From NCBI GenBank assembly GCA_016179105.1, contig JACOSB010000120.1:489-64488 (forward strand): a stretch of DNA of 64,000 bases. The letters are read 5' to 3'. Positions 1-64,000 of this stretch are shown piece by piece. The notes under the pieces are model-generated. The model saw only the letters and a list, made by a program, of their open reading frames with translations. It was not told the DNA's origin and did no database searches. A program made the translations under genes and the position numbers. Numbering within the stretch: position 1 is the first letter of the stretch; the number at the start of each line of letters is the position of its first letter. The DNA comes from Candidatus Acetothermia bacterium. Its GTDB lineage: Bacteria > Bipolaricaulota > Bipolaricaulia > RBG-16-55-9 > DRXL01.

Positions 1-25
1 CTCAAATCGCCCATGGACTGAGTTC

Positions 26-562
26 TTGTATGGACTGGCTCTGATTCTCTTCTTGCCCGCTGAGCTATGCTTTGTACGATGGGATCAAGAAAAACCCTGT
101 CAGGCCGCAGCTCTTGCGTTGCTCCCCTCAGCAGAGGCTCGCACCTTGCGAAGTTCACTCGCCCGCGCCCTGGCGCAATCCTGGTTGGGGTGGGCAGTGG
201 CTGGCCTCTTCTATGTGGCCTTCGATTTCTATTATCAGTTCGAACAAGCCGTCACGGGCTCATCTGGTTCCCCACAGGCGATCGTTACCGTCATCCTCTT
301 GGCGCTGCTGACATCAATTACGCACCTGCGACAGTCTTTAAAACAGATCGAGGAGTTCCGAAACAAGCCGGAGCGATGGCAGGCTTATTTGCAAAAAATG
401 CGACAAGTGGCTGCAGCGGCAGACGCACTCAGCAGACAAAGATTTGGACTTTTAGCATTGAAGCTGTTGGCAACAATCGTGTTGAGCTGGATGTTGGCGC
501 CTGTGTTAGGACGATTGCTCATCCCCCTACTAAAGACAGGAGTGGAGCCGCTGCTGCATTGA
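26..562 (+). CDS. hypothetical membrane-associated protein (possibly 5'-truncated by window edge)
   Basis: 178-aa ORF with hydrophobic segments; no recognisable motif. An upstream extension beyond the window start cannot be excluded. Confidence 0.3.
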   Translation: MYGLALILFLPAELCFVRWDQEKPCQAAALALLPSAEARTLRSSLARALAQSWLGWAVAGLFYVAFDFYYQFEQAVTGSSGSPQAIVTVILLALLTSITHLRQSLKQIEEFRNKPERWQAYLQKMRQVAAAADALSRQRFGLLALKLLATIVLSWMLAPVLGRLLIPLLKTGVEPLLH

Positions 563-719
563 GTCGCTGGAGCTGCAGCACAGAGCACTATTCAAAGCGA
601 GAAGGCAATGCCAATCAGTACAACCAGAATAGACCTTAGAGGGCCATGACTTCGTTTGCCAAAGGGAGTATACTCAGACAAACAAAGCACTAAGAATTGC
701 GTGAACGAGAAGTTGGTCT

Positions 720-3700
720 ATGATCATTCTTCATGCGGGAACCTATGAGCGCCGAGTCTTTCTCTGGGGTGAGGCGCCCGCGACCTCAGTAGTTGTTCTT
801 CCCAAGCAGCACAAGCAAAAGCCGAAGGTTTCTCGCTGGCCCTATGATGCCGGAATCGACGGGTTATTGGCAGCGCTCAAAGAAGCAGAAAGTCTTCTTA
901 CAGTGGTCGACAAGAAAAACACTGAAGATGTGATCGCCCGGCTCCCCACCCTGAAGGGCAACCCCATTGCATCCAGCCCGCTCATCGCCGAGCCGCCACA
1001 GTCTGACGCGAAACCTACGCTTGCACCTTGGCTTGTGACGGCTCTAACTCTATCTCCCGTAGAAGTCGTTGATTTTCTCTGCGCCTGCATGGGCCAGCAC
1101 ACGATCGCGCCGGGAGTCATCGTCGGGACAGACATAGCCTTCTGGGCTACTACCCTTCGCTTCGCCGGAGCGTTGGCGGCGCGACAGCAACTGCTTCCCA
1201 GTATGACTCAAGAAAATAATTCCTACTATGCTCGCTGGGAGCCAGTCTTTGCCGGACCCGATGCCGACCGGCTCGCCAAGCTCGCGCAAGCGATGCCACC
1301 CGTTTGTCGCGCATTAGCTGACTCAAATAGTTCTTCTCCAGAGTCCCCTGCGATCGCTATGCTCTCAGAATTTATCAGCACGATCGTCGACCATCTCGTG
1401 CGCTCTTCGGCGCTACTTTCTCTTACTCAGCCTGGCCTTGAGCGCAAGAAGAAAAAGCGACTCGCTTATCACAGCGTGCACGACCAGTGGCTGCACGCCC
1501 TGCGCTCACCCGATGGCACGATGACGGGCAACGCGACCGATCTGGCTCAATTGTCTGAGCAAATCTGCGAGTGGCAACACCCTATCGCCGTCTCCACAGC
1601 CACTCCCTTCCGGCTCTGCTTCCGGCTGGAAGAGCCCGAGACTGATGGCGACCACGAGAAAATAACCAAACCAAGACGGTCCAGTCGCGATGCCTGGCAG
1701 GTTCGCTATTTGCTGCAAGCGACGGATGATCCGAGCCTGTTGATCCCGGCGAGCGAGACTTGGAAGGCGAAAGGACCCAAAGCCTCGATCCTGCGCCGTG
1801 ACGGGTTCAACTCCCGAGAATACGTGCTCTCGTCGCTCGGAGAAGCCTCAAGGATCTGCCCGCACATCGAGTCCAGTTTGAAGACTTCTGCACCCCACGG
1901 CTATGCGCTCGACGCCAGCGGTGCTCTAGAATTTCTGAGCGAGAAAGCTTCAGCCTTGGAACAAATAGGATTCGGAGTCCTGCTGCCCGCCTGGTGGACG
2001 CGCAAAGGGACGAAGCTACGTTTGACAGCTCAGGCCCAAGTCAAGAGTCCTTCGATGCAAGCAAAGGGTGGCCTCACGCTCAACTCGATTATTGAATTCG
2101 ACTGGCAGATCGCGCTGGGAGACCAGACGCTCTCTTTCGAAGAACTCCAAGCGCTGGCAAAACTCAAGCAGTCGTTGGTCCAGGTGCGCGGCCAGTGGGT
2201 GCAAGTGAGCGCTGAAGAAATCCAAGCAGCTCTGGATTTCTGGGAGCAAAAAGGGAAAGACCGAGCGACCGTGCGCGAAATTGTTCAAATGGCGCTCGGT
2301 GCAGAAAGAACAACTGGTCCTCTCGCGTTCGGGGGCGTCACTGCGACGGGCTGGATCGCAGACTTTCTGGCGCAACTGGACGGGCGCGCGGCTTTCCAAG
2401 AGCTTGTCCCACCCGAGAGATTTCAAGGGACGTTGCGTCCCTATCAAATACGAGGCTACTCGTGGCTGGCTTTTCTGCGGCGCTGGGGGCTGGGAGCCTG
2501 CTTGGCGGACGATATGGGATTGGGAAAGACCGCCGAGACTCTCGCGTTGATCCAGCGAGATTGGGAATCCAATGAGAAGCGCCCGGTGCTCGTGATCTGC
2601 CCTACGTCCGTGGTGGGCAATTGGCAGAAGGAAGCCGCTCGTTTCACTCCAGATTTGCCCGTCATGGTCCACCACGGCATCACTCGTACCAAAGGCAGTA
2701 ACTTCCGCGAGCACGCCGAAAAGCAAGCGCTCATCATCTCCAGCTACGCCCTTCTGTTCAGGGATCTGGATGTGCTCAAGGAAGTTCCCTGGGCCGGTGT
2801 GATTCTCGATGAAGCGCAAAATATCAAGAACCCGGAGACCAAGCAAGCGAAGGCCGCGCAGGCGCTTAAGGCCGACTATCGCCTCGCGCTCACCGGCACG
2901 CCGGTGGAGAACCACATCGGTGATTTGTGGTCGATCATGGAATTTCTCAACCCCGGCTTCCTCGGCGAACGTAGTGCATTCAAGAGAACTTTCTTTGTGC
3001 CCATTCAGGCAGATCGTGACCCTGAAGCTCTCACGCGCTTGAAACGCCTGACAGGGCCATTCATCTTGCGACGGCTTAAGACTGATAAGACGATCATCGC
3101 CGACTTGCCCGAGAAGATGGAGATGAAAACCTTCTGCACGCTGACTAAGGAGCAAGCCTCGCTCTACGCCGCCGTCGTCAAAGACGCCGAAGAAGCGCTC
3201 GACTCGGTAGAAGAAGAAGGGATCCAGCGCAAGGGCATCGTCTTGGCGACGCTCTCGAAGCTCAAGCAAGTCTGCAACCATCCGGCGCACTTTTTAGGGG
3301 ACAACTCTCCCATTTCTGGACGCTCCGGAAAACTTTCGAGATTAACCGAGATGCTGGAAGAAGTTTTAGAAATTGGAGACCGCGCGCTGATTTTCTCGCA
3401 ATTTACCGAGATGGGCAAGATTCTTCAGAGACACTTGCAGACGACGTTCGGACGAGAAGCGCTCTTTCTGCATGGGGCAGTTCCCAAGAAGCAGCGCGAC
3501 CGGATGGTCGAGCGTTTTCAGTCCGACAGCGAGGGACCGCCAATCTTTATCTTGTCTCTCAAAGCCGGCGGCACTGGGTTAAACTTAACGCGCGCTACTC
3601 ATGTCTTTCACTTTGACCGCTGGTGGAACCCGGCGGTGGAGAATCAAGCAACCGATCGTGCGTTTCGCATCGGCCAAACCAAGAACGTCCAAGTTCATAA

Positions 3701-3866
3701 ATTTTTGTGCATGGGAACTTTGGAAGAGAAGATCGACGCGCTGATTGAGCGCAAGCAGGAGCTTGCCGCGGGAGTCGTCGGAACGGGCGAGGGCTGGTTG
3801 ACCGAGCTGTCTACAGCCGAGCTCAAAGAACTCTTCACCCTGAGAAGAGAAGCCATAGAGGAGTGA
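720..3866 (+). CDS. SNF2/RAD54-family DEAD/H-box helicase (N-terminal uncharacterised region + SNF2_N ATPase + helicase C)
   Basis: 1048 aa. SNF2 motifs include LADDMGLGKT (Walker A), DEAQNIKN (DEAH-like box II) and LTGTPVEN. Helicase-C motifs FSQFTEM, LSLKAGGTGLNL and QATDRAFRIGQ are also present. Confidence 0.85.
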   Translation: MIILHAGTYERRVFLWGEAPATSVVVLPKQHKQKPKVSRWPYDAGIDGLLAALKEAESLLTVVDKKNTEDVIARLPTLKGNPIASSPLIAEPPQSDAKPTLAPWLVTALTLSPVEVVDFLCACMGQHTIAPGVIVGTDIAFWATTLRFAGALAARQQLLPSMTQENNSYYARWEPVFAGPDADRLAKLAQAMPPVCRALADSNSSSPESPAIAMLSEFISTIVDHLVRSSALLSLTQPGLERKKKKRLAYHSVHDQWLHALRSPDGTMTGNATDLAQLSEQICEWQHPIAVSTATPFRLCFRLEEPETDGDHEKITKPRRSSRDAWQVRYLLQATDDPSLLIPASETWKAKGPKASILRRDGFNSREYVLSSLGEASRICPHIESSLKTSAPHGYALDASGALEFLSEKASALEQIGFGVLLPAWWTRKGTKLRLTAQAQVKSPSMQAKGGLTLNSIIEFDWQIALGDQTLSFEELQALAKLKQSLVQVRGQWVQVSAEEIQAALDFWEQKGKDRATVREIVQMALGAERTTGPLAFGGVTATGWIADFLAQLDGRAAFQELVPPERFQGTLRPYQIRGYSWLAFLRRWGLGACLADDMGLGKTAETLALIQRDWESNEKRPVLVICPTSVVGNWQKEAARFTPDLPVMVHHGITRTKGSNFREHAEKQALIISSYALLFRDLDVLKEVPWAGVILDEAQNIKNPETKQAKAAQALKADYRLALTGTPVENHIGDLWSIMEFLNPGFLGERSAFKRTFFVPIQADRDPEALTRLKRLTGPFILRRLKTDKTIIADLPEKMEMKTFCTLTKEQASLYAAVVKDAEEALDSVEEEGIQRKGIVLATLSKLKQVCNHPAHFLGDNSPISGRSGKLSRLTEMLEEVLEIGDRALIFSQFTEMGKILQRHLQTTFGREALFLHGAVPKKQRDRMVERFQSDSEGPPIFILSLKAGGTGLNLTRATHVFHFDRWWNPAVENQATDRAFRIGQTKNVQVHKFLCMGTLEEKIDALIERKQELAAGVVGTGEGWLTELSTAELKELFTLRREAIEE

Positions 3867-3875
3867 GATATTTTT

Positions 3876-4745
3876 ATGGGATGGTATGATTATTTCCCGC
3901 CCTCGCGTCCGCGTGAAGCCAAGGGCGGAATCAAAGCACAGTCCAAACGCGGTGCTTTCGCAGAGAGCTGGTGGGCCAAACGATGGATTGCTGTATTAGA
4001 GAGCTTTAACATCGGCGCACGGTTGGACCGAGGCCGATCCTACGCTCGCAAGGGCCAAGTGCTCTCCATCGCGATCGATAAGGGCCAGATCACAGCCCAA
4101 GTGCAGGGCTCTCGTCCTGATCCCTATGATGTGACAATCAAAATCAAAGTCTTGTCGGCTGCGGACTGGAAGAAGCTGGCCAAGCGATTATCTCAACAAG
4201 CCCTTTTTGCGGCAAAGCTATTGTCCGGTGAGATGCCGCAAGATATCGAAAAAGAATTCACAGACCTCGGGCTATCGCTCTTCCCCGCACGACTCGAAGA
4301 CTTGGAGACAGACTGCTCTTGCCCGGATTGGTCCAACCCCTGCAAGCACATCGCCGCGGTCTACTATTTGTTGGGAGAAGAGTTCAATCGCGACCCGTTC
4401 TTGATCTTCAAGCTGCGCGGCATGGACAGAACAGAGTGGGTCAAACTTTTTGGTGCTGCTGGTGCACAAGCCGCGAAGACGAGAGATCAGTCGCTTCCGA
4501 CGCAGGCGGGTACTGAAAAGTCTCTGCCGCCGGAGCCCCTGGCAGTAGAGGGCTTCTGGGAGATCGGCAAATTACCTGATGATTTATTGGGCGAAGTCCG
4601 GGTTCCACCCTTGTCTGCGGCTTTGCCCAAGCGACTAGGAAACTTCCCGTTTTGGCGGGGCGAAGAGCGATTCCTGGAAGCCCTGGAACCACTGTACGCA
4701 GAAACGTCCTCGCTTGGCTTGGAGATATTTCTTTCGTGGCGATGA
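3876..4745 (+). CDS. SWIM zinc-finger domain protein (partner of the SNF2 helicase)
   Basis: CxC...CxH motif CSCPDWSNPCKHIAAVYY. Sits immediately downstream of the SNF2 gene with a 9-nt gap, the classic bacterial SNF2-SWIM pair. Confidence 0.8.
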   Translation: MGWYDYFPPSRPREAKGGIKAQSKRGAFAESWWAKRWIAVLESFNIGARLDRGRSYARKGQVLSIAIDKGQITAQVQGSRPDPYDVTIKIKVLSAADWKKLAKRLSQQALFAAKLLSGEMPQDIEKEFTDLGLSLFPARLEDLETDCSCPDWSNPCKHIAAVYYLLGEEFNRDPFLIFKLRGMDRTEWVKLFGAAGAQAAKTRDQSLPTQAGTEKSLPPEPLAVEGFWEIGKLPDDLLGEVRVPPLSAALPKRLGNFPFWRGEERFLEALEPLYAETSSLGLEIFLSWR

Positions 4746-4978
4746 AGCCATCTTAAATTTTTACACTAGGCTGCCAGAAGTGGGGATGAAACGCTTCGTA
4801 GAAAGCAAGCCGGTTATCCCATAAGCAACAGTTCAGATCAAGCCGGGACGAACTCTATTTTGAGCTTGGCATTCAAGACCTGAGCAATGTTGCAATCTCT
4901 CTTCTCATCTGATATGCTCTCTACCAATAATATTAGCCTTGAGAAATATATTTTGCCAAAGCCATAAAACGAGCCCAA

Positions 4979-6268
4979 GTGAAAGAAGGACATGTTGTGG
5001 GAAAGCCTATTACTGATCGCACCCAAGACACCATAAACGTCAAAACAAATGCACGCTTTGGCGTTCGCCATTTTTTACCCTATGTCGGACCTGCCTTCGT
5101 CGCGAGCGTCGCCTACATGGACCCCGGTAACTTCGCCACCAATCTCCCCGCCGGCGCTCAGTTCAGCTACAATCTGCTATGGGTCTTGCTCTGGAGCAAC
5201 CTGATGGCCATCTTGCTCCAGAGTCTTTCGGCCAAACTCGGCATCGCTACGGGAAGAACGCTCCCGGAGAATTGTCGCGCATATTTCTCAAAACCCGTGA
5301 ATTTGAGCTTGTGGGTCATGGCCGAGATCGCCGCGATGGCCACCGATTTGGCTGAATTTTTGGGCGCAGCGCTAGGCTTTCAGTTGCTCTTTCATTGGCC
5401 CTTATTCCCGTCGGCTCTTGCCACCGGGGTGATCGTCTTCGCGATTCTCTCGATCGAAAAGCTGGGCTTTCGCCAGTTAGAGTACGTGATTATGGCTTTC
5501 GTCGGAGCGATCGGCGTCGGGTACGCCATCGAGGTTTTTCTCGCTCAGCCCGACTGGGGTCAGATCGCCTATCATATCGCCATCCCTCAACTCAACGGGC
5601 AAAGCGCTTATTTAGCCGTGGGTATGCTCGGCGCGACCGTTATGCCTCACGTCATCTATTTGCACTCCGCGCTCGTCCTGCCGCGGGCCAACGGAAGCGA
5701 TCGAGCCCAGCGCCGGCGCCACTTTCGCTTCGAATTCTTTGATGTGTTGATCGCGATGAACGTCGCTTGGCTGATCAACTCAGCGATGATCATCATGGCC
5801 GCGGCTGTCTTCTTCCGCAACGGAGTCGCCATTGATTCTCTTGAACAAGCCTATCAGACGCTGACACCATTGCTTGGTTCGTTGGCGGCCGTCGCGTTCG
5901 GGATCGCTCTCCTATGCTCTGGGATCTCTTCATCGACGGTAGGCACGCTGGCGGGTCAAGTGATCATCCAAGGGTTCCTCAACATCCGCTTCAGCATCTT
6001 CTTGAGACGTCTCATCACGATGATCCCTGCACTCGTCGTGATCGCACTGGGAGTTGACCCATTGCAAATTTTGATCCTGAGCCAAGTGGCACTCAGCTTC
6101 GCGCTACCCGGCGCGATTATCCCTCTTATCTTACTCACACGAAACAAATCTGTGATGAGCGAGCACGTGAATCGCCCCTGGACGACGGTATTGGCTTGGG
6201 TTGTCGCGTCCATCATCCTTGCACTCAACGGGTTTTTACTCTTCAGGGTCTTCCAAGGCGGCCAATAA
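4979..6268 (+). CDS. mntH: Nramp-family divalent metal (Mn2+/Fe2+):H+ symporter MntH
   Basis: Nramp signature AYMDPGNFATN plus a multi-TM profile, and an adjacent MntR gene. The exact start is uncertain. Confidence 0.85.
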   Translation: MKEGHVVGKPITDRTQDTINVKTNARFGVRHFLPYVGPAFVASVAYMDPGNFATNLPAGAQFSYNLLWVLLWSNLMAILLQSLSAKLGIATGRTLPENCRAYFSKPVNLSLWVMAEIAAMATDLAEFLGAALGFQLLFHWPLFPSALATGVIVFAILSIEKLGFRQLEYVIMAFVGAIGVGYAIEVFLAQPDWGQIAYHIAIPQLNGQSAYLAVGMLGATVMPHVIYLHSALVLPRANGSDRAQRRRHFRFEFFDVLIAMNVAWLINSAMIIMAAAVFFRNGVAIDSLEQAYQTLTPLLGSLAAVAFGIALLCSGISSSTVGTLAGQVIIQGFLNIRFSIFLRRLITMIPALVVIALGVDPLQILILSQVALSFALPGAIIPLILLTRNKSVMSEHVNRPWTTVLAWVVASIILALNGFLLFRVFQGGQ

Positions 6269-6337
6269 CTCAGCGATTGATTGTTCGGGACGATCGCCAC
6301 CGGCTATAATACAACCATATCTTCCGGGGGATAGAGA

Positions 6338-6763
6338 ATGCCGACTCCGAGCGTCGAAGATTATTTAGAGCGCATCTACGAACTCATCCAAGAGAAGGGC
6401 TATGCGCGCGTGATCGACATCGCCTCTTCTCTGGGAATTCAGTCTTCGTCCGTCACCAAGATGATCCAAAAACTCAGCGAGCAAGAATTTCTCGTCTACG
6501 AAAAATATCGCGGTCTCACACTCACACCCAAGGGCGAATCGATCGCTCAGAGTGTAAAGAGCCGCCATCGTAAATTAGAAGAATTCTTGCGCATTCTGGG
6601 CGTCGCCGAAGGAATTATTCAAAAAGACATCGAAGGGCTGGAGCACTATCTCAGCCCTGAGACGCTCCAGTGCATCCGCGATTTTGTCGAATTCGTGCAG
6701 GCCCATCCCGACTGGCAGACTCGTTTCAAAAAATATCGCCAGACCGAGAAAAACTCTCGCTGA
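6338..6763 (+). CDS. mntR: DtxR/MntR-family manganese-dependent transcriptional regulator
   Basis: 141 aa with an N-terminal HTH (YARVIDIASSLGIQSSSVTKMIQKL) and a DtxR-type metal-binding/dimerisation region. Lies next to mntH. Confidence 0.8.
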   Translation: MPTPSVEDYLERIYELIQEKGYARVIDIASSLGIQSSSVTKMIQKLSEQEFLVYEKYRGLTLTPKGESIAQSVKSRHRKLEEFLRILGVAEGIIQKDIEGLEHYLSPETLQCIRDFVEFVQAHPDWQTRFKKYRQTEKNSR

Positions 6764-6813
6764 AAGACCATCGGCTGAAAGGCAAAATGGTTTTCTCGAA
6801 GGAGGCACCGGTT

Positions 6814-8025
6814 CTAGCGCCGCGCGTTGTGGCCTCTGCGGGATCGCGAGAACGTTCGCTCTTGTCCTCGGGGGAACGAGGGACGCGCAGAGCGCGGCGG
6901 CGCCGCCGCGCGATAATCGAAGTCGGGAACGGTCACCCGCGGCAACGCTTTTTTGAGCGATCGCTCGATCGCGCGAATGATCTCTTCTTCTTCGGGAGAG
7001 ACGAGCGTGAATGCGTCACCGACGGCTTGGGCGCGGGCCGTTCGACCGATGCGATGGACGTAGTCCTCGGGAGTCGCCGGGGTGTCATAGTTAATCACGT
7101 GAGAAATCCCTTCGATGTCTAAGCCGCGCGCGGCAATATCGGTAGCGACTAGAATTTTATAACGCCCGGTGCGAAAGCCGTGCAGCGACTGAGATCGTTG
7201 GCTTTGGGAGCGATCGCCGTGGATGTGCGCCGCCGAATGCCCGCGCTCGTGCAAGATGCGAGAGACTTTGTCCGCTCCGTTTTTAGTACGTGTGAAGATG
7301 AGCACCGATGTGGTCGCCGTCGTCTGCAAAATTTTTAGCAGAAGTTTCATTTTGAGGTGGCGCGGGACCGGATAGAGAAACTGGGTAACGCCCTCGGCGG
7401 GAGTCGTCCGCCGGCCGATTTCGACGAGCGCCGGATTCACCAAAATCTGGCGCGCGAGCTGCTCGATTTCGATCGGCACCGTGGCGGAGAAAAGCAGCGT
7501 CTGGCGCTTGCGGGGCAACGCAGAAATGATCCGCTTGATGTCGGGCAAGAACCCCATATCGAGCATGCGATCCGCCTCGTCTAACACTAAAATCTGGAGC
7601 TGAGAAAACTGTACGTTGCGACGGTTCATGTGATCGAGCAAGCGCCCCGGCGTGGCGACGATAATATCGACCCCGCGACGCAGCGCCCCGATCTGCGGTC
7701 CCATTGAGACGCCGCCATAGATCGCGGCGTAGTGCATCTGCATAAATCGCGCATAATCACGCACGCTCGTCTCCACTTGGGCGGCCAGCTCGCGGGTCGG
7801 CGTGAGCACCAGACAGCGCAAGCCTCTTCCATTCTTAAGCTTTTCTAAAATGGGAAGAACGAACGCGGCCGTTTTGCCCGTGCCCGTCTGAGCAATCCCA
7901 ATGAGATCACGACCGGACAGAATGACGGGAATCGCTTGCGCTTGGATGGGTGTCGGCTCGTTGTAGCCGACGGCGCGCACGCCCCGTACGATATTTTGAG
8001 AAAGTCCTAGGTTCGAAAAATGCAT
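6814..8025 (-). CDS. DEAD-box ATP-dependent RNA helicase
   Basis: Q-motif (PTPIQ), Walker A AQTGTGKT, DEAD box VLDEADRM, SAT, and HRIGRTAR motifs. Arg-rich C-terminus. Confidence 0.85.
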   Translation of the reverse strand: MHFSNLGLSQNIVRGVRAVGYNEPTPIQAQAIPVILSGRDLIGIAQTGTGKTAAFVLPILEKLKNGRGLRCLVLTPTRELAAQVETSVRDYARFMQMHYAAIYGGVSMGPQIGALRRGVDIIVATPGRLLDHMNRRNVQFSQLQILVLDEADRMLDMGFLPDIKRIISALPRKRQTLLFSATVPIEIEQLARQILVNPALVEIGRRTTPAEGVTQFLYPVPRHLKMKLLLKILQTTATTSVLIFTRTKNGADKVSRILHERGHSAAHIHGDRSQSQRSQSLHGFRTGRYKILVATDIAARGLDIEGISHVINYDTPATPEDYVHRIGRTARAQAVGDAFTLVSPEEEEIIRAIERSLKKALPRVTVPDFDYRAAAPPRSARPSFPRGQERTFSRSRRGHNARR

Positions 8026-8060
8026 TCGTGGATTAGCTTCGCTTTAGCATAGCGTAGCGC

Positions 8061-8279
8061 TCAATGCCGGAAGACGATGCGGCCCTGATGCAGATCATAC
8101 GCCGAGACTTCGACGGTGACGCGATCACCTACCAGAATACGAATATGGTTACGCCGCATCCGCCCGGAGCAATAGCAGAGCATCTCCCGGCCGTCGCCGA
8201 GCGCCACTTTGTAGATCGTATGGCTGGGAGCCGCGATGACTTTGCCTTCACAGGTTATTAAATTATCTTCTTTAGCCAT
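8061..8279 (-). CDS. infA: translation initiation factor IF-1
   Basis: 72-aa product MAKEDNLITCEGKVIAAPSHTIYKVALGDGREMLCYCSGRMRRNHIRILVGDRVTVEVSAYDLHQGRIVFRH is a canonical S1-like IF-1. Start taken at the internal ATG of the longer ORF. Confidence 0.85.
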   Translation of the reverse strand: MAKEDNLITCEGKVIAAPSHTIYKVALGDGREMLCYCSGRMRRNHIRILVGDRVTVEVSAYDLHQGRIVFRH

Positions 8280-8575
8280 GGTCGTATCACCCTTTGTGAA
8301 TAATTTGGGACCCTGCCGACGTATGAGACTGCTCAACAACGGGCAAGCTAGGTGCGCAGCGACCTTGGCGCGCCCAGTACCATAGAGGTCGGGAATCTTC
8401 ATCCAGTATAACAGAAAAAGTGGATGAGGGCGATAGCTCCAAAAGATATTGGGTGGGTCGGTCCTGGTGATCGCCCTTTTCTGCAGGGCGAATACAAGAT
8501 TCGCCCTACGCAATTTTCTCAACAATTCTCCCAATTATAGACTTTCTCGTCCCCCATCGGTTATAATGATAGCCT

Positions 8576-9058
8576 ATGTTCAAGACCGCGCGTTTTTACA
8601 GCCCGAGCATGGGCAAATTGAGCTTCGATCAGGTTCTCGACGAGATCGTCTCCATCATGGAAGAGGATCCCAAGACGTCCTACGAGATCGTCGTCGGCAG
8701 CGATTCGCATTCGACTCCCGGCGAGATGGATTTTGTCAGTGCGATCATCGTCCATAAAGTCGGCAAGGGCGGGCGCTACTTCTGGCGAAGAATCCGCGAG
8801 CGCAATATCTACACGCTGCGCCAAAAAATCTACCGAGAAGCCCTGCTCTCGTTCGAGCTTGCCAAAGACTTGATGGAAGAGCTCGAACAGCGTACCCTGC
8901 TCGATTATAACTTAGAAATTCACGTGGACGTCGGTCGCAACGGAAAGACCCGCGAGATGATCGACGAGGTCGTGGGCATGATCGTGGCGAACGGCTTTCA
9001 AGTGAAGACCAAGCCCGACTCCTACGCCGCGTCGTGCGTCGCCGACAAGCACGCATAA
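8576..9058 (+). CDS. DUF458/YkuK-like (RNase H-fold) family protein, tentative
   Basis: 160 aa. Resemblance to the YkuK family is by recollection only. Confidence 0.35.
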   Translation: MFKTARFYSPSMGKLSFDQVLDEIVSIMEEDPKTSYEIVVGSDSHSTPGEMDFVSAIIVHKVGKGGRYFWRRIRERNIYTLRQKIYREALLSFELAKDLMEELEQRTLLDYNLEIHVDVGRNGKTREMIDEVVGMIVANGFQVKTKPDSYAASCVADKHA

Positions 9059-9126
9059 AGCTCGTTTGGAGAAGCAGACCTCCGTCCGTGGCTATCCTTG
9101 GATTTTGTCCAACCGCGGGATTTTCT

Positions 9127-12100
9127 CTATAACTTCTGTTCAAGTGCGTACTCGATCGCTTGCTCCAGCGTCATCGCGCGGCCTTCGGCCCAAGCCGCAT
9201 CCGATGCTTTTTCACTTAGCCGAGAACGAGCTGCTGATACACGGTGCTCGTAGCCCGCGCGCTCTGCCGGGGTCAAGGGTGCACGAACCGCTTCTCGCAA
9301 CGCTTCAGCCTCTCCGAATAACGTGAGCGCGCGCTCTGGCTGTCCTCGAGCGCTGGCGACAGCAGCCAATCCCTCTAACGAATAGATAAGACCCTGCTTA
9401 CTTCCTACTTCTCGGAATAAAGCCAAACTTTGCTCATGGAATGATCGCGCGGCTGTATAATCCCCTTGAGCACACGCCACGAGCCCCAAATTGTCTATGA
9501 CTAACGCTATGCCGGACTTGTTTCCTACTTCACGGTGCAGGGCCAGACTTTCCTGCAGCCGAGCGCGCGCTGTCTCGTAGTCACCCTGGTATAAAGCTGT
9601 ACTCCCTAGGTTATTCAACATGACGGCAATCCCTCGATTGTCTCGCAACTCGTGCTTGATGGCGAGACTCTCTTCGTACAGAGAACGCGCGGTGGCATAG
9701 TCTCCTTGAGCATCGGCCACTTGCCCCAAGTTACTGAGCAGATTCGCAATCCTCTCCTTGTCTCCTAATTGGCGGAAGAGCTGCAAGCTATGCTCCAGGA
9801 GCTCTCGCGCTTTCGCATAATCTCCTTGGTAATGGGCAATCATTCCCAAACTGCTCAGCGTAAGCGTCATCGTATGTTGATCTCCTAGCTCTTGTTCGAT
9901 CGCCAAGCTTTCTTCAAAGAGAGGGCGTGCCGCTTCATAATCTCCCTGACTGTATACGATCAAGCCCAAGTTATGGAGAGCCGCCGCGAGGGTTTTGGGG
10001 TTGCCCAGCTCACGGACAAGAGTGAGGTTTTCTTGAAGCAGGGAGCGCGCCCTGACATAATCACCCTGCAATGAGGCCATAATGCCCACACAGGTAAGCG
10101 CTTTGGATTTTACGTCAGCCGGAACCGTAGTACTGGAGGCTGCCAGCATCGCTTCGGCCCATTGGCGTCCTTCGCTCAGCGGGCCATGCAGATGCCAAAA
10201 TCGCCAGACCGCTGCCATCATTCGTACCCCTTGTTCGACCAACCCTCCTTCAAGGGACCACGCCAGCGCTGCTCTCAGGTTGTTGCGCTCTTGCTCGAGT
10301 TTTTCGAGCCAGCGCTTCTGATTCGATCCCTTCAGCTCTGGCTCGGCCCGCTCAGCTAATTTCATAAACCATTCCAAGTGCTGAGAGCGAATTGCTTCTA
10401 GCTCTTGTGCGCCACGCAGTTTCTCTTGAGCATACTCTCGCACGGTCTCCAATAGCCGATAGCGCATCTCGGGGGCGCGTCGCTCAACGATCACCAAAGA
10501 TTTCTGGACCAAGCGACTGAGGAGGTCCAGGACTTTATGTTGCTCAACGTCCGATTCACCGTTGTAGGGGCGAGATAACCTCGCCCCTACACCCTGGGCA
10601 CACACGCCCTCCACTGCCTCCAACGTAAATCCTCCGGCAAAGACCGAAAGCCGACGTAGCAACGCCTTTTCATTCTCTGAGAGCAATTCCCAACTCCAGT
10701 CCATGGTGGCCCGCAGCGTCTGGTGCTGAGGCAGAGCCGCACGGCGATGACTCGCGAGCAACCCAAACCGATCTGCCAGCCGATCGGCGATCTGCGGGAT
10801 CGATAAGACATTGAGTCGTGCAGCCGCGAGTTCAATCGCCAAGGGCAACCCCTCGAGTTGCTGACAAATGCGAGCCACGTCCCGCGCGTTCTCCGGCGTG
10901 AGAGCAAATCCCGGCTGGCTCACCAGTGCTCGGGTGATAAAAAGACTCACCGCTTCATACTGCGCCAAGATCTTCGGAGCCGGCAGAGGCTCTCGATCGG
11001 GCATAGAGAGCGGCGGCACGGACCAGACCGTCTCTCCGTCTAGTCCCAAGGCCGCGCGGCTCGTAGCTAGAATCTGCAAGTTCGCGCAATTTTCTAAGAG
11101 TATTTTAATTAACTCCGCACACGCGTCTATCAGATGTTCACAATTATCTAAGACAAGGAGCGTCTGCTTGAGTCGCAGATGATCCGAGAGAATCCCTAAA
11201 GTAGGACGATCTGGATGCTCGCGCAGGCCGAGTGCCGAAGCGACGGTCTTCGCGACCAATGTCGGGTCGAACAAAACGCCCAGTTCGACCCACCAGATTC
11301 CGTCAGGAAAATCGGGAAGCACGTCGGTGGCCACTTGGAGAGCGAGTCGGGTTTTGCCGCTGCCCCCCATACCAGTCAGCATCAACAGTCGTGTCTGTAG
11401 GGGCGACCGGCCGGTCGCCCCATCCGTGAGCAAGCGTTTGACCTCAATGATCTCCCTCTCTCGCCCAACGAAACTGGTGAGCGCTGACGGGAGATTGTTG
11501 GGATAAACATATGGAAATGCGGCGACTTCGCCGTTAGAAATTTGCTCTTGCACGGCACGCAACTCGTGAGATGGCTCGGCTTGCAAATGCGTCTTCAGTG
11601 CCTCGACACACTGCTGGTACGTTTGCGAGGCAAGCGCCTGCGCTCCAGCGTGATAATGAAAGAGCATTTTTTGCCGAACGATACCTTCGTTCCAAGGCTG
11701 GAGCGCGAGCGCCCGCTCGCAGCACGCGATCGCACGATCGAGCTGGCGCAGGCGTGCATGAACGTCGGCAAGCCGAGCGAGTGCTTTTAGAAAAAGCTCA
11801 CGCCAACGTTCACGGGGAGCGAGCGTCCACTCTTCATAAAGGTCTTCAGTGAGAAAATCGCCCTGATAAAGTGCGACGGCTCGTTGATAGTTTTCTAGAG
11901 CTTGGAGCCAGCGCCCGGCTTGTTCGGCCTCGTGAGCATCCTGAAAAAATTTCTGAAATGCTTCGGTATCGAGCCAGCACGGAACGTCTTTACTAAAGCA
12001 ATAGCCTTGCAATTTGACGTGTAGGATGAATCGAGAATCTGTGCCCTTTTTGAGCTCCGGCTCCAGAAGGCGGCGCAGCTCGCTGATCCGTCCATGCAAG

Positions 12101-12312
12101 CTGAGCACGGCCTTTCCTAAATCCATCTCTGAAAAGAGCGCTTCGATCAACTGATCTTGCGTGAAGAAGCGACCGCGCTCCGTGAGCAATAGTTTTAGGA
12201 GTTGCTGGGTCTTGCGTTGAGGCCAAGCTTGCAGGGGCGACAGCGTTTTCCCGAGCTGCACTGTGAAGTGCCCGAGCATCGTGATTCGGAGCAAAAGCTC
12301 GTTCATGTTCAA
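9127..12312 (-). CDS. AfsR/SARP-family STAND transcriptional regulator (OmpR-type wHTH + BTAD + NB-ARC/AAA ATPase + TPR array), paralog A
   Basis: N-terminal MLGHFTVQLG wHTH and a BTAD region. Walker A GMGGSGKTRLALQVA. The C-terminus carries about 8 TPR-like repeats of pattern QGDYxxAxxLxEESLxxxRELGD. Transcribed divergently from the fibre-gene block. Confidence 0.8.
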   Translation of the reverse strand: MNMNELLLRITMLGHFTVQLGKTLSPLQAWPQRKTQQLLKLLLTERGRFFTQDQLIEALFSEMDLGKAVLSLHGRISELRRLLEPELKKGTDSRFILHVKLQGYCFSKDVPCWLDTEAFQKFFQDAHEAEQAGRWLQALENYQRAVALYQGDFLTEDLYEEWTLAPRERWRELFLKALARLADVHARLRQLDRAIACCERALALQPWNEGIVRQKMLFHYHAGAQALASQTYQQCVEALKTHLQAEPSHELRAVQEQISNGEVAAFPYVYPNNLPSALTSFVGREREIIEVKRLLTDGATGRSPLQTRLLMLTGMGGSGKTRLALQVATDVLPDFPDGIWWVELGVLFDPTLVAKTVASALGLREHPDRPTLGILSDHLRLKQTLLVLDNCEHLIDACAELIKILLENCANLQILATSRAALGLDGETVWSVPPLSMPDREPLPAPKILAQYEAVSLFITRALVSQPGFALTPENARDVARICQQLEGLPLAIELAAARLNVLSIPQIADRLADRFGLLASHRRAALPQHQTLRATMDWSWELLSENEKALLRRLSVFAGGFTLEAVEGVCAQGVGARLSRPYNGESDVEQHKVLDLLSRLVQKSLVIVERRAPEMRYRLLETVREYAQEKLRGAQELEAIRSQHLEWFMKLAERAEPELKGSNQKRWLEKLEQERNNLRAALAWSLEGGLVEQGVRMMAAVWRFWHLHGPLSEGRQWAEAMLAASSTTVPADVKSKALTCVGIMASLQGDYVRARSLLQENLTLVRELGNPKTLAAALHNLGLIVYSQGDYEAARPLFEESLAIEQELGDQHTMTLTLSSLGMIAHYQGDYAKARELLEHSLQLFRQLGDKERIANLLSNLGQVADAQGDYATARSLYEESLAIKHELRDNRGIAVMLNNLGSTALYQGDYETARARLQESLALHREVGNKSGIALVIDNLGLVACAQGDYTAARSFHEQSLALFREVGSKQGLIYSLEGLAAVASARGQPERALTLFGEAEALREAVRAPLTPAERAGYEHRVSAARSRLSEKASDAAWAEGRAMTLEQAIEYALEQKL
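10564..10590. repeat. GTAGGGGCGAG-loop-CTCGCCCCTAC palindromic element copy lying in-frame inside regulator A CDS
   Basis: gtaggggcgag ataac ctcgcccctac. In the gene frame it is translated as ...QGVGARLSRPYN... Confidence 0.6.
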
Positions 12313-12513
12313 TCCTATCGCTGCCCACTGATCTCGATCTTATCTAACAATCAAGGCGTTGCCAAATGGTTGAGTCAGTCCTCCCCTGTCCATCCAACGG
12401 GGAAGGCCGGCGCGAAGCGCAGGTGGGGCTTGGCCCCCATCCCTGGCCCTTCCCCCCGTAGTGACCCACAGAGGGGAAGGGAAACGATCTCCCAGTAGTC
12501 GTTTTTTTATCTT

Positions 12514-12532
12514 AGAAGGTCACCAGAAGGTC
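12514..12532 (+). promoter_or_regulatory. direct repeat AGAAGGTC-n3-AGAAGGTC (11-bp periodicity), candidate SARP-binding site / promoter of the fibre-gene operon
   Basis: agaaggtcaccagaaggtc lies about 20-60 bp upstream of the first ORF of the + strand block. SARPs bind direct repeats at 11-bp spacing overlapping the -35 region. Confidence 0.3.
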
Positions 12533-12551
12533 GCTCGATTACAGTTAGGCC

Positions 12552-12779
12552 ATGTCTGAGCAAACGATCACCCAGACAAAGGAGTGGAAGCCGATGAGCT
12601 TTATCGTGCGATTTCACCCGGCTCTGCCGGACGGTCAAGAGGACTGGCGCGGCCAGGTCGAGCATGTGCAGACGGGCGAGAAGCGTCCCTTTCGCGGAGC
12701 GCAGCAGCTTATGCAAATCATGGAAAGTTTCTTTGAGCTTGAAGCGAAAGAACTGAATACCGAGGAGGTAAGGCCATGA
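12552..12779 (+). CDS. small hypothetical protein (62-75 aa) translationally coupled to the first fibre gene
   Basis: Its stop overlaps the ATG at 12776 (ATGA). An internal start with an AAGGAG RBS exists at 12591. No recognisable domain. Confidence 0.4.
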   Translation: MSEQTITQTKEWKPMSFIVRFHPALPDGQEDWRGQVEHVQTGEKRPFRGAQQLMQIMESFFELEAKELNTEEVRP

Positions 12780-12805
12780 ACATTCGGAACTTAAAGGAGC
12801 CGGTG

Positions 12806-14326
12806 ATGAAGAATTTCAGAGTGCGGCAGATGTGGGTGGCGGTGTTGACAACCATCTTGATCGTGGCGGGATCAATCGGACTGGCCGAAGCCAAGGCGCT
12901 GTTCGTCGCGAACAACGGACTGGATATCGCTACGTGTGGAGCCATCGCGAGTCCCTGTCGCACGATTAGCAAGGCAATTGAGAACGCTGACCCTGGAGAT
13001 AAGATCATCGTCGGTCCGGGGCGTTATGGGGATCTCGACGGAGATGGAACATTCAATCCGATCCTGGGAGAAGAAAAGGCAGAAGTAGGCACGGGTTGCT
13101 TCTGCATGATCAAACTGGACAAGCCCTTGGACATCGAATCACGGGATGGGGCTGCTGCCACCGTGCTGGATGGCGGCAAAGAACTCAGCGCCGTGGTGGG
13201 CATCTTCGCCAGCAATGTCGTCTTTGGCAGGAAAAAGAAGGGCTTCACTCTCACCCACGGAAACCTCGGCATGTACATCAATTTTGGAACGAGTGGGGTA
13301 AGAGTGGAAGGCAACCTCGTCAGCGCCAATAGCACCCTTGGTTTCAGGATCCATGGCAACGGACATGTGCTTAGCAGCAATCTCGTCATCGCCGACGGCT
13401 TGACGGGTTTCGAACTTAACGACAGCGGACTTGTGCTAAACGGTAACCAAGCTATCGCCAATATGCTTGGTTTCGTCCTTAACGGGAGCGGACATCAATT
13501 GTCGGGCAACATAGCTAGCGCTAATAGCGACAAGGGTTTCGCGATAGGAGGCAATGGGGGGCATCACTTCAGCAGCAATGTCGCCAGTGCTAATGGGACT
13601 GGCTTCGATGTCGCTTTCGGCAATAGTAATGTGTTCACCGGCAACATTGTCCATGGGAATCGCTCCCATGGCTTTTTGATCGAGAGTGGCGCTGGACATA
13701 TGCTCACGGGCAACTCTATTCTGGGCAACGGAGGGTTCGGCATCGATCTAAGTTCTGGCGCCGGTGCCACCATCACCAAGAATAACATCTATGGCAATGG
13801 CGAGGGGCTGCGAGATGACTCGGGGGCAGAAACCAATGCAACCAACAACTTCTGGGGCGCCGCCACTGGGCCTGGGGACAATCCGGCAGACGGGCTCTTG
13901 ATCGGCCCGACCAGCAACACGATCTTCACCCCTTTTGCGACCAAGGAGTTCAAGATCAAGACGGTCACGCCTCTAGCAGAGCCGGGACTCATCATCCTGA
14001 CTGATCCTGAGCAGAGCGAGATTCCGCAAGCCCCTAGTCTGACACCCATTCAGTTCTTGAAAGCGCTGCAAACCAAAGAGGGGTGGCTCTTCCGCACGAC
14101 TGGGAATGTGAGCGCACTGCGGCTGGAGGTCATGGACTTATCCGGCAAGAAAATCTATGACAGTGGGCTCGTGAAGGGACAAACGCTCAGTTGGACTCGT
14201 GTCAACGCAAAAGACCAATCCGTCGCTAAGGGGGTGTATCTCTACCGGCTCACAGCACGCGATCGAGATGGCAATGAAATTCACAGTGAGCTACGCAAGC
14301 TCATCATCGAAAATTTCTTTGAGTAG
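12806..14326 (+). CDS. secreted right-handed parallel beta-helix (PbH1/NosD-like) repeat protein with C-terminal FlgD-Ig/T9SS-CTD-like domain
   Basis: Signal peptide MKNFRVRQMWVAVLTTILIVAGSIGLAEA. At least 9 tandem ~22-aa GNxxxxNxxxGF repeats. C-terminal ...GVYLYRLTARDRDGNEIHSELRKLII. An alternative start at 12776 is also RBS-supported. Confidence 0.7.
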   Translation: MKNFRVRQMWVAVLTTILIVAGSIGLAEAKALFVANNGLDIATCGAIASPCRTISKAIENADPGDKIIVGPGRYGDLDGDGTFNPILGEEKAEVGTGCFCMIKLDKPLDIESRDGAAATVLDGGKELSAVVGIFASNVVFGRKKKGFTLTHGNLGMYINFGTSGVRVEGNLVSANSTLGFRIHGNGHVLSSNLVIADGLTGFELNDSGLVLNGNQAIANMLGFVLNGSGHQLSGNIASANSDKGFAIGGNGGHHFSSNVASANGTGFDVAFGNSNVFTGNIVHGNRSHGFLIESGAGHMLTGNSILGNGGFGIDLSSGAGATITKNNIYGNGEGLRDDSGAETNATNNFWGAATGPGDNPADGLLIGPTSNTIFTPFATKEFKIKTVTPLAEPGLIILTDPEQSEIPQAPSLTPIQFLKALQTKEGWLFRTTGNVSALRLEVMDLSGKKIYDSGLVKGQTLSWTRVNAKDQSVAKGVYLYRLTARDRDGNEIHSELRKLIIENFFE

Positions 14327-14344
14327 GCGTATTCACTAAAACTC

Positions 14345-14364
14345 CCCGCTTTACTGAAAGCGGG
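14345..14364 (+). terminator. perfect 8-bp stem hairpin (cccgcttt-actg-aaagcggg) between fibre genes, possible attenuator/processing site
   Basis: Seen directly in the sequence. There is no U-tract, so probably not a strong intrinsic terminator. Confidence 0.25.
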
Positions 14365-14383
14365 CAATTCCTAAGGAGGAATC

Positions 14384-15163
14384 ATGAATCGTTTCTTAAC
14401 GTTAACGGCTGTGGCGTTCGTTGGCGTGGTGATTTGCGTTGGATCGGCTCAGGCTCAGAACACCATTGTGAAAGTCAATTTTCAATACGCGGTCAAGTTT
14501 GTCTGTGGCCAGAGTGCAGAAGACCATTTACAGGCAGTCAAGGGGATTTACACGACAGCGGTGAACGTGCACAATCCGGGTGTGTTTAACGCGGTCTTCG
14601 CTGAGAAAATAGCCATCGCGCGCCCTCAAGAAATAGCTGGACCCATTTCGAAATTCCGATTATCTCAATTGCCATCGGATGCCGCCTTCGAACTAACTTG
14701 CGAGGAGTTTTCCTCAGATACACAGACCAAATTTGTCACCGGTTTTCTGGTGATCGAAAGCCCTGTGGAACTGGATATCACAGCGGTTTACACCGCCCGA
14801 CCGAGTGATGGCGAGGTCAGCACGATCGACGTAGAAACCATCGCATCTCGTAAGGTGCGCCTCACACTATCGGTCGAGCCAGGGCCACAAGCGGACATCT
14901 CTCTGGTTAACAGCCACGGGCAGTTACACTTTAATGTGATGGGTTTGGAGTGGCAAGTTCAGTCCACAGCGTTGTCTGTCTTTGATTTACAAGGAAAGAT
15001 CGTCTACACGTCGGGCAACATCCAAGGCGCTGCACTAAACTGGAATTTCACTGCGACGAATGGACGAGCGGTGGCCAACGGTGTCTACCTGGCAGTGATT
15101 ACCGCCAGAGGCAAACTAGGTCAGCTGATCACTTCGACGCGAAAAATTGCAGTTTCTCGTTAA
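14384..15163 (+). CDS. secreted protein with C-terminal FlgD-Ig/T9SS-CTD-like beta-sandwich (GVYLAVITA motif)
   Basis: Good RBS (aaggagg). Signal peptide MNRFLTLTAVAFVGVVICVGSAQA. The C-terminal ~70 aa align with the Ig-like module of neighbouring genes. Confidence 0.6.
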   Translation: MNRFLTLTAVAFVGVVICVGSAQAQNTIVKVNFQYAVKFVCGQSAEDHLQAVKGIYTTAVNVHNPGVFNAVFAEKIAIARPQEIAGPISKFRLSQLPSDAAFELTCEEFSSDTQTKFVTGFLVIESPVELDITAVYTARPSDGEVSTIDVETIASRKVRLTLSVEPGPQADISLVNSHGQLHFNVMGLEWQVQSTALSVFDLQGKIVYTSGNIQGAALNWNFTATNGRAVANGVYLAVITARGKLGQLITSTRKIAVSR

Positions 15164-15221
15164 GCACACGGGTGAGCGTTGTGTCGAAAATAATACTTTA
15201 CTAGACGATAAGGAGGTCGCC

Positions 15222-17038
15222 ATGACGCATGTACGCGGAGTTGGTATCTGGCTGGCTGGGTTCGTCCTGGCACTCAGCAGTATGGCCACAACAAGTTGGG
15301 CGGCAGGCCAAGGACCATCCTTCAGCGTCCTTGTCGAGGAGCAAGCTTCAGGGTATCGCTTCTCGGTTCAAGCAGAGGACGTCACTTCAGTTCGGGTCGC
15401 CATCTTGCGCCTGGATGGTCGACGGGTCTTCCAGAGCGATTGGATCGTGGGTCCTACAGTCACCTGGCCGCTCGCAACATCATCCAATCAGACTCCCGCC
15501 CGCGGAGTCTATCTGTACGCGGTGAGCGCTCGCGATCAACACGACCGTGAGCAACGCAAACTGGGCAAGTTGGTCGTTTCCTTCGGAGCGGAGTCCTCAC
15601 TGAGCCTGCCTAGCTTGGACCAGTTAGCAGGGAGTCAGCCTTCGGCCCTTCCCAGCGGAGTGAAGTGGAAAGAGCTTTTAGGCAAAGACAGTTTGGACAA
15701 TTTCCGCATCCAGCGCCAGCCTGGCAAAGGGCAAGCTTTCCAAAACTTGCTCACGCTGGACAATGCCGGGAATTTGAGCGTGGCGCAACTCTGCTTGAGT
15801 GAAGTCTGCCTCGCGAGCTGGCCTAGTGGGGGAGGAGGCACTTTCACGTTAGCAGATGGGTCCGTCACGTTAGCCAAGCTGGCGAACCAGGACTGCGGGG
15901 CGGGCAACGCGATCCGGGGCTGGACCGGTGGAGTGTGCTGAACTGTGCCAGTCTTGGGGGCGGAGGGACACCCAGTGGCTGGGTCGATGACGGTACAGTC
16001 GTACGGTTGGCAGACGCAACAGACAAGGTCGGCATCGGGACGACGGGACCACAAAACTTACTAACTATCGGTCCAAATCCATCTGCTGCCTCCAATGCGA
16101 ATGAATTATTACAGTTGGCAAAGAACGAAGACGCATATATGACGATACGAGATGGAACTGCTACTGCTCTTTTGGGCACTACTAGCGGTCTTCCCTTCGT
16201 TGGTAGCCAATCGAATCATGACTTTACCATTCGCACGAACAATGCAGAGAAGGTCAGGATTACAACAAGCGGCAACGTCGGCATCGGGACTATTAGCCCC
16301 AATACGCGGTTGGAAGTGCAAGGCCCGGATACAAATCTTGACACGAAAGCCTTCAAGGTTAGCAACTCAATTGGCTTTGCCGGGTTGATCGTTTGGGACG
16401 ACGGAACTGTGCAAATCGGGACCCTTGTCGACAACCCGAAGACACAACATGCTTGCCTGACCCTCGGACTTTATTTCGCCACGTGCAGTTCCGCCGCCGA
16501 GTATGTTCCCACTGTTGATGAAGGACAGGGTTATCCCATCGCGGGTGATTTAGTCAGTATCGCGCCCACCCTCAAGAATCCGTATAGCGATGATCACGGT
16601 CCCTTCGTGGTCGCCAAGACGAACAAGCCCTGCGACGAGAATCTAATCGGATTTATTCTCGACCCCAAGTTGGGTGCTGACGGCAAGAAACTCAACGAGC
16701 ACTATATGCCGCTCGGCATCTACGGCTACTTCCCTGCGAAAGTCACGATGGAGAATGGGCCTATTAAGCGCGGCGATCCGATCACGTCCAGTTCCAAACC
16801 CGGCTACGGGATGAAAGCGACGCAAGCCTGCAAGATCATCGGCTATGCGCTCGAAGACGCGGACAAAGAAGGTACGATTCAAGTCTTCGCGCATCTGAGC
16901 GAGAATGCCGCACCGGAAGTGACGGCGCTGCGTGCGAAAGTGAGCGAATTAGAGCAAGCAAGAGCTCAGGAGAACGAGGAGTTCCGCAAGAGAATCGAGA
17001 CGCTAGAGAAGATCGTAGCAAGGCTCACGGCTAAGTGA
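15222..17038 (+). pseudogene. fibre-family protein (type I N-terminal Ig-like domain + IGTTxP repeats + family-A C-terminal domain + coiled coil) interrupted by a frameshift at ~15931-15941
   Basis: ORFs 15147..15941 and 15935..17038 are collinear with the intact paralog 17933..19756. The paralog has GWTGGVLNCISVGGGG; here GWTGGVC* is followed by LNCASLGGGG in another frame. Nucleotide alignment shows 2 extra nt (gtgtGCtgaactg vs gtgttgaactg). Confidence 0.6.
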
Positions 17039-17065
17039 TGTGAATGGCTTCGGGGCTTGGTGGGA

Positions 17066-17518
17066 TCATTGCGACTCGGCAAGCCCCCACATGCCCAGCC
17101 ACTGTATCCGTTTGGCTAGCGGCGCGTGACTCAAAGCTTTCACCAGCCGTTGGTCCGCCGTGATGAAGACCGCATCGCGCTGCTCAGCCAATGCCACATA
17201 CAAAGCATCGTAGACGCTGCGCTGGTAAACCCGAGCAATCTCCCAGGCGCTCTCCACAAGGGAAAGCGACGCATACAGCTGAATCGGAAAGGAAGTACGA
17301 ATATGACCAAGAACCTGCTGCACCTCCGACGGTGCAAGCTCCCCGAGCCTGTGCTTCTTCCAAAGGATATTGCCCAACTCGGCCACAATCAGATCTGGCG
17401 CGAGCAGACGGCTGTCCTCCTCGGCAGCGGCTTCCAAAAATTGTTCGGCTTGGCCGGAGAGAACTTCCGGCAGATACCATTTGATCGCCACGCTGGCATC
17501 CACGACGAAGCGCTTCAT
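17066..17518 (-). CDS. vapC: PIN-domain toxin VapC
   Basis: MKRFVVDASVAIKWYLPE... carries the conserved acidic residues of a PIN domain. Overlaps the upstream antitoxin stop by 4 nt. Confidence 0.8.
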   Translation of the reverse strand: MKRFVVDASVAIKWYLPEVLSGQAEQFLEAAAEEDSRLLAPDLIVAELGNILWKKHRLGELAPSEVQQVLGHIRTSFPIQLYASLSLVESAWEIARVYQRSVYDALYVALAEQRDAVFITADQRLVKALSHAPLAKRIQWLGMWGLAESQ

Positions 17519-17751
17519 CGGCGGCGGTCCTCGCGCAGCAAGTGGACGCTGTCGCTGAAGGTGCGGCCGGAGCGGGTGAGCTTGCGGCGGAGTCGGCGGG
17601 TGCCGGCGAGCGCCTCGTGGGCCGAATGTTTTACGGAATCTTCCAAGATCGCTCTCAACTCTTGTTGGAGCGAGCGATGCTGTCGGATGGCACGTTCTTT
17701 GAGAGTCTTCAGCACCTTGTCGGGTACATCACGTATTAAGATATTGGGCAC
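17515..17751 (-). CDS. vapB: VapB-type antitoxin (ribbon-helix-helix/FitA-like), probable GTG start
   Basis: N-terminus (M)PNILIRDVPDKVLKTLKERAIRQHRSLQQELRAIL is a typical RHH antitoxin. AAAGGA RBS sits 8 nt upstream of the GTG. The longer ATG-initiated ORF (to 17808) is also possible. Confidence 0.6.
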   Translation of the reverse strand: MPNILIRDVPDKVLKTLKERAIRQHRSLQQELRAILEDSVKHSAHEALAGTRRLRRKLTRSGRTFSDSVHLLREDRRR

Positions 17752-17769
17752 AGTAGGATTCCTTTCTGA

Positions 17770-17786
17770 TGCTATCACAATGATAG
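17770..17786. promoter_or_regulatory. perfect inverted repeat GCTATCA-caa-TGATAGC immediately upstream of vapB, candidate autoregulatory operator
   Basis: Seen directly in the sequence. TA operons are typically autorepressed via palindromes at the promoter. Confidence 0.4.
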
Positions 17787-17806
17787 CAAAGGCTTCTATG
17801 GGGAGC

Positions 17807-17913
17807 AAAGAACCAATCCATCGCCAGCGGAGTTTATCTGTATCGACTCACCCCGCGCGATCGAGACGGCAATGAAACTCAGAGCGAGCTACGCAAGCTC
17901 ATCATCTTAAAGT
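17807..17913 (+). pseudogene. 3' remnant (last ~35 codons) of a beta-helix/Ig-like paralog of gene 12806..14326, truncated by the vapBC insertion
   Basis: Nucleotide and protein match to 14208..14326. Remnant KNQSIASGVYLYRLTPRDRDGNETQSELRKLIILK* versus KDQSVAKGVYLYRLTARDRDGNEIHSELRKLIIENFFE*. Confidence 0.6.
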
Positions 17914-17932
17914 AAACCAAAGGAGGTACACC

Positions 17933-19756
17933 ATGGCGCGTGTACGCAGAATCAGCATCTTATTGGCTGGGTTCGTCTTGGCACTCAGTAGTGTGAGCAC
18001 GACAACCGGGGCAGCAGATCCAGCAGCATCCTTCAATGTCCTCGTCGAGGAGCAAGCCTCCGAGTATCGCTTCTCGGTTCAAGCAGAGGGCGTAACTTCA
18101 GTGCGGGTCGCTATCTTGCGCTTGGATGGTCGACAGGTCTTTCAGAGCGATTGGGTCGCGGGTCAGACGGTTATCTGGTCACTTGCTACATCATCAAACC
18201 AGACTCCTACCAATGGAGTCTATCTGTACGCGGTGAGCGCTCGCGATCATCAGGGCCGTGAGCAACGCAAACTGGGTAAGCTGGTCGTTTTCTTCGGAGC
18301 GGAGTCCTCACTGAGCCTGCCTAGCTTGGACCAGTTAGCAGGGAGTCAGCCTTCGGCGCTTCCCAGCGGAGTGAAATGGCAAGAGAAATTGGGCAAAGAT
18401 AGCGTGGATAATTTTCGGATTCAGCGTCAGCCTGGCAAAGGACAGTCTTTCCAGAATTTGCTCATGCTGGACAATGCCGGAAATTTGAGCGTGGCGCAAC
18501 TCTGCTTGAGTGGAGTCTGCTTCGCCAGCTGGCCGAGTGGCGGAGGAGGAACCTTCACGTTAGCAGATGGGTCCGTCACTTTAGCCAAGCTGGCGAACCA
18601 GGACTGCGGAGCGGGCAATGCGATCCGGGGCTGGACCGGTGGCGTGTTGAACTGCATCAGTGTCGGAGGTGGGGGAGGAGTGCCCAGCGGCTGGGTCGAT
18701 GATGGCACGGTCGTACGGTTGGCTAATGCGACGGAGAGTGTCGGAATCGGCACAAACATACCTACGTCACTCTTGCACTTGCGCAAGGACGTGCCGGCGG
18801 GCCTCGGTCCAACGCTGACCTTGTACAATGGCGGCGGCAGCGGAGGTGCGGCGGACTCCATAGACTTTTTCACCTACTCGTCCCCCACCCCAACTTCGCC
18901 CACGGCTCGGATCATGAGCATTGATGACGGCAGCTTCAGTAATCACCTGGCATTTTTCACCAGGATTCCAGGGGACAATGGCAATGCGCTGTTGGAGCGG
19001 ATGCGGATCGCTTCGAACGGCGATGTCGGCATTACTGGCAACGTCGGCATCGGGACTACTAGCTCCCCTGGTCTGCGCCTGGCAGTCGTCGGCAACATCG
19101 GCAACACTAGTATCTTGGGACTGAATGTCTATAACGAAGGCTTTGTACAAATTGGCACCCTTTATGGCTCCTCCACCTTGCACGCATGTTATAGCACCAT
19201 CTTGCCTTTCGCCTTCGCCGCGTGCAGCTCGGCCGCCGAGTATGTGCCATCCATTGACAACGGTGCGGGTTTTCCCGAAACCGCCGACCTTGTAAGCATC
19301 GCGCCCGCCGTCACTAATCCTTACGGCGACACGCACGGCCCTTTCACCGTCCAGAAATCCACCATGTCGTGCGATCCGAACCTACTCGGCTTTATCGTGA
19401 AACCCGAATCGGGCGCCAACGGCAAGAAACTGAACGACCACTATCTCCCGCTCGCCATCTATGGCTACTTCCCGGCCAAAGTCACGCTGGAGAATGGGCC
19501 CATCAAGCGCGGGGATCCGATCACGTCTAGTTCCAAGCCAGGCTACGGAATGAAAGCAACGCAAGCCTGCAAGGTCATCGGCTATGCGCTCGAAGACGCA
19601 GACAAAGAAGGCACGATCCAAGTCTTCGCGCATCTGAGCGAGAATGCTGCGCCGGAAGTTGCAGCACTGCGAGCGCAGGTGCAAGAGTTGAAACAACAAT
19701 TACAACAAGTGCTCAGCCAGATAGAGACAATGAAAACCAAGGAGGGATCACGATGA
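17933..19756 (+). CDS. secreted fibre-family protein, type I N-terminal FlgD-Ig-like domain, Gly-rich/IGTTxP repeats, family-A C-terminal domain (CSSAAEYVP...KRGDPITSSSKPGYGMKATQACK) and terminal coiled coil
   Basis: RBS aaaggagg. Signal peptide. Intact counterpart of the frameshifted gene, with which it shares >85% nt identity in long stretches. Confidence 0.75.
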   Translation: MARVRRISILLAGFVLALSSVSTTTGAADPAASFNVLVEEQASEYRFSVQAEGVTSVRVAILRLDGRQVFQSDWVAGQTVIWSLATSSNQTPTNGVYLYAVSARDHQGREQRKLGKLVVFFGAESSLSLPSLDQLAGSQPSALPSGVKWQEKLGKDSVDNFRIQRQPGKGQSFQNLLMLDNAGNLSVAQLCLSGVCFASWPSGGGGTFTLADGSVTLAKLANQDCGAGNAIRGWTGGVLNCISVGGGGGVPSGWVDDGTVVRLANATESVGIGTNIPTSLLHLRKDVPAGLGPTLTLYNGGGSGGAADSIDFFTYSSPTPTSPTARIMSIDDGSFSNHLAFFTRIPGDNGNALLERMRIASNGDVGITGNVGIGTTSSPGLRLAVVGNIGNTSILGLNVYNEGFVQIGTLYGSSTLHACYSTILPFAFAACSSAAEYVPSIDNGAGFPETADLVSIAPAVTNPYGDTHGPFTVQKSTMSCDPNLLGFIVKPESGANGKKLNDHYLPLAIYGYFPAKVTLENGPIKRGDPITSSSKPGYGMKATQACKVIGYALEDADKEGTIQVFAHLSENAAPEVAALRAQVQELKQQLQQVLSQIETMKTKEGSR

Positions 19757-21894
19757 GATTCAAGAATCGACGTTGGCTCTGGGTCGTGCTGTTGCTGCTC
19801 ATGGCGGTGAGAGCAGCGGCTGGCCAAGCTGCCTCTTTCCAAGTGCAAGTCGAGCAGCAAGCCTTGGGCATCCGCTTCACCGTGCAAGACGTGAACGTCA
19901 CTTCCATGCGAGTCGAAGTCGCGGGCTTAGACGGTAGAACAATCTTTGCGAGCGGATGGAAATCAGATCGGTCGGTAACCTGGCCCATGGTCACTCCGCA
20001 AGAGCGATCAGCAGCGAACGGAGTCTATCTGTACGAGATCGTATTACGCGATCACGAGGGACGTGAGTATCGCAAACTTGGCAAGCTAGCGCTCGTGCAG
20101 GGACAAGAGCCGGCATTCAGTATGTCTACAGTGGGCGAACTCGCGGGAACAGGACCTGCAGTGGCGCAGTTTCCCCTGACCGCGGGAACGAGTTGGAGTC
20201 AACGTTTGGGTATTGATCGGTCGGACACATACCGGATTCAACGTCGTCCACCTAGAGTGACTGGAGGGCCTCCAACGACTTTTGAAAACCTGCTCCAACT
20301 CGAGGCCGATGGAAAGCTTCGCATCAAAGCACTGTGTTTGGGAACAGTCTTTGCGCCGGTGACCCCTCAGAACCCGGACAATCTTTCTAACGAAGGAGAC
20401 TGTCGCAGCAGCTGGTCCGGCGTGACTGGTGGAGGTACGACGAACGGATGGACGGATGATGGCGCGATCGTGCGCTTGGCTAACGCAACAGACAAGGTCG
20501 GCATCGGGACGACGAATCCGACTGAACTCTTAACCGTAGCCGGCAATATCGATGCGACCGGACAGAAGAGCAAGATACGATTTCAGTATGATACGTTGGC
20601 CGATCTTCCTTCTGCGGCGACCTATCATGGGATGTTCGCCCATGTGCACGCGACGGGCAAAGCCTATTTCGCCCATGCCGGGCAGTGGGTTGCGTTGGCG
20701 AATGAAGGCAGCAGCGGAGGCGCCTCTGCATGGTCGCTCTCTGGAAATAGTGGAACGAATCCCAGTACAAATTTCTTGGGAACAACCAGCAATACTGCGC
20801 TCGTCTTCCGTACAAATAACTTGGAACGAATGCGTCTCAGTGAAAATGGTAGTATCGTCATCGGAACGAACACTCCTTGCGTAGGCCAGAGGTTGCAGGT
20901 TACCAAGTTCGCTTCAGGGCTCGGCTGCCCAGCCCCAGATCTTCTTGACGTAGCTATCTTCGCGGAGAACAAAGACGGGCGTGCTGTCGTCGGTCAAAGC
21001 GCCGATGATGCAGGCATCGAAGGCATAAGCAATAGCAGCGCTGGTGTCTCCGGGCTCAGCAAAAATGGCGCGGGAGTGAAGGGCGTCAGCGGAGAGGCCA
21101 TCGACATAGGTGAGCGTGAATCAGGCGTGGGTGTAGTGGGTATTAGTGTCTCCGAGCTAGGAGCTGGTGTCCTGGGCCTCAATCTCAATGGTGGCATAGG
21201 TGTACAAGGCGAGAGTGGAAAGAATTTTGGCGTTGCTGGCAAGAGCGAAGAGAAGAGTGGGGTGCTTGGCATCAGCACAATGGAGGCGGGGGTAGCAGGT
21301 GTAAGTACTAAGAATTACGGCATTGCCGGTGGCAGTATCGAGAGCACGGGCGTGTATGGGGAAAGTCAGAACGGGACATATATATTTGAGGGTTTTGATG
21401 GAAATACCAACAACCGACGTTTTGCCGTGGAGCGGGCTACGGGAAATGTCAAAGCGTATGGCACCTTCACCGGCGGCGGCGTGGACTATGCCGATATGCT
21501 TCCCGTCACGGGCAAGCTATCCGACTATGAGCCGGGCGACGTGCTTGTCATCAGCCTGGATGGAAAGTTAACGAAATCATGGCAGCCGTATTCAACGGCG
21601 CTTGCCGGAGTCTATTCTACGAAACCTGCTTTTGTGGGTGATTCCCGCGGACTCACAGAAGATAGCCGAGCGATGGATGAAAATCTGGTTCCCGTGGCGC
21701 TCGTCGGACTCGTGCCGGTGAAAGTGAGCGCCGAGAACGGTCCGATTCATCCCGGAGATTTGCTCACAACTGCGAGTATCCCCGGACACGCGATGAAAGC
21801 CACGGACCCGAAAATTGGGACAATTCTTGGCAAGGCAATGCAGTCTCTAGAAAAAGGCACCGGCGTGATCAATGTGCTGGTGACCTTGCGCTAA
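19753..21894 (+). CDS. secreted fibre-family protein, type II N-terminal Ig-like domain, GVxG-rich repeat region, family-B C-terminal domain (YEPGDVLV...PGDLLTTASIPGHAMKAT...VLVTLR)
   Basis: Start overlaps the previous stop (ATGA). Signal peptide MRFKNRRWLWVVLLLLMAVRAAAG. The N-terminal 230 aa are paralogous to gene 21921..23804. Confidence 0.75.
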   Translation: MRFKNRRWLWVVLLLLMAVRAAAGQAASFQVQVEQQALGIRFTVQDVNVTSMRVEVAGLDGRTIFASGWKSDRSVTWPMVTPQERSAANGVYLYEIVLRDHEGREYRKLGKLALVQGQEPAFSMSTVGELAGTGPAVAQFPLTAGTSWSQRLGIDRSDTYRIQRRPPRVTGGPPTTFENLLQLEADGKLRIKALCLGTVFAPVTPQNPDNLSNEGDCRSSWSGVTGGGTTNGWTDDGAIVRLANATDKVGIGTTNPTELLTVAGNIDATGQKSKIRFQYDTLADLPSAATYHGMFAHVHATGKAYFAHAGQWVALANEGSSGGASAWSLSGNSGTNPSTNFLGTTSNTALVFRTNNLERMRLSENGSIVIGTNTPCVGQRLQVTKFASGLGCPAPDLLDVAIFAENKDGRAVVGQSADDAGIEGISNSSAGVSGLSKNGAGVKGVSGEAIDIGERESGVGVVGISVSELGAGVLGLNLNGGIGVQGESGKNFGVAGKSEEKSGVLGISTMEAGVAGVSTKNYGIAGGSIESTGVYGESQNGTYIFEGFDGNTNNRRFAVERATGNVKAYGTFTGGGVDYADMLPVTGKLSDYEPGDVLVISLDGKLTKSWQPYSTALAGVYSTKPAFVGDSRGLTEDSRAMDENLVPVALVGLVPVKVSAENGPIHPGDLLTTASIPGHAMKATDPKIGTILGKAMQSLEKGTGVINVLVTLR

Positions 21895-21920
21895 CTCAAA
21901 GTGAGAAACAGGAGGAAACA

Positions 21921-23804
21921 ATGAATCAATTCACTCATAGAGTCGTCATGGCGTTGGCAACATTCGCTCTGGCGATCGCCACGGGCAGTGTTGGAACAGT
22001 CTTGACAGCCAAGGCAGCGGAAGCGATTTCTTCTTCTTCAGTTCTGATCGAGCAACAAGCCGCGGGCGTTCGCTTCTCAGTGCAAGACGAGAGCACCGTT
22101 GCGTTGCGGCTGGAAGTCTTGAGCTTGGATGGAAGAAGAATCTTCCAGAGCGAATGGCGACCAGACAAGACCGTGGTATGGTCAGCAGCTCTCATCACTG
22201 GACAAACCGTCGCAAATGGAGTTTATCTCTACGCAATCAGCGTGCGCGACCGGGAGGGACGCGAGCAAAGAAAGCTGGGCAAGTTGGTTCTGGTGCAGGG
22301 ACTGGAGCCGCGGCTGAGCATCCCAGCAGTGAGCGAGTTGGTCACAACAGAACCCGCAGCGGCACAGTTCCCCCTTACTGCGGGAACGAGTTGGAGCCAA
22401 CGATTGGGTATTGACCGGTCAGACACGTATCGGATTCTGCGCCGACCAGCGCGTGTACCCGGTGGACCTGTCACTAGCTTCGAGCAATTGCTCCAGCTCG
22501 GAGCCAATGGAAGGCTGCACATTACAGAACTATGTTTGGGTACAGTCTTTGCTCCGTTCACTGCTCAGAACCCGGACAATCTTTCTAACGGAGGAGACTG
22601 TCGCAGCAGCTGGTCGGGTGTGACGGGTGGAGGTACGTCGAACGGATGGACGGATGATGGTGCGATCGTGCGACTGGCTACCGCGAGCGATAAGGTCGGC
22701 ATTGGCACGACCACGCCAGCACAAGCACTGGAAGTAAACGGGATTGCTTCTTTGGGAGCCCCTGGAGGAGTCTATGGATACTTGTTTGCAGCTCCCTCGC
22801 CAGGACCCTACCCAACCCTCGGGTTTAACACCTATGGGGCACCTTTCTATCTGGCAGGAGTTGCGGGATATGGTGGTATCCTCCAGTTTCAGGATGGGGA
22901 TGGAAAGCTCATTTACTATACCGGCTCGAACGTGGCTGCAGGAGCAGCACATGTCAATACCCCACGATTCGCGATAGATAAGGACGGCAACGTCGGAGTC
23001 GGCACCACCACCCCGACCGCGAAACTTTCGGTTCAGACCGGGACAGGCTTTTATGGCTTCATCCACACCGATGGCGCCATTGTTGTAGGTTCGTATGTGG
23101 GGGGCAGCGCGTCAGGTGCCGTCGGCGGGTGGCTTGGCACCAAGTCGAATCACCAACTTCACTTCTTCACCAACAACGGCCAGCCCAGCATGACGATCGA
23201 CACCGCTGGCAGAGTGGGTATCGGGACGTTCAGCCCGAGTGCCACGCTGGATGTCAACGGGGGCATCCAGGCTAATAGCTTGACGGCGCCGGCGGGTCTG
23301 TTCCTGAACGCCTCGACCGGCCGCATCGCCCTGCGGACGACGACTGGGGGGCTGTTTGCGGAGCGGATGACGATCCTGGACAACGGCAATGTCGGCATCG
23401 GCACCACCAGTCCCACAAACCCCTTACAGATGGGCAGTGGTGCATTCGTCTCCGCTGGAGGCATCTGGACCAATGCGTCAGACCGTAACCTGAAGGAGCA
23501 CTTCACTCCGGTGGACAGTTACACCGTGCTGAAGACACTGGCTGCGCTCCCCATCACCGCTTGGAATTACAAGACGGAAGGAGCTTCCATCCAGCATATT
23601 GGCCCGGTAGCGCAGGACTTCTATGCCGCGTTCAAGTTGGGACAGGACAACAAGCACATCAGCACGATTGACGCGAACGGAGTGGCACTGCTCTCGATCC
23701 AGGCGCTCTATGAGCTGAGCTTGGAGAAAGACAAACAGATCGAGGATTTGCAGCAGCGTATCGAGAAGCTGGAGAAGCTTGTGGAGATGTTGACAAAGAA
23801 ATAA
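21921..23804 (+). CDS. secreted fibre-family protein with tail-fibre-like IGTTxP beta-helical repeats and C-terminal Peptidase_S74 intramolecular chaperone (auto-processing) domain
   Basis: C-terminus SDRNLKEHFTPVDSYTVLKTLAALPITAWNYKTEGASIQHIGPVAQDFYAAF...ELSLEKDKQIEDLQQRIEKLEKL matches the chaperone-of-endosialidase/S74 consensus (SDxxxK...IGxxAQ...coiled coil). N-terminal Ig-like GVYLY domain and signal peptide are present. Confidence 0.75.
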   Translation: MNQFTHRVVMALATFALAIATGSVGTVLTAKAAEAISSSSVLIEQQAAGVRFSVQDESTVALRLEVLSLDGRRIFQSEWRPDKTVVWSAALITGQTVANGVYLYAISVRDREGREQRKLGKLVLVQGLEPRLSIPAVSELVTTEPAAAQFPLTAGTSWSQRLGIDRSDTYRILRRPARVPGGPVTSFEQLLQLGANGRLHITELCLGTVFAPFTAQNPDNLSNGGDCRSSWSGVTGGGTSNGWTDDGAIVRLATASDKVGIGTTTPAQALEVNGIASLGAPGGVYGYLFAAPSPGPYPTLGFNTYGAPFYLAGVAGYGGILQFQDGDGKLIYYTGSNVAAGAAHVNTPRFAIDKDGNVGVGTTTPTAKLSVQTGTGFYGFIHTDGAIVVGSYVGGSASGAVGGWLGTKSNHQLHFFTNNGQPSMTIDTAGRVGIGTFSPSATLDVNGGIQANSLTAPAGLFLNASTGRIALRTTTGGLFAERMTILDNGNVGIGTTSPTNPLQMGSGAFVSAGGIWTNASDRNLKEHFTPVDSYTVLKTLAALPITAWNYKTEGASIQHIGPVAQDFYAAFKLGQDNKHISTIDANGVALLSIQALYELSLEKDKQIEDLQQRIEKLEKLVEMLTKK

Positions 23805-23870
23805 GTGAGGCTTCAGAGAACAAGAGCTGAGATGAGAAGGGCCGGGCAGCGTTCGCTTGGCCCTGTTTGC

Positions 23871-23898
23871 GTAGGGGCGAGGCATGCCTCGCCCCTAC
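23871..23898. repeat. GTAGGGGCGAGG-catg-CCTCGCCCCTAC palindromic element (bidirectional terminator-like) between convergent genes
   Basis: Perfect 12-bp stem hairpin; member of the family also at 10564, 31571, 32798, 40419 and 51377. Confidence 0.6.
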
Positions 23899-23906
23899 GG
23901 GACCAA

Positions 23907-26900
23907 TCATTCTGTGCTCGTGTCTAACGCATACTCGATCGCCTGCTCGAGCGTCAGTGATTGACCTTGGGTCCAGGCAGCTGCAAAAACTTTCTCCTCA
24001 AGCTTCTCACGGATTGTAGCTACAGTGCGATCAAAAGCAGCGCGATTGGTCGGCGGCAAAGAAGCACGCATGGCCCCGCGCAGAGCCGCGACGGCTCCGC
24101 AAAGATGAGCAGCGCGCACAAGCTGACCTTGGGCGAGCGAAACCACTCCCGTCCCTTCGAGTAAGAACGCGATGTTCCATTTATCTCGCAACTCCCGTTG
24201 CAAGAGTAGTCCCTCTTCATAGAGCGCATGAGCGGATGCATAATCACTTTGTTTTAGGGCAACACTGCCCAGATTATTGAGAGAGTTGGCGAGGCCCGGC
24301 TTGTCTCCTAGCTCACGACGTAAAGCCAGACTTTTTTCATAGAGCGTTCGCGCTGTTTGGTAGTCCCCTTGATTCTCTGCTACACTCCCCAAGTTGTTGA
24401 ACAAATAAGAGATGGCTTGTTTGTTCCCCAACTTTGTGTTGATCTCGAGGCTCTCTTCATAGAATGCTTTGGCTTGCGTATACTCACCCTGGGCTCGCGC
24501 GATGAGCCCTAAATTGTTGAGCAAGATAGCAATGCCGGCGGCGTCTCCTAATTTACGAGAGAGATTCAAGCCCTCCTCAGAGAGGGAGCGCGCCCGTGTA
24601 TACTCACCCTGCTTCCAGGCGATCGACCCCAAATTCTGAAGAGTTTTTGCCATGTCTCTCTCGCCTCCCAGACCTCGAAAGATCGCTAGACTTTCTTCGT
24701 GATAAGAACGTGCTGTGAGATAATCTCCTTGTCCTTCAGCCAGAGTGCCGGCCGCGTTGAGCGCCTTGGCACTCGTGATAGTCCTCTTGAGACTCCCGGC
24801 CTGTGCAAGGACAGAAGCCACTTGTGATCGCCCTTCTGTGAGATAGCCGCGAACAAGCCAGAAAGCACTGAGTGCGGTTACCATGCGCAACCCAGCTTCC
24901 GTTTTTCTTCTATCTTTGGCATATTCGAGTGCACTGCGCAGATTGTCTTGCTCTTGCTCCAATCGCTCCAGCCAGCTGGATTGAGCGGGCCCCTGCAGTT
25001 CGGACTCTGCTTTTTCTGCCAGAGCAAGGAACCAATCAAGATGGCGCTCGCGCAAGACCGATTCTTCTTTGGAATCAAGAAGTTTCTCCCGACCGAACTG
25101 GCGCACGGTCTCTAGCAGGCGATACCGTGTCTCTCCGTCTCGCTGATCCACAAGCACTAGCGACTTGTCTATGAGGTGAGTCAGTAAATCCAAAATTTCT
25201 GTAAGGGCGATTCGTGAATCGCCCTTACGAAGATCATCTCTTGCACAGATCGTCTCTACGGCCTCCAACGTAAACCCGCCCGCGAAGATAGACAACCTGC
25301 GCAGCAATGTTTGCTCAGCGGATGAGAGCAGATCGTAGCTCCAGTCCATCGCAGCCTGTAGAGTTTGTTGTCGCGGAAGCGCCGTCCGGCTGCCGCTCGT
25401 GAGCAACCGGAAGCGATCGTCCAGCCGCGCCGCGATCTCTGTGACAGACAAAACTTTCACGCGTGCCGCCGCGAGCTCGATGGCCAAGGGCAAGCCATCC
25501 AGCTTCTGGCAGATCTGCATCACCGCAGGGGCATTTTGTAGGTTCAATCCAAATTCCGGTTGACTAGAGAGTGCCCGCTCGACGAATAAGCTTATAGCTT
25601 CGTATTGTTTTAAAATCTTCAAAGGCAAGGAATCGTGAGCGTCGGGCTGCACGAGCGGAGGCACTTGCCAAACCGTCTCTCCTGCGATGCCCAGCGCCTC
25701 ACGGCTCGTGGCCAAGACCTGAAGATCTGGGCAGGTGTGCAATAGAGTCTCTGTCATGTGCGCACAGGCACTGATCAAGTGCTCACAATTGTCTAGAACC
25801 AGGAGCATTTGTTTGGATTTTAGATAGTCTGAGAGTGCGTCTGTCAACGAACATTGCTGTGTCTCGCGCACTCCCAAGGCAGACGCGATGGCTTGCGGGA
25901 CGAGCTTTGGGTCGGAGATGGATGCCAATTCTACCCACCAGACTCCATCCGAGTAGTCTTTCACCATACTTGCGGAAACTTGCAACGCGAGGCGTGTCTT
26001 GCCGCTGCCCCCGGCTCCAGTGAGAGTAAGTAATCTCGTCGTGTTGAGTAACCATTTCACTTTGACAATCTCGCGCTCGCGCCCGATGAAGCTGGTCACA
26101 GAGCTGGGCAGATTGTGCCGTGCCGGACTCGCGGGCGGCGGGTAGCCTTGGCTGGAACGCTCTCCACGCACAATCTGCTCGTGCAATGTGCACGTCTCGG
26201 GCGACGGTTTTGCACTCAAGTGCTCTTCCATTACTTTGGCACACTCGGCATAAACTTGCAGTGCTTCGCTGTGCTGCCCTGCGAGCGAGTGATAGAGCAT
26301 CTGCTGGCGATAGACGCTCTCGCGTGTGAGCTCTTGTTTCAAGATTTTTCCGCATTGTTCGAGTGCTTGTGGATACTGCCCCAGACGCGCATGGCATTCG
26401 GCGCATTGCGAAAGCGCGGTCAGATAGAGCTCTCGCCAATGTTGACGCGGGCTGAGCGTCCACTCTTCATAAAGGTCTTCGGCCAAGAAATCACCCTGAT
26501 AGAGATCGAGAGCTTGGCGATATGTGTCCAATGCTTCCGGCCAGCGCCCGGCTCGTTCTGAGGCTTGGGCAGTCTCCATCTTCTTTTGGAATTCTTCGGT
26601 GTCGAGCCAACAGGAAGAATCTTTGCTAAAAGAATATCCACCCTGGCGCTTACTCACGATGTAGTGTGAGTCCAAGCTCTTGTCAAGATTAGGCTCTAAT
26701 GCGTGGCGCAGTTCTCCGATGCGTCCGTAGAGATTCTTCGCGGCTTTCGCGGGCTCAAGGTCGGGAAAGAGTGCTTCGATCAGTTGGTCCGGGCTGAAGA
26801 TTTTTCCCCGGTCGGTGAGCAGGATTTTCAAGAGCGACAACGTCTTGTGGCGCCCCCAGGCTTGGGCAGGGACGAGCGCATCCTCACGCCAGACTTCAAA

Positions 26901-26978
26901 GCGACCAAACAGCTTGACCCGGAGTCCTTTGGTGCTCGTCCCGCTCATGAGATACTCCCATCGCCCTGCTGCGCTCAT
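23907..26978 (-). CDS. AfsR/SARP-family STAND transcriptional regulator (wHTH + BTAD + NB-ARC ATPase + TPR array), paralog B
   Basis: Collinear with paralog A at about 45-50% identity. Walker A LTGAGGSGKTRLALQV. At least 8 C-terminal TPR repeats (QGEYxxA...EESLxI...LGN). Divergent from fibre genes 27089 onward. Confidence 0.8.
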   Translation of the reverse strand: MSAAGRWEYLMSGTSTKGLRVKLFGRFEVWREDALVPAQAWGRHKTLSLLKILLTDRGKIFSPDQLIEALFPDLEPAKAAKNLYGRIGELRHALEPNLDKSLDSHYIVSKRQGGYSFSKDSSCWLDTEEFQKKMETAQASERAGRWPEALDTYRQALDLYQGDFLAEDLYEEWTLSPRQHWRELYLTALSQCAECHARLGQYPQALEQCGKILKQELTRESVYRQQMLYHSLAGQHSEALQVYAECAKVMEEHLSAKPSPETCTLHEQIVRGERSSQGYPPPASPARHNLPSSVTSFIGREREIVKVKWLLNTTRLLTLTGAGGSGKTRLALQVSASMVKDYSDGVWWVELASISDPKLVPQAIASALGVRETQQCSLTDALSDYLKSKQMLLVLDNCEHLISACAHMTETLLHTCPDLQVLATSREALGIAGETVWQVPPLVQPDAHDSLPLKILKQYEAISLFVERALSSQPEFGLNLQNAPAVMQICQKLDGLPLAIELAAARVKVLSVTEIAARLDDRFRLLTSGSRTALPRQQTLQAAMDWSYDLLSSAEQTLLRRLSIFAGGFTLEAVETICARDDLRKGDSRIALTEILDLLTHLIDKSLVLVDQRDGETRYRLLETVRQFGREKLLDSKEESVLRERHLDWFLALAEKAESELQGPAQSSWLERLEQEQDNLRSALEYAKDRRKTEAGLRMVTALSAFWLVRGYLTEGRSQVASVLAQAGSLKRTITSAKALNAAGTLAEGQGDYLTARSYHEESLAIFRGLGGERDMAKTLQNLGSIAWKQGEYTRARSLSEEGLNLSRKLGDAAGIAILLNNLGLIARAQGEYTQAKAFYEESLEINTKLGNKQAISYLFNNLGSVAENQGDYQTARTLYEKSLALRRELGDKPGLANSLNNLGSVALKQSDYASAHALYEEGLLLQRELRDKWNIAFLLEGTGVVSLAQGQLVRAAHLCGAVAALRGAMRASLPPTNRAAFDRTVATIREKLEEKVFAAAWTQGQSLTLEQAIEYALDTSTE

Positions 26979-27088
26979 TATACGCCAGTTTGCTCGAAAT
27001 CGCCGCCATCCGGAAGAAGGGTGTGACCTAACTGTAACCTTCTTCTTCTATGCTCAATGCAATGGAGAAATCCCAAGGAGGGATCAAG

Positions 27089-29227
27089 ATGAACGTCAAG
27101 AATTCACTGAAGCTCTTGGTCGTCCTGTCGCTGTTAGCTTTCTCAACAGCGGTGGCAGCTCAACCGGTGTCGTCGTTCCACGTGTTTGTGGAAAAACAAG
27201 CTTCCAATTATTTCTTCTCAGTGCAGGGAGAGAACGTCGCGTCCACACGAGTGGAGGTTTTGGGTCTAAACGGTAGGCCGATCTTTGATAGCGGATGGAT
27301 ACTGGGGCAGACGGTGGCTTGGCCGCTGATGACTCTTAATGGGCAACCTGCCGCCAATGGAGTCTATCTCTATGCAATCAGCGTAAGAGATCAGCAGGGT
27401 AAGGAACAGCGCAAGCTGGGCAAACTGGCAATCGTGCAGGGGCTGAAGCTGTTGTTGAGCACGCCTGACGTGGACGATCTGGTTCAGGTCCAGCCGATGG
27501 CTTCGGGGGCGCAATGGAAAGAGCGTCTGGCAAAGGATGGACAAGATAATTTTCGGATTCTGCGCAATGGTGCTGCGCTACTGACCCTGGACAGTAGCAG
27601 CCGACTGACGGTGGCTCAGCTTTGCTTGGCGGGAGATTGTCGCAACGTCTGGCCCGCAGGCGGAGGTCCCACTCTCGCCTGGTTGCTCAGCGGCAACGCG
27701 GGTACCACGGCAGGCACGAACTTTTTGGGAACTACGGACAATGTCGCTCTGGAACTGAAAGTGAACAGCCAGCGCGCGCTGCGCATTGAGCCTGGTTCGA
27801 CACCCAATCTCATCGAAGGCTTTAGCGGCAACTTTGCTGGCGCGGGCGTAGTCGGCGCCGCTATCGGCGGCGGCGGAGCCAACGGCACCAATAATCGAGT
27901 GCTCGACGATTTTAGTACGATCGGCGGGGGATTGAATAACCAGGCGGGTGATGGCAATGGATCCACAGCAGACCACGAGTTGGCGACCGTCGGCGGAGGA
28001 GCAGGCAACCAAGCCACCGGTAATAATTCTACCGTGGGTGGAGGTCTAGGGAACACTGCCAGCGGTGGTTTCTCCACGATTCCCGGGGGGATGTTCAACA
28101 CAGCCTTGGGTGATTTCAGCTTTGCCGCAGGCCGACGTGCCAAGGCTAACAATCAGGGCAGCTTCGTCTGGGCTGATAATTCAGTCGATGCTGACTTCGC
28201 TTCCACAGCAGACAATCAGTTCCTTATTCGCGCGAGTAAAGTCGGCATCGGCACGACGACGCCTGGGTATAAATTGGACGTCAACGGGGTCGGGCGCTTC
28301 CAGGGCTTAGAGGGCGGAGCGTCCAGCGGCGCAGGAGTAGAGATCCAGTATGGCAATGTGGGTGGAGCAACCCGCGGTATCGTCTTTGCGTTTGACCGGT
28401 CGGCAGGAGCTCCCCGAGATTTGCTCTTAAACCACCCCGGCGGCAATGTCGGCATTGGCACGACCAGCCCCAGTGCCGGGCTAACTGTCCGTGACGTAAA
28501 TCCCAGCGCCTTGAACTTTGTCTTTCGAATAGAAGACTCGACTGGGGCTCAACTATTCGCGGTCGACGACATCGGACGCGCAGGGACGAAAAGCGGCTTC
28601 ACCGTTGGTGCCTTCGCGCCAGCCACGACTACTCACGTTTGTCGCACCACCGCTCCGCCAAGCGGCCCGGGCATATTGGCCGAGTGTTCATCGGCAGCAG
28701 AGTATGTCCCCACTGTGGAAGATAGCAATGGATATCCCGAAACCGGAGATCTGGTGCGCGTTCTGCCCTCAGTCAAAAATCCCTTCGGAGATAAACACTC
28801 ACCTTTCGTCGTAACCAAGACCAGCAAGCCGTGCGATAGCGATCTATTGGGTTTCTTGCTCAAGCCCGAGCTGGGAGCAGATGGTCCGAAGTTGAACGAA
28901 CACTATCGGCCGCTCGCGATCTTCGGCTACTTTCCCGCCAAAGTGACTATGGAGAACGGGACTATTAAGCGAGGCGATCCGATCACGTCGAGCTCTAAGC
29001 CCGGCTACGGCATGAAAGCGACCCAAGCGTGCAAGATCATCGGTTATGCGCTCGAAGATGCAGATAGAGAAGGAACGATTCAGATCTTCGCGCACTTGAG
29101 CGAGAGTGCAGCGCCGGAAGTGACGGCGCTCCGAGCGCAAGTGCAAGAGCTGCACCAACAATTGCAACAAGTACTGAGCCAGTTGGATGCGATCAAAGCC
29201 AAGGTAGGGTCAACACCGATAAAGTAA
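27089..29227 (+). CDS. secreted fibre-family protein, type III N-terminal Ig-like domain, YadA-head/Hep_Hag-like Gly-rich repeats, family-A C-terminal domain and coiled coil
   Basis: RBS aaggaggg 6 nt before the ATG at 27089 (the ORF could also start at 27050). Signal peptide MNVKNSLKLLVVLSLLAFSTAVAA. Its C-terminus is near-identical at nucleotide level to those of genes 15222..17038 and 17933..19756. Confidence 0.75.
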   Translation: MNVKNSLKLLVVLSLLAFSTAVAAQPVSSFHVFVEKQASNYFFSVQGENVASTRVEVLGLNGRPIFDSGWILGQTVAWPLMTLNGQPAANGVYLYAISVRDQQGKEQRKLGKLAIVQGLKLLLSTPDVDDLVQVQPMASGAQWKERLAKDGQDNFRILRNGAALLTLDSSSRLTVAQLCLAGDCRNVWPAGGGPTLAWLLSGNAGTTAGTNFLGTTDNVALELKVNSQRALRIEPGSTPNLIEGFSGNFAGAGVVGAAIGGGGANGTNNRVLDDFSTIGGGLNNQAGDGNGSTADHELATVGGGAGNQATGNNSTVGGGLGNTASGGFSTIPGGMFNTALGDFSFAAGRRAKANNQGSFVWADNSVDADFASTADNQFLIRASKVGIGTTTPGYKLDVNGVGRFQGLEGGASSGAGVEIQYGNVGGATRGIVFAFDRSAGAPRDLLLNHPGGNVGIGTTSPSAGLTVRDVNPSALNFVFRIEDSTGAQLFAVDDIGRAGTKSGFTVGAFAPATTTHVCRTTAPPSGPGILAECSSAAEYVPTVEDSNGYPETGDLVRVLPSVKNPFGDKHSPFVVTKTSKPCDSDLLGFLLKPELGADGPKLNEHYRPLAIFGYFPAKVTMENGTIKRGDPITSSSKPGYGMKATQACKIIGYALEDADREGTIQIFAHLSESAAPEVTALRAQVQELHQQLQQVLSQLDAIKAKVGSTPIK

Positions 29228-29377
29228 ACTGGAATGAAAGCAAAAAACTCACTGGGCCGGGCAAGCTCTGCTCGGCTCCTGTGATTTTCTGGTAGCTGGG
29301 TGCTGGAGCAGCTAACCTGAAGTCGAGCGATCGAGTTGGAACCAAGCGATTGGGGAAATCCCAAAGGAGGGGTCAAG

Positions 29378-31540
29378 ATGAAAGTCAAGAATTCACTCAA
29401 GTTGTGGGTCGTCCTGTCGCTGTTAGCCGTTTCGACAGCAGTGGCCGCAGGACAAGCGTCGTCGTTCCAAGTGCTCGTGGAGGAGCAAGCTTCCAGTTAC
29501 CTCTTCTCGGTACAAGGAGAGAATGTCACCTCCACGCGATTGGAGATTTTGGGCTTAAACGGTAGGCCGATCTTCGACAGCGGATGGATACTGGGGCAGA
29601 CGGTGGCATGGCCGCTGGTGACTCCGACTGGACGACCCGCCGCCAATGGAGTTTATCTCTATGCGATCGGCGTGCGAGATCAGAAGGGCAAAGAAGAGCG
29701 CAAACTGAGCAAACTGGCAATTTTTCATGAGCTACAAGCCTCACTGAGCGTTCCGAGCATAGGCGAAATATCTCAAATTGGGCCATCGGCTCTCCCGGCT
29801 GGAGTGAAGTGGCAAGAGAAGTTGGGCAAAGATAGCGTAGACAATTTTCGGATTCAGCGCCGCCCAGGCAACGGGCAGCCTTTCCAAGACTTGCTGATCC
29901 TAGACAATGCCAGTCGACTGACAGTAGCTCAGATCTGTCTGGCCGGCGACTGCCGCAACGTCTGGCCGGGAGGTGGAGGACCCACTCTGGCCTGGTTGCT
30001 CACCGGCAATGCGGGTACTACAGCGGGCACCAACTTCTTGGGCACAACCGATAACCAGCCGCTTGAGATGCGCGTGAACAACCAGCGGGCGCTGCGCATT
30101 GAGCCGAATGCGACGAGCCCCAACTGGATCGGGGGCTTCAGCGGTAACTCTGTCCGCGCGGGCGTGGCCGGTGCCACAATCGGCGGTGGCGGAAGCGGAG
30201 ATGTTGGAAGAATAAATAAAGTTTTAGAGGAATTTGGCACGGTGAGCGGAGGCTTTGACAATACAGCTGGCGCTGCCTGGGCCACCGTGGGCGGGGGCGC
30301 TGGCAACACCGCCAGCGGCACTCAGGCCACGGTGGGCGGAGGCTTTAGCAACACAGCCAGCGCTCTCGCTCTCTCGGCCACAGTGGGCGGGGGAGGGTTC
30401 AACACAGTCAGCAACGGGTATGCCACCGTGGGCGGAGGCTTCACTAACACCGCCGGCGGCCAGTTTGCCACGGTGGGCGGGGGCAAGAACAATACAGCCC
30501 CCGAGACCAGTTCCACAGTAGGTGGTGGGTTCGGCAACGGGGCAACCGGCCTAGACTCTATAGTGGGCGGAGGCAACCAAAACACGGCGGGCGCTTCTTG
30601 GGCCACCGTGGGCGGGGGCAAGATCAACACGGCTCTTGGCATCAGTTCCACTGTAGGCGGCGGCTTCTCCAATGCGGCCAGCGGCCTTGATTCCACAGTG
30701 CCCGGAGGCCACCAAAACTTCGCCCAGGGGAATTACAGTTTTGCTGCAGGGTTTAGAGCCAAAGCTAACGATCAAGGTGCTTTCGTCTGGGCCGATTCCA
30801 CCGACGCGGATTTCACCTCTACCGCGGCCAATCAGTTCAGTGTACGCGCGAACGGTGGTGCCCGCTTCATCACTCAGCTTTCTACTCCTACCTTTACTTT
30901 AGCGGCTCTCCAGGTGGAGACCGGCGCCACTGGCGGTGAAGCCGCCTGGTTGCGCATAACGAGTTCGGCCAATCCCCAACCGGTCATCAAGCTGCTCAAG
31001 CATCCGAGCGGTACCAATAACTTCCTAGAATGCAGTAATTTCGACAGCACCACCGAGACCACCAAGTGTCATATCAATAAAGATGGTGCCTTCGTGGCGG
31101 GCTCCGACTTTGCCGAATCGCTCCCAGCCAAAGACGGTAAAGCGAACTATGAGCCAGGAGATGTGCTCGTCCTCAGTGTAGATCGACCGGGAGCAGTCCA
31201 GAAGTCAAACCAGCCTTACGATCCAAGAGTGGCGGGCGTCTATTCGACACGGCCTGCGGTGCTGGGTGCCGAAAAGGGCGGAGGAGAGACGCGAGTGGAC
31301 CCTAACGAAATCCCGGTGGCCATCGTGGGGATCGTGCCCGTGAAGGTGACGGCCGAGAATGGAGAGATTCAGCCCGGCGACTTGCTGACAACGTCTAGCG
31401 TGCCCGGCTATGCCATGAAAGCGAAAGCGGTCGTAGTCAATGGGATTGCGATCTATCCCACGGGAACGATCCTGGGGAAGGCTGTGGAGCCGCTGAAAAG
31501 CGGGGCGGGTGTCATCAAAGTGTTGGTGATGCTGCGCTAG
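29378..31540 (+). CDS. secreted fibre-family protein, type III N-terminal Ig-like domain, >12 tandem ATVGGGFxNTAxG (Hep_Hag-like) repeats, family-B C-terminal domain
   Basis: RBS aaaggagggg. The signal peptide and N-terminal 220 aa are about 80% identical to gene 27089..29227. The C-terminal domain is paralogous to that of gene 19753..21894. Confidence 0.75.
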   Translation: MKVKNSLKLWVVLSLLAVSTAVAAGQASSFQVLVEEQASSYLFSVQGENVTSTRLEILGLNGRPIFDSGWILGQTVAWPLVTPTGRPAANGVYLYAIGVRDQKGKEERKLSKLAIFHELQASLSVPSIGEISQIGPSALPAGVKWQEKLGKDSVDNFRIQRRPGNGQPFQDLLILDNASRLTVAQICLAGDCRNVWPGGGGPTLAWLLTGNAGTTAGTNFLGTTDNQPLEMRVNNQRALRIEPNATSPNWIGGFSGNSVRAGVAGATIGGGGSGDVGRINKVLEEFGTVSGGFDNTAGAAWATVGGGAGNTASGTQATVGGGFSNTASALALSATVGGGGFNTVSNGYATVGGGFTNTAGGQFATVGGGKNNTAPETSSTVGGGFGNGATGLDSIVGGGNQNTAGASWATVGGGKINTALGISSTVGGGFSNAASGLDSTVPGGHQNFAQGNYSFAAGFRAKANDQGAFVWADSTDADFTSTAANQFSVRANGGARFITQLSTPTFTLAALQVETGATGGEAAWLRITSSANPQPVIKLLKHPSGTNNFLECSNFDSTTETTKCHINKDGAFVAGSDFAESLPAKDGKANYEPGDVLVLSVDRPGAVQKSNQPYDPRVAGVYSTRPAVLGAEKGGGETRVDPNEIPVAIVGIVPVKVTAENGEIQPGDLLTTSSVPGYAMKAKAVVVNGIAIYPTGTILGKAVEPLKSGAGVIKVLVMLR

Positions 31541-31570
31541 GGTAGTTTCTTTGAGGTGAAAACGTTTTTT

Positions 31571-31595
31571 GTAGGAGCGAGGTCACCTCGCCCCT
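31571..31595. repeat. degenerate copy of the GTAGG(G/A)GCGAGG...CCTCGCCCCT palindromic element preceded by aaaacgtttttt, probable terminator of the fibre operon
   Basis: gtaggagcgaggtcacctcgcccct directly after the stop of gene 29378..31540. Confidence 0.5.
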
Positions 31596-31670
31596 GCAGG
31601 TCTCATGTCCCAATTGGGAGTGCGCAATTCCGGCACCCTCTTCTTCTAAGAGCAAGGCTATAATGACGCC

Positions 31671-32606
31671 ATGCTCTCGGAATGGATGGCCTTTGTTGTC
31701 TCTGGATTGATCGCAGTTTATCTCACGCGCGCGAGCATCGGTTTCTCGCCGACGATCGGTTTAGTCGATGTGCCCGACGCCCGCAAGCGCCATAACGGCC
31801 ATGTCGCGCTTGCGGGTTGGGCACTAGTAATTGCGTCGTTGATCGGAATTCTGTCGGCTATAAATTTCTCGCGCGAGTGGTCGGGGCTCTGGCTGGGAAG
31901 CTTGATCGCCGCCACGACCGGGCTTATGGATGATGGACGCGGCTTGAGCCCTAAACTCAAAGCGCTCGGCCAACTGCTCGCAGCTTTAGTTGCTGTCCTG
32001 TTATCGCCGTGGAGCATCGACTCGATCCGGATTTTCGGGTTTGAGATCTCGCTGGGATGGCTTGCAGTTCCCTTCGCGATCTTCTGGATCATGGGAGCAA
32101 TCAACGCGCTCAACCTCATCGATGGGCTCGATGGATTAGCCGCCGGTGCGACCGCGATCATCTCAGCTGTTTGTGCTTTGATGGCATGGCAGTCGGGCAA
32201 TCTTGCGATGATGGCGCTCGCTCTCGCGATCTGTGGGACGACGCTCGGCTTTCTCGTGTACAATTTCTGCCCGGCTAAGGTTTTTATGGGTGACACCGGC
32301 AGTCACTTTCTCGGGTACTGGCTCGCAATTCTCACGGTGCAAGCGACACAATCTTCACTAAGTTCACCGACCCACGTTCCGTTACTGATCTCAGTTTTGC
32401 TCTTGGGATTGCCTGTTGCTGATACGGGTTGGGCCATTCTCAGACGCTTACGCGCGTATCAATCTATCACAGCTGCAGATTGCGGGCACATCCACCATCG
32501 TCTGTTGGCAAGGGGCTGGGGATGTATGAAGACAGTTTTGGTACTTTACGCTGTGATTGGTTTCTTATCTTTCTTAGCACTATTGCTCTTCTGGTTCAAC
32601 GTCTGA
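31671..32606 (+). CDS. polyprenol-phosphate sugar-1-phosphate transferase, GT4 MraY/WecA/TagO family
   Basis: Multi-TM protein. MDDGRGL (DDxxD-like) and NALNLIDGLDGLAAG (NxxNxxDGxDGL) signature motifs. Confidence 0.75.
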   Translation: MLSEWMAFVVSGLIAVYLTRASIGFSPTIGLVDVPDARKRHNGHVALAGWALVIASLIGILSAINFSREWSGLWLGSLIAATTGLMDDGRGLSPKLKALGQLLAALVAVLLSPWSIDSIRIFGFEISLGWLAVPFAIFWIMGAINALNLIDGLDGLAAGATAIISAVCALMAWQSGNLAMMALALAICGTTLGFLVYNFCPAKVFMGDTGSHFLGYWLAILTVQATQSSLSSPTHVPLLISVLLLGLPVADTGWAILRRLRAYQSITAADCGHIHHRLLARGWGCMKTVLVLYAVIGFLSFLALLLFWFNV

Positions 32607-32675
32607 GGAAATGGGAAATTTTGGTGAAAGCTCTCGCTCAAGATTAGCTGAAGAATGAAGGTGAAGCGGAGCTTC

Positions 32676-32751
32676 TGGTGGAGACGACCGGAGTCGAACC
32701 GGCGACCTCTGCGTTGCGAACGCAGCGCTCTCCCAACTGAGCTACGTCCCC
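32676..32751 (-). tRNA. tRNA-Ala (anticodon CGC)
   Basis: Reverse complement GGGGACGTAGCTCAGTTGGGAGAGCGCTGCGTTCGCAACGCAGAGGTCGCCGGTTCGACTCCGGTCGTCTCCACCA. G3:U70 Ala identity pair. Anticodon loop tTCGCaa. T-loop GGTTCGA. Encoded CCA. Confidence 0.9.
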
Positions 32752-32797
32752 AAGAATGAGTTTATTATAGCATCACAATCCGATGACGACAAGGATT

Positions 32798-32824
32798 GTA
32801 GGGGCGAGGTCACCTCGCCCCTAC
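32798..32824. repeat. GTAGGGGCGAGG-tca-CCTCGCCCCTAC palindromic element
   Basis: Perfect copy between the tRNA-Ala and the 3' end of the pspA-like gene. Confidence 0.6.
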
Positions 32825-32861
32825 GCGCGCGCCCTTACGGGGTGCGAGCTCCACGCCATAG

Positions 32862-33539
32862 CTAGAGTCGCTTGAGCAATTCTTCCGCTTCAGCCTTGGT
32901 CTTCTTGTCTTCCAACGATTCGATCTGGCCCTCGATCGATTCCTTGTACATGCGCTCCTTGGCCGCCGCTTGGTCTTCCATCTGGTTGATCTGTGTCTCC
33001 AGCTGCGCGACCTGGCCACCAATATCTGCTTTGCCCAGACGCTGAGACGTAGACTGCAACTGCTCGCTGAGCTTGGCAGCCTTTAAGCGCAATAAGAAAG
33101 ATTCTCGATTGATGAGAAGCTGTTGCAGCTGACCCTTCGCGGCGTCGACCAAGCGCTTAGCCGAGGTGGATTTTTCGGTCGCGCTTGTGATGTCCGCTCT
33201 CAACTTGTCCAGTGCTCTTTGGGTGTTGACGATTTGCTGCGCAAACTGAAGAGCCGCTGAGTCGTTGCCCGCTGCTTTGAACGCTTTGGCCCGCTCCGTG
33301 TAAACTTCGACCTCGTTCTCATACTCGCGTGTTTGACGCTTGAGTGCCTCTTCACTTTGGTAGATGTCGAGTAAGTCTTTCTCAGCCTCGGCGATCGCGG
33401 CTTTCGTGTTCTCGACCACGTAATTGTAGGCCGCTACGGGGTCAGCATTCTTGACTTTCTTCAACACTTCCAGCGTGTTCATCTGAACGATGTCGCTCAG
33501 GTCCTGCCAGACTTTTGCCGTGAAATCCAAAAAACGCAT
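32862..33539 (-). CDS. PspA/IM30 (Vipp1) family coiled-coil protein
   Basis: 225 aa, almost entirely heptad-repeat helix. Composition and length fit the PspA/IM30 family. Followed upstream by a TPM-domain protein, a known pairing. Confidence 0.55.
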   Translation of the reverse strand: MRFLDFTAKVWQDLSDIVQMNTLEVLKKVKNADPVAAYNYVVENTKAAIAEAEKDLLDIYQSEEALKRQTREYENEVEVYTERAKAFKAAGNDSAALQFAQQIVNTQRALDKLRADITSATEKSTSAKRLVDAAKGQLQQLLINRESFLLRLKAAKLSEQLQSTSQRLGKADIGGQVAQLETQINQMEDQAAAKERMYKESIEGQIESLEDKKTKAEAEELLKRL

Positions 33540-33563
33540 CTTGCCCTCCTTAGGCGTCTAAAA

Positions 33564-36491
33564 TTACCAAGTGCGACGTCCACTGCTCGATGACCAACCG
33601 CCGCTCGATCCAGAACTCGAGCCCCAACTCGAACCGCCTCCGCCACTGAATCCGCCAAAGCCAATGCCACCGCCCCCCCCCCAACTGCTCCTTCGGCTGA
33701 CTCCGCTGGAAAGTAAGAGGCCTGCCACGGTCATGGCCGTGCGGGCCATCTCTGCGTTGCGCCGCTGCCGGTAGAACTCTTCTTGCATCTGCTGCGCTTG
33801 GTCGTACGCTGTATTGACGGCATGAGCCGCGGTGCGTTCCGATGCTTCGGCCAACTGTAACGCTTGTTCGTAGTTCCCGACGCGTAGAGCGCTCAAGGCC
33901 GAATTGAGTGCTTGGCGCGCGGGGAATAAATCCGCATTGACTCCGTAGCCAAAGTTTTGCCCCGTGCTGGTCTCGACTTTTCCCTGCGCGTCGCGCACCT
34001 CGTGCATCGCCTTCTCATAGAGTTCAACATCTTTCTTGGCGAGCGAGAGTGCGAGCTCATTCAGCTCAGTCGCACGAATGGCTTTCTTAGTTAGCTCCGC
34101 CCAGTTGGCTTTGCCTTGCTTCAAGCCAGCTTGAATGTCAGAGAAAAATTCATGGGCTTTTTGATAGTCCGAGTTGGCTTCGGCGCGATCTTCGGTATGC
34201 TCATCCAGAAATTTCTTCGTGGCCGCCAATTGGGATTGCAACTGTGGAGAGAGCTGGCTTAGTTTTTGAAAAGTTTCCTGTTCGTGTCGAGCCTGCTCAG
34301 CGATTAAACTCAGCATTTGTGAGAGCCCTTGCAGCTGCTGAAGAAGAGCAGGCCAATCCGGCCGCAGCTCTGATAGTTGTGGCGTCAACTGCTGCAGCTG
34401 GTTTTGTAGCTCACTGAAGCGACCGTCTGTTTCTGACGAGATACTGAAACTGTTCTCTTTGATGAACTGAGCGAGTGGACTAGAGTTTTGCGTGATTTGT
34501 GTGTGCAAAACTTGAGCTTGCTCGCGGGCGTTCTGAAGCTCTTTCAATTTATTGGGAATGGCGTTCAAAAGAGCTTCACACTGTTTCTGAGCTTGGTCGA
34601 CCTGGGTGAGCAACTCCATCGCGCCCAGATACTCTTGACATTTGGGCTCGGCTTTGCTGAGCGCGAGCGCGATGTGTTTTTCGCACTGCTCCAGAGCCTC
34701 TGTCACTTCATTGATATTGTCGCTCTCGGTCTTGAACGAGTCGGGCGCAAAATTCTTTTTGAGTTCATCGAGTGCAGGTGCAGTCTCTTTAGCCAGTTGT
34801 TGTAGCTCGGCTATATGGTCGCGTAAGTTTTCGGCCTCTCCGGGAATTTTTTCTTTGGCCTCAACCGTGTGATCCAGTTTGGTCCCGATGAAGTTTAGTA
34901 ATTGTGTCAGTTCATCGAGCACAGTCGTCGCTTTTTCTTTGTCGGCATTATCGAACGCTTGTCTTAGAGCTTTCAAGCCTTCGGCGGCGTGATCGCACAA
35001 CGGATCGGGCCCGCCCTCTTCTTGGAGTAAAAAGCCCTGGGTGCGCAGAGTTGCAATGCGTGTGCGTAATGCCTCCAGTTGCTTCGCTCGCTCGCGGCTG
35101 TTGGCTTCCACTTGCAGCATAGAAGTCAGCAGCTCGTTGAGTGCTTGCAGGTCTTGTTGAATTTGCGAGGCCTGTTCGCGCGTACTCAACGGATCGGTCT
35201 TGAGGATCTGTTCAGCTTGAGCTAAGCGACTGATGATCGAGGCGCGTTTGTTCTCATATTGTTCGAGAGTCACACTGGCTTCTTTCAAGGCATTGAGCTG
35301 TGACTCGATCTGTGCGCTCAGTTCTTTGGCCTTCGCGACGGCCGGTCCGCTCTGCAAGATCGCGTTCCAGATCTCGTCCAAGCCGGTCTGCGCTTCGGCA
35401 AAATAATTTTCCAGAGAATCCATCAATTGACTGACTTGGGCTTCGAGGGAAAAATTCATCGATGAGAAGAGTTTGACTTTGCCCGCCTTGACTTCATCGG
35501 TCGTCAGTGTGACTTTTTCGTCCGTGAGAGCGATTTCGGCTTGAGAAAATTTGCTTGAACCGATAAATGATTCTGACTTTAGCAAATTCTCGGCCTTAGC
35601 GACTTGCTGAGCCAAAAGTTGCACACCCAGCTGGAGTCGATTGACCAGCTTGCTCGTGCTCTGATAGGACTCAAACGTTCTACCTTTGTAGATCACTTCA
35701 CCGTCGATCTCAAAGAGCAATTTGTATTTTTCATAGAACTCGTTGAGATGGCTCTGAGCGAGCGCGAGACGCTCTTTGGTTTTGGTGAGCAACTCAGCCA
35801 CGCGACGACGAGCGCTGACATTGCGTTGGCGCAAAGCGAGTAATATGCCCGCTAGAAGCAGCGCGATCAGACCAAAGAGTATCCACGGGAGGACCGTCGT
35901 TTGGAAATACTGCCACTCTGCATTTCTGGCTTCAGCGGCTTTCTTTGCTTCTTCGGCGCGCTTGGCTTGCTCGGCTTTGCGCGCGTCTTCGGTCTTAAAA
36001 AATGCTTCGACGCGGGTGATGAGGTTTTTGAGACCGACCTCGTAATCTCCCGACTTGGCATACGGGAGCCAGTCAGAGTCATAGAAGCGATCGAGCAAAC
36101 TTTTCCCGGTGGCTCCATAGCGCGCTTCGAGTCCTCCGGCAAATTTCATCTCGATGACGTGATTTAATCCAAGCGCTAGAATCAAATAGTCTTGCTCGAT
36201 GAAATTCGGACGCTGTGCTTGCCATGCGGCGCTCAGCCGATCGATGTATAGCTCCGAATTGTTCTCGAGAATTTCTTTGACGATGACAACATAAGCTTTA
36301 AGTGAAGATTTCGCGTTGTGCTCGGTCAAAAAATTACTGAGATTCTGATACGCGTTGGGACTGGCATCGATAAAATAGATGAAAGAGTCGCCCAGACTAG
36401 GATAAGGCTGAGCACTGGCAACCCAGCTCAATAGCCAGAGCAGGACAAGACAAATTCCCCAGATTCTCTGAAACGATTTTAGGGCACTCAT
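33564..36491 (-). CDS. TPM (TLP18.3/Psb32/MOLO-1) domain protein with TM helix, ~650-aa coiled-coil region and Gly/Ser/Trp-rich C-terminal tail
   Basis: Signal/TM N-terminus. TPM-like segment YVVIVKEILENNSELYIDRL...HVIEMKFAGGLEARYG. TM helix VLPWILFGLIALLLAGILLAL. Long alpha-helical repeats. C-terminus GGGGGIGFGGFSGGGGSSWGSSSGSSGGWSSSSGRRTW. Confidence 0.6.
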   Translation of the reverse strand: MSALKSFQRIWGICLVLLWLLSWVASAQPYPSLGDSFIYFIDASPNAYQNLSNFLTEHNAKSSLKAYVVIVKEILENNSELYIDRLSAAWQAQRPNFIEQDYLILALGLNHVIEMKFAGGLEARYGATGKSLLDRFYDSDWLPYAKSGDYEVGLKNLITRVEAFFKTEDARKAEQAKRAEEAKKAAEARNAEWQYFQTTVLPWILFGLIALLLAGILLALRQRNVSARRRVAELLTKTKERLALAQSHLNEFYEKYKLLFEIDGEVIYKGRTFESYQSTSKLVNRLQLGVQLLAQQVAKAENLLKSESFIGSSKFSQAEIALTDEKVTLTTDEVKAGKVKLFSSMNFSLEAQVSQLMDSLENYFAEAQTGLDEIWNAILQSGPAVAKAKELSAQIESQLNALKEASVTLEQYENKRASIISRLAQAEQILKTDPLSTREQASQIQQDLQALNELLTSMLQVEANSRERAKQLEALRTRIATLRTQGFLLQEEGGPDPLCDHAAEGLKALRQAFDNADKEKATTVLDELTQLLNFIGTKLDHTVEAKEKIPGEAENLRDHIAELQQLAKETAPALDELKKNFAPDSFKTESDNINEVTEALEQCEKHIALALSKAEPKCQEYLGAMELLTQVDQAQKQCEALLNAIPNKLKELQNAREQAQVLHTQITQNSSPLAQFIKENSFSISSETDGRFSELQNQLQQLTPQLSELRPDWPALLQQLQGLSQMLSLIAEQARHEQETFQKLSQLSPQLQSQLAATKKFLDEHTEDRAEANSDYQKAHEFFSDIQAGLKQGKANWAELTKKAIRATELNELALSLAKKDVELYEKAMHEVRDAQGKVETSTGQNFGYGVNADLFPARQALNSALSALRVGNYEQALQLAEASERTAAHAVNTAYDQAQQMQEEFYRQRRNAEMARTAMTVAGLLLSSGVSRRSSWGGGGGIGFGGFSGGGGSSWGSSSGSSGGWSSSSGRRTW

Positions 36492-36600
36492 TTTCTTAAG
36501 AGTATTTTACACGAAAGAGAAGCCTTTCGGGACAAATAGCGGCTTTAGGCTCAACACACATTTTGTGAGAAACTGAAGAAGTTCTGCTATCGTAGGAGTC

Positions 36601-37161
36601 ATGCGTATTATCGCTGGTAGCCACCAAGGGCGTCCGATTCTCGAACCGACGACGCGCGAGATACGGCCAATGCGTGAGGCTGTGCGCGCCGCGCTCTTCA
36701 GTATTCTCCAAGACGTAGTGGTTGACAGTCGCTTTTTGGATCTCTTTGCCGGCACCGGAAGCGTTGGATTGGAAGCCCTGAGCCGTGGCGCGCACTCCTG
36801 CGACTTCGTCGATAGTGCTTCAGAAGCGATTGCGATTATTCAAAAAAATTTGGAAGCGTTAGAGCTAGAGTCATTAGCACAGGTACATCAACAAGATGCG
36901 CTCAGAGCCATCGAGCATTTTCACGAGAAAAGAGAGCAGTTTGATCTGATCTTTATCGGTCCACCCTATGGAAAAGGCCTCGCGATCCAAGCTTTTGAGA
37001 CGCTCGCAGAGCATCCTCTCTTGAGCGAAGGTGGCCTTGCTATCACGGAAGTTTTCAAGAAAGAAAAACTGGCGGATGCTTATGGAGACTATAAACTCTT
37101 CGAGGCGCGTCAGTACGGGGACAATCTGCTGAAATTTTATCGCACGTCCAATAGGTTTTGA
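36601..37161 (+). CDS. rsmD: 16S rRNA (guanine966-N2)-methyltransferase RsmD
   Basis: MRIIAGSHQGRPIL N-terminus. SAM motif LDLFAGTGSVGLEAL. GPPY motif (IFIGPPYGKG). Confidence 0.75.
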   Translation: MRIIAGSHQGRPILEPTTREIRPMREAVRAALFSILQDVVVDSRFLDLFAGTGSVGLEALSRGAHSCDFVDSASEAIAIIQKNLEALELESLAQVHQQDALRAIEHFHEKREQFDLIFIGPPYGKGLAIQAFETLAEHPLLSEGGLAITEVFKKEKLADAYGDYKLFEARQYGDNLLKFYRTSNRF

Positions 37162-37236
37162 ATCACTGAAAACACGGAAGAAAAACGGGTCGTTTTCCGT
37201 GCATTCTATGGGACTTCAGCGCTTTCCATGATTCTA

Positions 37237-37274
37237 TGTAACATATATTGCATAGATAAGAAATATATGTTACA
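37237..37274. promoter_or_regulatory. perfect 12-bp inverted repeat TGTAACATATAT-n14-ATATATGTTACA upstream of chrB, candidate operator/promoter
   Basis: Seen directly in the sequence, 25 bp before the chrB start. AT-rich, promoter-like. Confidence 0.35.
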
Positions 37275-37298
37275 ATGAGCCCATTTTAGGAGTGAACG

Positions 37299-38279
37299 AT
37301 GGATTGGGTCGTCTTTACATATTCGTTGCCGACGAAGCTGCGCTCGAGCCCGCGCGTCGCGCTCTGGCGCAGGTTAAAACGACTCGGCGCGGTCTCGCTC
37401 GCCGGCGGGATGCAAGTCTTGCCGGCGCAAGACGAGTGCGTCGAAGCGTTCCAATGGCTCGCTCAAGAGATTCGACAAGCCCAGGGAGAAGCGCTCGTGA
37501 TGCGCGTCGAAAAATTTGAAGGGTTGACGGACCAACAGGTGATCAATCTCTTTAATCGGTCACGCCAAGAGGAGTATCACGAGATCGAAGCTCAGCTTGA
37601 GAAATTGGAGAAGATGCTTGTAGTTAAGAATAAGAAAGTGAGGGAAACTTCGGAGGCGCAAGCGATGCTCGATAAGCTCAGGAAGCGTCACGCCGAGGTT
37701 GCTCGTGTGGATTACTTTGATTGCCCTGAAGGAAGCCGTGTCTCAGCACGGTTCATTGAGATTGAACAGGCTCTCTCGCCCAAGTCGACTCCATCAACCA
37801 AGATCGAGTCAGCGCTTCTCGCAGAGTATAGAGACAAGCGCTGGATGACGCGCCCGCGACCCCATGTCGATCGACTCGCGTGCGTCTGGCTCATCCGCCG
37901 GTTTATCGACCCCAACGCTGTGATTCGTTATGCCATGCAACCAGAACCGGACGAGATCGCTTTTGACATCGAAGACGGACACTTCGGGCATCAGGGCAAC
38001 CTCTGCACGTTTGAGATAATGCAGCGCACCTTCAATCTCAAGGATTCGGTTCTGATGAAAATGGCCGAGATTGTGCATGAGATCGACTTGCTTGACGGTC
38101 GTTATTCTCACTCAGAGATAGATGGAATCGATGGCGTGCTCAAGGGCTGGCTCTCGGCCGGATTTTCTGACGCTGAGCTGGAATCGCACGGCGTTGCGTT
38201 GTTCGAGGGATTGTATGCGACGCTCTCCAGTCACTCGGCTTCTGCGCGACAGAAAGAGAAAACGAAGAAGCAAAAGTGA
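37299..38279 (+). CDS. chrB: chromate resistance regulator-like protein ChrB (ChrB N-domain + Chrome_Resist C-domain)
   Basis: N-terminus MDWVVFTYSLPTKLRSSPRVALWRRLKRLGAV... is typical of ChrB_N. The C-terminal VDRLACVWLIRRFIDP motif is shared with the stand-alone ChrB_C ORF at 39938. Confidence 0.65.
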   Translation: MDWVVFTYSLPTKLRSSPRVALWRRLKRLGAVSLAGGMQVLPAQDECVEAFQWLAQEIRQAQGEALVMRVEKFEGLTDQQVINLFNRSRQEEYHEIEAQLEKLEKMLVVKNKKVRETSEAQAMLDKLRKRHAEVARVDYFDCPEGSRVSARFIEIEQALSPKSTPSTKIESALLAEYRDKRWMTRPRPHVDRLACVWLIRRFIDPNAVIRYAMQPEPDEIAFDIEDGHFGHQGNLCTFEIMQRTFNLKDSVLMKMAEIVHEIDLLDGRYSHSEIDGIDGVLKGWLSAGFSDAELESHGVALFEGLYATLSSHSASARQKEKTKKQK

Positions 38280-38325
38280 AGTTCAGTTTTGTAATCCATT
38301 CAAAGTTTCGATCGGGAGGTACAAG

Positions 38326-39999
38326 ATGAAGCGAATAGCTGATAAAGCAACAAAAGTGTTGTCCAAACGTTCGCTAGGGTGGATGGGAATTCTCTTTGCA
38401 GTACTAGCGCTCGCGGGGTGCAGTGGAGGGCAACCTAGCGTGAGGTATCATCCAGATGATCGAACGGCTCAACCTGGCACGAAGCTGCAATGGAATTTTG
38501 ATACAGACTCTGTTGGCGGACTCCCCAAGGACGCTGAGGTTTTTAATGGCACTTGGGCTGTCCGTGTCGAAGCTGATACACCCAGCCCGCCCAATGCTCT
38601 CTGTCAAACCGGCACGGCCGAATTCCCGGCATTAACGTTGGGAGATACTGTGTTCGCTGATCTCGTACTGTCCACTCGTTTCAAGCCTATCTCTGGACAT
38701 GAAGATCAAGCGGCTGGTCTCATCTTCCGTGTGCAGGACAAAGATAACTACTATATCCTGCGCGCGAATGCTTTGGAGAACAACGTCGTCATCTTCAAGT
38801 ATGCGGGTGGCCAGCGTAGCTCGATCAAAGAAGGATCAGCGAAGGTAGCTTCTGGCCAGTGGCAGGAGCTGAAGGTAGAAGTAGCAGGAAACCATATTGA
38901 AGGTTACCTCAACGGCCAGCTCGTGGTGGAAGCTGCCGACGGTACTTACAAGGCTGGGAAAGTAGGCCTCTGGACGAAAGCGGATTCCGTGACCTGCTTT
39001 GACAACGTTGAAGTGCGCGCTGGAACTGGATCTCAGCAGCAGACCAGCATGACTTCCCAACCGCAACCAAGTGCGACCGACTGGTCGCCTGTGGAGCAGG
39101 CAATGGGAAAGCCCGGAGCCATGCAGCCGGGTGATGTCTTTAAGTTCAGCTTACCGCGAAGCGACCTTGTAGTGAAAGTCGGAGAGGTGCAGATCAAGCC
39201 AGCGCTCGCTCTGGGTTCTTGGGTTGCTTTTAAGAAGATGAGTAAAGAAACGGTAGTGATGGGAGATTTTGTGCTGACCGGGGACGAAGTAAGCGTCGTG
39301 ATGACGAGACTCCAGCAAGGCAGCATCGAGCCAACAGCCGTGCATAATCACGTGTTGGGTGAATCGCCGCGAGTGATGTACATGCACATCCATGGTCGCG
39401 GTGATGCAGTAGCGATGGCCGAGACCATTCATGCAGCGCTCGCTCTTACCAAGACCCCTTTTGCTACCTCCGCTAGTAATACTCCGGCGCAGGAGTTAGA
39501 GATGGACACCAAACAACTGGACCAAATCATCGGATATAGCGGCAAGGTCAACAACGGCGTCTATCAATTCAGTATCCCGCGTTCGGAGAAAATCATGGAT
39601 GGCGAGATGGAAATCCCGCCTTCGATGGGCACAGCCACCGCGATCAATTTTCAACCGACGGGTGAGGGCAAAGCAGCAATTACCGGTGATTTTGTGCTAA
39701 TAGCGAATGAAGTCAATCCCGCCATGCGTGCGTTGCGAGAGAATGGTATTGAGGTGACCGCGCTGCATAGTCACATGCTGACAGAGGAGCCTCATCTTTT
39801 CTTCATGCACTTTTGGGCGAACGATGACGCGATAAAACTTGCGCATGGCCTTCGCACTGCGCTCGATAAGACCAATAGCGTCAAGCCGGCTAAAAGTGAG
39901 ATTATCCCAATTTCAACATCAAAGAAGGAGGAAGACAATGAAGTGGATTACACGAGAGAGAGTGAAAGTCGATCGAGTGGCGTGTCCGTGGCTGATTAA
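38326..39999 (+). CDS. lipoprotein with LamG/3-keto-disaccharide-hydrolase-like domain and two DUF1259 (LppY/LpqO-like) repeats
   Basis: Lipobox LALAGC. Duplicated ~150-aa modules (FKFSLPRSDL.../QFSIPRSEK..., HNHVLGESPRVMYMHIHG / LHSHMLTEEPHLFFMHFWA). The start of the ORF-track entry 38122 was trimmed to the signal-peptide Met. Confidence 0.55.
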   Translation: MKRIADKATKVLSKRSLGWMGILFAVLALAGCSGGQPSVRYHPDDRTAQPGTKLQWNFDTDSVGGLPKDAEVFNGTWAVRVEADTPSPPNALCQTGTAEFPALTLGDTVFADLVLSTRFKPISGHEDQAAGLIFRVQDKDNYYILRANALENNVVIFKYAGGQRSSIKEGSAKVASGQWQELKVEVAGNHIEGYLNGQLVVEAADGTYKAGKVGLWTKADSVTCFDNVEVRAGTGSQQQTSMTSQPQPSATDWSPVEQAMGKPGAMQPGDVFKFSLPRSDLVVKVGEVQIKPALALGSWVAFKKMSKETVVMGDFVLTGDEVSVVMTRLQQGSIEPTAVHNHVLGESPRVMYMHIHGRGDAVAMAETIHAALALTKTPFATSASNTPAQELEMDTKQLDQIIGYSGKVNNGVYQFSIPRSEKIMDGEMEIPPSMGTATAINFQPTGEGKAAITGDFVLIANEVNPAMRALRENGIEVTALHSHMLTEEPHLFFMHFWANDDAIKLAHGLRTALDKTNSVKPAKSEIIPISTSKKEEDNEVDYTRESESRSSGVSVAD

Positions 40000-40402
40000 G
40001 AAGTTTGTGGACCCTCAAGCCGAGTTTTACTTTGTTCCGGCCGACAAAGTGCTGGAAGAAGCGAAACGGTTGGGAGCGACTCCGTACGATGTGAAAGATG
40101 TCGAGCTGGGTCATCACGGCAAAGAGTGTTCGTTCGAAGCCATCTTAAAAAAGCATAAGCTGATGAACGACCCAGCACTTGTGTTGCTCGGAAAAATTGT
40201 GAACGGAGCGGACACCGACAACACGCTCTGGAACCAGCCCGAAGGGCCGGGACTTGAAGCGATTGCCGAGGGGTTCCGTCATCTCGGATTCAAGAACGAT
40301 CATGAACAGAACCAGGCTGAGTGGATTGTCTACGATGCGCTGTATGCGTATTGTCAAGAGATGGTTCGTCAGGGTAAGCCGAACGGAGATTTTAAATCGT
40401 AA
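39938..40402 (+). CDS. stand-alone ChrB C-terminal (Chrome_Resist) domain protein
   Basis: MKWITRERVKVDRVACPWLIKKFVDP... is paralogous to the C-terminal half of the gene at 37299. RBS aaggagg. Overlaps the upstream gene 3' end by ~60 nt. Confidence 0.6.
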   Translation: MKWITRERVKVDRVACPWLIKKFVDPQAEFYFVPADKVLEEAKRLGATPYDVKDVELGHHGKECSFEAILKKHKLMNDPALVLLGKIVNGADTDNTLWNQPEGPGLEAIAEGFRHLGFKNDHEQNQAEWIVYDALYAYCQEMVRQGKPNGDFKS

Positions 40403-40418
40403 CCAGCTGGAATTTGGG

Positions 40419-40457
40419 GTAGGGGCGAAGCATTTTCTGAAAATGCTTCGCCCCTAC
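40419..40457. repeat. GTAGGGGCGAAGCATTTT-ctg-AAAATGCTTCGCCCCTAC palindromic element (18-bp stem variant)
   Basis: Sits between the ChrB_C gene and chrA. Shares the GTAGGGGCGA...TCGCCCCTAC termini of the family. Confidence 0.55.
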
Positions 40458-40467
40458 AAGGAACGAT

Positions 40468-41682
40468 ATGGCTGAGATGGTCGAACGCTTAGAACCAACT
40501 CCTCCGCGCGAGCCATACGGGAAACTTTTCTGGCGGTTCTTGCGCTTTGGGATGCTCGCCTGGGGTGGGCCCGTCGCGCAGATCGCGATGATTCGCGAGG
40601 AGCTGGTGGAAGAGGAACGCTGGGTCTCAAGCGAGAAGTTCAACCGAGCATTAGCCTTATATCAAGCCCTTCCTGGCCCCGAAGCCCACGAGCTGTGCGT
40701 CTATTTCGGGATGACCGCACGGAGACGGTTCGGTGGGTTTCTGGCCGGGGCCGGGTTTATGCTGCCCGGCTTTGTGCTGATCTTTCTTCTCTCGTGGCTG
40801 TACGTGCAGTACGGCAGCGCCTTGGCTGCTTTGGCAGGGCTCTTTTATGGGATGCAACCGGCTGTCGCAGCGCTCATCGTTCGTGCTATCCATCGCATCG
40901 GGCAACATGCGCTGACAGATTACTGGCTGTGGGCGATCGCGATCTTGACCGGGATTGCGGATTTACTCGGCACGAGCTTCTGGGTGACGCTCCCGTTTGC
41001 AGGATTGGCTTATCTCTCGGTGAAGAGAGAAAAATATGCTTTCGCCGGGGCTCTGGGCATTGCCTTCATCGCGATTACAATTGCCTTCTCGCCTTTCGTA
41101 CACCTCATCATACCCGCACCAGCGTCTGATCTCTCGCTGCGTTCGAATGCATCTCTGCTGGCTCTCTTCGGCTCCGGGTTGCGCGCGGGGCTCCTCACGT
41201 TTGGCGGAGCCTACACAGCGATTCCGTTGTTGCAGCACGATGCCGTCGACGTGAACCATTGGATGACGAATGCGCAGTTTTTGGATGGGATTGCGCTGGG
41301 AGGGATTCTGCCAGCGCCATTGATTATCTTCGGGACGTTCGTGGGCTACATCGCTGGAGGAGCCTGGGGAGCACTGGTGATGACATTTGGGATCTTTTTG
41401 CCCGCATTTGGCTTCACGCTGATCGGTCATACCTATCTGGAAAAACTCATCGAACACAAAACGCTGCAAATTTTTTTGGATGGGCTCATGGCCGGAGTCG
41501 TCGGACTGATCGCATCGGCGGCGATAACGCTCTTCCGTACGGCGGTCACCGATCTGGTTGCGTTAGGGATTTTTCTGATTGCGCTATTGATCTTGTATCG
41601 CTGGCAAGCGAAAGCGGCTGTGGCTGTAATCATGCTCGCGGCGGGAGCAGCAGGACTCATCTTCCATGTCATGAGCAAATAA
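40468..41682 (+). CDS. chrA: chromate ion transporter ChrA (CHR family, two-domain)
   Basis: Internally duplicated membrane protein (GGPVAQIAMIREELV... / GGAYTAIPLLQHDAVD...) typical of long-chain ChrA. Confidence 0.8.
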   Translation: MAEMVERLEPTPPREPYGKLFWRFLRFGMLAWGGPVAQIAMIREELVEEERWVSSEKFNRALALYQALPGPEAHELCVYFGMTARRRFGGFLAGAGFMLPGFVLIFLLSWLYVQYGSALAALAGLFYGMQPAVAALIVRAIHRIGQHALTDYWLWAIAILTGIADLLGTSFWVTLPFAGLAYLSVKREKYAFAGALGIAFIAITIAFSPFVHLIIPAPASDLSLRSNASLLALFGSGLRAGLLTFGGAYTAIPLLQHDAVDVNHWMTNAQFLDGIALGGILPAPLIIFGTFVGYIAGGAWGALVMTFGIFLPAFGFTLIGHTYLEKLIEHKTLQIFLDGLMAGVVGLIASAAITLFRTAVTDLVALGIFLIALLILYRWQAKAAVAVIMLAAGAAGLIFHVMSK

Positions 41683-41695
41683 CTAAGGAGCAAGC

Positions 41696-42622
41696 ATGGC
41701 TCTCAAACTTTTTGGATATATCGAGCTGCCTTCGCATCAACGACCGGGGGGCTTCGACCACGCAGACGTTCACACAAAAATGGCGCGACTGTACGTTGCT
41801 CACACCGCCAACGATGCGCTGGATGTGATCGACTGTGTGAACGATCGCTATTTGCACTCGATCACGAATTTGGGTGGCGTCGCGGGCGCGCTGGTCTCTG
41901 CCGAGCGTGACTTGGTCTTCACGTCCAATCGCGGCGAGGACACAGTAGGAATTTTTGTTCCGGCCAACGAAGCGAGTTTGGACAAAGTGAAGGTGGGCAT
42001 TCGCCCGAACGGGCTCGCGTACGATCGGACACGGAATCTCTTGCTGGCAGCTAATGTGGGAGACCCAGCCGTGCCAAACTCGTACACGGTCTCGATGGTC
42101 GATGTTCGACGCAAAGTAATGATCGCTGATATCCCAGTACCCGGGCGCACGCGGTGGGCTATCTTCGATGGGGAAACTGATCTCTTCTTCGTGAATATCG
42201 CGGACCCACCACAAATTGTAGCAATCGATCCAGAAAAACCTAAACAGATCGCGCGCACGTTTGAGATCTCTGTAGCTGGGCCTCATGGGCTTGAGTTAGA
42301 TCAAGAGCGCCGACGTCTGTTCTGCGCGTGCGATGGGAAGAAGATAGTCTGTGTTGACGTTCTCTCCGGGCGGATTTCAGAAGAAGCAGACTTGAGCGGC
42401 GTGCCCGACGTTATCTTCTTTAATCACAAACTGAGACACTTGTACGTCGCGATCGGCGACCCCGGCGTGATTGACGTGTTTGATACGCAGACAATGAAAC
42501 GGCTCGCAACGGTGCCGACGGAGAAGGGGGCGCACACGATCGCGATGGACGAAGCGAGAAACAAAGTCTACGCGTTCTTGCCCCAGATGCATCGCGCGGC
42601 AGTGTATGTCGATCGAGACTAA
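41696..42622 (+). CDS. YVTN/YncE-like beta-propeller repeat protein
   Basis: Repeated ~40-aa blades with the LYVA/NxxxxxVxVID pattern. Confidence 0.55.
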   Translation: MALKLFGYIELPSHQRPGGFDHADVHTKMARLYVAHTANDALDVIDCVNDRYLHSITNLGGVAGALVSAERDLVFTSNRGEDTVGIFVPANEASLDKVKVGIRPNGLAYDRTRNLLLAANVGDPAVPNSYTVSMVDVRRKVMIADIPVPGRTRWAIFDGETDLFFVNIADPPQIVAIDPEKPKQIARTFEISVAGPHGLELDQERRRLFCACDGKKIVCVDVLSGRISEEADLSGVPDVIFFNHKLRHLYVAIGDPGVIDVFDTQTMKRLATVPTEKGAHTIAMDEARNKVYAFLPQMHRAAVYVDRD

Positions 42623-42631
42623 AACACCATC

Positions 42632-43594
42632 ATGCAAACGCTATTACTCACTCGCTCTGAAGTAGCGCAGTTGCTCGATCCAATGGCGCTTTTGCCAGAA
42701 TTGCGAAAGGCATTCGAAAACTATTCGCGCGAGCGCACGGGTCCCGCGCAGAAAGTGCGCGCGCTGCTCCCCGCGCCGGGCAACGCGCATATTTTGGTTC
42801 CGGGTTTGGCTCCAGGCATTCCCGCATACTCCGTGAAAGTGAACGCAAAATATCCAAATGAGAGGCCGGCGATTCGCGGCATCTTGCATCTGCATGATTT
42901 GCAGACAGGAACATTGCTCGCGTTGATGGATGCTACGTACATCACAGCGGCGCGTACCGGGCTCACGGGCGTGCTAGCGACCGATCTGTTGGCTCGCAAA
43001 GACGCGCGATCAGTCGCGATCATCGGTGCGGGTGTACAGGGAGAGTTTCATCTAAGATACTTGGCGCTGCTGCGCTCTCTCCAGCGAGCGTCTGTCTATG
43101 ACATCGTGCCGGAACGCGCGGCTGCGTTCGCTGTACGAATGTCTTCAGAATTAAGATTCCCTGTAGTAGCCCACGAATCGCTTCAAGTTGCCGTCAAAGA
43201 TGCTGATATTATCATCACGGCGACCTGGGCGGAGAAATCGTTCCTTATACCTGAAATGGCGAAAAAGGGAACCCATCTCACTACGGTCGGTCCCGACGAG
43301 CCGGGGAAGTGCGAAATCGATGCCTCGCTCATCAAACAATCGCTCTTTGTCTGTGATGACCGGGAACTCGCGGTGCAGATCGGTGCGATTGGCGGAGCCG
43401 GTCTCGGCCCGGAGGCGATCCATGCCGAGCTGGGCGAAGTGCTTGCGGGAACGAAGCTAGGACGGACTCATCCAGAACAGATCACGATCTTCGGCAGCGT
43501 GGGCTTGCCGTTCCAAGACTTAGTTGCTGCTTGGCAGGTTTATCGAGCAGCTCAAGAAAAAAATATCGGGCGTCGGTTAGATTTTTTAGACTGA
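42632..43594 (+). CDS. ornithine cyclodeaminase / mu-crystallin family NAD-dependent enzyme
   Basis: 320 aa. Rossmann motif VAIIGAGVQGEFHL. Family-typical N-terminus (SEVAQLLDPMALLPELRKAF). Confidence 0.7.
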   Translation: MQTLLLTRSEVAQLLDPMALLPELRKAFENYSRERTGPAQKVRALLPAPGNAHILVPGLAPGIPAYSVKVNAKYPNERPAIRGILHLHDLQTGTLLALMDATYITAARTGLTGVLATDLLARKDARSVAIIGAGVQGEFHLRYLALLRSLQRASVYDIVPERAAAFAVRMSSELRFPVVAHESLQVAVKDADIIITATWAEKSFLIPEMAKKGTHLTTVGPDEPGKCEIDASLIKQSLFVCDDRELAVQIGAIGGAGLGPEAIHAELGEVLAGTKLGRTHPEQITIFGSVGLPFQDLVAAWQVYRAAQEKNIGRRLDFLD

Positions 43595-43639
43595 GTTACT
43601 CTGTAAAATAGCAGATCAGAAAATTGTAAGGGAGGAGCT

Positions 43640-44695
43640 TTGATGGAGACAATCCAATTGATGGAAAAACTCTCGAATGCCTTCGGCGTGGCGGGCTTCG
43701 AGCACGAAGTACGCACAGAAATTGAGAAGTTAGTAAAACCATTGTCTGACGAAACACGGGTCGATGCCCTGGGAAATCTTATTGCGACCCGCAAGGGCAA
43801 AGACGGTTTTACGCTTATGCTCGACGCGCACATGGACGAAGTCGGTTTGATCGTCAGTTACGTCGAAGAACGAGGCTTCTTGAGGTTCGCGACGCTCGGC
43901 GGCTGGGATGCGCGCGTCTTGCCCGCTCAAGTCGTACAAGTGCAGACGAGGTCCGGGAAAAAATCTACCGGCGTGATCGGATGCCTTCCGCCGCATGTGC
44001 TCAAGCCCGAAGACCGTGAAAAGCCCTTCAAGATCGAAGACCTTTTTATTGACATCGGGGCTGAGTCAATCGAAGAGGCCACGGGAATGGGAGTACGGAT
44101 CGGCGATCCGGCGGTGCCCTTCTATCCCTTCACGCAGCTCACAGAAAATCTCATCGGGGGGAAAGCCTTCGATGACCGCGCGGGCTGCGCCGTGATGATT
44201 CGTGTGCTCGAAGCGCTCAAGAATGCTAAGCTGGACTTAACGCTTGTCTGTAACTTTGCCGTGGCTGAAGAGATCGGGGCGCGCGGAGCGCGTACAGCCG
44301 CGTATCAGGTCAAGCCCGACCTCGCGCTGGCGCTCGAGGGCACGATCGGGGCCGATGTGCCCGGAGTGGCTCCCTCGCGTCAGCCGACAGGGTTGGGGAA
44401 AGGACCGGCGATCACGATCGTGGACAACTCGCTGGTGGCCAGTCGTCGCGTCGTCGAAGCTCTGGAGAAATTGGCGGAGAAAACTAAGATGGCTTATCAA
44501 TACAAACTCCCGATCTACGGCGGGACGGACGCTGGGGGCATTCACACGACGGGCGCGGGCGTCGAGAGCGGGGTTCTCTCCGTGCCGTGTCGCTACATTC
44601 ACTCGCAATTCAGTCTGATGCGTCTCGATGATTTTGAGCAGACGGCAAAACTCGCGACAGAATTCGCGCAAAACAGCCGAGCGATGCTGGGATGA
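43640..44695 (+). CDS. M42-family metallo-aminopeptidase (FrvX/glutamyl aminopeptidase-like)
   Basis: LSNAFGVAGFEHEVR N-terminus, HMDEVGLIV, and FAVAEEIGARGA motifs of M42 peptidases. Confidence 0.8.
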   Translation: MMETIQLMEKLSNAFGVAGFEHEVRTEIEKLVKPLSDETRVDALGNLIATRKGKDGFTLMLDAHMDEVGLIVSYVEERGFLRFATLGGWDARVLPAQVVQVQTRSGKKSTGVIGCLPPHVLKPEDREKPFKIEDLFIDIGAESIEEATGMGVRIGDPAVPFYPFTQLTENLIGGKAFDDRAGCAVMIRVLEALKNAKLDLTLVCNFAVAEEIGARGARTAAYQVKPDLALALEGTIGADVPGVAPSRQPTGLGKGPAITIVDNSLVASRRVVEALEKLAEKTKMAYQYKLPIYGGTDAGGIHTTGAGVESGVLSVPCRYIHSQFSLMRLDDFEQTAKLATEFAQNSRAMLG

Positions 44696-44820
44696 GAGAT
44701 CAGACCGATGCTCATCCGCGAGCCATTTGACTTGGAACAGTGAGTTCGGATAGGATCGGCTAAGAATCTCCTTATAGGGAAAATATCCGAGGAGATTCAC
44801 ATCGGAGGAGGTTTTTCATC

Positions 44821-45183
44821 ATGCGTGTCGTGTTGTGTGCACTGTTGGTGATCGTGGCGATTGTGTGTGTCAATGTCGATAGCTGGGCCGTTTCCATTAG
44901 ACCCGAAGAAGTGAAATGCCGCCTGAAGGGAGACCCGTTGTTGTTCGGAGCGGCTTCTTTCTTTGTGCCGGGATTGGGACAATTCTTCAATGGCCAAGAT
45001 GGCAAAGGAATCACCCATCTCGTCGTGGCGATCATCCTGCCGGCGGCAGTGGCCTACATTGCCTACATACTTGTGCCGATTTCCCCGTTGGCTTTTGCCG
45101 CTCCCTCCTTGATCTATCTGGTATGGGCGCTGTATAGCGCCCTCGATGCCTATAACATAGCGGCAGAGTATTGCAAGGCTTGA
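44821..45183 (+). CDS. small membrane protein (2-3 TM), unknown function
   Basis: RBS ggaggagg. Hydrophobic segments. The stop overlaps the left copy of a 36-bp direct repeat. Confidence 0.4.
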   Translation: MRVVLCALLVIVAIVCVNVDSWAVSIRPEEVKCRLKGDPLLFGAASFFVPGLGQFFNGQDGKGITHLVVAIILPAAVAYIAYILVPISPLAFAAPSLIYLVWALYSALDAYNIAAEYCKA

Positions 45184-45208
45184 GCTCCGACACCGTGTCG
45201 ATCCAGAG
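45173..45208. repeat. 36-bp imperfect direct repeat, copy 1 (gcaaggcttgagctccgacaccgtgtcgatccagag), partner at 47835..47870
   Basis: 33 of 36 nt identical to copy 2, which lies inside the ABC permease gene 3' region. Confidence 0.6.
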
Positions 45209-45313
45209 TTTGAGAATGGTGCTGGCCTTGCCGATCTTGTAGAGGGCAGCGGTGATCTCTTCGTCATCTCGCCAGACCCGGAAGGGACCGAGCAATTGAA
45301 TGCGTAAGCTCAC
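45209..45313 (-). pseudogene. N-terminal fragment (~35 codons) of a SARP-family regulator fused to repeat-derived sequence
   Basis: MSLRIQLLGPFRVWRDDEEITAALYKIGKASTILK aligns with MGLDIRLLGPFRVLHDNQDITNEIRQIGKADVILK of gene 46721..47635. It then reads into LWIDTVSELKPC, encoded by the 36-bp repeat, which in copy 2 is permease coding sequence. Confidence 0.45.
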
Positions 45314-45363
45314 TTTTGGAATTGTAAGGGGGGAGAATTCGCTGAGAGCAAGTCAGGCTTCAC

Positions 45364-45714
45364 TTAGATGAATTTGCGCTGGTTCATGATTTCTTCCGCA
45401 GTAAAGCGATCTAAGAATTCTAAAACCTTTTTGAGCAAAGGGCGAAATTCAGGCGTACTTGTCAGAACGATTCCATAATGCTCTTTGCTTTCACTGAGCC
45501 AGCGCTCATGGAGTTTGGCAAAGTCGGCAACATTGTGTGAGAAAATGGCCATCTTATGTTGGACAGCGTATTCTAGCTGTTCTTCGTCTTCCACTCCTTT
45601 GCGTTCCGTTTCTCTGGCAGTCGCAGCATCATAACCGTAGCGACGCAAAGCGGGGCCTAGTTTGTTGTCGACATTCTCGTCTATGAAGAGTGCGATGAAG
45701 AGCCGTTCCGCCAA
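45364..45714 (-). CDS. DUF5615 family protein (PIN-like putative toxin)
   Basis: 116 aa. Overlaps the upstream DUF433 gene by 34 nt. The DUF433-DUF5615 pairing is a recurrent putative TA arrangement. Confidence 0.6.
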   Translation of the reverse strand: MAERLFIALFIDENVDNKLGPALRRYGYDAATARETERKGVEDEEQLEYAVQHKMAIFSHNVADFAKLHERWLSESKEHYGIVLTSTPEFRPLLKKVLEFLDRFTAEEIMNQRKFI

Positions 45715-45962
45715 CGCTCCTCCGAGTTCTCTTCGAGGTCTTGGGTGATTTCTTCAATATGGTCAAACGCATAGCCGATGGCGTCCAAAATTTGGGATGG
45801 AGTTAGATGGCTATAAGCGCTTTGAATTTCTTCGATGGTCTCTCCGCCACGATAGCGCTTGAAGATCAACCAGATTGGGATGCGTGTGCCGACAATTACG
45901 GCCCTGCCCCCACAGACGCCCTTGCGCTTTTCCACATAAGGGTGTTTGATTTTTACAGCCAT
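45681..45962 (-). CDS. DUF433 family protein (putative antitoxin / HTH-like)
   Basis: VCGGRAVIVGTRIPIWLIFKRYRGGETIEEIQSAYSHLTPSQILDAIGYA is the characteristic DUF433 core. Confidence 0.65.
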   Translation of the reverse strand: MAVKIKHPYVEKRKGVCGGRAVIVGTRIPIWLIFKRYRGGETIEEIQSAYSHLTPSQILDAIGYAFDHIEEITQDLEENSEERWRNGSSSHSS

Positions 45963-46184
45963 GACAGACCACCAATCTCATGATGAGAGAAACGAGATCA
46001 TACGTAACCAGTCTAGCGATTTTGATTCACTATTGTCAATCGCCGGATTAAAAGCCGTTGTATGAGAGAGAAAGATAGTGTCATCCGATCCGTAAAGTCG
46101 GCGCAAATCTCAGCGCAAAATAACGAGCTTCTTGACCTCGCTCTTGACAATTGTACTGTCCTCACGGCTTACATAGTAGAGCTA

Positions 46185-46718
46185 TCATGGACAGCCTGAG
46201 CCTTGAGTCACGGTCTGAGTCACGGTATTGCTGGAAATACCGGTCGTATCATCGACAACCCAGAGTTGAGAAGTGCCTACAGGTGTAGCACAGGTGCTGG
46301 TGAAGTCCCAACTGATATTGCCATTACTGTCGGCACTGATTGCTGGAGTCAAGATGATCTCTTGGCCGTTAGGCTTCAGCAGGTGTCGAGTTACAGTTCG
46401 GTTGGGAGTGAAGCCGCTACCGTTGGTGCGGAAGGTCGTACCCTGAGAACCTGCACTCGGGGTGATGGTGATTAAGGGGGCACAACCTGGTCCAAGAGTG
46501 ACTGTCTCAGTGATGACATTACTCTGTAGGTTCTTGCCCACATCGAGAGTCCAGACTTGATAGGTGCCAGGTTGTCCTAAAGGATCGTCGCATGGAGGAG
46601 AATAGTCCCAACTGATGTTGCCGTTGGGGTCAGCGGTGATGGCTGGGATCTCTTGCGGATTCTTGCCAGACGGTTGAACGAAGCGACGGACACTCCCGTT
46701 GGAGGTAAACTTGTTTCC
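46185..46718 (-). pseudogene. start-less ORF encoding two tandem ~85-aa Ig-like repeats (NGNISWD...C...G..QxW..D....N.VT.TVT.G.GC), probable gene remnant
   Basis: A continuous reading frame runs from directly after the stop of gene 46721..47635 to 46185. There is no ATG/GTG near the 5' end and no signal peptide. The ORF-track 46185..46541 covers only its second half. Confidence 0.3.
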
Positions 46719-46720
46719 TG

Positions 46721-47635
46721 TTAATGGGCTCGCTGTAGCGCGTCCATGAGCTGGGCATACTCGTGCTTTCGACCCACAAACGGGACGCTCCCCGGCGAGA
46801 GCGCGTATGGAAACTCTATCGCTTGTGAGGACGGAGGGGGTCGGTCTACTTCAGGCACGTGGCCTGCTCGAATCTGTTCGTACAATTGCTTGATCTCGGG
46901 CGTAGGATCTGTTGCCAGCTCTTCCTTGAGCATCTTCACGCACTGCTCATAGGTGCGCGGCGCCTCGGCCTGATCCCCCGCAAGATAGTAGTACAGCATG
47001 AGCTGGCGATGGGTACTCTCTCGGAATTTTTCAAGCCGCAAGACATGACGATAGCATTCAATCGCGCGCCGGTACTGCCCTGAATGAACGTAGCAGTTTG
47101 CTAATTGTTTCAACAGATCGAGATGGGTCTCTTGCCATTTCTCGCGTACTGGGATGGCCCATTCTTCGGTGCGATCTTCGATCAAGTACTCTCCATCATG
47201 AGCTGAGCGGAGCGCGGTTTCGTAAGCATCAATGGCGGGAGAGATTTGTCCTTGATTCTGTAATTTTCGAGCCCGCTCATAATGCTGAAGGTATTCTTGG
47301 AAGTCGATCCTGCATTCGACCTTGGAGTTCCAGTAATAGCCCTGAGGTCTCTTGAGGAGAATGTAACGAGATTGGCCAAATTTTTTGAGCGAGGGCTCCA
47401 AGATCTTACGAAGCTTGCTGATGCGTTTGTAAAGATTCCCTTTTGCTTTTTTGAGATCAGTATGATGGTTCCAGAGAGCGTCGATGAGGTCTTCTATGCC
47501 AACAATTTGACCAGGCTGATTGAGTAATAGCTTCAGGATGACATCTGCTTTGCCGATCTGACGGATTTCATTTGTAATATCTTGATTGTCGTGCAGGACT
47601 CGGAAAGGTCCCAGCAGTCGAATATCCAAACCCAT
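46721..47635 (-). CDS. truncated SARP-family regulator (wHTH + BTAD only; NB-ARC/TPR portion absent)
   Basis: 304 aa collinear with the N-terminal ~300 aa of regulators A and B (LLGPFRV..., DTEEF.., YLAGDQAEA...). Ends at ...FVGRKHEYAQLMDALQRAH*, just before where the Walker A would follow. Confidence 0.65.
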   Translation of the reverse strand: MGLDIRLLGPFRVLHDNQDITNEIRQIGKADVILKLLLNQPGQIVGIEDLIDALWNHHTDLKKAKGNLYKRISKLRKILEPSLKKFGQSRYILLKRPQGYYWNSKVECRIDFQEYLQHYERARKLQNQGQISPAIDAYETALRSAHDGEYLIEDRTEEWAIPVREKWQETHLDLLKQLANCYVHSGQYRRAIECYRHVLRLEKFRESTHRQLMLYYYLAGDQAEAPRTYEQCVKMLKEELATDPTPEIKQLYEQIRAGHVPEVDRPPPSSQAIEFPYALSPGSVPFVGRKHEYAQLMDALQRAH

Positions 47636-47716
47636 CCCGCACTCTCCCCAAAGAAGTTTCTGTCATTGTAACGGGGAGAGTGCGGCAAAGACAAGTTGGA
47701 TTGTATAAATTGCAAG

Positions 47717-48670
47717 TTATTCTCTTCGGTACGGTTGCCCGCTCTGCTTGGGGAAGCGCGCGTGCCCGATCGCAACTGCCACGACCGCAAGCGTCGCGAT
47801 GTACGGGAGCATCTTCACAAAGTTATGGAAGGCAAAGGGCAAGCACGGCTTGAGCTCCGAGACCGTGTCGATCCAAAGCGCGAGCGTGTCGAAGACGCCA
47901 AAGAGAAAGCCACCCAAGAGCGCGAGCAACGGATTCAATCCACTAAAAACGACGTTCGCGAGCGCGATGAAGCCGCGCCCCGCTGAGAGCTCTTTGGTGA
48001 TTGTGCTCAGCCAGTCAATACTGAGATATGCTCCCCCAAGTCCCGCGAGCGAGGCGCCGTAGATCACCGCGAAGAAGCGTGTGCGCTCTACAGAAATTCC
48101 GGCCACATCCGTCGCTTCCGGGTTCTCGCCCACAGCTTTGACGCGTAACCCCAGCACGGTCTTGTTCAATAAGAACCAAGTCAAGATCGCGATCAGAATC
48201 GTCGCCGGGATGAGCGGGCTGAGATCGCCTAAGGGCGTCTGCAGGGCCGGCACGCGCGCGGCCGGCGGCGCTTGGTGATAGCCCGCTGACTTCCAGACCG
48301 CCATGATGCCAAACGCGACGAACCCCAACGCAAAGAGATTGATCCCAATCCCGCTGATGACTTGGTCGCCTTTGAGCGGGATTGCGATCAGACCATGAAT
48401 CCAGCCGATGAGCGCCCCCGTGCCCAGGCCCGCCAGAAGGCCGATCCAGGGACTAGACGTCACTTCCGCGGCCCACAACGACGTGAACGCACTGATAAGT
48501 AGAATGCCTTCGAGGCCAATGTTGACGATGCCAGATTTTTCACTGAAAACTTCGCCGACGCTGGTCAGCGTGATCGGGACCATCGCGATGAGCGCCAGCC
48601 TCAGCAAGTCCGGCGCGGAGTTCCATAAGAGCGACAAGAATCCGACGAAATTGACAGTACACTCTTGCAT
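47717..48670 (-). CDS. BMP-family (nucleoside/simple-sugar type) ABC transporter permease, second permease
   Basis: The start was trimmed to the internal Met (MQECTVNFVGFLSLLW...) that lies 5 nt after the stop of the upstream permease. The 145-aa Arg-rich N-terminal extension in the ORF track is spurious. Confidence 0.7.
   Translation of the reverse strand: MQECTVNFVGFLSLLWNSAPDLLRLALIAMVPITLTSVGEVFSEKSGIVNIGLEGILLISAFTSLWAAEVTSSPWIGLLAGLGTGALIGWIHGLIAIPLKGDQVISGIGINLFALGFVAFGIMAVWKSAGYHQAPPAARVPALQTPLGDLSPLIPATILIAILTWFLLNKTVLGLRVKAVGENPEATDVAGISVERTRFFAVIYGASLAGLGGAYLSIDWLSTITKELSAGRGFIALANVVFSGLNPLLALLGGFLFGVFDTLALWIDTVSELKPCLPFAFHNFVKMLPYIATLAVVAVAIGHARFPKQSGQPYRRE
47835..47870. repeat. 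36-bp imperfect direct repeat, copy 2 (gcacggcttgagctccgagaccgtgtcgatccaaag)
   Basis: Lies inside the permease CDS and encodes LWIDTVSELKPC on the minus strand. Confidence 0.6.
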
Positions 48671-48675
48671 GGCGT

Positions 48676-49806
48676 TCAACCTCGCTTGCGCCGGAAAATC
48701 TTGAAAATACTCAATAATTCGGGAATCGCGAGCGTCAGGATGATCGCGCCCTGCACGACGCGCACCATCTCCAAGGGCACTTGAGCGGCGATCTGCATCT
48801 GGTTCGAGCCGGCGGAGAGCCCGCCCATGAAGATCGCGGCCACGATCGCGCCCAACGGATGGTTGCGCCCGATGAGCGCGACCGCGATTCCGTCGAACCC
48901 CAAATTCATCACGTTCGAGAGGTCTTCGTAGAGCGCATAGGTCGGCGGCCGACCCAGGATCTGCGTCGCTCCGGCTAGTCCCGCCGCAAGACCTCCGAGC
49001 ACGAACGACGCGATCATCGTGCGGGTCGGTCGTATCCCGCCGTAGCGTGACGCATCGGGGTTGAGCCCGACCGCGCGAATCTCGTAACCCAAGGCCGTCT
49101 GCCACAGAATCCAGTAAATAATTCCCGCGAAGAGCACGCTAACCAGAAGCGAAGCCGTCAGGTCCATTCCCGGCAGGATGGGAAGGAGCCGTGCGCTCTG
49201 AGCGATGCTGATCGACTTCTCGGCACGGTTGGGGTCGACGAGCGCCGTCGCGATCAGATAGTAGGCCAGATAGCGCCCGACCCAGTTCAACATGATGGTT
49301 GAGATAACTTCGTGTACGCCGCGGGTCGCTTTCAACAGGGCGACGGGAAGACTCCAGAGCGCGCCAGCGATCAGTGCGAAGAGAATTGAAACAAGAACAT
49401 GCAAGCCCGGCGGGAGAGAGAAGAGACTGGCTGCGACCGCGGCCATGGCCCCAATATAGACTTGGCCCTCGGCTCCGATATTAAATAGCCCAGCCCGGAT
49501 GCCGATGGCAAACGTGAGCCCGGTTAAAATCAAGGGAGTCGCGTTGGTCAGAGTGTTGGTCAGCTCGTAGAGGCCATATATGACCCCCGTCTCTTTGCAA
49601 GCATCGATGCCTTGTGAGAGTAAACATGAGAGGGCTTTCCCTATCGAGCCGAAATCTCCGAAGGCGCCTTGAAAGAGAGCAAGGTATGCTTTTACAGGGT
49701 CATACTTCCACAAGAGCATGAGAACAGCGCCGATTCCGAAACCCAAGAGCGCCGCGAAAAGCCCTTCGACCAAGGGCTTAAACCAGCCCCAGAGCTTGGT
49801 CCTCAT
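48676..49806 (-). CDS. BMP-family ABC transporter permease, first permease
   Basis: 376 aa, 8-10 TM. Overlaps the ATPase gene stop by 4 nt. Confidence 0.75.
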   Translation of the reverse strand: MRTKLWGWFKPLVEGLFAALLGFGIGAVLMLLWKYDPVKAYLALFQGAFGDFGSIGKALSCLLSQGIDACKETGVIYGLYELTNTLTNATPLILTGLTFAIGIRAGLFNIGAEGQVYIGAMAAVAASLFSLPPGLHVLVSILFALIAGALWSLPVALLKATRGVHEVISTIMLNWVGRYLAYYLIATALVDPNRAEKSISIAQSARLLPILPGMDLTASLLVSVLFAGIIYWILWQTALGYEIRAVGLNPDASRYGGIRPTRTMIASFVLGGLAAGLAGATQILGRPPTYALYEDLSNVMNLGFDGIAVALIGRNHPLGAIVAAIFMGGLSAGSNQMQIAAQVPLEMVRVVQGAIILTLAIPELLSIFKIFRRKRG

Positions 49807-51356
49807 CGCGCGGCCTCACCCACCGGTGCGGCCAGCGCACTCACGCCCCCCATCATAAGTCCGATGCGCTCACGATCCAGCTCTTCGGGCTTGGCCACGC
49901 CCATGAATTTCCCCTCGTACATGACAGCAATACGATCGCTCAATTGAAAGATCTCTTCCAAATCAGCCGAGACTAATAAGACGGCCTTGCCCTCATCGCG
50001 CAAATGAACTAATTGATCGCGAATGTATTGCGTCGCAGAAATATCTAATCCTCGGGTCGGCTGAGCCGCCACCACTAAGCTAGGTTGCTTGTCGAACTCG
50101 CGGGCGCAGACTAATTTTTGCTGATTGCCCCCGCTCAAGCTCTTGGCCGGCGCTTTTACATCGGAAGCGACGATGGAAAATTTTTTGATTAAATCCCACG
50201 TGTGGCTGCCCACTTTTCCCCACAGAATTTTTCCTAACCATCCATGAAAACGCTTTTCGCGGTGCACGCCCAAAATGCTGTTCTCGGACAACGAAAACTC
50301 TAGAATCATGCCCAGGCGCCGCCGGTCTTCGGGCACGTGCGCGAGCCCTTGTTGGTAGAGCTGGCGCGGGTTCTGCCCAGCGATATTTTTTTCGTTGATA
50401 GAAATCTCTCCGTGCTCGACGGGGCGCAAGCCCGTGATCGCTTCCACCAACTCCGTCTGACCATTGCCCTCGACTCCGGCGATTCCGAGAATCTCGCCGG
50501 CGTGCACAGCGAACGAAAGGTCTTCGATCGAATGCAGGCCCAAATTATCTTTGACTCTGAGATGCGAGACTTGCATGATGGCCGAGCCGATCTGGGTTGG
50601 CTTTTTCTCAATCGAGGGCAAGACGTCGTGTCCGATCATCATGCGCGCCAAAATTTCGGGCGTCGCCTCTGGAGTTGCTATCTGTCCGGCGTTTTGTCCC
50701 TGACGTAGCACTGTCACTCGATCGGTCACATCCAAAATTTCTTTAAGCTTGTGGGTGATCAAAATGATCGATTTGCCCGCGTCCCGAAGTGTACGAAGTG
50801 TCTTAAAAAAATCGTGGACTTCGACGGGAGTGAGCACGGCCGTCGGTTCGTCCAGAATCAACACATCGACGGAGCGATAGAGCATCTTAATGATTTCGAC
50901 GCGCTGCTGGACGCCCACGGCAAGCGACTCGGTGCGCGCATCCAAGGGAACCGAAAACCCTCCCGCGCGCATCATCTCTTCGACGCGCGCTCTGGCTTTG
51001 CTCATCTGAAGGCGCGAGAGATTCGAGCTGCCCTCTTGACCGAGCAAAATGTTTTCTAATGCGCTGAAGGTTGGGACGAGCGCGAAGTGCTGGTGGACCA
51101 TCCCGATGCCCGAGCGCAGTGCATCGGAGGGATTGCGAAAATTTTTGAGTTTCCCCCGGATAAAAATTTTCCCTTCGGTCGGTCGCAAAAGGCCTGAGAG
51201 AATTTTGGTCAGAGTCGATTTTCCGGCACCGTTCTCGCCCAAGAGCCCGTGGATCTCACCGCGGCGTAAGTCAAAATTCACACCCTTCAATGCAACGGTA
51301 CCGTCGGGATAGATTTTTTGGATCGACAGCATCTGAATTGCGAGAGATTCGCTCAT
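49803..51356 (-). CDS. ABC transporter ATP-binding protein with duplicated NBDs (BMP/nucleoside uptake type)
   Basis: Two Walker A motifs (GENGAGKST; GVEGNGQTE-like second domain). LSGG signature motifs. 517 aa. Confidence 0.85.
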   Translation of the reverse strand: MSESLAIQMLSIQKIYPDGTVALKGVNFDLRRGEIHGLLGENGAGKSTLTKILSGLLRPTEGKIFIRGKLKNFRNPSDALRSGIGMVHQHFALVPTFSALENILLGQEGSSNLSRLQMSKARARVEEMMRAGGFSVPLDARTESLAVGVQQRVEIIKMLYRSVDVLILDEPTAVLTPVEVHDFFKTLRTLRDAGKSIILITHKLKEILDVTDRVTVLRQGQNAGQIATPEATPEILARMMIGHDVLPSIEKKPTQIGSAIMQVSHLRVKDNLGLHSIEDLSFAVHAGEILGIAGVEGNGQTELVEAITGLRPVEHGEISINEKNIAGQNPRQLYQQGLAHVPEDRRRLGMILEFSLSENSILGVHREKRFHGWLGKILWGKVGSHTWDLIKKFSIVASDVKAPAKSLSGGNQQKLVCAREFDKQPSLVVAAQPTRGLDISATQYIRDQLVHLRDEGKAVLLVSADLEEIFQLSDRIAVMYEGKFMGVAKPEELDRERIGLMMGGVSALAAPVGEAAR

Positions 51357-51376
51357 GGTGTGTTTGCGAAAATTGT

Positions 51377-51404
51377 GTAGGGGCGCACAGCCGTGCGCCC
51401 CTAC
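51377..51404. repeat. GTAGGGGCGCAC-agcc-GTGCGCCCCTAC palindromic element variant
   Basis: Sits between the binding-protein gene and the ATPase gene of the ABC operon. 12-bp stem with the family termini GTAGGGGCG/CGCCCCTAC. Confidence 0.5.
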
Positions 51405-51421
51405 GGTGCGTTGGCGTCAGA

Positions 51422-52603
51422 TTAGAAATTCTTGCGACACGCCTCGATCGCGTCCTTGTCCTGAGCGAGAGGAACCTTGACCTCGCCGCTCTTGATCTTG
51501 GTCTCCAGCTCTGCTGCAATGGCAAAGACGGAGGCAGGAACAGAGGCACGCATCGCGCGGACTTTGGCGACGATCTTGTCCTTGTCCTCGGCCTTGACCG
51601 TGCCGGCCTTGATGCCCAGTTGCAGGAAGGTATCGAGATCCTCGACGGTGCTCAACCTGACGCCGCCCTCATTCAGACCCAACTCCAGAATGCCGCCCTT
51701 GAAGGTGCCTTCTTTGGCTTGCTTAGCAGCCGTGAAGACGCCCGTGTCGACACGCTTCATCATGCTGGCCAGAATGAAGCCGGGCTTGATGTAGTCTTGG
51801 TCGGCGTCGACGCCAATCGCGAACGGCGGGCCCTGGTCCTTGCCAGCGGCCTTGCCGCGCGCCTCAACAGCCTCAAAGATGCCCAAGCCCGTCGCACCCG
51901 CGACGTTGTAGACCAAGATCGCACCCTGGTTTAACATAATTTCCGTGGCAGTCTTGCCCTTGGCCGGGTCGCCGAAGGAACCAGTATAGTTAGACAAAAC
52001 TTTCACGGCATCTTTGTTCGTCTTCAATTTTTGAGTCAGCGCGTAGTTAACGCCAAAACGATACCCGCACTCGAACTTCCACAAAACGGGGATCTCGATG
52101 CCGAGCACAACACCGATAGAAGACGCTTTCAATTCGGTCGCAAGCACTGCACCGAGTGCGCCGACAAGCGCGCTACCCTCTTGCTCCTTGAAAAGCACGC
52201 TCAGGACGTTCTTCTTGTCCGGGATGAAGCCGTCGATAATCGCGAAGTTTTGGTTCGGGGATTCAGTCGAGACCGCGACCATCGCGTCCGTGAGCAAGAA
52301 GCCCACGCCGACGACTACCGTGCAGGTTCCGGTGCGGGCGAGCGTGCGCAGGTTCGGGAGATAATCCTGCTCAGTCTTGCTCTGGACTTCCACGAGCTTT
52401 GTCGCATGACCGGCCTTGACGGCGTTGTCTCCGCCGAGGGCAGCCATGTCGTTGAACGAGAGATCGCCGCGTCCACCTACATCGTAGACGATACAGAGAT
52501 CTGTCTTTTGCTGCGCCGTTAGTGTATTTTCATTCAGCGAGACAATTCCCAGGAACCCAAATAAAGCAACGCTTAGTAAAAAAACCTTGGCCAGGGTGTT
52601 CAT
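51422..52603 (-). CDS. BMP-family (Med/TmpC/PnrA-like) ABC substrate-binding protein
   Basis: Signal peptide. IVYDVGGRGDLSFNDMAALG and YNVAGATGLGIFEA motifs typical of basic membrane protein binding proteins. Confidence 0.8.
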   Translation of the reverse strand: MNTLAKVFLLSVALFGFLGIVSLNENTLTAQQKTDLCIVYDVGGRGDLSFNDMAALGGDNAVKAGHATKLVEVQSKTEQDYLPNLRTLARTGTCTVVVGVGFLLTDAMVAVSTESPNQNFAIIDGFIPDKKNVLSVLFKEQEGSALVGALGAVLATELKASSIGVVLGIEIPVLWKFECGYRFGVNYALTQKLKTNKDAVKVLSNYTGSFGDPAKGKTATEIMLNQGAILVYNVAGATGLGIFEAVEARGKAAGKDQGPPFAIGVDADQDYIKPGFILASMMKRVDTGVFTAAKQAKEGTFKGGILELGLNEGGVRLSTVEDLDTFLQLGIKAGTVKAEDKDKIVAKVRAMRASVPASVFAIAAELETKIKSGEVKVPLAQDKDAIEACRKNF

Positions 52604-52725
52604 CTAAAACCTCCTTGTAGAGAGTCCAATCACTTTTGCCATCAATTTCCGCCGCACGAACGATTTACTTTTTTCCCCTTTTTCCCTCTGCTCTTACTCT
52701 TAGATCTCACCTCCCCGCGATGAGT

Positions 52726-53928
52726 CTATTTATCCAATTCCGCACGCCATTTTTTCAAGTCGTCTTGCGTCGTGACTTTCGGCACTTGCACTTTCCCAGA
52801 ACGAATCAATTGCTCCAGTACGCTGACTGCGGCCCAGATATAGGTCGGGAGACTATCGCGCATCGCTTTGACTTTTTTCACGATCGCGTCGTGCTGGTCG
52901 GCTTTCACTGCGCCGGCTTTGATGCCAAGTTGTAGGAAAGTCTCGAGGTCTTCGAGTCGGCTCATCGAAACGCCATTCTCTTTAAGACCGAGCTCCAAGG
53001 TTCCCCCCCGAAAGCTGCCTTCTTTGGCGAGCTTCGCGGCGGTGAAGACGCCCTGATCGACACGCTTGATCATACTGGCAATGATGAAACCGGGTTTTAA
53101 GTAATCTTGGTCGGCGTCGACGCCGATGCCAAACGGCGGCCCCAGCTCTTTGCCGGCGGATTTGCCCTTGGCTTCTGCAGCTTCGAAGATTCCAAGTCCC
53201 GTCGCGCCCGCGACGTTATACACAGCAATCGCTCCTTGGTTGAGCTGGACTTCGGTCGCGTTCTTGCCGCGAGCGGGATCGTTGAACGAGCCCGTATACG
53301 TCCAGAGCACTTTGGCGCCCGCGAGTTGGGGATTACCGAGCGCGGCGCGCAGGACATCACGGGCCCAGCGCACGCCCCACTTGTAGCCGATCTCAAACTT
53401 CCACAAAACGGGGATCTCCAGGCCCAGAATGACTCCGACGGCGGAAGCTTTGTTCTCCATCGCAATCAAGCCAGCCAACGCGCCGACGAGCGCGCTGCCC
53501 TCATTCTCCTTGAAGAGCACACTCAGCACGTTCTTTTTGGTGTCGAGAAAGCCATCGACGATCGCGTAGTTTTGTTTGGGGAATTCATCGGCGACCGCTT
53601 TCGCAGCATCGGTCAGCAAGAAGCCGACGGCGACGATTAAGATACAATCGCCGGCACGGGAGAGCGACCTTAAGTTCGGCAAATAGTCGGACTCGGATTT
53701 GCTCTGGGCTTCGACCACTTGGGCAGCGATGCCGGCCTTCACGACTGATTCGCCGCCCAAAGCCGCCATGTCGTTGAACGAGAGATCGCCGCGCCCGCCG
53801 ATGTCATAGACGATGCACATCTTGTTCTTTGTGGATTGGGCGACACTAGAATTTTCGGTGAAGGTGATGCCTACGCTATATAGCAGAACCAGCGAGCTGA
53901 CGAGCGCGAGCTTTAGACTATGGCGCAT
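52726..53928 (-). CDS. BMP-family ABC substrate-binding protein, tandem paralog
   Basis: About 60% identical to 51422..52603 (IVYDIGGRGDLSFNDMAALG...). Confidence 0.8.
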   Translation of the reverse strand: MRHSLKLALVSSLVLLYSVGITFTENSSVAQSTKNKMCIVYDIGGRGDLSFNDMAALGGESVVKAGIAAQVVEAQSKSESDYLPNLRSLSRAGDCILIVAVGFLLTDAAKAVADEFPKQNYAIVDGFLDTKKNVLSVLFKENEGSALVGALAGLIAMENKASAVGVILGLEIPVLWKFEIGYKWGVRWARDVLRAALGNPQLAGAKVLWTYTGSFNDPARGKNATEVQLNQGAIAVYNVAGATGLGIFEAAEAKGKSAGKELGPPFGIGVDADQDYLKPGFIIASMIKRVDQGVFTAAKLAKEGSFRGGTLELGLKENGVSMSRLEDLETFLQLGIKAGAVKADQHDAIVKKVKAMRDSLPTYIWAAVSVLEQLIRSGKVQVPKVTTQDDLKKWRAELDK

Positions 53929-54186
53929 GAAGAGACTTCCTCCCCCCTCGGGTCGTCTTTTATAAGAAACTCTCGATTTTTGCCTGCGTTTGGCCTCCTG
54001 CGGGATGTCTGTTGACTACGCAAATTTCGTATTAGATCGCTGATCTAGGATACAAGATGGAAGGGGATGCGGTCAAATTTAAGAATGTTATAGGGATAAA
54101 TTTTTTGTAAAGGACAACTGGGATACTCAGTATCCCACAGTTTCAGCACAAAGTCAGGATCTATGAGCAAGATCAACGTAAACAGT

Positions 54187-54239
54187 TAGGACTGTCTTCG
54201 TGGACGCTTTCTGTCTTAGTTTTCACAAAGACAGTCCTA
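54187..54239. promoter_or_regulatory. perfect 12-bp inverted repeat TAGGACTGTCTT-n29-AAGACAGTCCTA in the intergenic region between the SPFH gene 3' end and the ABC operon 5' end
   Basis: Seen directly in the sequence. Could be a terminator for the nfeD-SPFH operon or an operator for the ABC operon. Confidence 0.3.
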
Positions 54240-54267
54240 GGCAATGACTATTCGTTCTCGTTTATCG

Positions 54268-55203
54268 TTACTCCTTCTTTTTGCCCTTGCTTCCACCTTC
54301 GTCTCCCATGGCCTTCTCGGCGTAGTTCGTGAGCGGCTTCAGGAAGTTGGCAAACTCTAGGGGGAAAATAAATTTCGTCGCCGGACTATTGCCGAGTGCT
54401 TTGAGCGCTTCTAAGTATTGCAGACTCAACGTCTTGGGATCGACTGTCTGTGCGACTTGATAAATTTTGTCGAGCGCGAGCGAAAAACCCTCGGCGCGCA
54501 AGACCGCCGCTTGACGATCGCCCTCGGCCGTCAAGATGGTCGCTTGCCGTAAGCCTTCCGCCTTGAGAATCGCCGCTTGCTTATCGCCCTCCGCGATGGT
54601 GATCGCCGCTTGCTTCTTGCCGTCGGCTTCTGTGACCAAGGCGCGACGGCTGCGCTCGGCCGACATCTGACGAGTCATCGCGTCTTGTACATCCTTGGGC
54701 GGTGTGATCTCGCGGATTTCAACCGTCGTCACTTTGACGCCCCAGCGGGCCGTCACTTCGTCCAACTTGACGCGCAATACTTGGTTGATGTGATCGCGCT
54801 TGGCCAGCACGTCATCGAGAATAATATCGCCGATGACCGCGCGCAGCGTGGTCGTAGCGATGCCCATGGAGGCTCCGGAGAAATTCAGCACTTGGATAAC
54901 ACTCGAGCTGGGATCGACCACTTTCCAGTAGATGAGAAAGTCAATCGAGATGGGCGCGTTGTCGCGCGTGATGCATGTCTGCGCGGGGATTTCCAAAAAC
55001 TGCTCGCGCAAATCCACCCAGACCGGTCGGTCTACCAGCGGGATGAGTGGGACGAGCCCCGGACCCTTTTCTTGTTGGAGTGCGCGCCCGAGCCGAAAGA
55101 CGACGAGTCGCTTGTACTCCGGCACAATTTTGATGATTTGTGAGATCAACCACAGCGCAAAAAGGAAGAGTACGGCTATGACGATGACGGGAAAACTTTC
55201 CAT
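54268..55203 (-). CDS. SPFH/band-7 (stomatin-like) membrane protein
   Basis: The start was trimmed to the Met preceded by RBS ggagg (MESFPVIVIAVLFLFAL...). Band-7 core RLVVFRLGR...EAPAQ...TRDN..., an Ala/Gln-rich coiled coil, and a Lys-rich tail. Confidence 0.8.
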   Translation of the reverse strand: MESFPVIVIAVLFLFALWLISQIIKIVPEYKRLVVFRLGRALQQEKGPGLVPLIPLVDRPVWVDLREQFLEIPAQTCITRDNAPISIDFLIYWKVVDPSSSVIQVLNFSGASMGIATTTLRAVIGDIILDDVLAKRDHINQVLRVKLDEVTARWGVKVTTVEIREITPPKDVQDAMTRQMSAERSRRALVTEADGKKQAAITIAEGDKQAAILKAEGLRQATILTAEGDRQAAVLRAEGFSLALDKIYQVAQTVDPKTLSLQYLEALKALGNSPATKFIFPLEFANFLKPLTNYAEKAMGDEGGSKGKKKE

Positions 55204-55226
55204 TCGAGGACCTCCTGAATAAATTT

Positions 55227-56570
55227 TTATGCTTTGGTCACGCGCAACTGCACACCCTGCACGATTTCTACCACCTTGACGGCATCTCCCTTTTGGATGG
55301 ACCCTCCCACCGCCTCCGCACTCCACTCTTCGCTGTGCATCAGCACCACCCCGCGAGGAGTGAGATCGGTCTCAGCAATCCCTGTCTCCCCCATCAAGAC
55401 CTTCACTCCGCTCGAGACCCTGGCACGGTGCGCGCGAACCGTGGCCGTCAAAACCCAGACAAAGAAAAAGACCCAAATGGCCGTCATCAGCGCGATCAGC
55501 CAGGGGTTCACGGATATCTCTGGCAGTCCGGGCAGTGTAGGCGTGAACGGTTTATAGAGCAGTATGGAGCCGAGCACGAAAGCGATCGCGCCACCGATGC
55601 CCAGGGCATAACCCTGCACTTTTAAGTCAGCGACAAATAAGATGAGCGCTAAAATGATGAGCCCCACCCCGGCCCAGTTGGGCTGCAAGACCCCAAAAGC
55701 CGTGAAGGCCATCACCAGGAAGATCACGCCGGTCACGCCCGGCAAGATCGCGCCCGGATTGTAAAACTCCGCGATCAACGCGATCGTTCCTAAGCTGAGC
55801 AGGATGTAAGCGATATTGGGGTCGGTGATCACCTGCAAGAATCTCTCGGACCACGTCATGTCTATGTTGTTTTGCTGTGCGCCTTTGGTATGGAGAATCC
55901 GCTTGCCGGACGCGACGTTGACAGTGAAGCCGTCTATCTTCGTCAGCAAATCGTCCATGTTATCGGCAATGACATCGATCACTTTCAGTGCGAGCGCCTG
56001 GTCAGCCGTGATTGAAACACTCTTGCGCACGGCTTCTTCAGCCCAGTCGGCATTGCGACCGCGAGTAATCGCATAGTTGCGGATACGCGCGACGGCATCG
56101 TTGGTCACTTTCTCATCCAAATTTTTCTGAATATCTTCGCCCTGGCCGCCGACAGGATGGGCCGCGCCGATGTTGGTGATCGGGGCCATCGCCGCGACGT
56201 GCGCAGCCATCGTGATGAAGACACCCGCAGACCCGGCCCGCGCTCCGCGCGGCGTGATGTAAACAACGACGGGCACATGGCTGTCCAAAATTTTCTTGGT
56301 GATCTCATCCATAGAATTCATCAGACCACCGGGCGTATCCATTTGGATGATAACGGCCTCAGCTTCCTCCGATTCCGCAGTCTCGATGCCGCGGATGACG
56401 TACTGGGCCGTGAATGGTGCGATGACACCGTCGAGAGTGAGTATGCTCACATGGGTCCCCGATGAAGCTTGAGTTGAAGCGAAAAACACGAGGGCGAACG
56501 GCACGACGACGAAGAAGCTAACGACCGCAAGCAATCCCAGAGCACAAGATTTTCGCTTTCTCATAGCCAC
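55227..56570 (-). CDS. NfeD-family membrane-bound ClpP-class serine protease (partner of SPFH protein)
   Basis: N-terminal ClpP-like domain (ILTLDGVIAP..., GGLMNSM, ARGARAGSAGVFI), 5 TM helices, and a C-terminal OB-fold (VKVVEIVQGVQLRVTKA). Confidence 0.8.
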   Translation of the reverse strand: MAMRKRKSCALGLLAVVSFFVVVPFALVFFASTQASSGTHVSILTLDGVIAPFTAQYVIRGIETAESEEAEAVIIQMDTPGGLMNSMDEITKKILDSHVPVVVYITPRGARAGSAGVFITMAAHVAAMAPITNIGAAHPVGGQGEDIQKNLDEKVTNDAVARIRNYAITRGRNADWAEEAVRKSVSITADQALALKVIDVIADNMDDLLTKIDGFTVNVASGKRILHTKGAQQNNIDMTWSERFLQVITDPNIAYILLSLGTIALIAEFYNPGAILPGVTGVIFLVMAFTAFGVLQPNWAGVGLIILALILFVADLKVQGYALGIGGAIAFVLGSILLYKPFTPTLPGLPEISVNPWLIALMTAIWVFFFVWVLTATVRAHRARVSSGVKVLMGETGIAETDLTPRGVVLMHSEEWSAEAVGGSIQKGDAVKVVEIVQGVQLRVTKA

Positions 56571-56824
56571 CCCCTGATTAGCATTATAGCAGGGTTTACC
56601 CCAAAAAAGACAGAGCGAGGAAACGAGAGAGGTCAGAAGACCAACGCTAGGCTAACGTTGGATACTGTTGGCGAATTCGTTTGGAAGAATATAATAACTC
56701 ATCCATCACAAGCTCCTATTGCGGCGTCTAGAGTTGTCGATCTGAAAATTTCTCTTTTTTCCCTAATGAGACACAGAACAGCACTCTTCTCCCACCCCTT
56801 GAATTCTTCGTCAGGCCATGTGCC

Positions 56825-56998
56825 CTACGCAACAAAACGGTCTCTTTGCGTATGAGAGAGACAAATGCAGGTGGCCACGTCGCAAAATACGTGCTTGATT
56901 TTGAAGCCGCGCTTACGGGCAAAAGCTTTGAGAGTGTGTAGCTGGTTCTCAAGCTCTTGTGTGTTCGTTGAGACACGACAGTAAATAGCGGCGTTCAT
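56825..56998 (-). mobile_element. remnant of a serine recombinase (resolvase/invertase) N-terminus, ~57 codons then a premature stop
   Basis: Translation MNAAIYCRVSTNTQELENQLHTLKAFARKRGFKIKHVFCD... matches the resolvase catalytic N-terminus (AIYxRVSTxxQ with the active-site Ser, then G..I..F.D). No continuation was found in any frame. Confidence 0.35.
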
Positions 56999-57118
56999 GA
57001 TGCAAAGTTTAAAGCGTAGCTAAGTAAATTTCATACGGCATTCATCAGTATCCCTTGACTGCAACATTACACAATACTAGAATTACAGCAATACACTTCC
57101 ACTTAAAGGGGGCTGCGG

Positions 57119-58111
57119 ATGCGCGGTGTAAAACTCCTCGGGATGGCCGTGACTTTGGTTCTATACAGTATGATAACTGGTCCCCATGCGCGAGTTGGCT
57201 TCGCCCAAAGCGACTGCGCCGTGCTGGTTCAATCCGGACAGTCGATCCAACATGCGATCAACAATGCTGCGGCGGGTGCCGTGATTTGTCTGAGTCCCAG
57301 CACGTTTAAGGAAACGATCAAGATTGACAAGAGTCTGACCCTAAGAGGTGCGGGCCGGGAAGATACCACTATAAAGACCGAAGTGAGTGTCTTGGCGGTC
57401 ATTCTCATCGAGAGCGATAGTGATATTGAAGTAAAAATAATGGATCTCGCTATCACGGGGTTTGAACAAACCAATGGTATTTACGTGAGCGGTGATGGCC
57501 ACGCCACCGTTACTCTGAGTAATCTCAGCATCTCGGGGAACGGGAGCGATGGTCTTTCTGTTAATAATTTTGCCCAAGTGAACCTCGTTGATTCCCAGAT
57601 CAGTAAGAACGGAGCCGATGGTGTCTTTCTTTACGAGAAGACAGCACGAGTGAGCATCGACAATTCCCAAATCTCTGACAACCTTTTCTGGGGTCTCGTT
57701 GTCGGTGGTGCAAGCCAAGTGAGTTTCATTAACTCGGTTATCGCAAGTAATCGTTTAGGAGGCCTGGTGATGGGAGATTCAGCCAACGCTCAGGTGCAAG
57801 CAAGTATCATCAAAGACAACGGAATAGGGTACCCTTGCTCCCAACGTGATTATTCCTGCAACGGGATAGAAATCGAAGGTCAGGCTCACCTAAAGATGAC
57901 CAACTCCACGATCAAAGGAAGCGCCGACTGGGGTATAGCTGCTTTGCTGCGGCGTTGTGGATATAGCAGTGATTATTTTATCGGTCAGGTAATTTTCCAG
58001 GGCACCAATAAGATCAGTGATAATAATAACATGGGTAAACAGGACGGCAAGGGGAATCCGGGGAATCACCCATTCCAGAATCTGCTCGACGGGCAGGTCT
58101 GCCTTCCATAA
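57119..58111 (+). CDS. secreted right-handed parallel beta-helix (PbH1/pectate-lyase-like) repeat protein
   Basis: Signal peptide. At least 7 PbH1 repeats (NGIYVSGDGHATVTLSNLSISGNGSDGLSV...). Confidence 0.65.
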   Translation: MRGVKLLGMAVTLVLYSMITGPHARVGFAQSDCAVLVQSGQSIQHAINNAAAGAVICLSPSTFKETIKIDKSLTLRGAGREDTTIKTEVSVLAVILIESDSDIEVKIMDLAITGFEQTNGIYVSGDGHATVTLSNLSISGNGSDGLSVNNFAQVNLVDSQISKNGADGVFLYEKTARVSIDNSQISDNLFWGLVVGGASQVSFINSVIASNRLGGLVMGDSANAQVQASIIKDNGIGYPCSQRDYSCNGIEIEGQAHLKMTNSTIKGSADWGIAALLRRCGYSSDYFIGQVIFQGTNKISDNNNMGKQDGKGNPGNHPFQNLLDGQVCLP

Positions 58112-58130
58112 TTTAGCATAAGGACGCATC

Positions 58131-58982
58131 ATGACCGACTACTCCCGATCATTTCGCCTTGGTGCTGCAACCACCACTTTGATTAACGTAGGTGACGGCC
58201 AAGTGAACTTGGCGGAGATGCTCGACGTACCCGCGAGCGAATGGTCGCCTCGTTACGCCTCCTCCTTCGACCAACCGATCAGAGCACCGTTCCAATGCGT
58301 CCACCTCAGATTGTCTGCAATGTCCATCTTGGTCGATGCTAGTTCCTACCCTCTCCCGGATTCGCCCTACGCCAAATTCGCTCTACCCAATTACCAACCG
58401 CCTCCCGGCCTGCTCGCGCAGCTTGCTGAGGTCGGCGTGAACCCCGAGGAGGTTACTCACGTCGTTTTCACCCATTGGCACTGGGATCACCACAGTGGGG
58501 CCACCGTGGAGCGGGGTGGCTACTACATCCCTTGCTTTCCCAACGCGCGTCACTATCTGGGTCGTGCCGATTGGGAGAGCGAAGATACGCAGAAAGCCAT
58601 GCGAGACCCTAATGCCATGGAGAGCCGAACTCTCGCTGTATTGCATCAGCGAGGCCTGCTAGACTTAGTCGAAGGGAATCACGAGTTGTGTGCTGGTATT
58701 CAGATCATCGCCGCACCTGGCGAGTCCCCAGGGCATCAGATCGTCCGCGTCCACTCAGAGGGGCGAACGCTCTATTGTTTAGGAGATCTTTATCATCATC
58801 CGGTGGAAGTAGAGCAGCCGTCATGGTCCACGCGCTGGGCTGATGCAAAAGCGAGCCTGTCCAGTCGCCAATCTCTCGCTGAAACCGCCCTGATTGAGCA
58901 ATCACTCTTGATTGCTGGGCACATTTCCGGCGTCGGCCGTTTGCACCGTACACCCTCGGGTGTGAGCTGGAGCGCAATCTGA
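58131..58982 (+). CDS. MBL-fold metallo-hydrolase
   Basis: HxHxDH motif (HWHWDHHSG) plus downstream His/Asp ligands. Confidence 0.7.
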   Translation: MTDYSRSFRLGAATTTLINVGDGQVNLAEMLDVPASEWSPRYASSFDQPIRAPFQCVHLRLSAMSILVDASSYPLPDSPYAKFALPNYQPPPGLLAQLAEVGVNPEEVTHVVFTHWHWDHHSGATVERGGYYIPCFPNARHYLGRADWESEDTQKAMRDPNAMESRTLAVLHQRGLLDLVEGNHELCAGIQIIAAPGESPGHQIVRVHSEGRTLYCLGDLYHHPVEVEQPSWSTRWADAKASLSSRQSLAETALIEQSLLIAGHISGVGRLHRTPSGVSWSAI

Positions 58983-59353
58983 CTTTTGTGAGCTTGTGCA
59001 TTGTTACCTAAAGCATATTACTCTCGCTGCAGCTTCAGGAATAAGGCTAGACATAGATCGGAGGCAAGTATGGACAGACAGTTAACACAAAACGCGCTCC
59101 CACTCATCGGCCCCTATAGCCCACTCGCGGATGCCCAATCGCTCTAAGGCTTCAATCGCGGATCGTACGCCGGTAGGCAGGGAACGTCATCACATGAGCG
59201 ATCATGCCGTCCTACGTGAAGGTCTCAGGCGGGTCACAGAGCATGTCGAGAAAGTTCGTATAACAGAGGGTCAGCTCTTCTTCACTTCTGTCCTTCAACG
59301 TGCGATAATGATAAGCAGCACCCTACACCCATACCTAAGAAGGGAGACTTCGT

Positions 59354-60721
59354 ATGCTGAGCAGTAAACTTCTCGGACTCAGTGTGGCTCTGGTCATAAT
59401 CGCTACCTCGTTTAACCAATGTAGCTCGATTACTACTACTCATCATCTTCCAGCAACGGCGTTAGACAAGATCAAACATGTGATCGTCATTTATCAAGAG
59501 AACCGGAGCTTTGACACTCTTTATGGTAACTTCCCGGGCGCCACCGGGATCGCCAACGCGGGTGCCGCGATAAAGCAAGTTAACAAGAACAACCAACCCT
59601 ACGTGACGCTTCCCCAACCTTTGGACCCCAACAAAAAACCAGACTCCCGTTTCCCGGCGAACATGTCCGTTCAACCCTTCGACATCGGAAGGTTTGTACC
59701 CCCCGATCAGACGACCGGCGACCTCATCCACCGTTTCTACCAAGAGCAGTACCAAATCAACGGGGGCAAGATGAACAAGTTCGTTACTTGGAGCGACAAC
59801 GGCGGCTTGGTGATGGGCTACTATGATGGGACGCAACTACCGCTAGGTAAGTTAGCCCAACAGTATACGCTAGCCGATAACTTCTTCCATGCTGCGTTCG
59901 GTGGTTCGTTCCTCAACCACTTCTGGCTCATCTGCGCTTGCACGCCCCGCTGGCCGAATGCTCCTGCTGATAAAGTCGCGCAGCTCAACTCAAACGGAGT
60001 GTTGGTCAAAGATGGCACAGTCACACCCGACGGATACGCTGTCAACACTTCCTACCCAATCAATCAGCCGCATCCAGCGAATATCACTGACTCAACCCAG
60101 CTGCTCCCGCAACAGACAATGCCGACCATCGGCGACCGACTGGACGAAAAAGGCATCTCATGGGCATGGTACTCTGGCGGATGGAACGACGCGCTGGCTG
60201 GCAAACCCGATCGGCTGTTTCAGTTCCACCATCAGCCGTTCGCTTACTTTGCCCACTACGCCGACGGCACTCCGGGCCGGGCGGCTCATCTAAAAGACGA
60301 GCAGGATTTCTTACAAGCACTGCAAACCAGCGGCTTGCCAGCCGTATCATTCGTGAAGCCGATTGGTCGTTTTAACGAGCATCCTGGCTACGCGAATCTG
60401 CTCGAGGGCCAGCACCACGTAGAAGATCTAGTCAACGCCGTCAAGAATAGCCCGTATTGGTCCGACACGGTGATCATTATCACCTACGATGAAAACGGTG
60501 GTTTATGGGACCATGTATCTCCGCCGAAGGGCGATCGGTGGGGCCCCGGCACCCGCGTGCCGACGATCATCATCTCGCCGTTCGCGAAGAAGGGCTTTGT
60601 CGATCACACTCAGTATGACACGACTTCTATCCTAAGGTTCATCGAGGAGCGATGGAATCTCCCCGCTCTAGGAAGCCGTGATGCTGTCGCGAATGACCTG
60701 AGTAACGCGTTCAATTTTTGA
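59354..60721 (+). CDS. phosphoesterase-family protein (PlcN/AcpA-type phospholipase C / acid phosphatase)
   Basis: Signal peptide. IKHVIVIYQENRSFDTLYGNFPG N-terminal motif and a C-terminal TYDENGGLWDHV motif of the phosphoesterase family. Confidence 0.75.
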   Translation: MLSSKLLGLSVALVIIATSFNQCSSITTTHHLPATALDKIKHVIVIYQENRSFDTLYGNFPGATGIANAGAAIKQVNKNNQPYVTLPQPLDPNKKPDSRFPANMSVQPFDIGRFVPPDQTTGDLIHRFYQEQYQINGGKMNKFVTWSDNGGLVMGYYDGTQLPLGKLAQQYTLADNFFHAAFGGSFLNHFWLICACTPRWPNAPADKVAQLNSNGVLVKDGTVTPDGYAVNTSYPINQPHPANITDSTQLLPQQTMPTIGDRLDEKGISWAWYSGGWNDALAGKPDRLFQFHHQPFAYFAHYADGTPGRAAHLKDEQDFLQALQTSGLPAVSFVKPIGRFNEHPGYANLLEGQHHVEDLVNAVKNSPYWSDTVIIITYDENGGLWDHVSPPKGDRWGPGTRVPTIIISPFAKKGFVDHTQYDTTSILRFIEERWNLPALGSRDAVANDLSNAFNF

Positions 60722-60799
60722 AGCGTCGGGCACCATCCACTCATAAAGATCACAGTTGTATCTTTTCAGTTTGACAGAGTATGGGGGGTATATCCTAAG

Positions 60800-63382
60800 A
60801 TGACCAGTAGGAGGTTTTCTATGCTCTCAATGAGGTGCTCTTCTGTAAAGAGCTTCATCGTAGTGCTGCTGCTAGTGGCCACTGCAGCATTGCTTGTGTC
60901 TTGTAAACTGACGAATCTCCCGCTCCCGGGTCGGCAATCGGATAGTCGTACTTTACTTCCAAACGGCTGGTTCCTTAGTCCTGCGGGACAACAGATTCCC
61001 GTCGGTAACTTGCCTCTCAATATACAAGCAACACGAGATGGCAAATACCTGCTGGTTCTCAACAATGGCTTCAGCGATCCAGAATTGCTCCAGGTGATCG
61101 ATACTCAAAGTGGAAAAGTCATCAGCCATGCCGATGCCGCGTCTTCGTTCTATGGTTTGGCCCTCAGCCCTGATGAGCATACTGCCTATGTCTCCGGGTT
61201 TGGGAATAATACTTTGTTGATGTATCGCTTGGATCCTGCTTCAGGGAGCTTAGCACCTCCGTCTTCAATCCCCCTTGGCGGGGCCAAAGATCCGCTAGGA
61301 CCATTCGGATTAGCCATGAGCGCCGATGGCCAGAAGCTCTACATCGCGTTTTGCATGAATCATAGTTTAGGAGTCTTCGATGCCTCTGCTTCTCTGAAAA
61401 TACTCGATACTATCCCATTAGGCGACGTCTGCCCGTACGGGGTGACCCTCAGTCCAGACGGCAAGAAGGCTTACGTCACGCACTGGAGCGGTACAACGGT
61501 CTCTGCGGTCGATCTCACCACACGCGCAGCAAAGAAGATTGCCATTGACGACCAGCCCGAGTATCTGCAAGCTCAAGGCTTCCCCAAAATAGGTACAGAA
61601 CATCCCTCCGCACTCTTGCTCAGCAAAGACGGCCAGCGCCTGTTTGTTACGAACACGAACACAGACACGATCAAGATCGTCGATACTTCGAGCGATACCG
61701 TGGTCGAAACGATTCCTTTGACGCCCTATCTGAATGCTCCTTTGGGAAGTCAGCCCGATGCGCTCGCACTCAGCCCCGATCAGAAAACATTGTATGTGGC
61801 TAACGCGAACAACAACGACGTTGCCGTGATTGAGTTGGGCAGCAATGGGCAAAAGAGCCGAGCCAAAGGGCTCGTCCCTGTCGGCTGGTATCCTACGGCT
61901 CTCTCCCTCAGCCCCGACGGCAAAACCCTCTACGTGGCTAATGCGAAAGGACTGAGTTCCAAAGCAAACCCCAATCACGCCAAGTTCGGGGACAGCTCGT
62001 ACATCGCGGGCCTCTTCCAAGGCACTGTCTCTGTCATCCCGATTCCCGACGAGAAGGCTCTGGCTCGTTACACTCAAGAGGTCATCAAGAACAACGGCTT
62101 CGATGAGACGCGACAATGGCTTGCCCAACCGCCGCAAGAGAAGTCTCCCAAACCAATCCCAGTGAGAGTTGGAGAGCCTTCCACTATCAAACATGTCATC
62201 TATATCATCAAGGAGAACCGCACGTATGATCAAGTGTTAGGCGATATGTCTCAAGGGAATGGAGACCGAAAGCTCGTGCTTTTCGGGCGGCAAGTCTCTC
62301 CCAATCACCACGCGCTGGCGGAGGACTTCGTGCTACTGGACAATTTCTACGCCAATGGTGATGTGTCCGCCGATGGCCATAGCTGGTCTATGGGAGCGGC
62401 CGTCACCGACTCTGAGGAGAAGCTCTGGCCTAGCTCCTATGCCGGCCGCTTACCCAAAGCCGCAGTGAAGGAATTGCCCGAGCCCTTCCCTGGGAATCCC
62501 ATCACAAAAAATCCAAGCCTGGGATTCATCTGGGATGTCGCGGCAATCAAGAAGCTCACCTATAGGATCTACGGGGAGTCCCTGATCGCCGGCCCCAATC
62601 CTAAAAATCCATGCGAAGGCAACACAGTCCCGTTCGATAACGTGCGCGAGCATGTTGATCTCTGCTTTCGACCTTATGATCTAGCTTACAGAGATGTGGA
62701 CCGCGCCAAAGAATTTTTGAAAGAGTTCCAAGCGTTTGAAGCGAACGGTCAGTTACCGCAGCTCACTATCTTGGACTTGCCCGCTGATCATACCTCGGGT
62801 ACAAGGCCCAACTTCCCCACCCCCCGAGCGATGGTGGCTGACAACGATCTGGCCTTAGGCATGATAGTCGAAGCCGTTTCTCACAGTGAACGCTACTGGA
62901 AGAAGGAACCCACGGCGATCTTCGTCGTCGAGGACGACGCGCAGGACGGCCCCGACCACGTCGATGCTCATCGGACGGTAGCACTGGTCGTAAGTCCTTA
63001 CACGAAGCGGAAATTTGTCGACAGCACCTTCTATGATACTGCGAGCATACTGCGGGCCATCGAGTTAATCCTCGGACTCCCCCCGATGAGTCAGTACGAT
63101 GCGGCCGCCATATCCATGCTCAATGTCTTCCAGGCCCAATCGGACTTTACCCCGTATAAGCTGCGACCAGCGACTTGGCCTGTAGACGAGATGAATACTA
63201 TGCAGAGCTACGGAGCCCAGCGCTCGGACCAGATGAACTTCCAAGTGGTCGATGCCGCACCGGCTCAAGAGCTGAATGAGATCCTCTGGAAATCGATCAA
63301 AGGGCCTGACTCCGAGATGCCCCCACCTATTACTCATGGCTCTGCCCTGAACGACGAAGAAGATCGTGATGAAGGAAGATGA
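60800..63382 (+). CDS. fusion protein: N-terminal YVTN beta-propeller (~430 aa) + C-terminal phosphoesterase-family domain
   Basis: Lipoprotein-like signal (LLVSCKL). Repeated LSPDGKxxYVxN blades. Then IKHVIYIIKENRTYDQVLGDM and VVEDDAQDGPDHVDAHR phosphoesterase motifs. Confidence 0.7.
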   Translation: MTSRRFSMLSMRCSSVKSFIVVLLLVATAALLVSCKLTNLPLPGRQSDSRTLLPNGWFLSPAGQQIPVGNLPLNIQATRDGKYLLVLNNGFSDPELLQVIDTQSGKVISHADAASSFYGLALSPDEHTAYVSGFGNNTLLMYRLDPASGSLAPPSSIPLGGAKDPLGPFGLAMSADGQKLYIAFCMNHSLGVFDASASLKILDTIPLGDVCPYGVTLSPDGKKAYVTHWSGTTVSAVDLTTRAAKKIAIDDQPEYLQAQGFPKIGTEHPSALLLSKDGQRLFVTNTNTDTIKIVDTSSDTVVETIPLTPYLNAPLGSQPDALALSPDQKTLYVANANNNDVAVIELGSNGQKSRAKGLVPVGWYPTALSLSPDGKTLYVANAKGLSSKANPNHAKFGDSSYIAGLFQGTVSVIPIPDEKALARYTQEVIKNNGFDETRQWLAQPPQEKSPKPIPVRVGEPSTIKHVIYIIKENRTYDQVLGDMSQGNGDRKLVLFGRQVSPNHHALAEDFVLLDNFYANGDVSADGHSWSMGAAVTDSEEKLWPSSYAGRLPKAAVKELPEPFPGNPITKNPSLGFIWDVAAIKKLTYRIYGESLIAGPNPKNPCEGNTVPFDNVREHVDLCFRPYDLAYRDVDRAKEFLKEFQAFEANGQLPQLTILDLPADHTSGTRPNFPTPRAMVADNDLALGMIVEAVSHSERYWKKEPTAIFVVEDDAQDGPDHVDAHRTVALVVSPYTKRKFVDSTFYDTASILRAIELILGLPPMSQYDAAAISMLNVFQAQSDFTPYKLRPATWPVDEMNTMQSYGAQRSDQMNFQVVDAAPAQELNEILWKSIKGPDSEMPPPITHGSALNDEEDRDEGR

Positions 63383-63635
63383 ATGAGACACAATTTCGAA
63401 AATGTGCTCACCGTCAAAAAGTTTTGGTAGCAATCTAAACAACAACGGGATTATTTTGATGCCTGAAGCGGGGTTAGTGGTTTCGTATCTAGTGGGTTCA
63501 CGTGCTAATACTGTTTTGCTTTCTAAATGTCCGAATGATTGGCTCTTCCAGCCAGCCTTTGCCGCCAGTTTATCCAGACATTCCAATGACGAATTAGTAT
63601 AAGCATATGCGATCGAGGGAGCGCCCCGCACATGC

Positions 63636-63929
63636 TCAGGGCAACGCCCCAATGATCTTGCGGTAGTCCGCCTCGCTGAAGGCGCGTAGGGTCTCCGAGC
63701 GGACATTCCCTTTCGCACCGCTGGCTAACGCGAACTTCGCTACGGTTTCCTCATTCGGTGCCTCCAGCACGACGACAAAATCGTATTGGCCTATGACGAG
63801 GTAGAACGCCTTGATTTCTGCGCCCATAGATTGAGCGAGTTTTTTGGCGGCGTCCAGACGACTAGGACTCTCCTTGATGTTCTCAATGCCTTGTTGTGTC
63901 AAGCGGAAGAGTGAGATGTAAGTGGGCAT
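63636..63929 (-). CDS. GYD-domain protein
   Basis: MPTYISLFRLTQQGIENIKESPSRLDAAKKLAQSMGAEIKAFYLVIGQYDFVVVLEAP... is the typical GYD family sequence. Confidence 0.7.
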   Translation of the reverse strand: MPTYISLFRLTQQGIENIKESPSRLDAAKKLAQSMGAEIKAFYLVIGQYDFVVVLEAPNEETVAKFALASGAKGNVRSETLRAFSEADYRKIIGALP

Positions 63930-64000
63930 GAGACTGCTCCTTTCGGTTTTTGAGGGCGCTCCCTCAGCGCTCTGTCAGCTTAGCTAAAACCCTCGATCGG

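Follow-up and report, generated by a model that had tools for sequence, protein, structure and literature searches.

Gene content around the vapBC pair

In the 64,000-nt stretch of DNA analysed here (the window), a toxin-antitoxin (TA) gene pair on the minus strand lies between two fibre genes, fibre A and fibre B, and is separated from the latter by the remnant of a further gene. The features that concern us are the following, with window coordinates and, in brackets, the basis for each.

14207..14308, plus strand: 3′ part of the resident intact beta-helix/Ig gene 12806..14326 that matches the relic described below (blastn)
15222..17038, plus strand: fibre A, a paralog of fibre B that is disrupted by a 2-nt insertion (about 15931..15932) and flanks the TA pair on the left (ORF, alignment)
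17066..17518, minus strand: vapC, PIN-domain toxin of 150 aa (Pfam PIN, PDB match, acidic residues)
17515..17751, minus strand: vapB, FitA-like ribbon-helix-helix (RHH) antitoxin of 78 aa with a GTG start (Pfam, N-termini of homologues)
17760..17765, minus strand: probable vapB ribosome-binding site (RBS) AAAGGA (inferred from sequence)
17770..17788, no strand assigned: probable VapB/VapBC operator TGCTATCA-N3-TGATAGCA, two 8-mers with an 11-bp period (sequence and homologous loci)
17780..17785, minus strand: TATCAT, a probable -10 box within the first operator 8-mer, extended by an upstream TG (17787..17788) (homologues)
17803..17808, minus strand: weak -35-like hexamer TTGCTC, 17 nt upstream of the -10 box and spanning the start of the relic's homology (inferred)
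17805..17915, plus strand: relic 3′ end (stub) of a beta-helix/Ig-family gene, 36 codons plus stop, 111 nt (blastn, dN/dS)
17921..17926, plus strand: fibre B RBS AGGAGG, in the 17-nt spacer after the stop codon of the stub (collinear with the L044 junction)
17933..19756, plus strand: fibre B, a secreted fibre-like protein of 607 aa (ORF)

The initial annotation had described the minus-strand genes as a vapB-vapC pair, with a PIN toxin and an RHH antitoxin starting at GTG, and the Pfam matches agree. The vapC product exceeds the gathering score of the PIN model (PF01850; E 2.8e-14), and its nearest solved structures by sequence in the PDB are PAE0151 (E 1.6e-11) and then PAE2754 (E 1.6e-4), two archaeal VapC PIN proteins from Pyrobaculum aerophilum; the alignment with them covers residues 4–127, acidic residues included. 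When VapC was aligned with 20 homologues from GTDB genomes, residues D7, E47, D104 and D122 were invariant in all sequences (21 of 21), and they also align with PAE0151. No similarity was detected to the cognate RHH antitoxin of PAE0151/PAE2754. The vapB product matches the full FitA-like_RHH model of Pfam (E 1.1e-13) and Arc (E 6.5e-5), as well as, under the model cut-off, the NCBIfam model for VapB antitoxins (E 7.3e-6).

Translation of vapB from the GTG at 17751 yields the N-terminus (M)PNILIRDVP..., which equals that of homologues starting with ATG; the GTG start is thus supported by homologues that begin MPNILIRDV. An alternative TTG start at 17808, taken by the mechanical ORF call, would make the gene run through the operator and is backed by no homologue. 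The stop codon of vapB and the start codon of vapC share 4 nt (ATGA, 17515..17518), with the antitoxin gene first in a single operon. As far as can be judged from sequence, the pair is an intact, ordinary vapBC/FitAB-like type II TA module, and apparently a functional one. By analogy with the family, free VapC would act as a Mg2+-dependent PIN endoribonuclease that arrests translation, and its active site would be covered by the arginine-rich C-terminal tail of VapB. The closest homologues of the pair are from the same phylum (69% in locus L011 and 65% in locus L015), the rest being distributed across many phyla at 32–51%, and the window holds no second copy of the pair.

On the other side of the pair, the stop codon of fibre A (17038) is 27 nt from that of vapC (17066). 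Compared with fibre B and with the orthologue in the related locus L041, the insertion in fibre A leads to a stop codon at 15939..15941, leaving the overlapping ORFs 15147..15941 and 15935..17038; since the sister strain (L001) has the same lesion, fibre A is a pseudogene or a split gene, and not the product of a sequencing error. Fibre B matches NCBI protein HYR54_12690 at 100% identity and has orthologues at 78% (L041/L010) and 72% (L043); a scan of genome contigs with fibre B gave no match, and a metagenome scan retrieved a single contig of 2.3 kb.

A conserved 8-mer motif at the vapB promoter

The palindrome previously reported at the vapB promoter is present and perfect, with arms of 8 nt instead of 7 (TGCTATCA-caa-TGATAGCA, 17770..17788). 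Perfect palindromes with 8-nt arms occur at about 17 sites in the window versus about 6.5 in shuffled sequences, and the chance of one of them landing in this stretch of approximately 55 nt is about 0.015; since such palindromes are commoner in the window than in the shuffles, position alone is modest evidence for an operator. What makes the operator reading convincing is that homologous promoters conserve the same 8-mers. Among the 27 homologous loci with a recognisable vapB, approximately 20 have one or two TGNTANCA 8-mers situated 25–46 nt upstream of the vapB start, usually in the form of TGCTATCA twice with an 11-bp period, and the pair of 8-mers over TATCAT is kept in Bipolaricaulota, Armatimonadota, Nitrospirota, Deltaproteobacteria, Elusimicrobia and others. 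The 8-mers form a direct repeat in L011 and L015, the closest relatives (both from Bipolaricaulota/Acetothermia), and are inverted in the window and in L022; each of them is nearly palindromic by itself, so that either orientation should suit a symmetric RHH dimer.

Many of the homologous loci show TTGAC(A/G/C), a 17-nt spacer and TATCAT at the equivalent place. At the -35 position, the window has TTGCTC, a poor hexamer (3/6), and the corresponding hexamers are TTGACC in L011 and TTGATC in L015. A consensus scan predicted no promoter in 16900..18050, and its sole terminator-like site in this interval lies within vapC, with about as many expected by chance; likewise, Rfam gave no match in 12000..24000. 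The palindrome at 17770..17788 is very probably the VapB operator, and the overlap of its motif with the -10 box of the operon corresponds to a classic autorepression layout. Following the model of the family, VapB dimers would bind the two TGNTANCA 8-mers via their ribbon-helix-helix N-termini and, when bound over the -10 box, would repress transcription of their own operon. The pair of TGCTATCA 8-mers over the -10 box, conserved across phyla, provides the FitA-like RHH family with an operator prediction that can be used and tested.

The organization of the module is like that of FitAB from Neisseria gonorrhoeae, which also has a FitA-like RHH antitoxin gene followed by, and overlapping with, a PIN toxin gene, as well as an operator made of 8-bp half-sites at the operon's own promoter, although the host here is an uncultured Acetothermia/Bipolaricaulota bacterium. 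We take the FitAB half-site (TGCTATCA/TGATAGCA) to be the same 8-mer as that found at 17770..17788. The FitAB half-sites are spaced by 12–14 nt, whereas those in the window are separated by 3 nt (11-bp period), a shorter spacer. Overall similarity between the proteins is low, and a phmmer search against PDB sequences retrieved neither FitA nor FitB at E <= 1. According to the model for FitAB, four FitA-FitB heterodimers assemble on operator DNA, with FitA binding DNA through its RHH fold and FitB stabilising the complex without contacting DNA (PMC3920265, PMC3378870).

The beta-helix gene relic upstream of fibre B

Beyond the vapB promoter, positions 17805..17906 align without gaps to 14207..14308, with 84 of 102 nt identical (82.4%; blastn E 7e-25). 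The similarity to the 3′ end of gene 12806..14326, proposed in the initial annotation, is thus real and well above chance, with a correction to its limits: the frame of the stub, which encodes AKNQSIASGVYLYRLTPRDRDGNETQSELRKLIILK*, has its stop codon at 17913..17915 and not at 17911..17913. This frame is open only from 17788, being bounded upstream by stop codons within the palindrome, and contains no in-frame ATG, GTG or TTG before the stop. Similarity ends at about 17805, within the -35-like hexamer of vapB; four genes of the family stay mutually similar further upstream. A MAFFT alignment hinted at homology upstream of 17805 with a 27-nt gap, which was unsupported once these four family genes were aligned. 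The stub covers the last strands of a C-terminal T9SS-CTD/FlgD-Ig-like domain (GVYLYRL...ELRKLII), and its family is that of beta-helix proteins with this domain at the C-terminus; the fibre proteins carry it as well, at their N-terminus. The intact genes of the window show matches to CHU_C, Por_Secre_tail and FlgD_ig, all under the curated cut-offs.

Sequence variation between the stub and the resident gene was mostly synonymous, with 13 of the 18 differences at third codon positions (p 0.0009) and a dN/dS of 0.14 (Nei-Gojobori), indicating that purifying selection acted on both sequences during nearly all of their divergence. The stub is about equidistant from the resident gene (82% identity), its orthologue in L041 (79%) and the paralog in L044 (80%). 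Additionally, its deduced product ends in IILK*, versus IIENFFE* in the resident gene; the ending ...KLIILK* is common to the stub and to the proteins P0004 and P0009, and the stub peptide is nearest to the C-terminus of P0004, an unrelated metagenomic family member (85% identical). The synonymous divergence, the absence of a start codon and the ...KLIILK* ending point to the relic of a separate paralog and not to a recent copy; the stub had been considered a second copy of the beta-helix/Ig gene, which holds for the family and not for a copy of 12806..14326, given its equidistance from the L041 and L044 genes. According to these comparisons, the stub is the relic of a distinct, formerly functional beta-helix paralog that was truncated recently relative to its divergence, and what is left is a non-coding truncated pseudogene.

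An intact counterpart of this arrangement exists on another contig (L044) of the sister MAG GCA_016201315.1, in which an intact beta-helix gene of 351 aa lies 18 nt before a fibre gene of 598 aa. The end of the L044 gene, its stop codon, the spacer, the RBS (AGGAGGTACACCATG) and the first fibre codons are collinear with the stub, the 17-nt spacer and fibre B, and both the RBS and the fibre start are near-identical to those of the window. In L045, a beta-helix gene likewise directly precedes a fibre gene. These two layouts indicate that the beta-helix-then-fibre architecture postulated earlier does exist, and the intact layout at the paralogous locus L044 and at L045 bears out the idea that a beta-helix gene once preceded the fibre gene 17933..19756. 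The lost gene and fibre B evidently once formed a tight gene pair.

The resident beta-helix gene 12806..14326 codes for 506 aa in the window versus a 384-aa call in L001 (5644..6798), with 94% over the shared part; in blastn, the L001 gene gave overlapping repeat alignments, consistent with variation in the number of beta-helix repeats; the L001 gene may also have been called too short. L044 contains an ORF of 129 aa (5015..5789) whose similarity to the beta-helix genes is confined to their C-terminal part (70% nucleotide identity to window 13931..14290) and which adjoins a 118-aa fragment of a TPR regulator; both look like further gene relics. In several loci, a small ORF of 61–78 aa, without a recorded Pfam match, is found directly upstream of the beta-helix gene (12552..12779 in the window, 2610..2795 in L041 and 1174..1407 in L045), and it also precedes P0004.

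Limits of the cassette and origin of the truncation

The TA unit occupies at most 17039..17804 and comprises the promoter, vapB, vapC and almost nothing else; it is a clean minimal cassette that extends from the -35 box to 27 nt beyond the vapC stop, and the break of the neighbouring gene coincides with its edge. No convincing terminal repeats or target-site duplications were found at the cassette ends, and a direct repeat flanking it (17036..17051 and 17781..17796) coincides in 12 of 16 nt and was judged to be due to chance. Neither the ORFs of at least 50 aa in 10000..24000 nor, by Pfam, the nine locus proteins scanned include a recombinase, and the GC content of the cassette does not shift with respect to its flanks. 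Its surroundings show no framework of an integron, transposon or prophage.

The sister strain GCA_016201315.1 (L001) is 97.8% identical to the window over 6.6 kb. Locus L041, and the shorter L010, contain a regulator gene, the small ORF, the beta-helix gene, a 259-aa Ig gene and the orthologue of fibre B (82% nucleotide identity); L041 is collinear with the window but lacks 15170..17915 (fibre A, the TA pair and the stub), so that its Ig gene runs straight to the fibre B orthologue. The absence of the whole segment from L041/L010 indicates that the frameshifted fibre A, the TA pair and the stub are dispensable, and it fits the initial description of the locus as a dynamic array. As with the gene relics found beside chromosomal TA modules, the TA pair of the window sits in a strain-variable segment, between a frameshifted fibre A and the stub. 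The relic, the lesion in fibre A and the segment missing in a relative show a quick turnover of these fibre arrays. A strain with an intact second beta-helix gene at this site was sought among the related contigs, which contained neither such an allele nor an empty site: L001 to L004 have the same stub, and all five TA-bearing contigs hold it in identical form. Sites diagnostic for fibre A or B read mostly as B in the L041 fibre (37 B vs 14 A), beginning with its first bases. These sites do not support an origin of the L041 layout by deletion through recombination between fibres A and B; L041 is no simple A x B recombinant, and the segment may have been gained here or lost there.

Comparison of the window with L001 also showed that 142 of their 148 differences over 6.6 kb are within the first approximately 600 nt of fibres A and B (15200..15800 and 18000..18600), the part corresponding to the N-terminal Ig-like domain. 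At 34 sites the window A sequence equals that of L001 B and vice versa, which suggests exchange between paralogs, or mixing during MAG assembly. In L010/L041, the intergenic region that follows the Ig gene and precedes the fibre B orthologue (L010 44..201) has a 136-nt insert, absent from the window, with nested inverted repeats cctcaccctcgg...ccgaaggcaaggtgagg around ccctctccc...gggagaggg; this insert could represent a terminator or a small repeat element.

The surroundings of related TA modules and fibre genes are varied. In L011 the TA pair is divergently adjacent to a fibre-family gene whose product is 35% identical to fibre B in the N-terminal Ig region and 40% in the C-terminal region, with a match to Peptidase_G2, and in L015 the TA pair adjoins hypF. 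Around the fibre orthologue of L043 lie two TA pairs of other types, MazE/PIN_3 and UPF0175/DUF3368, together with a Y1 transposase and a fragment of an integrase. In this small sample, TA modules and mobile-element debris recur around fibre genes. The adjacency in L011 and the two other TA pairs of L043 hint at a vapBC lineage specifically tied to the fibre arrays of Bipolaricaulota, which would stabilise duplicated cassettes or couple expression of fibre B to the VapB/VapC ratio, in the latter case via the operator/promoter that now abuts the fibre B leader. With three or four loci and fibre genes that are multicopy, the adjacency is likely coincidental, and we regard such a link as improbable.

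Our preferred reading, to which we assign a probability of about 0.7, is that the operon is an intact vapBC/FitAB module and that TA insertion plus deletion removed the body of the former beta-helix partner of fibre B. This partner evolved as a functional gene until fairly recently and then lost its body, the break falling exactly on the outer edge of the vapB promoter. In the simplest history, all but its 3′ end would have been removed when the TA cassette inserted illegitimately and a deletion accompanied the insertion. Because the breakpoint coincides with the edge of the cassette, TA insertion is the simplest cause of the truncation, and the cassette itself would then have displaced the beta-helix gene. 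TA modules can behave as selfish stabilisers of dispensable DNA. The one described here would be a selfish passenger in a region of a surface-fibre array that is variable and in decay, and may incidentally protect this segment from loss.

Alternatively, the block formed by the frameshifted fibre A, vapBC and the stub could have been built elsewhere and have entered as a unit by recombination via the conserved fibre 5′ regions, in which case the TA pair never displaced a gene at this site. This course of events is unlikely, yet it has to be reckoned with: the extra DNA with respect to L041 is exactly one unit, from fibre RBS to fibre RBS (15210 to 17920), fibres A and B are 84–92% identical over their 5′ 830 nt, with mosaic exchange between strains, and the closest vapBC homologue (L011, 69%) is also by a fibre-family gene, so that the adjacency could predate the arrangement. 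However, no donor locus came to light, the B-type 5′ end of the L041 fibre leaves no supporting recombination scar, and a truncation of the stub beside the TA promoter would still be needed somewhere, which changes the place and not the nature of the event. A further proposal, that the 3′ end of 12806..14326 was recently copied to an ectopic site to give the stub, by partial duplication or as a gene-conversion tract, agrees with this gene being the best nucleotide match within the window; nevertheless, the divergence of 18%, mainly synonymous and with a dN/dS of 0.14, the IILK* ending common to P0004 and P0009 and not to the resident gene, and a similarity to the L041 and L044 genes about as high as that to the resident gene make it very improbable. 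The least credible explanation of all is that the similarity of the stub is fortuitous, against which stands the E value of 7e-25, or that the arrangement is a metagenome assembly chimera. The window does come from a MAG, and repeat-rich fibre paralogs invite misassembly, but the end of fibre A, the TA pair, the stub and the start of fibre B recur with 100% identity in L001 to L004, which comprise a second MAG and three independent SRA-run assemblies whose contigs span both junctions. Being identical in four other contigs, the arrangement is not an assembly artefact of the window contig.

The locus is a tidy example, from an uncultured phylum, of TA modules sitting amid, and perhaps causing, the decay of genes at variable surface-protein loci; its significance beyond annotation is slight, as unsurprising genome wear.

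Two other features were observed in these loci. In L011, the UDP-glucose dehydrogenase gene (4485..7247), two genes from the closest vapBC homologue, is split by an intein with a LAGLIDADG homing endonuclease. The window contains two regulator-like ORFs of about 1,000 aa on the minus strand (9127..12312 and 23907..26978), immediately upstream and divergent from the fibre arrays that start at 12806 and 27050, respectively. Their orthologues in L001 and L008 match BTAD, NB-ARC/AAA and TPR models of Pfam, and the pairing of regulator and fibre array recurs in L001, L008 and L041.

Follow-up and report, generated by a model that had tools for sequence, protein, structure and literature searches.

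The window analyzed here is a stretch of 64,000 nt from Candidatus Acetothermia bacterium (Bipolaricaulota), an uncultured metagenome-assembled genome (MAG) (GCA_016179105.1, contig JACOSB010000120.1, positions 489–64,488 of the forward strand). It harbors an ABC transporter operon with the conserved gene order SBP–SBP–ATPase–perm1–perm2, of which the second permease gene, perm2 (47717–48670, minus strand), is intact and encodes a 317-aa protein of the Pfam family BPD_transp_2. Codons 265–276 of perm2 (47843–47878, minus strand), encoding the peptide LWIDTVSELKPC in a variable loop, recur at 45173–45208 as GCAAGGCTTGAGCTCCGACACCGTGTCGATCCAGAG, and the two 36-nt copies are identical at 33 positions. 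The repeat reported in the initial annotation was confirmed, with its left copy where it had been placed and its right copy 8 nt away from the reported 47835–47870. As had been stated, the right copy belongs to the coding sequence of the permease; its distance from the start of the truncated regulator gene is 208 nt (reported as about 200 bp). Only these two copies were found in the window, whereas none of 100 shuffles yielded even one match, and no further copy turned up in 2.0 Mb of loci fetched from outside this population or in a JGI metagenome scan using a codon-degenerate pattern. There was no sign of a dispersed short repeat. All three mismatches are synonymous and fall on third codon positions of the perm2 frame, a pattern that could mean that the left copy came from a slightly diverged permease copy and not from a patch of perm2.

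The left copy lies between two gene ends. On one side, a gene for a conserved small membrane protein of 120 aa (p120; 44821–45183, plus strand) is convergent with the debris described below, and its last codons and stop (TGC AAG GCT TGA) fall inside the repeat copy. No Pfam family could be assigned to p120 (TM2, E = 0.86). On the other side, 35 codons of a SARP N-terminus (S_L; 45209–45313, minus strand) are fused in frame to the copy within an open reading frame of 45032–45313, as originally described. The upstream region of S_L is retained at 45314–45363 (minus strand), as judged from a three-way alignment with the corresponding intergenic regions of a related metagenome contig (L086) and of the truncated regulator gene; it contains a −10-like TTACAAT (45321–45327) and abuts the stop codon of a DUF5615 gene.

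This gene, encoding a predicted DUF5615/PIN_10-like toxin (45364–45714, minus strand; Pfam E = 3e-14), overlaps by 34 nt a gene for a predicted DUF433 antitoxin (45681–45962, minus strand; E = 2e-17). Both families of the annotated pair were recovered by Pfam, and the pair (45364–45962, GC3 of 0.50–0.57) is a predicted type II toxin–antitoxin system with a promoter-like site at 46039–46010 from a promoter scan. The pairing of DUF433 (COG2442) with PIN_10/Mut7-C-like proteins (VapBC45-like) has been described (PMC2701414, PMC5499597), and the predicted pair resembles it in consisting of two small overlapping genes, the PIN-like one following the DUF433 gene. The toxin–antitoxin segment had been proposed as a possible mediator of the rearrangement; nothing ties the pair to the event, and the Pfam scan detected no recombinase-type family among the main ORFs of the segment.

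The next feature is a 5′-truncated gene fragment (46185–46720, minus strand) with two tandem repeats of ~100 aa (300-nt period), the first of which is cut at its 5′ end, so that the earliest possible start codon (46541) lies inside repeat 1. The fragment is an orphan with no Pfam match and no homolog in the protein database, and its AlphaFold model is all-beta with a pLDDT of 55, which does not establish an Ig-like fold. The earlier description of a start-less repeat ORF therefore stands, while its Ig label was not established.

Fused to this fragment is the truncated regulator gene (S_R; 46721–47635, minus strand; GC3 of 0.55), which encodes a 304-aa protein with wHTH (Trans_reg_C, 2e-8) and BTAD (7e-26) domains and has its stop codon at the fusion. 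Its upstream region (47636–47716, minus strand) contains a promoter-like TTGTCT-18-TACAAT (47694–47665) and a perfect 13-bp inverted repeat (47637–47649/47673–47685), the 3′ arm of which is within a 22-nt segment missing from the upstream regions of both S_L and the L086 regulator gene. Four SARP-type copies were present in the window, as annotated: S_L, S_R, and two paralogs of ~1000 aa (9127–12312 and 23907–26978), which, like the L086 gene, have the full wHTH–BTAD–NB-ARC–TPR architecture of large SARPs or AfsR-type STAND regulators (OmpR-type wHTH, BTAD, NB-ARC/NOD, and TPR). S_R shares the wHTH and BTAD of this class and S_L matches its extreme N-terminus, but S_R lacks NOD and TPR, S_L comprises just 35–36 codons, the organism belongs to Candidatus Acetothermia/Bipolaricaulota rather than to the actinomycetes, and neither a target promoter nor a direct-repeat box was identified here. 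S_R also has the two domains and similar length of small SARPs (ActII-ORF4, DnrI, and RedD type). Unlike these, it ends in the linker (FVGRKHEYAQL...) that connects to the NB-ARC P-loop in the two paralogs of the window, and its stop codon is at the fusion with an unrelated gene; it is therefore a truncation product of a large SARP cut just before the P-loop, and not a native small SARP. A dominant-negative role, previously suggested for it, is not favored by the literature, by which an expressed truncation would more likely be signal-blind and active.

The block formed by S_R, the repeat-domain fragment, and the toxin–antitoxin pair is decaying, because both S_R and the repeat-domain gene are truncated and the sibling MAGs, which are 99.4–99.9% identical overall, vary by indels in the block. 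One sibling contig (L085) has an extra, frameshifted repeat unit in the repeat-domain fragment, and another MAG (L084) has a 192-nt in-frame deletion in S_R at 47172–47361 with 2-nt microhomology.

The ancestral arrangement was examined by comparison with L086, in which perm2 is followed by a 59-nt spacer and an intact SARP of 1216 aa, and the operon upstream of perm2 is syntenic with that of the window, including both SBP genes. The perm2 product is 87% identical in amino acids to the L086 permease, with nucleotide identity even along the gene; the L086 ortholog reads LWLDTVHELKPC at the codons of the right copy (LWIDTVSELKPC in the window), and the tail after these codons is orthologous (37/41 aa). 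As the right copy is native to perm2 on this comparison, it is the probable template, and copying would have run from perm2 to the left copy. S_L matches the first 35 residues of the L086 SARP at 30 aa (86/105 nt) but those of S_R at only 20 aa (62/105 nt); S_R itself matches the L086 SARP at only 20/35 aa (65/105 nt). The GTG start 6–7 nt after TTACAAT is common to S_L and the L086 gene. The GC3 of S_L (0.71) is like that of native genes. The initial annotation had raised the possibility that the SARP-like fragment would fail to align; its match to S_R had an E-value of 2e-9 in a tblastn search against the window. By these identities, S_L is the stump of the ancestral resident regulator, located directly after the permease in L086, and not a by-product of duplicating the 304-aa gene. 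S_R, which over residues 1–306 shares 49% identity with the SARP of L086, is a divergent paralog or xenolog of S_L.

Both junctions of the left copy recur in assemblies made independently, namely two MAG contigs from NCBI and, for two sequencing runs, Logan contigs, and an assembly artefact of contig JACOSB010000120.1 is therefore excluded. At the first junction, L086 reads AAA CTC TTG, the window AAA CTC T/GG ATC (the slash marks the joint), and perm2 GCG CTT TGG ATC. S_L is therefore native through CTCT (45205–45208, minus strand), that is, codon 36 and one further base, which accounts for one mismatch. At the second junction, the 11 nt common to both copies (45173–45183, 10/11 matching perm2) are probably the native end of p120: the best of 94 family representatives align to residue 119 and end 1–2 residues later, and the family ends in EYC, 1–3 residues, and a stop (...EYCKP*, ...QYCSL*, and ...EYCTK*, compared with ...EYCKA* in the window). 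One homolog ends in EYCKP*. A native p120 end would account for a second mismatch. The assignment of GCAAGGCTTGA to p120 remains probable, as it is based on protein-level patterns of ~50% identical homologs and not on the DNA of a close ortholog. A microhomology of 10/11 nt is long for a templated patch. With two of the three mismatches in the junction zones, the remaining core (~45184–45204, one mismatch) leaves ~22 nt of truly copied permease sequence. Since the repeat ends coincide with native sequence of S_L and, probably, of p120, only these ~22 nt need copying, and a duplicated or mobile 2.7-kb unit between the copies is not required.

We consider it moderately probable that the regulator was lost by a microhomology-mediated deletion with a short templated patch inside the decaying block. 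The ancestral state would have been that of L086, with perm2 directly followed by a full-length wHTH–BTAD–NB-ARC–TPR regulator. In the lineage of the window, S_L from codon 37 onward and everything up to the p120 stop codon would have been deleted, and the two ends joined via a short patch from perm2, which lies on the same strand at a distance of a few hundred to 2,600 nt. The joining probably proceeded by microhomology-guided template switching or end joining: a broken or stalled S_L end (...AAA CTC T) may have paired with CTT T in perm2, ~22 nt would have been copied, and the new end would then have paired with the p120 terminus (GCAAGGCTTGA vs. GCACGGCTTGA in perm2). Separately, a second, divergent SARP unit (S_R) occupies the interval from perm2 to the stump; it is truncated ahead of its ATPase domain and joined to the repeat-domain gene fragment, which the toxin–antitoxin pair follows. 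The anatomy of the locus, the orthology of the stump, and the junction positions are shown by the comparison. No intermediate genome was found, so we infer the one-step patch and the order of events without having observed them directly.

A two-step history is a less probable but appreciable alternative. The segment from the right-copy sequence to S_L codon 36 would have been duplicated in tandem, or re-integrated as a circle in the topologically equivalent Campbell-type event, which would create the junction between S_L and the left copy, and a deletion would then remove the rest of the second copy from 25–36 nt past the joint to the p120 stop codon. At a duplication joint, a permuted order such as that of S_L followed by the permease sequence is expected, this sequence ancestrally lay ~290 nt upstream of S_L codon 36, microhomology at both joints fits illegitimate recombination equally well, and indels are demonstrably frequent in the block. 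However, two independent events are required, the second ending just 25–36 nt from the first joint, and beyond the left copy nothing of a second copy (perm2 tail, intergenic region, or S_R) remains. It is unlikely that the left copy is the relic of a second permease (a paralog or a piece from a close relative) downstream of S_L, reduced to 36 nt by deletions on both sides. Three synonymous third-position differences are expected for divergence under purifying selection, but three sites are weak statistics (~1/27 for all third positions), native flanking sequence explains two of them, no other permease-like remnant adjoins the copy, and in L086 the SARP is not followed by a second permease.

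It is still less probable that selection keeps the patch because the S_L promoter drives a leaderless chimeric micro-ORF (45032–45313) or an RNA antisense to the 3′ half of p120. The promoter-like TTACAAT and GTG start keep the arrangement that they have at the intact gene of L086, the frame is open over 93 codons, and three sibling assemblies have the identical sequence, but at the overall identity of the siblings this is uninformative on selection; the 58 codons after the patch are merely antisense to a conserved gene, and no homolog of the chimera was found among 5.8 billion proteins. The least probable reading, an attL/attR pair from site-specific integration of a small island (S_R, repeat-domain fragment, and toxin–antitoxin pair) into the 3′ part of perm2, was largely refuted. 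As with islands flanked by att-site repeats, two direct copies, one of them within the 3′ part of a gene, enclose a 2.63-kb block of lower GC3 (0.50–0.57 vs. 0.70–0.75 in the flanking transporter genes) that holds a toxin–antitoxin pair, a typical island cargo. In contrast to such islands, the block has no recombinase-type family in its main ORFs, and the tail of perm2 beyond the repeat is orthologous to L086 and so not island-borne. The sequence after the left copy is the p120 end and not a displaced perm2 tail, the block ends distally in the native S_L stump with its promoter, a piece of ancestral chromosome rather than cargo, and the 36-mer was absent from the other loci scanned (fetched loci and JGI metagenomes).

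The templated patch has its closest counterparts in the templated ("filler") insertions found where deletions or rearrangements were joined by microhomology (template switching, MMBIR/FoSTeS type, and MMEJ), a general phenomenon described in PMC5120786, PMC7954356, and PMC12426944. As in these, the deletion joint is exactly where a short stretch copied in the same orientation from a nearby site is located, and the template shares short imperfect homologies with both flanks. The documented cases are mostly eukaryotic or experimental, whereas that in the window is deduced from comparative sequence of an uncultured Bipolaricaulota MAG, and one of its flank homologies (10/11 nt) is unusually long.

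The initial interpretation of the locus as rearrangement debris was upheld, while a derivation of the SARP stump from duplication of the neighboring gene and an involvement of the toxin–antitoxin pair were not. Most likely, the 36-nt repeat is a short patch from the neighboring transporter gene that dates to the loss of the original regulator, a rearrangement scar without function that marks a decaying stretch of the genome and is neither a mobile nor a working element.

The 36-nt direct repeat was confirmed, with its left copy (x') at 45173-45208 and its right copy (x) at 47843-47878, which the initial annotation had placed 8 nt too low; the copies agree at 33 of 36 positions, with three mismatches. 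The same pair was recovered by a repeat search and by local alignment with no extension on either side, and 100 dinucleotide-preserving shuffles gave zero matches. No homology beyond the 36 nt was found by alignment in the flanks of x and x', and the only other diagonals in that alignment were the N-terminus of the SARP genes (wHTH-BTAD regulators) and its upstream region. On the minus strand, x reads LWIDTVSELKPC and covers codons 265-276 of the 317-aa BPD_transp_2 permease gene perm2 (47717-48670). The bases of x' match these codons, which lie on the same strand at a distance of 2,670 nt, at 33 of 36 positions overall and at 21 of 22 in the core. The 35 in-frame codons preceding x' (MSLRIQLLGPFRVWRDDEEITAALYKIGKASTILK; 45209-45313, minus strand, referred to as S_L) match the N-terminus of the neighbouring 304-aa SARP gene S_R (46721-47635, minus strand) at 20 of 35 residues.

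The initial annotation had raised the concern that the match might be scattered over many unrelated sites, and this was not the case in the sequences searched. The 36-mer occurs twice in the 64 kb; with up to 7 mismatches allowed, 2.0 Mb of fetched loci returned only the same two sites in contigs of the same population, and a codon-degenerate pattern of x had 0 hits in the JGI metagenome contigs. A dispersed short repeat (REP/MITE-like), which requires many unrelated copies, was excluded as far as these data (the window, 2.0 Mb of loci, and the JGI scan) reach. A 13-nt palindrome within x' (CGACACCGTGTCG) was considered as a binding site and set aside, having no other occurrence in the window. 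Both copies are present in each of the sibling MAG contigs L084 (GCA_016196055.1) and L085 (GCA_016201315.1), which are 99.4-99.9% identical to the window, and Logan contigs from two sequencing runs span the convergent small membrane protein gene p120 (44821-45183, plus strand), x', and part of S_L; thus, the joints are not an assembly artefact. The assembly graph branches inside S_L, where Logan contigs L082 and L083 (two runs) end at 45278 and L001 starts at 45257; this may reflect strain variation or k-mers common to another SARP gene in the community.

The ancestral arrangement was sought with perm2 as the query. Among GTDB species representatives, 80 loci were retrieved, none of which was syntenic downstream; the nearest (82%) carries a convergent MFS gene directly after perm2. 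The scan of JGI metagenome contigs yielded L086, in which perm2 is 87% identical at the amino acid level and 76% at the nucleotide level, and the upstream operon is syntenic, including two tandem SBP genes. This supplied a comparison with a related genome, as the initial annotation had proposed: a full-length 1216-aa SARP starting MSLRIQLLGPFRLWRDEEEITSALHKIGKADTILK lies 59 nt downstream of perm2 in L086 and resembles S_L more closely than S_R. S_L is identical to it at 30 of 35 residues and 86 of 105 nt (82%), compared with only 20 of 35 residues and 65 of 105 nt for S_R over the same stretch. S_L and L086 have a common upstream arrangement (TTACAAT, 6-7 nt, and a GTG start), in place of which S_R has an extra 22-nt segment. 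The nearest relative of S_L is, therefore, the SARP in the same position, at a divergence about that of the flanking genes. The closer match and the common TTACAAT-GTG layout show S_L to be the stump of the ancestral resident regulator adjacent to perm2. The initial annotation had described the SARP debris accurately but had taken the wrong piece as ancestral, which by the L086 match is S_L. No close full-length relative of the 47-aa peptide made of S_L and x' was found among 5.8 billion proteins, and the orthologue was reached only by synteny in the JGI contig. The idea that the 22 nt missing upstream of S_L represent a decayed ribosome-binding site was dropped, as the intact L086 gene has an equally short arrangement. 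Searches of 45200-46800 with L086 proteins as queries detected no other SARP or permease debris.

The right copy is native to perm2, as the L086 orthologue has LWLDTVHELKPC at the same codons and the perm2 tail after x is identical to that of L086 at 37 of 41 residues. An identity break at x, as expected for a foreign 3' end of perm2, was sought against L086, and the nucleotide identity was even along the gene. At the S_L-side junction, L086 reads AAA CTC TTG, the window AAA CTC TGG ATC, and perm2 GCG CTT TGG ATC; this three-way reading suggests that S_L is native through CTCT and that the C/T mismatch there comes from S_L itself. The microhomology at this junction is CT(C/T)T, with L086 serving as a proxy for the lost S_L sequence rather than as the true ancestral DNA. 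The far side of x' consists of the last codons and the stop of p120 (...GAG TAT TGC AAG GCT TGA). Members of the p120 family are membrane proteins of approximately 120-130 aa ending in EYC or QYC plus 1-3 residues (EYCKP*, QYCSL*, EYCRGS*, and EYCTK*), and the family alignments extend to residue 119 of 120, so that p120 appears to be intact. Thus, GCAAGGCTTGA can most simply be read as p120's own end, matching GCACGGCTTGA in perm2 at 10 of 11 nt, and this reading would account for the second difference between x and x'. The 10/11-nt microhomology at this junction takes the p120-family C-termini as a proxy and not the true ancestral DNA. The imported sequence need be only approximately 22 nt (roughly 45184-45204), with one difference. 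The p120 family is itself unannotated (94 representatives at E ≤ 1e-3; the only Pfam match is TM2, E = 0.86) and its features are an N-terminus resembling a signal sequence, the motif GLGQF(x)NGxDGKG, and a conserved DAY-x4-EYC ending at the C-terminus.

The best-supported explanation is a deletion in S_L whose ends were bridged by a short patch copied from perm2. S_L would have been deleted from codon 37 up to the p120 stop codon, and the ends would have been joined via the patch, with imperfect microhomology guiding both switches; the perm2 template would then have lain approximately 290 nt or 2.6 kb upstream. Such a pattern is reported for template-switch and microhomology-mediated joints (PMC5120786, PMC7954356, and PMC12426944). 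The duplication followed by deletion or replacement that was originally proposed belongs to the right class of event, but the repeat had been over-read as bracketing a unit. A two-step route, in which a duplication or Campbell-type event joined S_L to x and a deletion ending 25-36 nt beyond followed, has the same topology and agrees with the permuted joint of S_L and x'; however, no second copy of the x-to-S_L sequence exists beyond the 36 nt, as a tandem duplication would leave, and we regard this route as possible but rather doubtful. Derivation of x' from a diverged permease source is far less probable: all three differences between x and x' are synonymous in the perm2 frame, but this argument is weakened because the flanks (S_L and p120) account for two of them.

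Site-specific integration of an island with att repeats was also considered. The main ORFs of the bounded segment (45209-47842) hit only DUF433, DUF5615/PIN_10, Trans_reg_C, BTAD/TPR, or nothing, and no integrase or recombinase was found among them. The perm2 tail after x is native, with no replacement gene end; x' is followed by p120 in antisense, without similarity to the perm2 tail, and thus no displaced tail is present; and the distal end of the supposed island is ancestral chromosome. Together, these observations effectively exclude integration.

Between perm2 and the S_L stump, and hence between x and x', lie S_R, a frame of two approximately 100-aa repeats (46185-46720, minus strand), and an overlapping DUF433/DUF5615(PIN_10) gene pair. 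S_R has an OmpR-type wHTH domain (residues 33-101; Pfam Trans_reg_C, E = 2.1e-8) and a BTAD domain covering the full model (residues 110-256; Pfam E = 6.8e-26). It lacks the NB-ARC/NOD P-loop and the TPR sensor, ending in ...FVGRKHEYAQLMDALQRAH* ahead of the GxGGSGKT P-loop found in the L086 SARP and in A (9127-12312) and B (23907-26978), the full-length wHTH-BTAD-NB-ARC-TPR paralogues in the window. Its alignment with these three proteins runs to the FVGR-x-x-E linker before the P-loop and then stops, and its stop codon marks the very point at which it gives way to the unrelated repeat-domain frame, itself truncated within the first repeat. The end at the linker and the stop at this fusion rule out a native small SARP and indicate that S_R is a truncated derivative of a large AfsR-type SARP, whose ATPase and TPR parts were lost by fusion or deletion. 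In L084, S_R has a 192-nt in-frame deletion (window 47172-47361; L084 2295-2296), bounded by a 2-nt microhomology (CA/AC), which takes out the last part of the wHTH together with the first part of the BTAD and leaves a 240-aa product. Only one SNP separates the sibling MAGs in S_R, and the synonymous/nonsynonymous signal is uninformative. The gap separating perm2 from S_R contains an inverted repeat with two perfectly matching 13-bp arms (47637-47649 and 47673-47685, minus strand; RNA folding energy -31.9 kcal/mol, z = -4.1). It covers both the -10-like box and the S_R Shine-Dalgarno sequence, and its 3' arm lies within the 22-nt segment missing upstream of S_L and in L086. Its form suggests a templated insertion in inverted orientation, as in quasipalindrome template switching; a terminator or attenuator for perm2 is another possibility.

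The repeat-domain frame has no start codon before 46541. The 'Ig' label given to it initially found no support from Pfam, the homologue search (self-match only), or a single-sequence AlphaFold model, whose pLDDT of 55 was too poor for a fold search. At this position (window 46438-46531), L085 carries approximately 195 extra nt (3350-3636), an added repeat unit approximately 72% identical with frameshifts on both sides; either the fragment is a pseudogene of variable structure or the assembly is unstable there. The DUF433 gene (45681-45962; E = 2.2e-17) and the DUF5615/PIN_10 gene (45364-45714; E = 2.7e-14 and 8.9e-5) overlap by 34 nt. They are small neighbours, antitoxin family first and PIN-like toxin family second, and form a predicted type II toxin-antitoxin (TA) pair; DUF433/PIN pairing has been described (PMC2701414 and PMC5499597). 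No paralogues of the repeat-domain fragment or TA pair were found in the window or any fetched locus. The GC3 of the intervening block is 0.50-0.57, compared with 0.70-0.75 for the transporter genes and 0.71 for S_L; this is compatible with foreign origin or decay and only suggestive, because A and B are also low at 0.59. Within the population, the structure of the block is unstable, as the L084 deletion and the extra repeat unit in L085 show. SNPs that distinguish the window from the sibling MAGs are almost absent from the 2.7-kb debris; they cluster in the 5' part of perm1 (49459-49738; 7-12 in approximately 300 nt, nearly all synonymous), possibly a recombination tract.

Nothing indicates any activity of the repeat or of the chimeric ORF (45032-45313). 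Beyond the patch, its 58 codons merely run antisense to the conserved gene p120, the 5.8 billion proteins contain no homologue of the chimera, and sibling identity at these positions is uninformative at an overall identity of 99.4-99.9%. S_R could still be expressed, because its promoter-like site, Shine-Dalgarno sequence, and open frame are intact. The suggestion that it acts as a dominant negative is disfavoured by analogy with AfsR, whose SARP domain is reported to be active, rather than dominant-negative, once NOD/TPR are removed (PMC10936776). The 64-codon internal deletion in one sibling argues that S_R is dispensable. It is improbable that S_R is a working signal-blind regulator, which would activate constitutively or compete for the boxes of the genome's other large SARPs and would have taken over the function of the deleted resident regulator; this reading follows from the retention of the promoter, Shine-Dalgarno sequence, wHTH, and BTAD but loss of the inhibitory NOD/TPR. 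If it were true, the scar would record a regulator swap beside a transporter operon and not mere decay.

Translation of perm2 starts from the ATG at 48670, for a product of 317 aa, in agreement with three assemblies and L086; the mechanical 462-aa ORF (47717-49105) is perm2 over-extended through an upstream GTG. Tandem SBP paralogues head the ABC operon (window 51422-52603 and 52726-53928; L086 923-3422), and each is 82-83% identical to its positional counterpart in L086 versus 58-65% to its neighbour, so the duplication is old and retained. At least eight ORFs at about 14000-30000 (e.g., 14105-14308, 18038-18292, 27182-27439, and 29471-29725) have a common approximately 90-aa C-terminal domain, also found at 30-46% identity in three secreted-looking proteins downstream of the L086 SARP (L086 11063-16686); it is reminiscent of the domain families that serve as sorting signals or anchors at the C-terminus.

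The families involved are known throughout (AfsR-type SARPs, DUF433/PIN TA pairs, and a BMP-type ABC transporter operon), and the event is of a known mutation class. The repeat is an ordinary scar in the genome, although the structure of its junctions is modestly instructive. It has little importance beyond annotation, where 45032-45313 should not be listed as a gene, and 46721-47635 and 46185-46720 should be recorded as truncated remnants. It offers a probable natural example, in an uncultured bacterium, of a deletion joint that combines a short templated patch with imperfect microhomologies. The sibling genomes still differ at this locus by microhomology-bounded indels, which could serve surveys of template-switch mutations in MAGs. 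For the organism, the finding documents the loss, in this Acetothermia/Bipolaricaulota population, of the STAND-type regulator that its relative retains beside a nucleoside/sugar-type ABC transporter operon.
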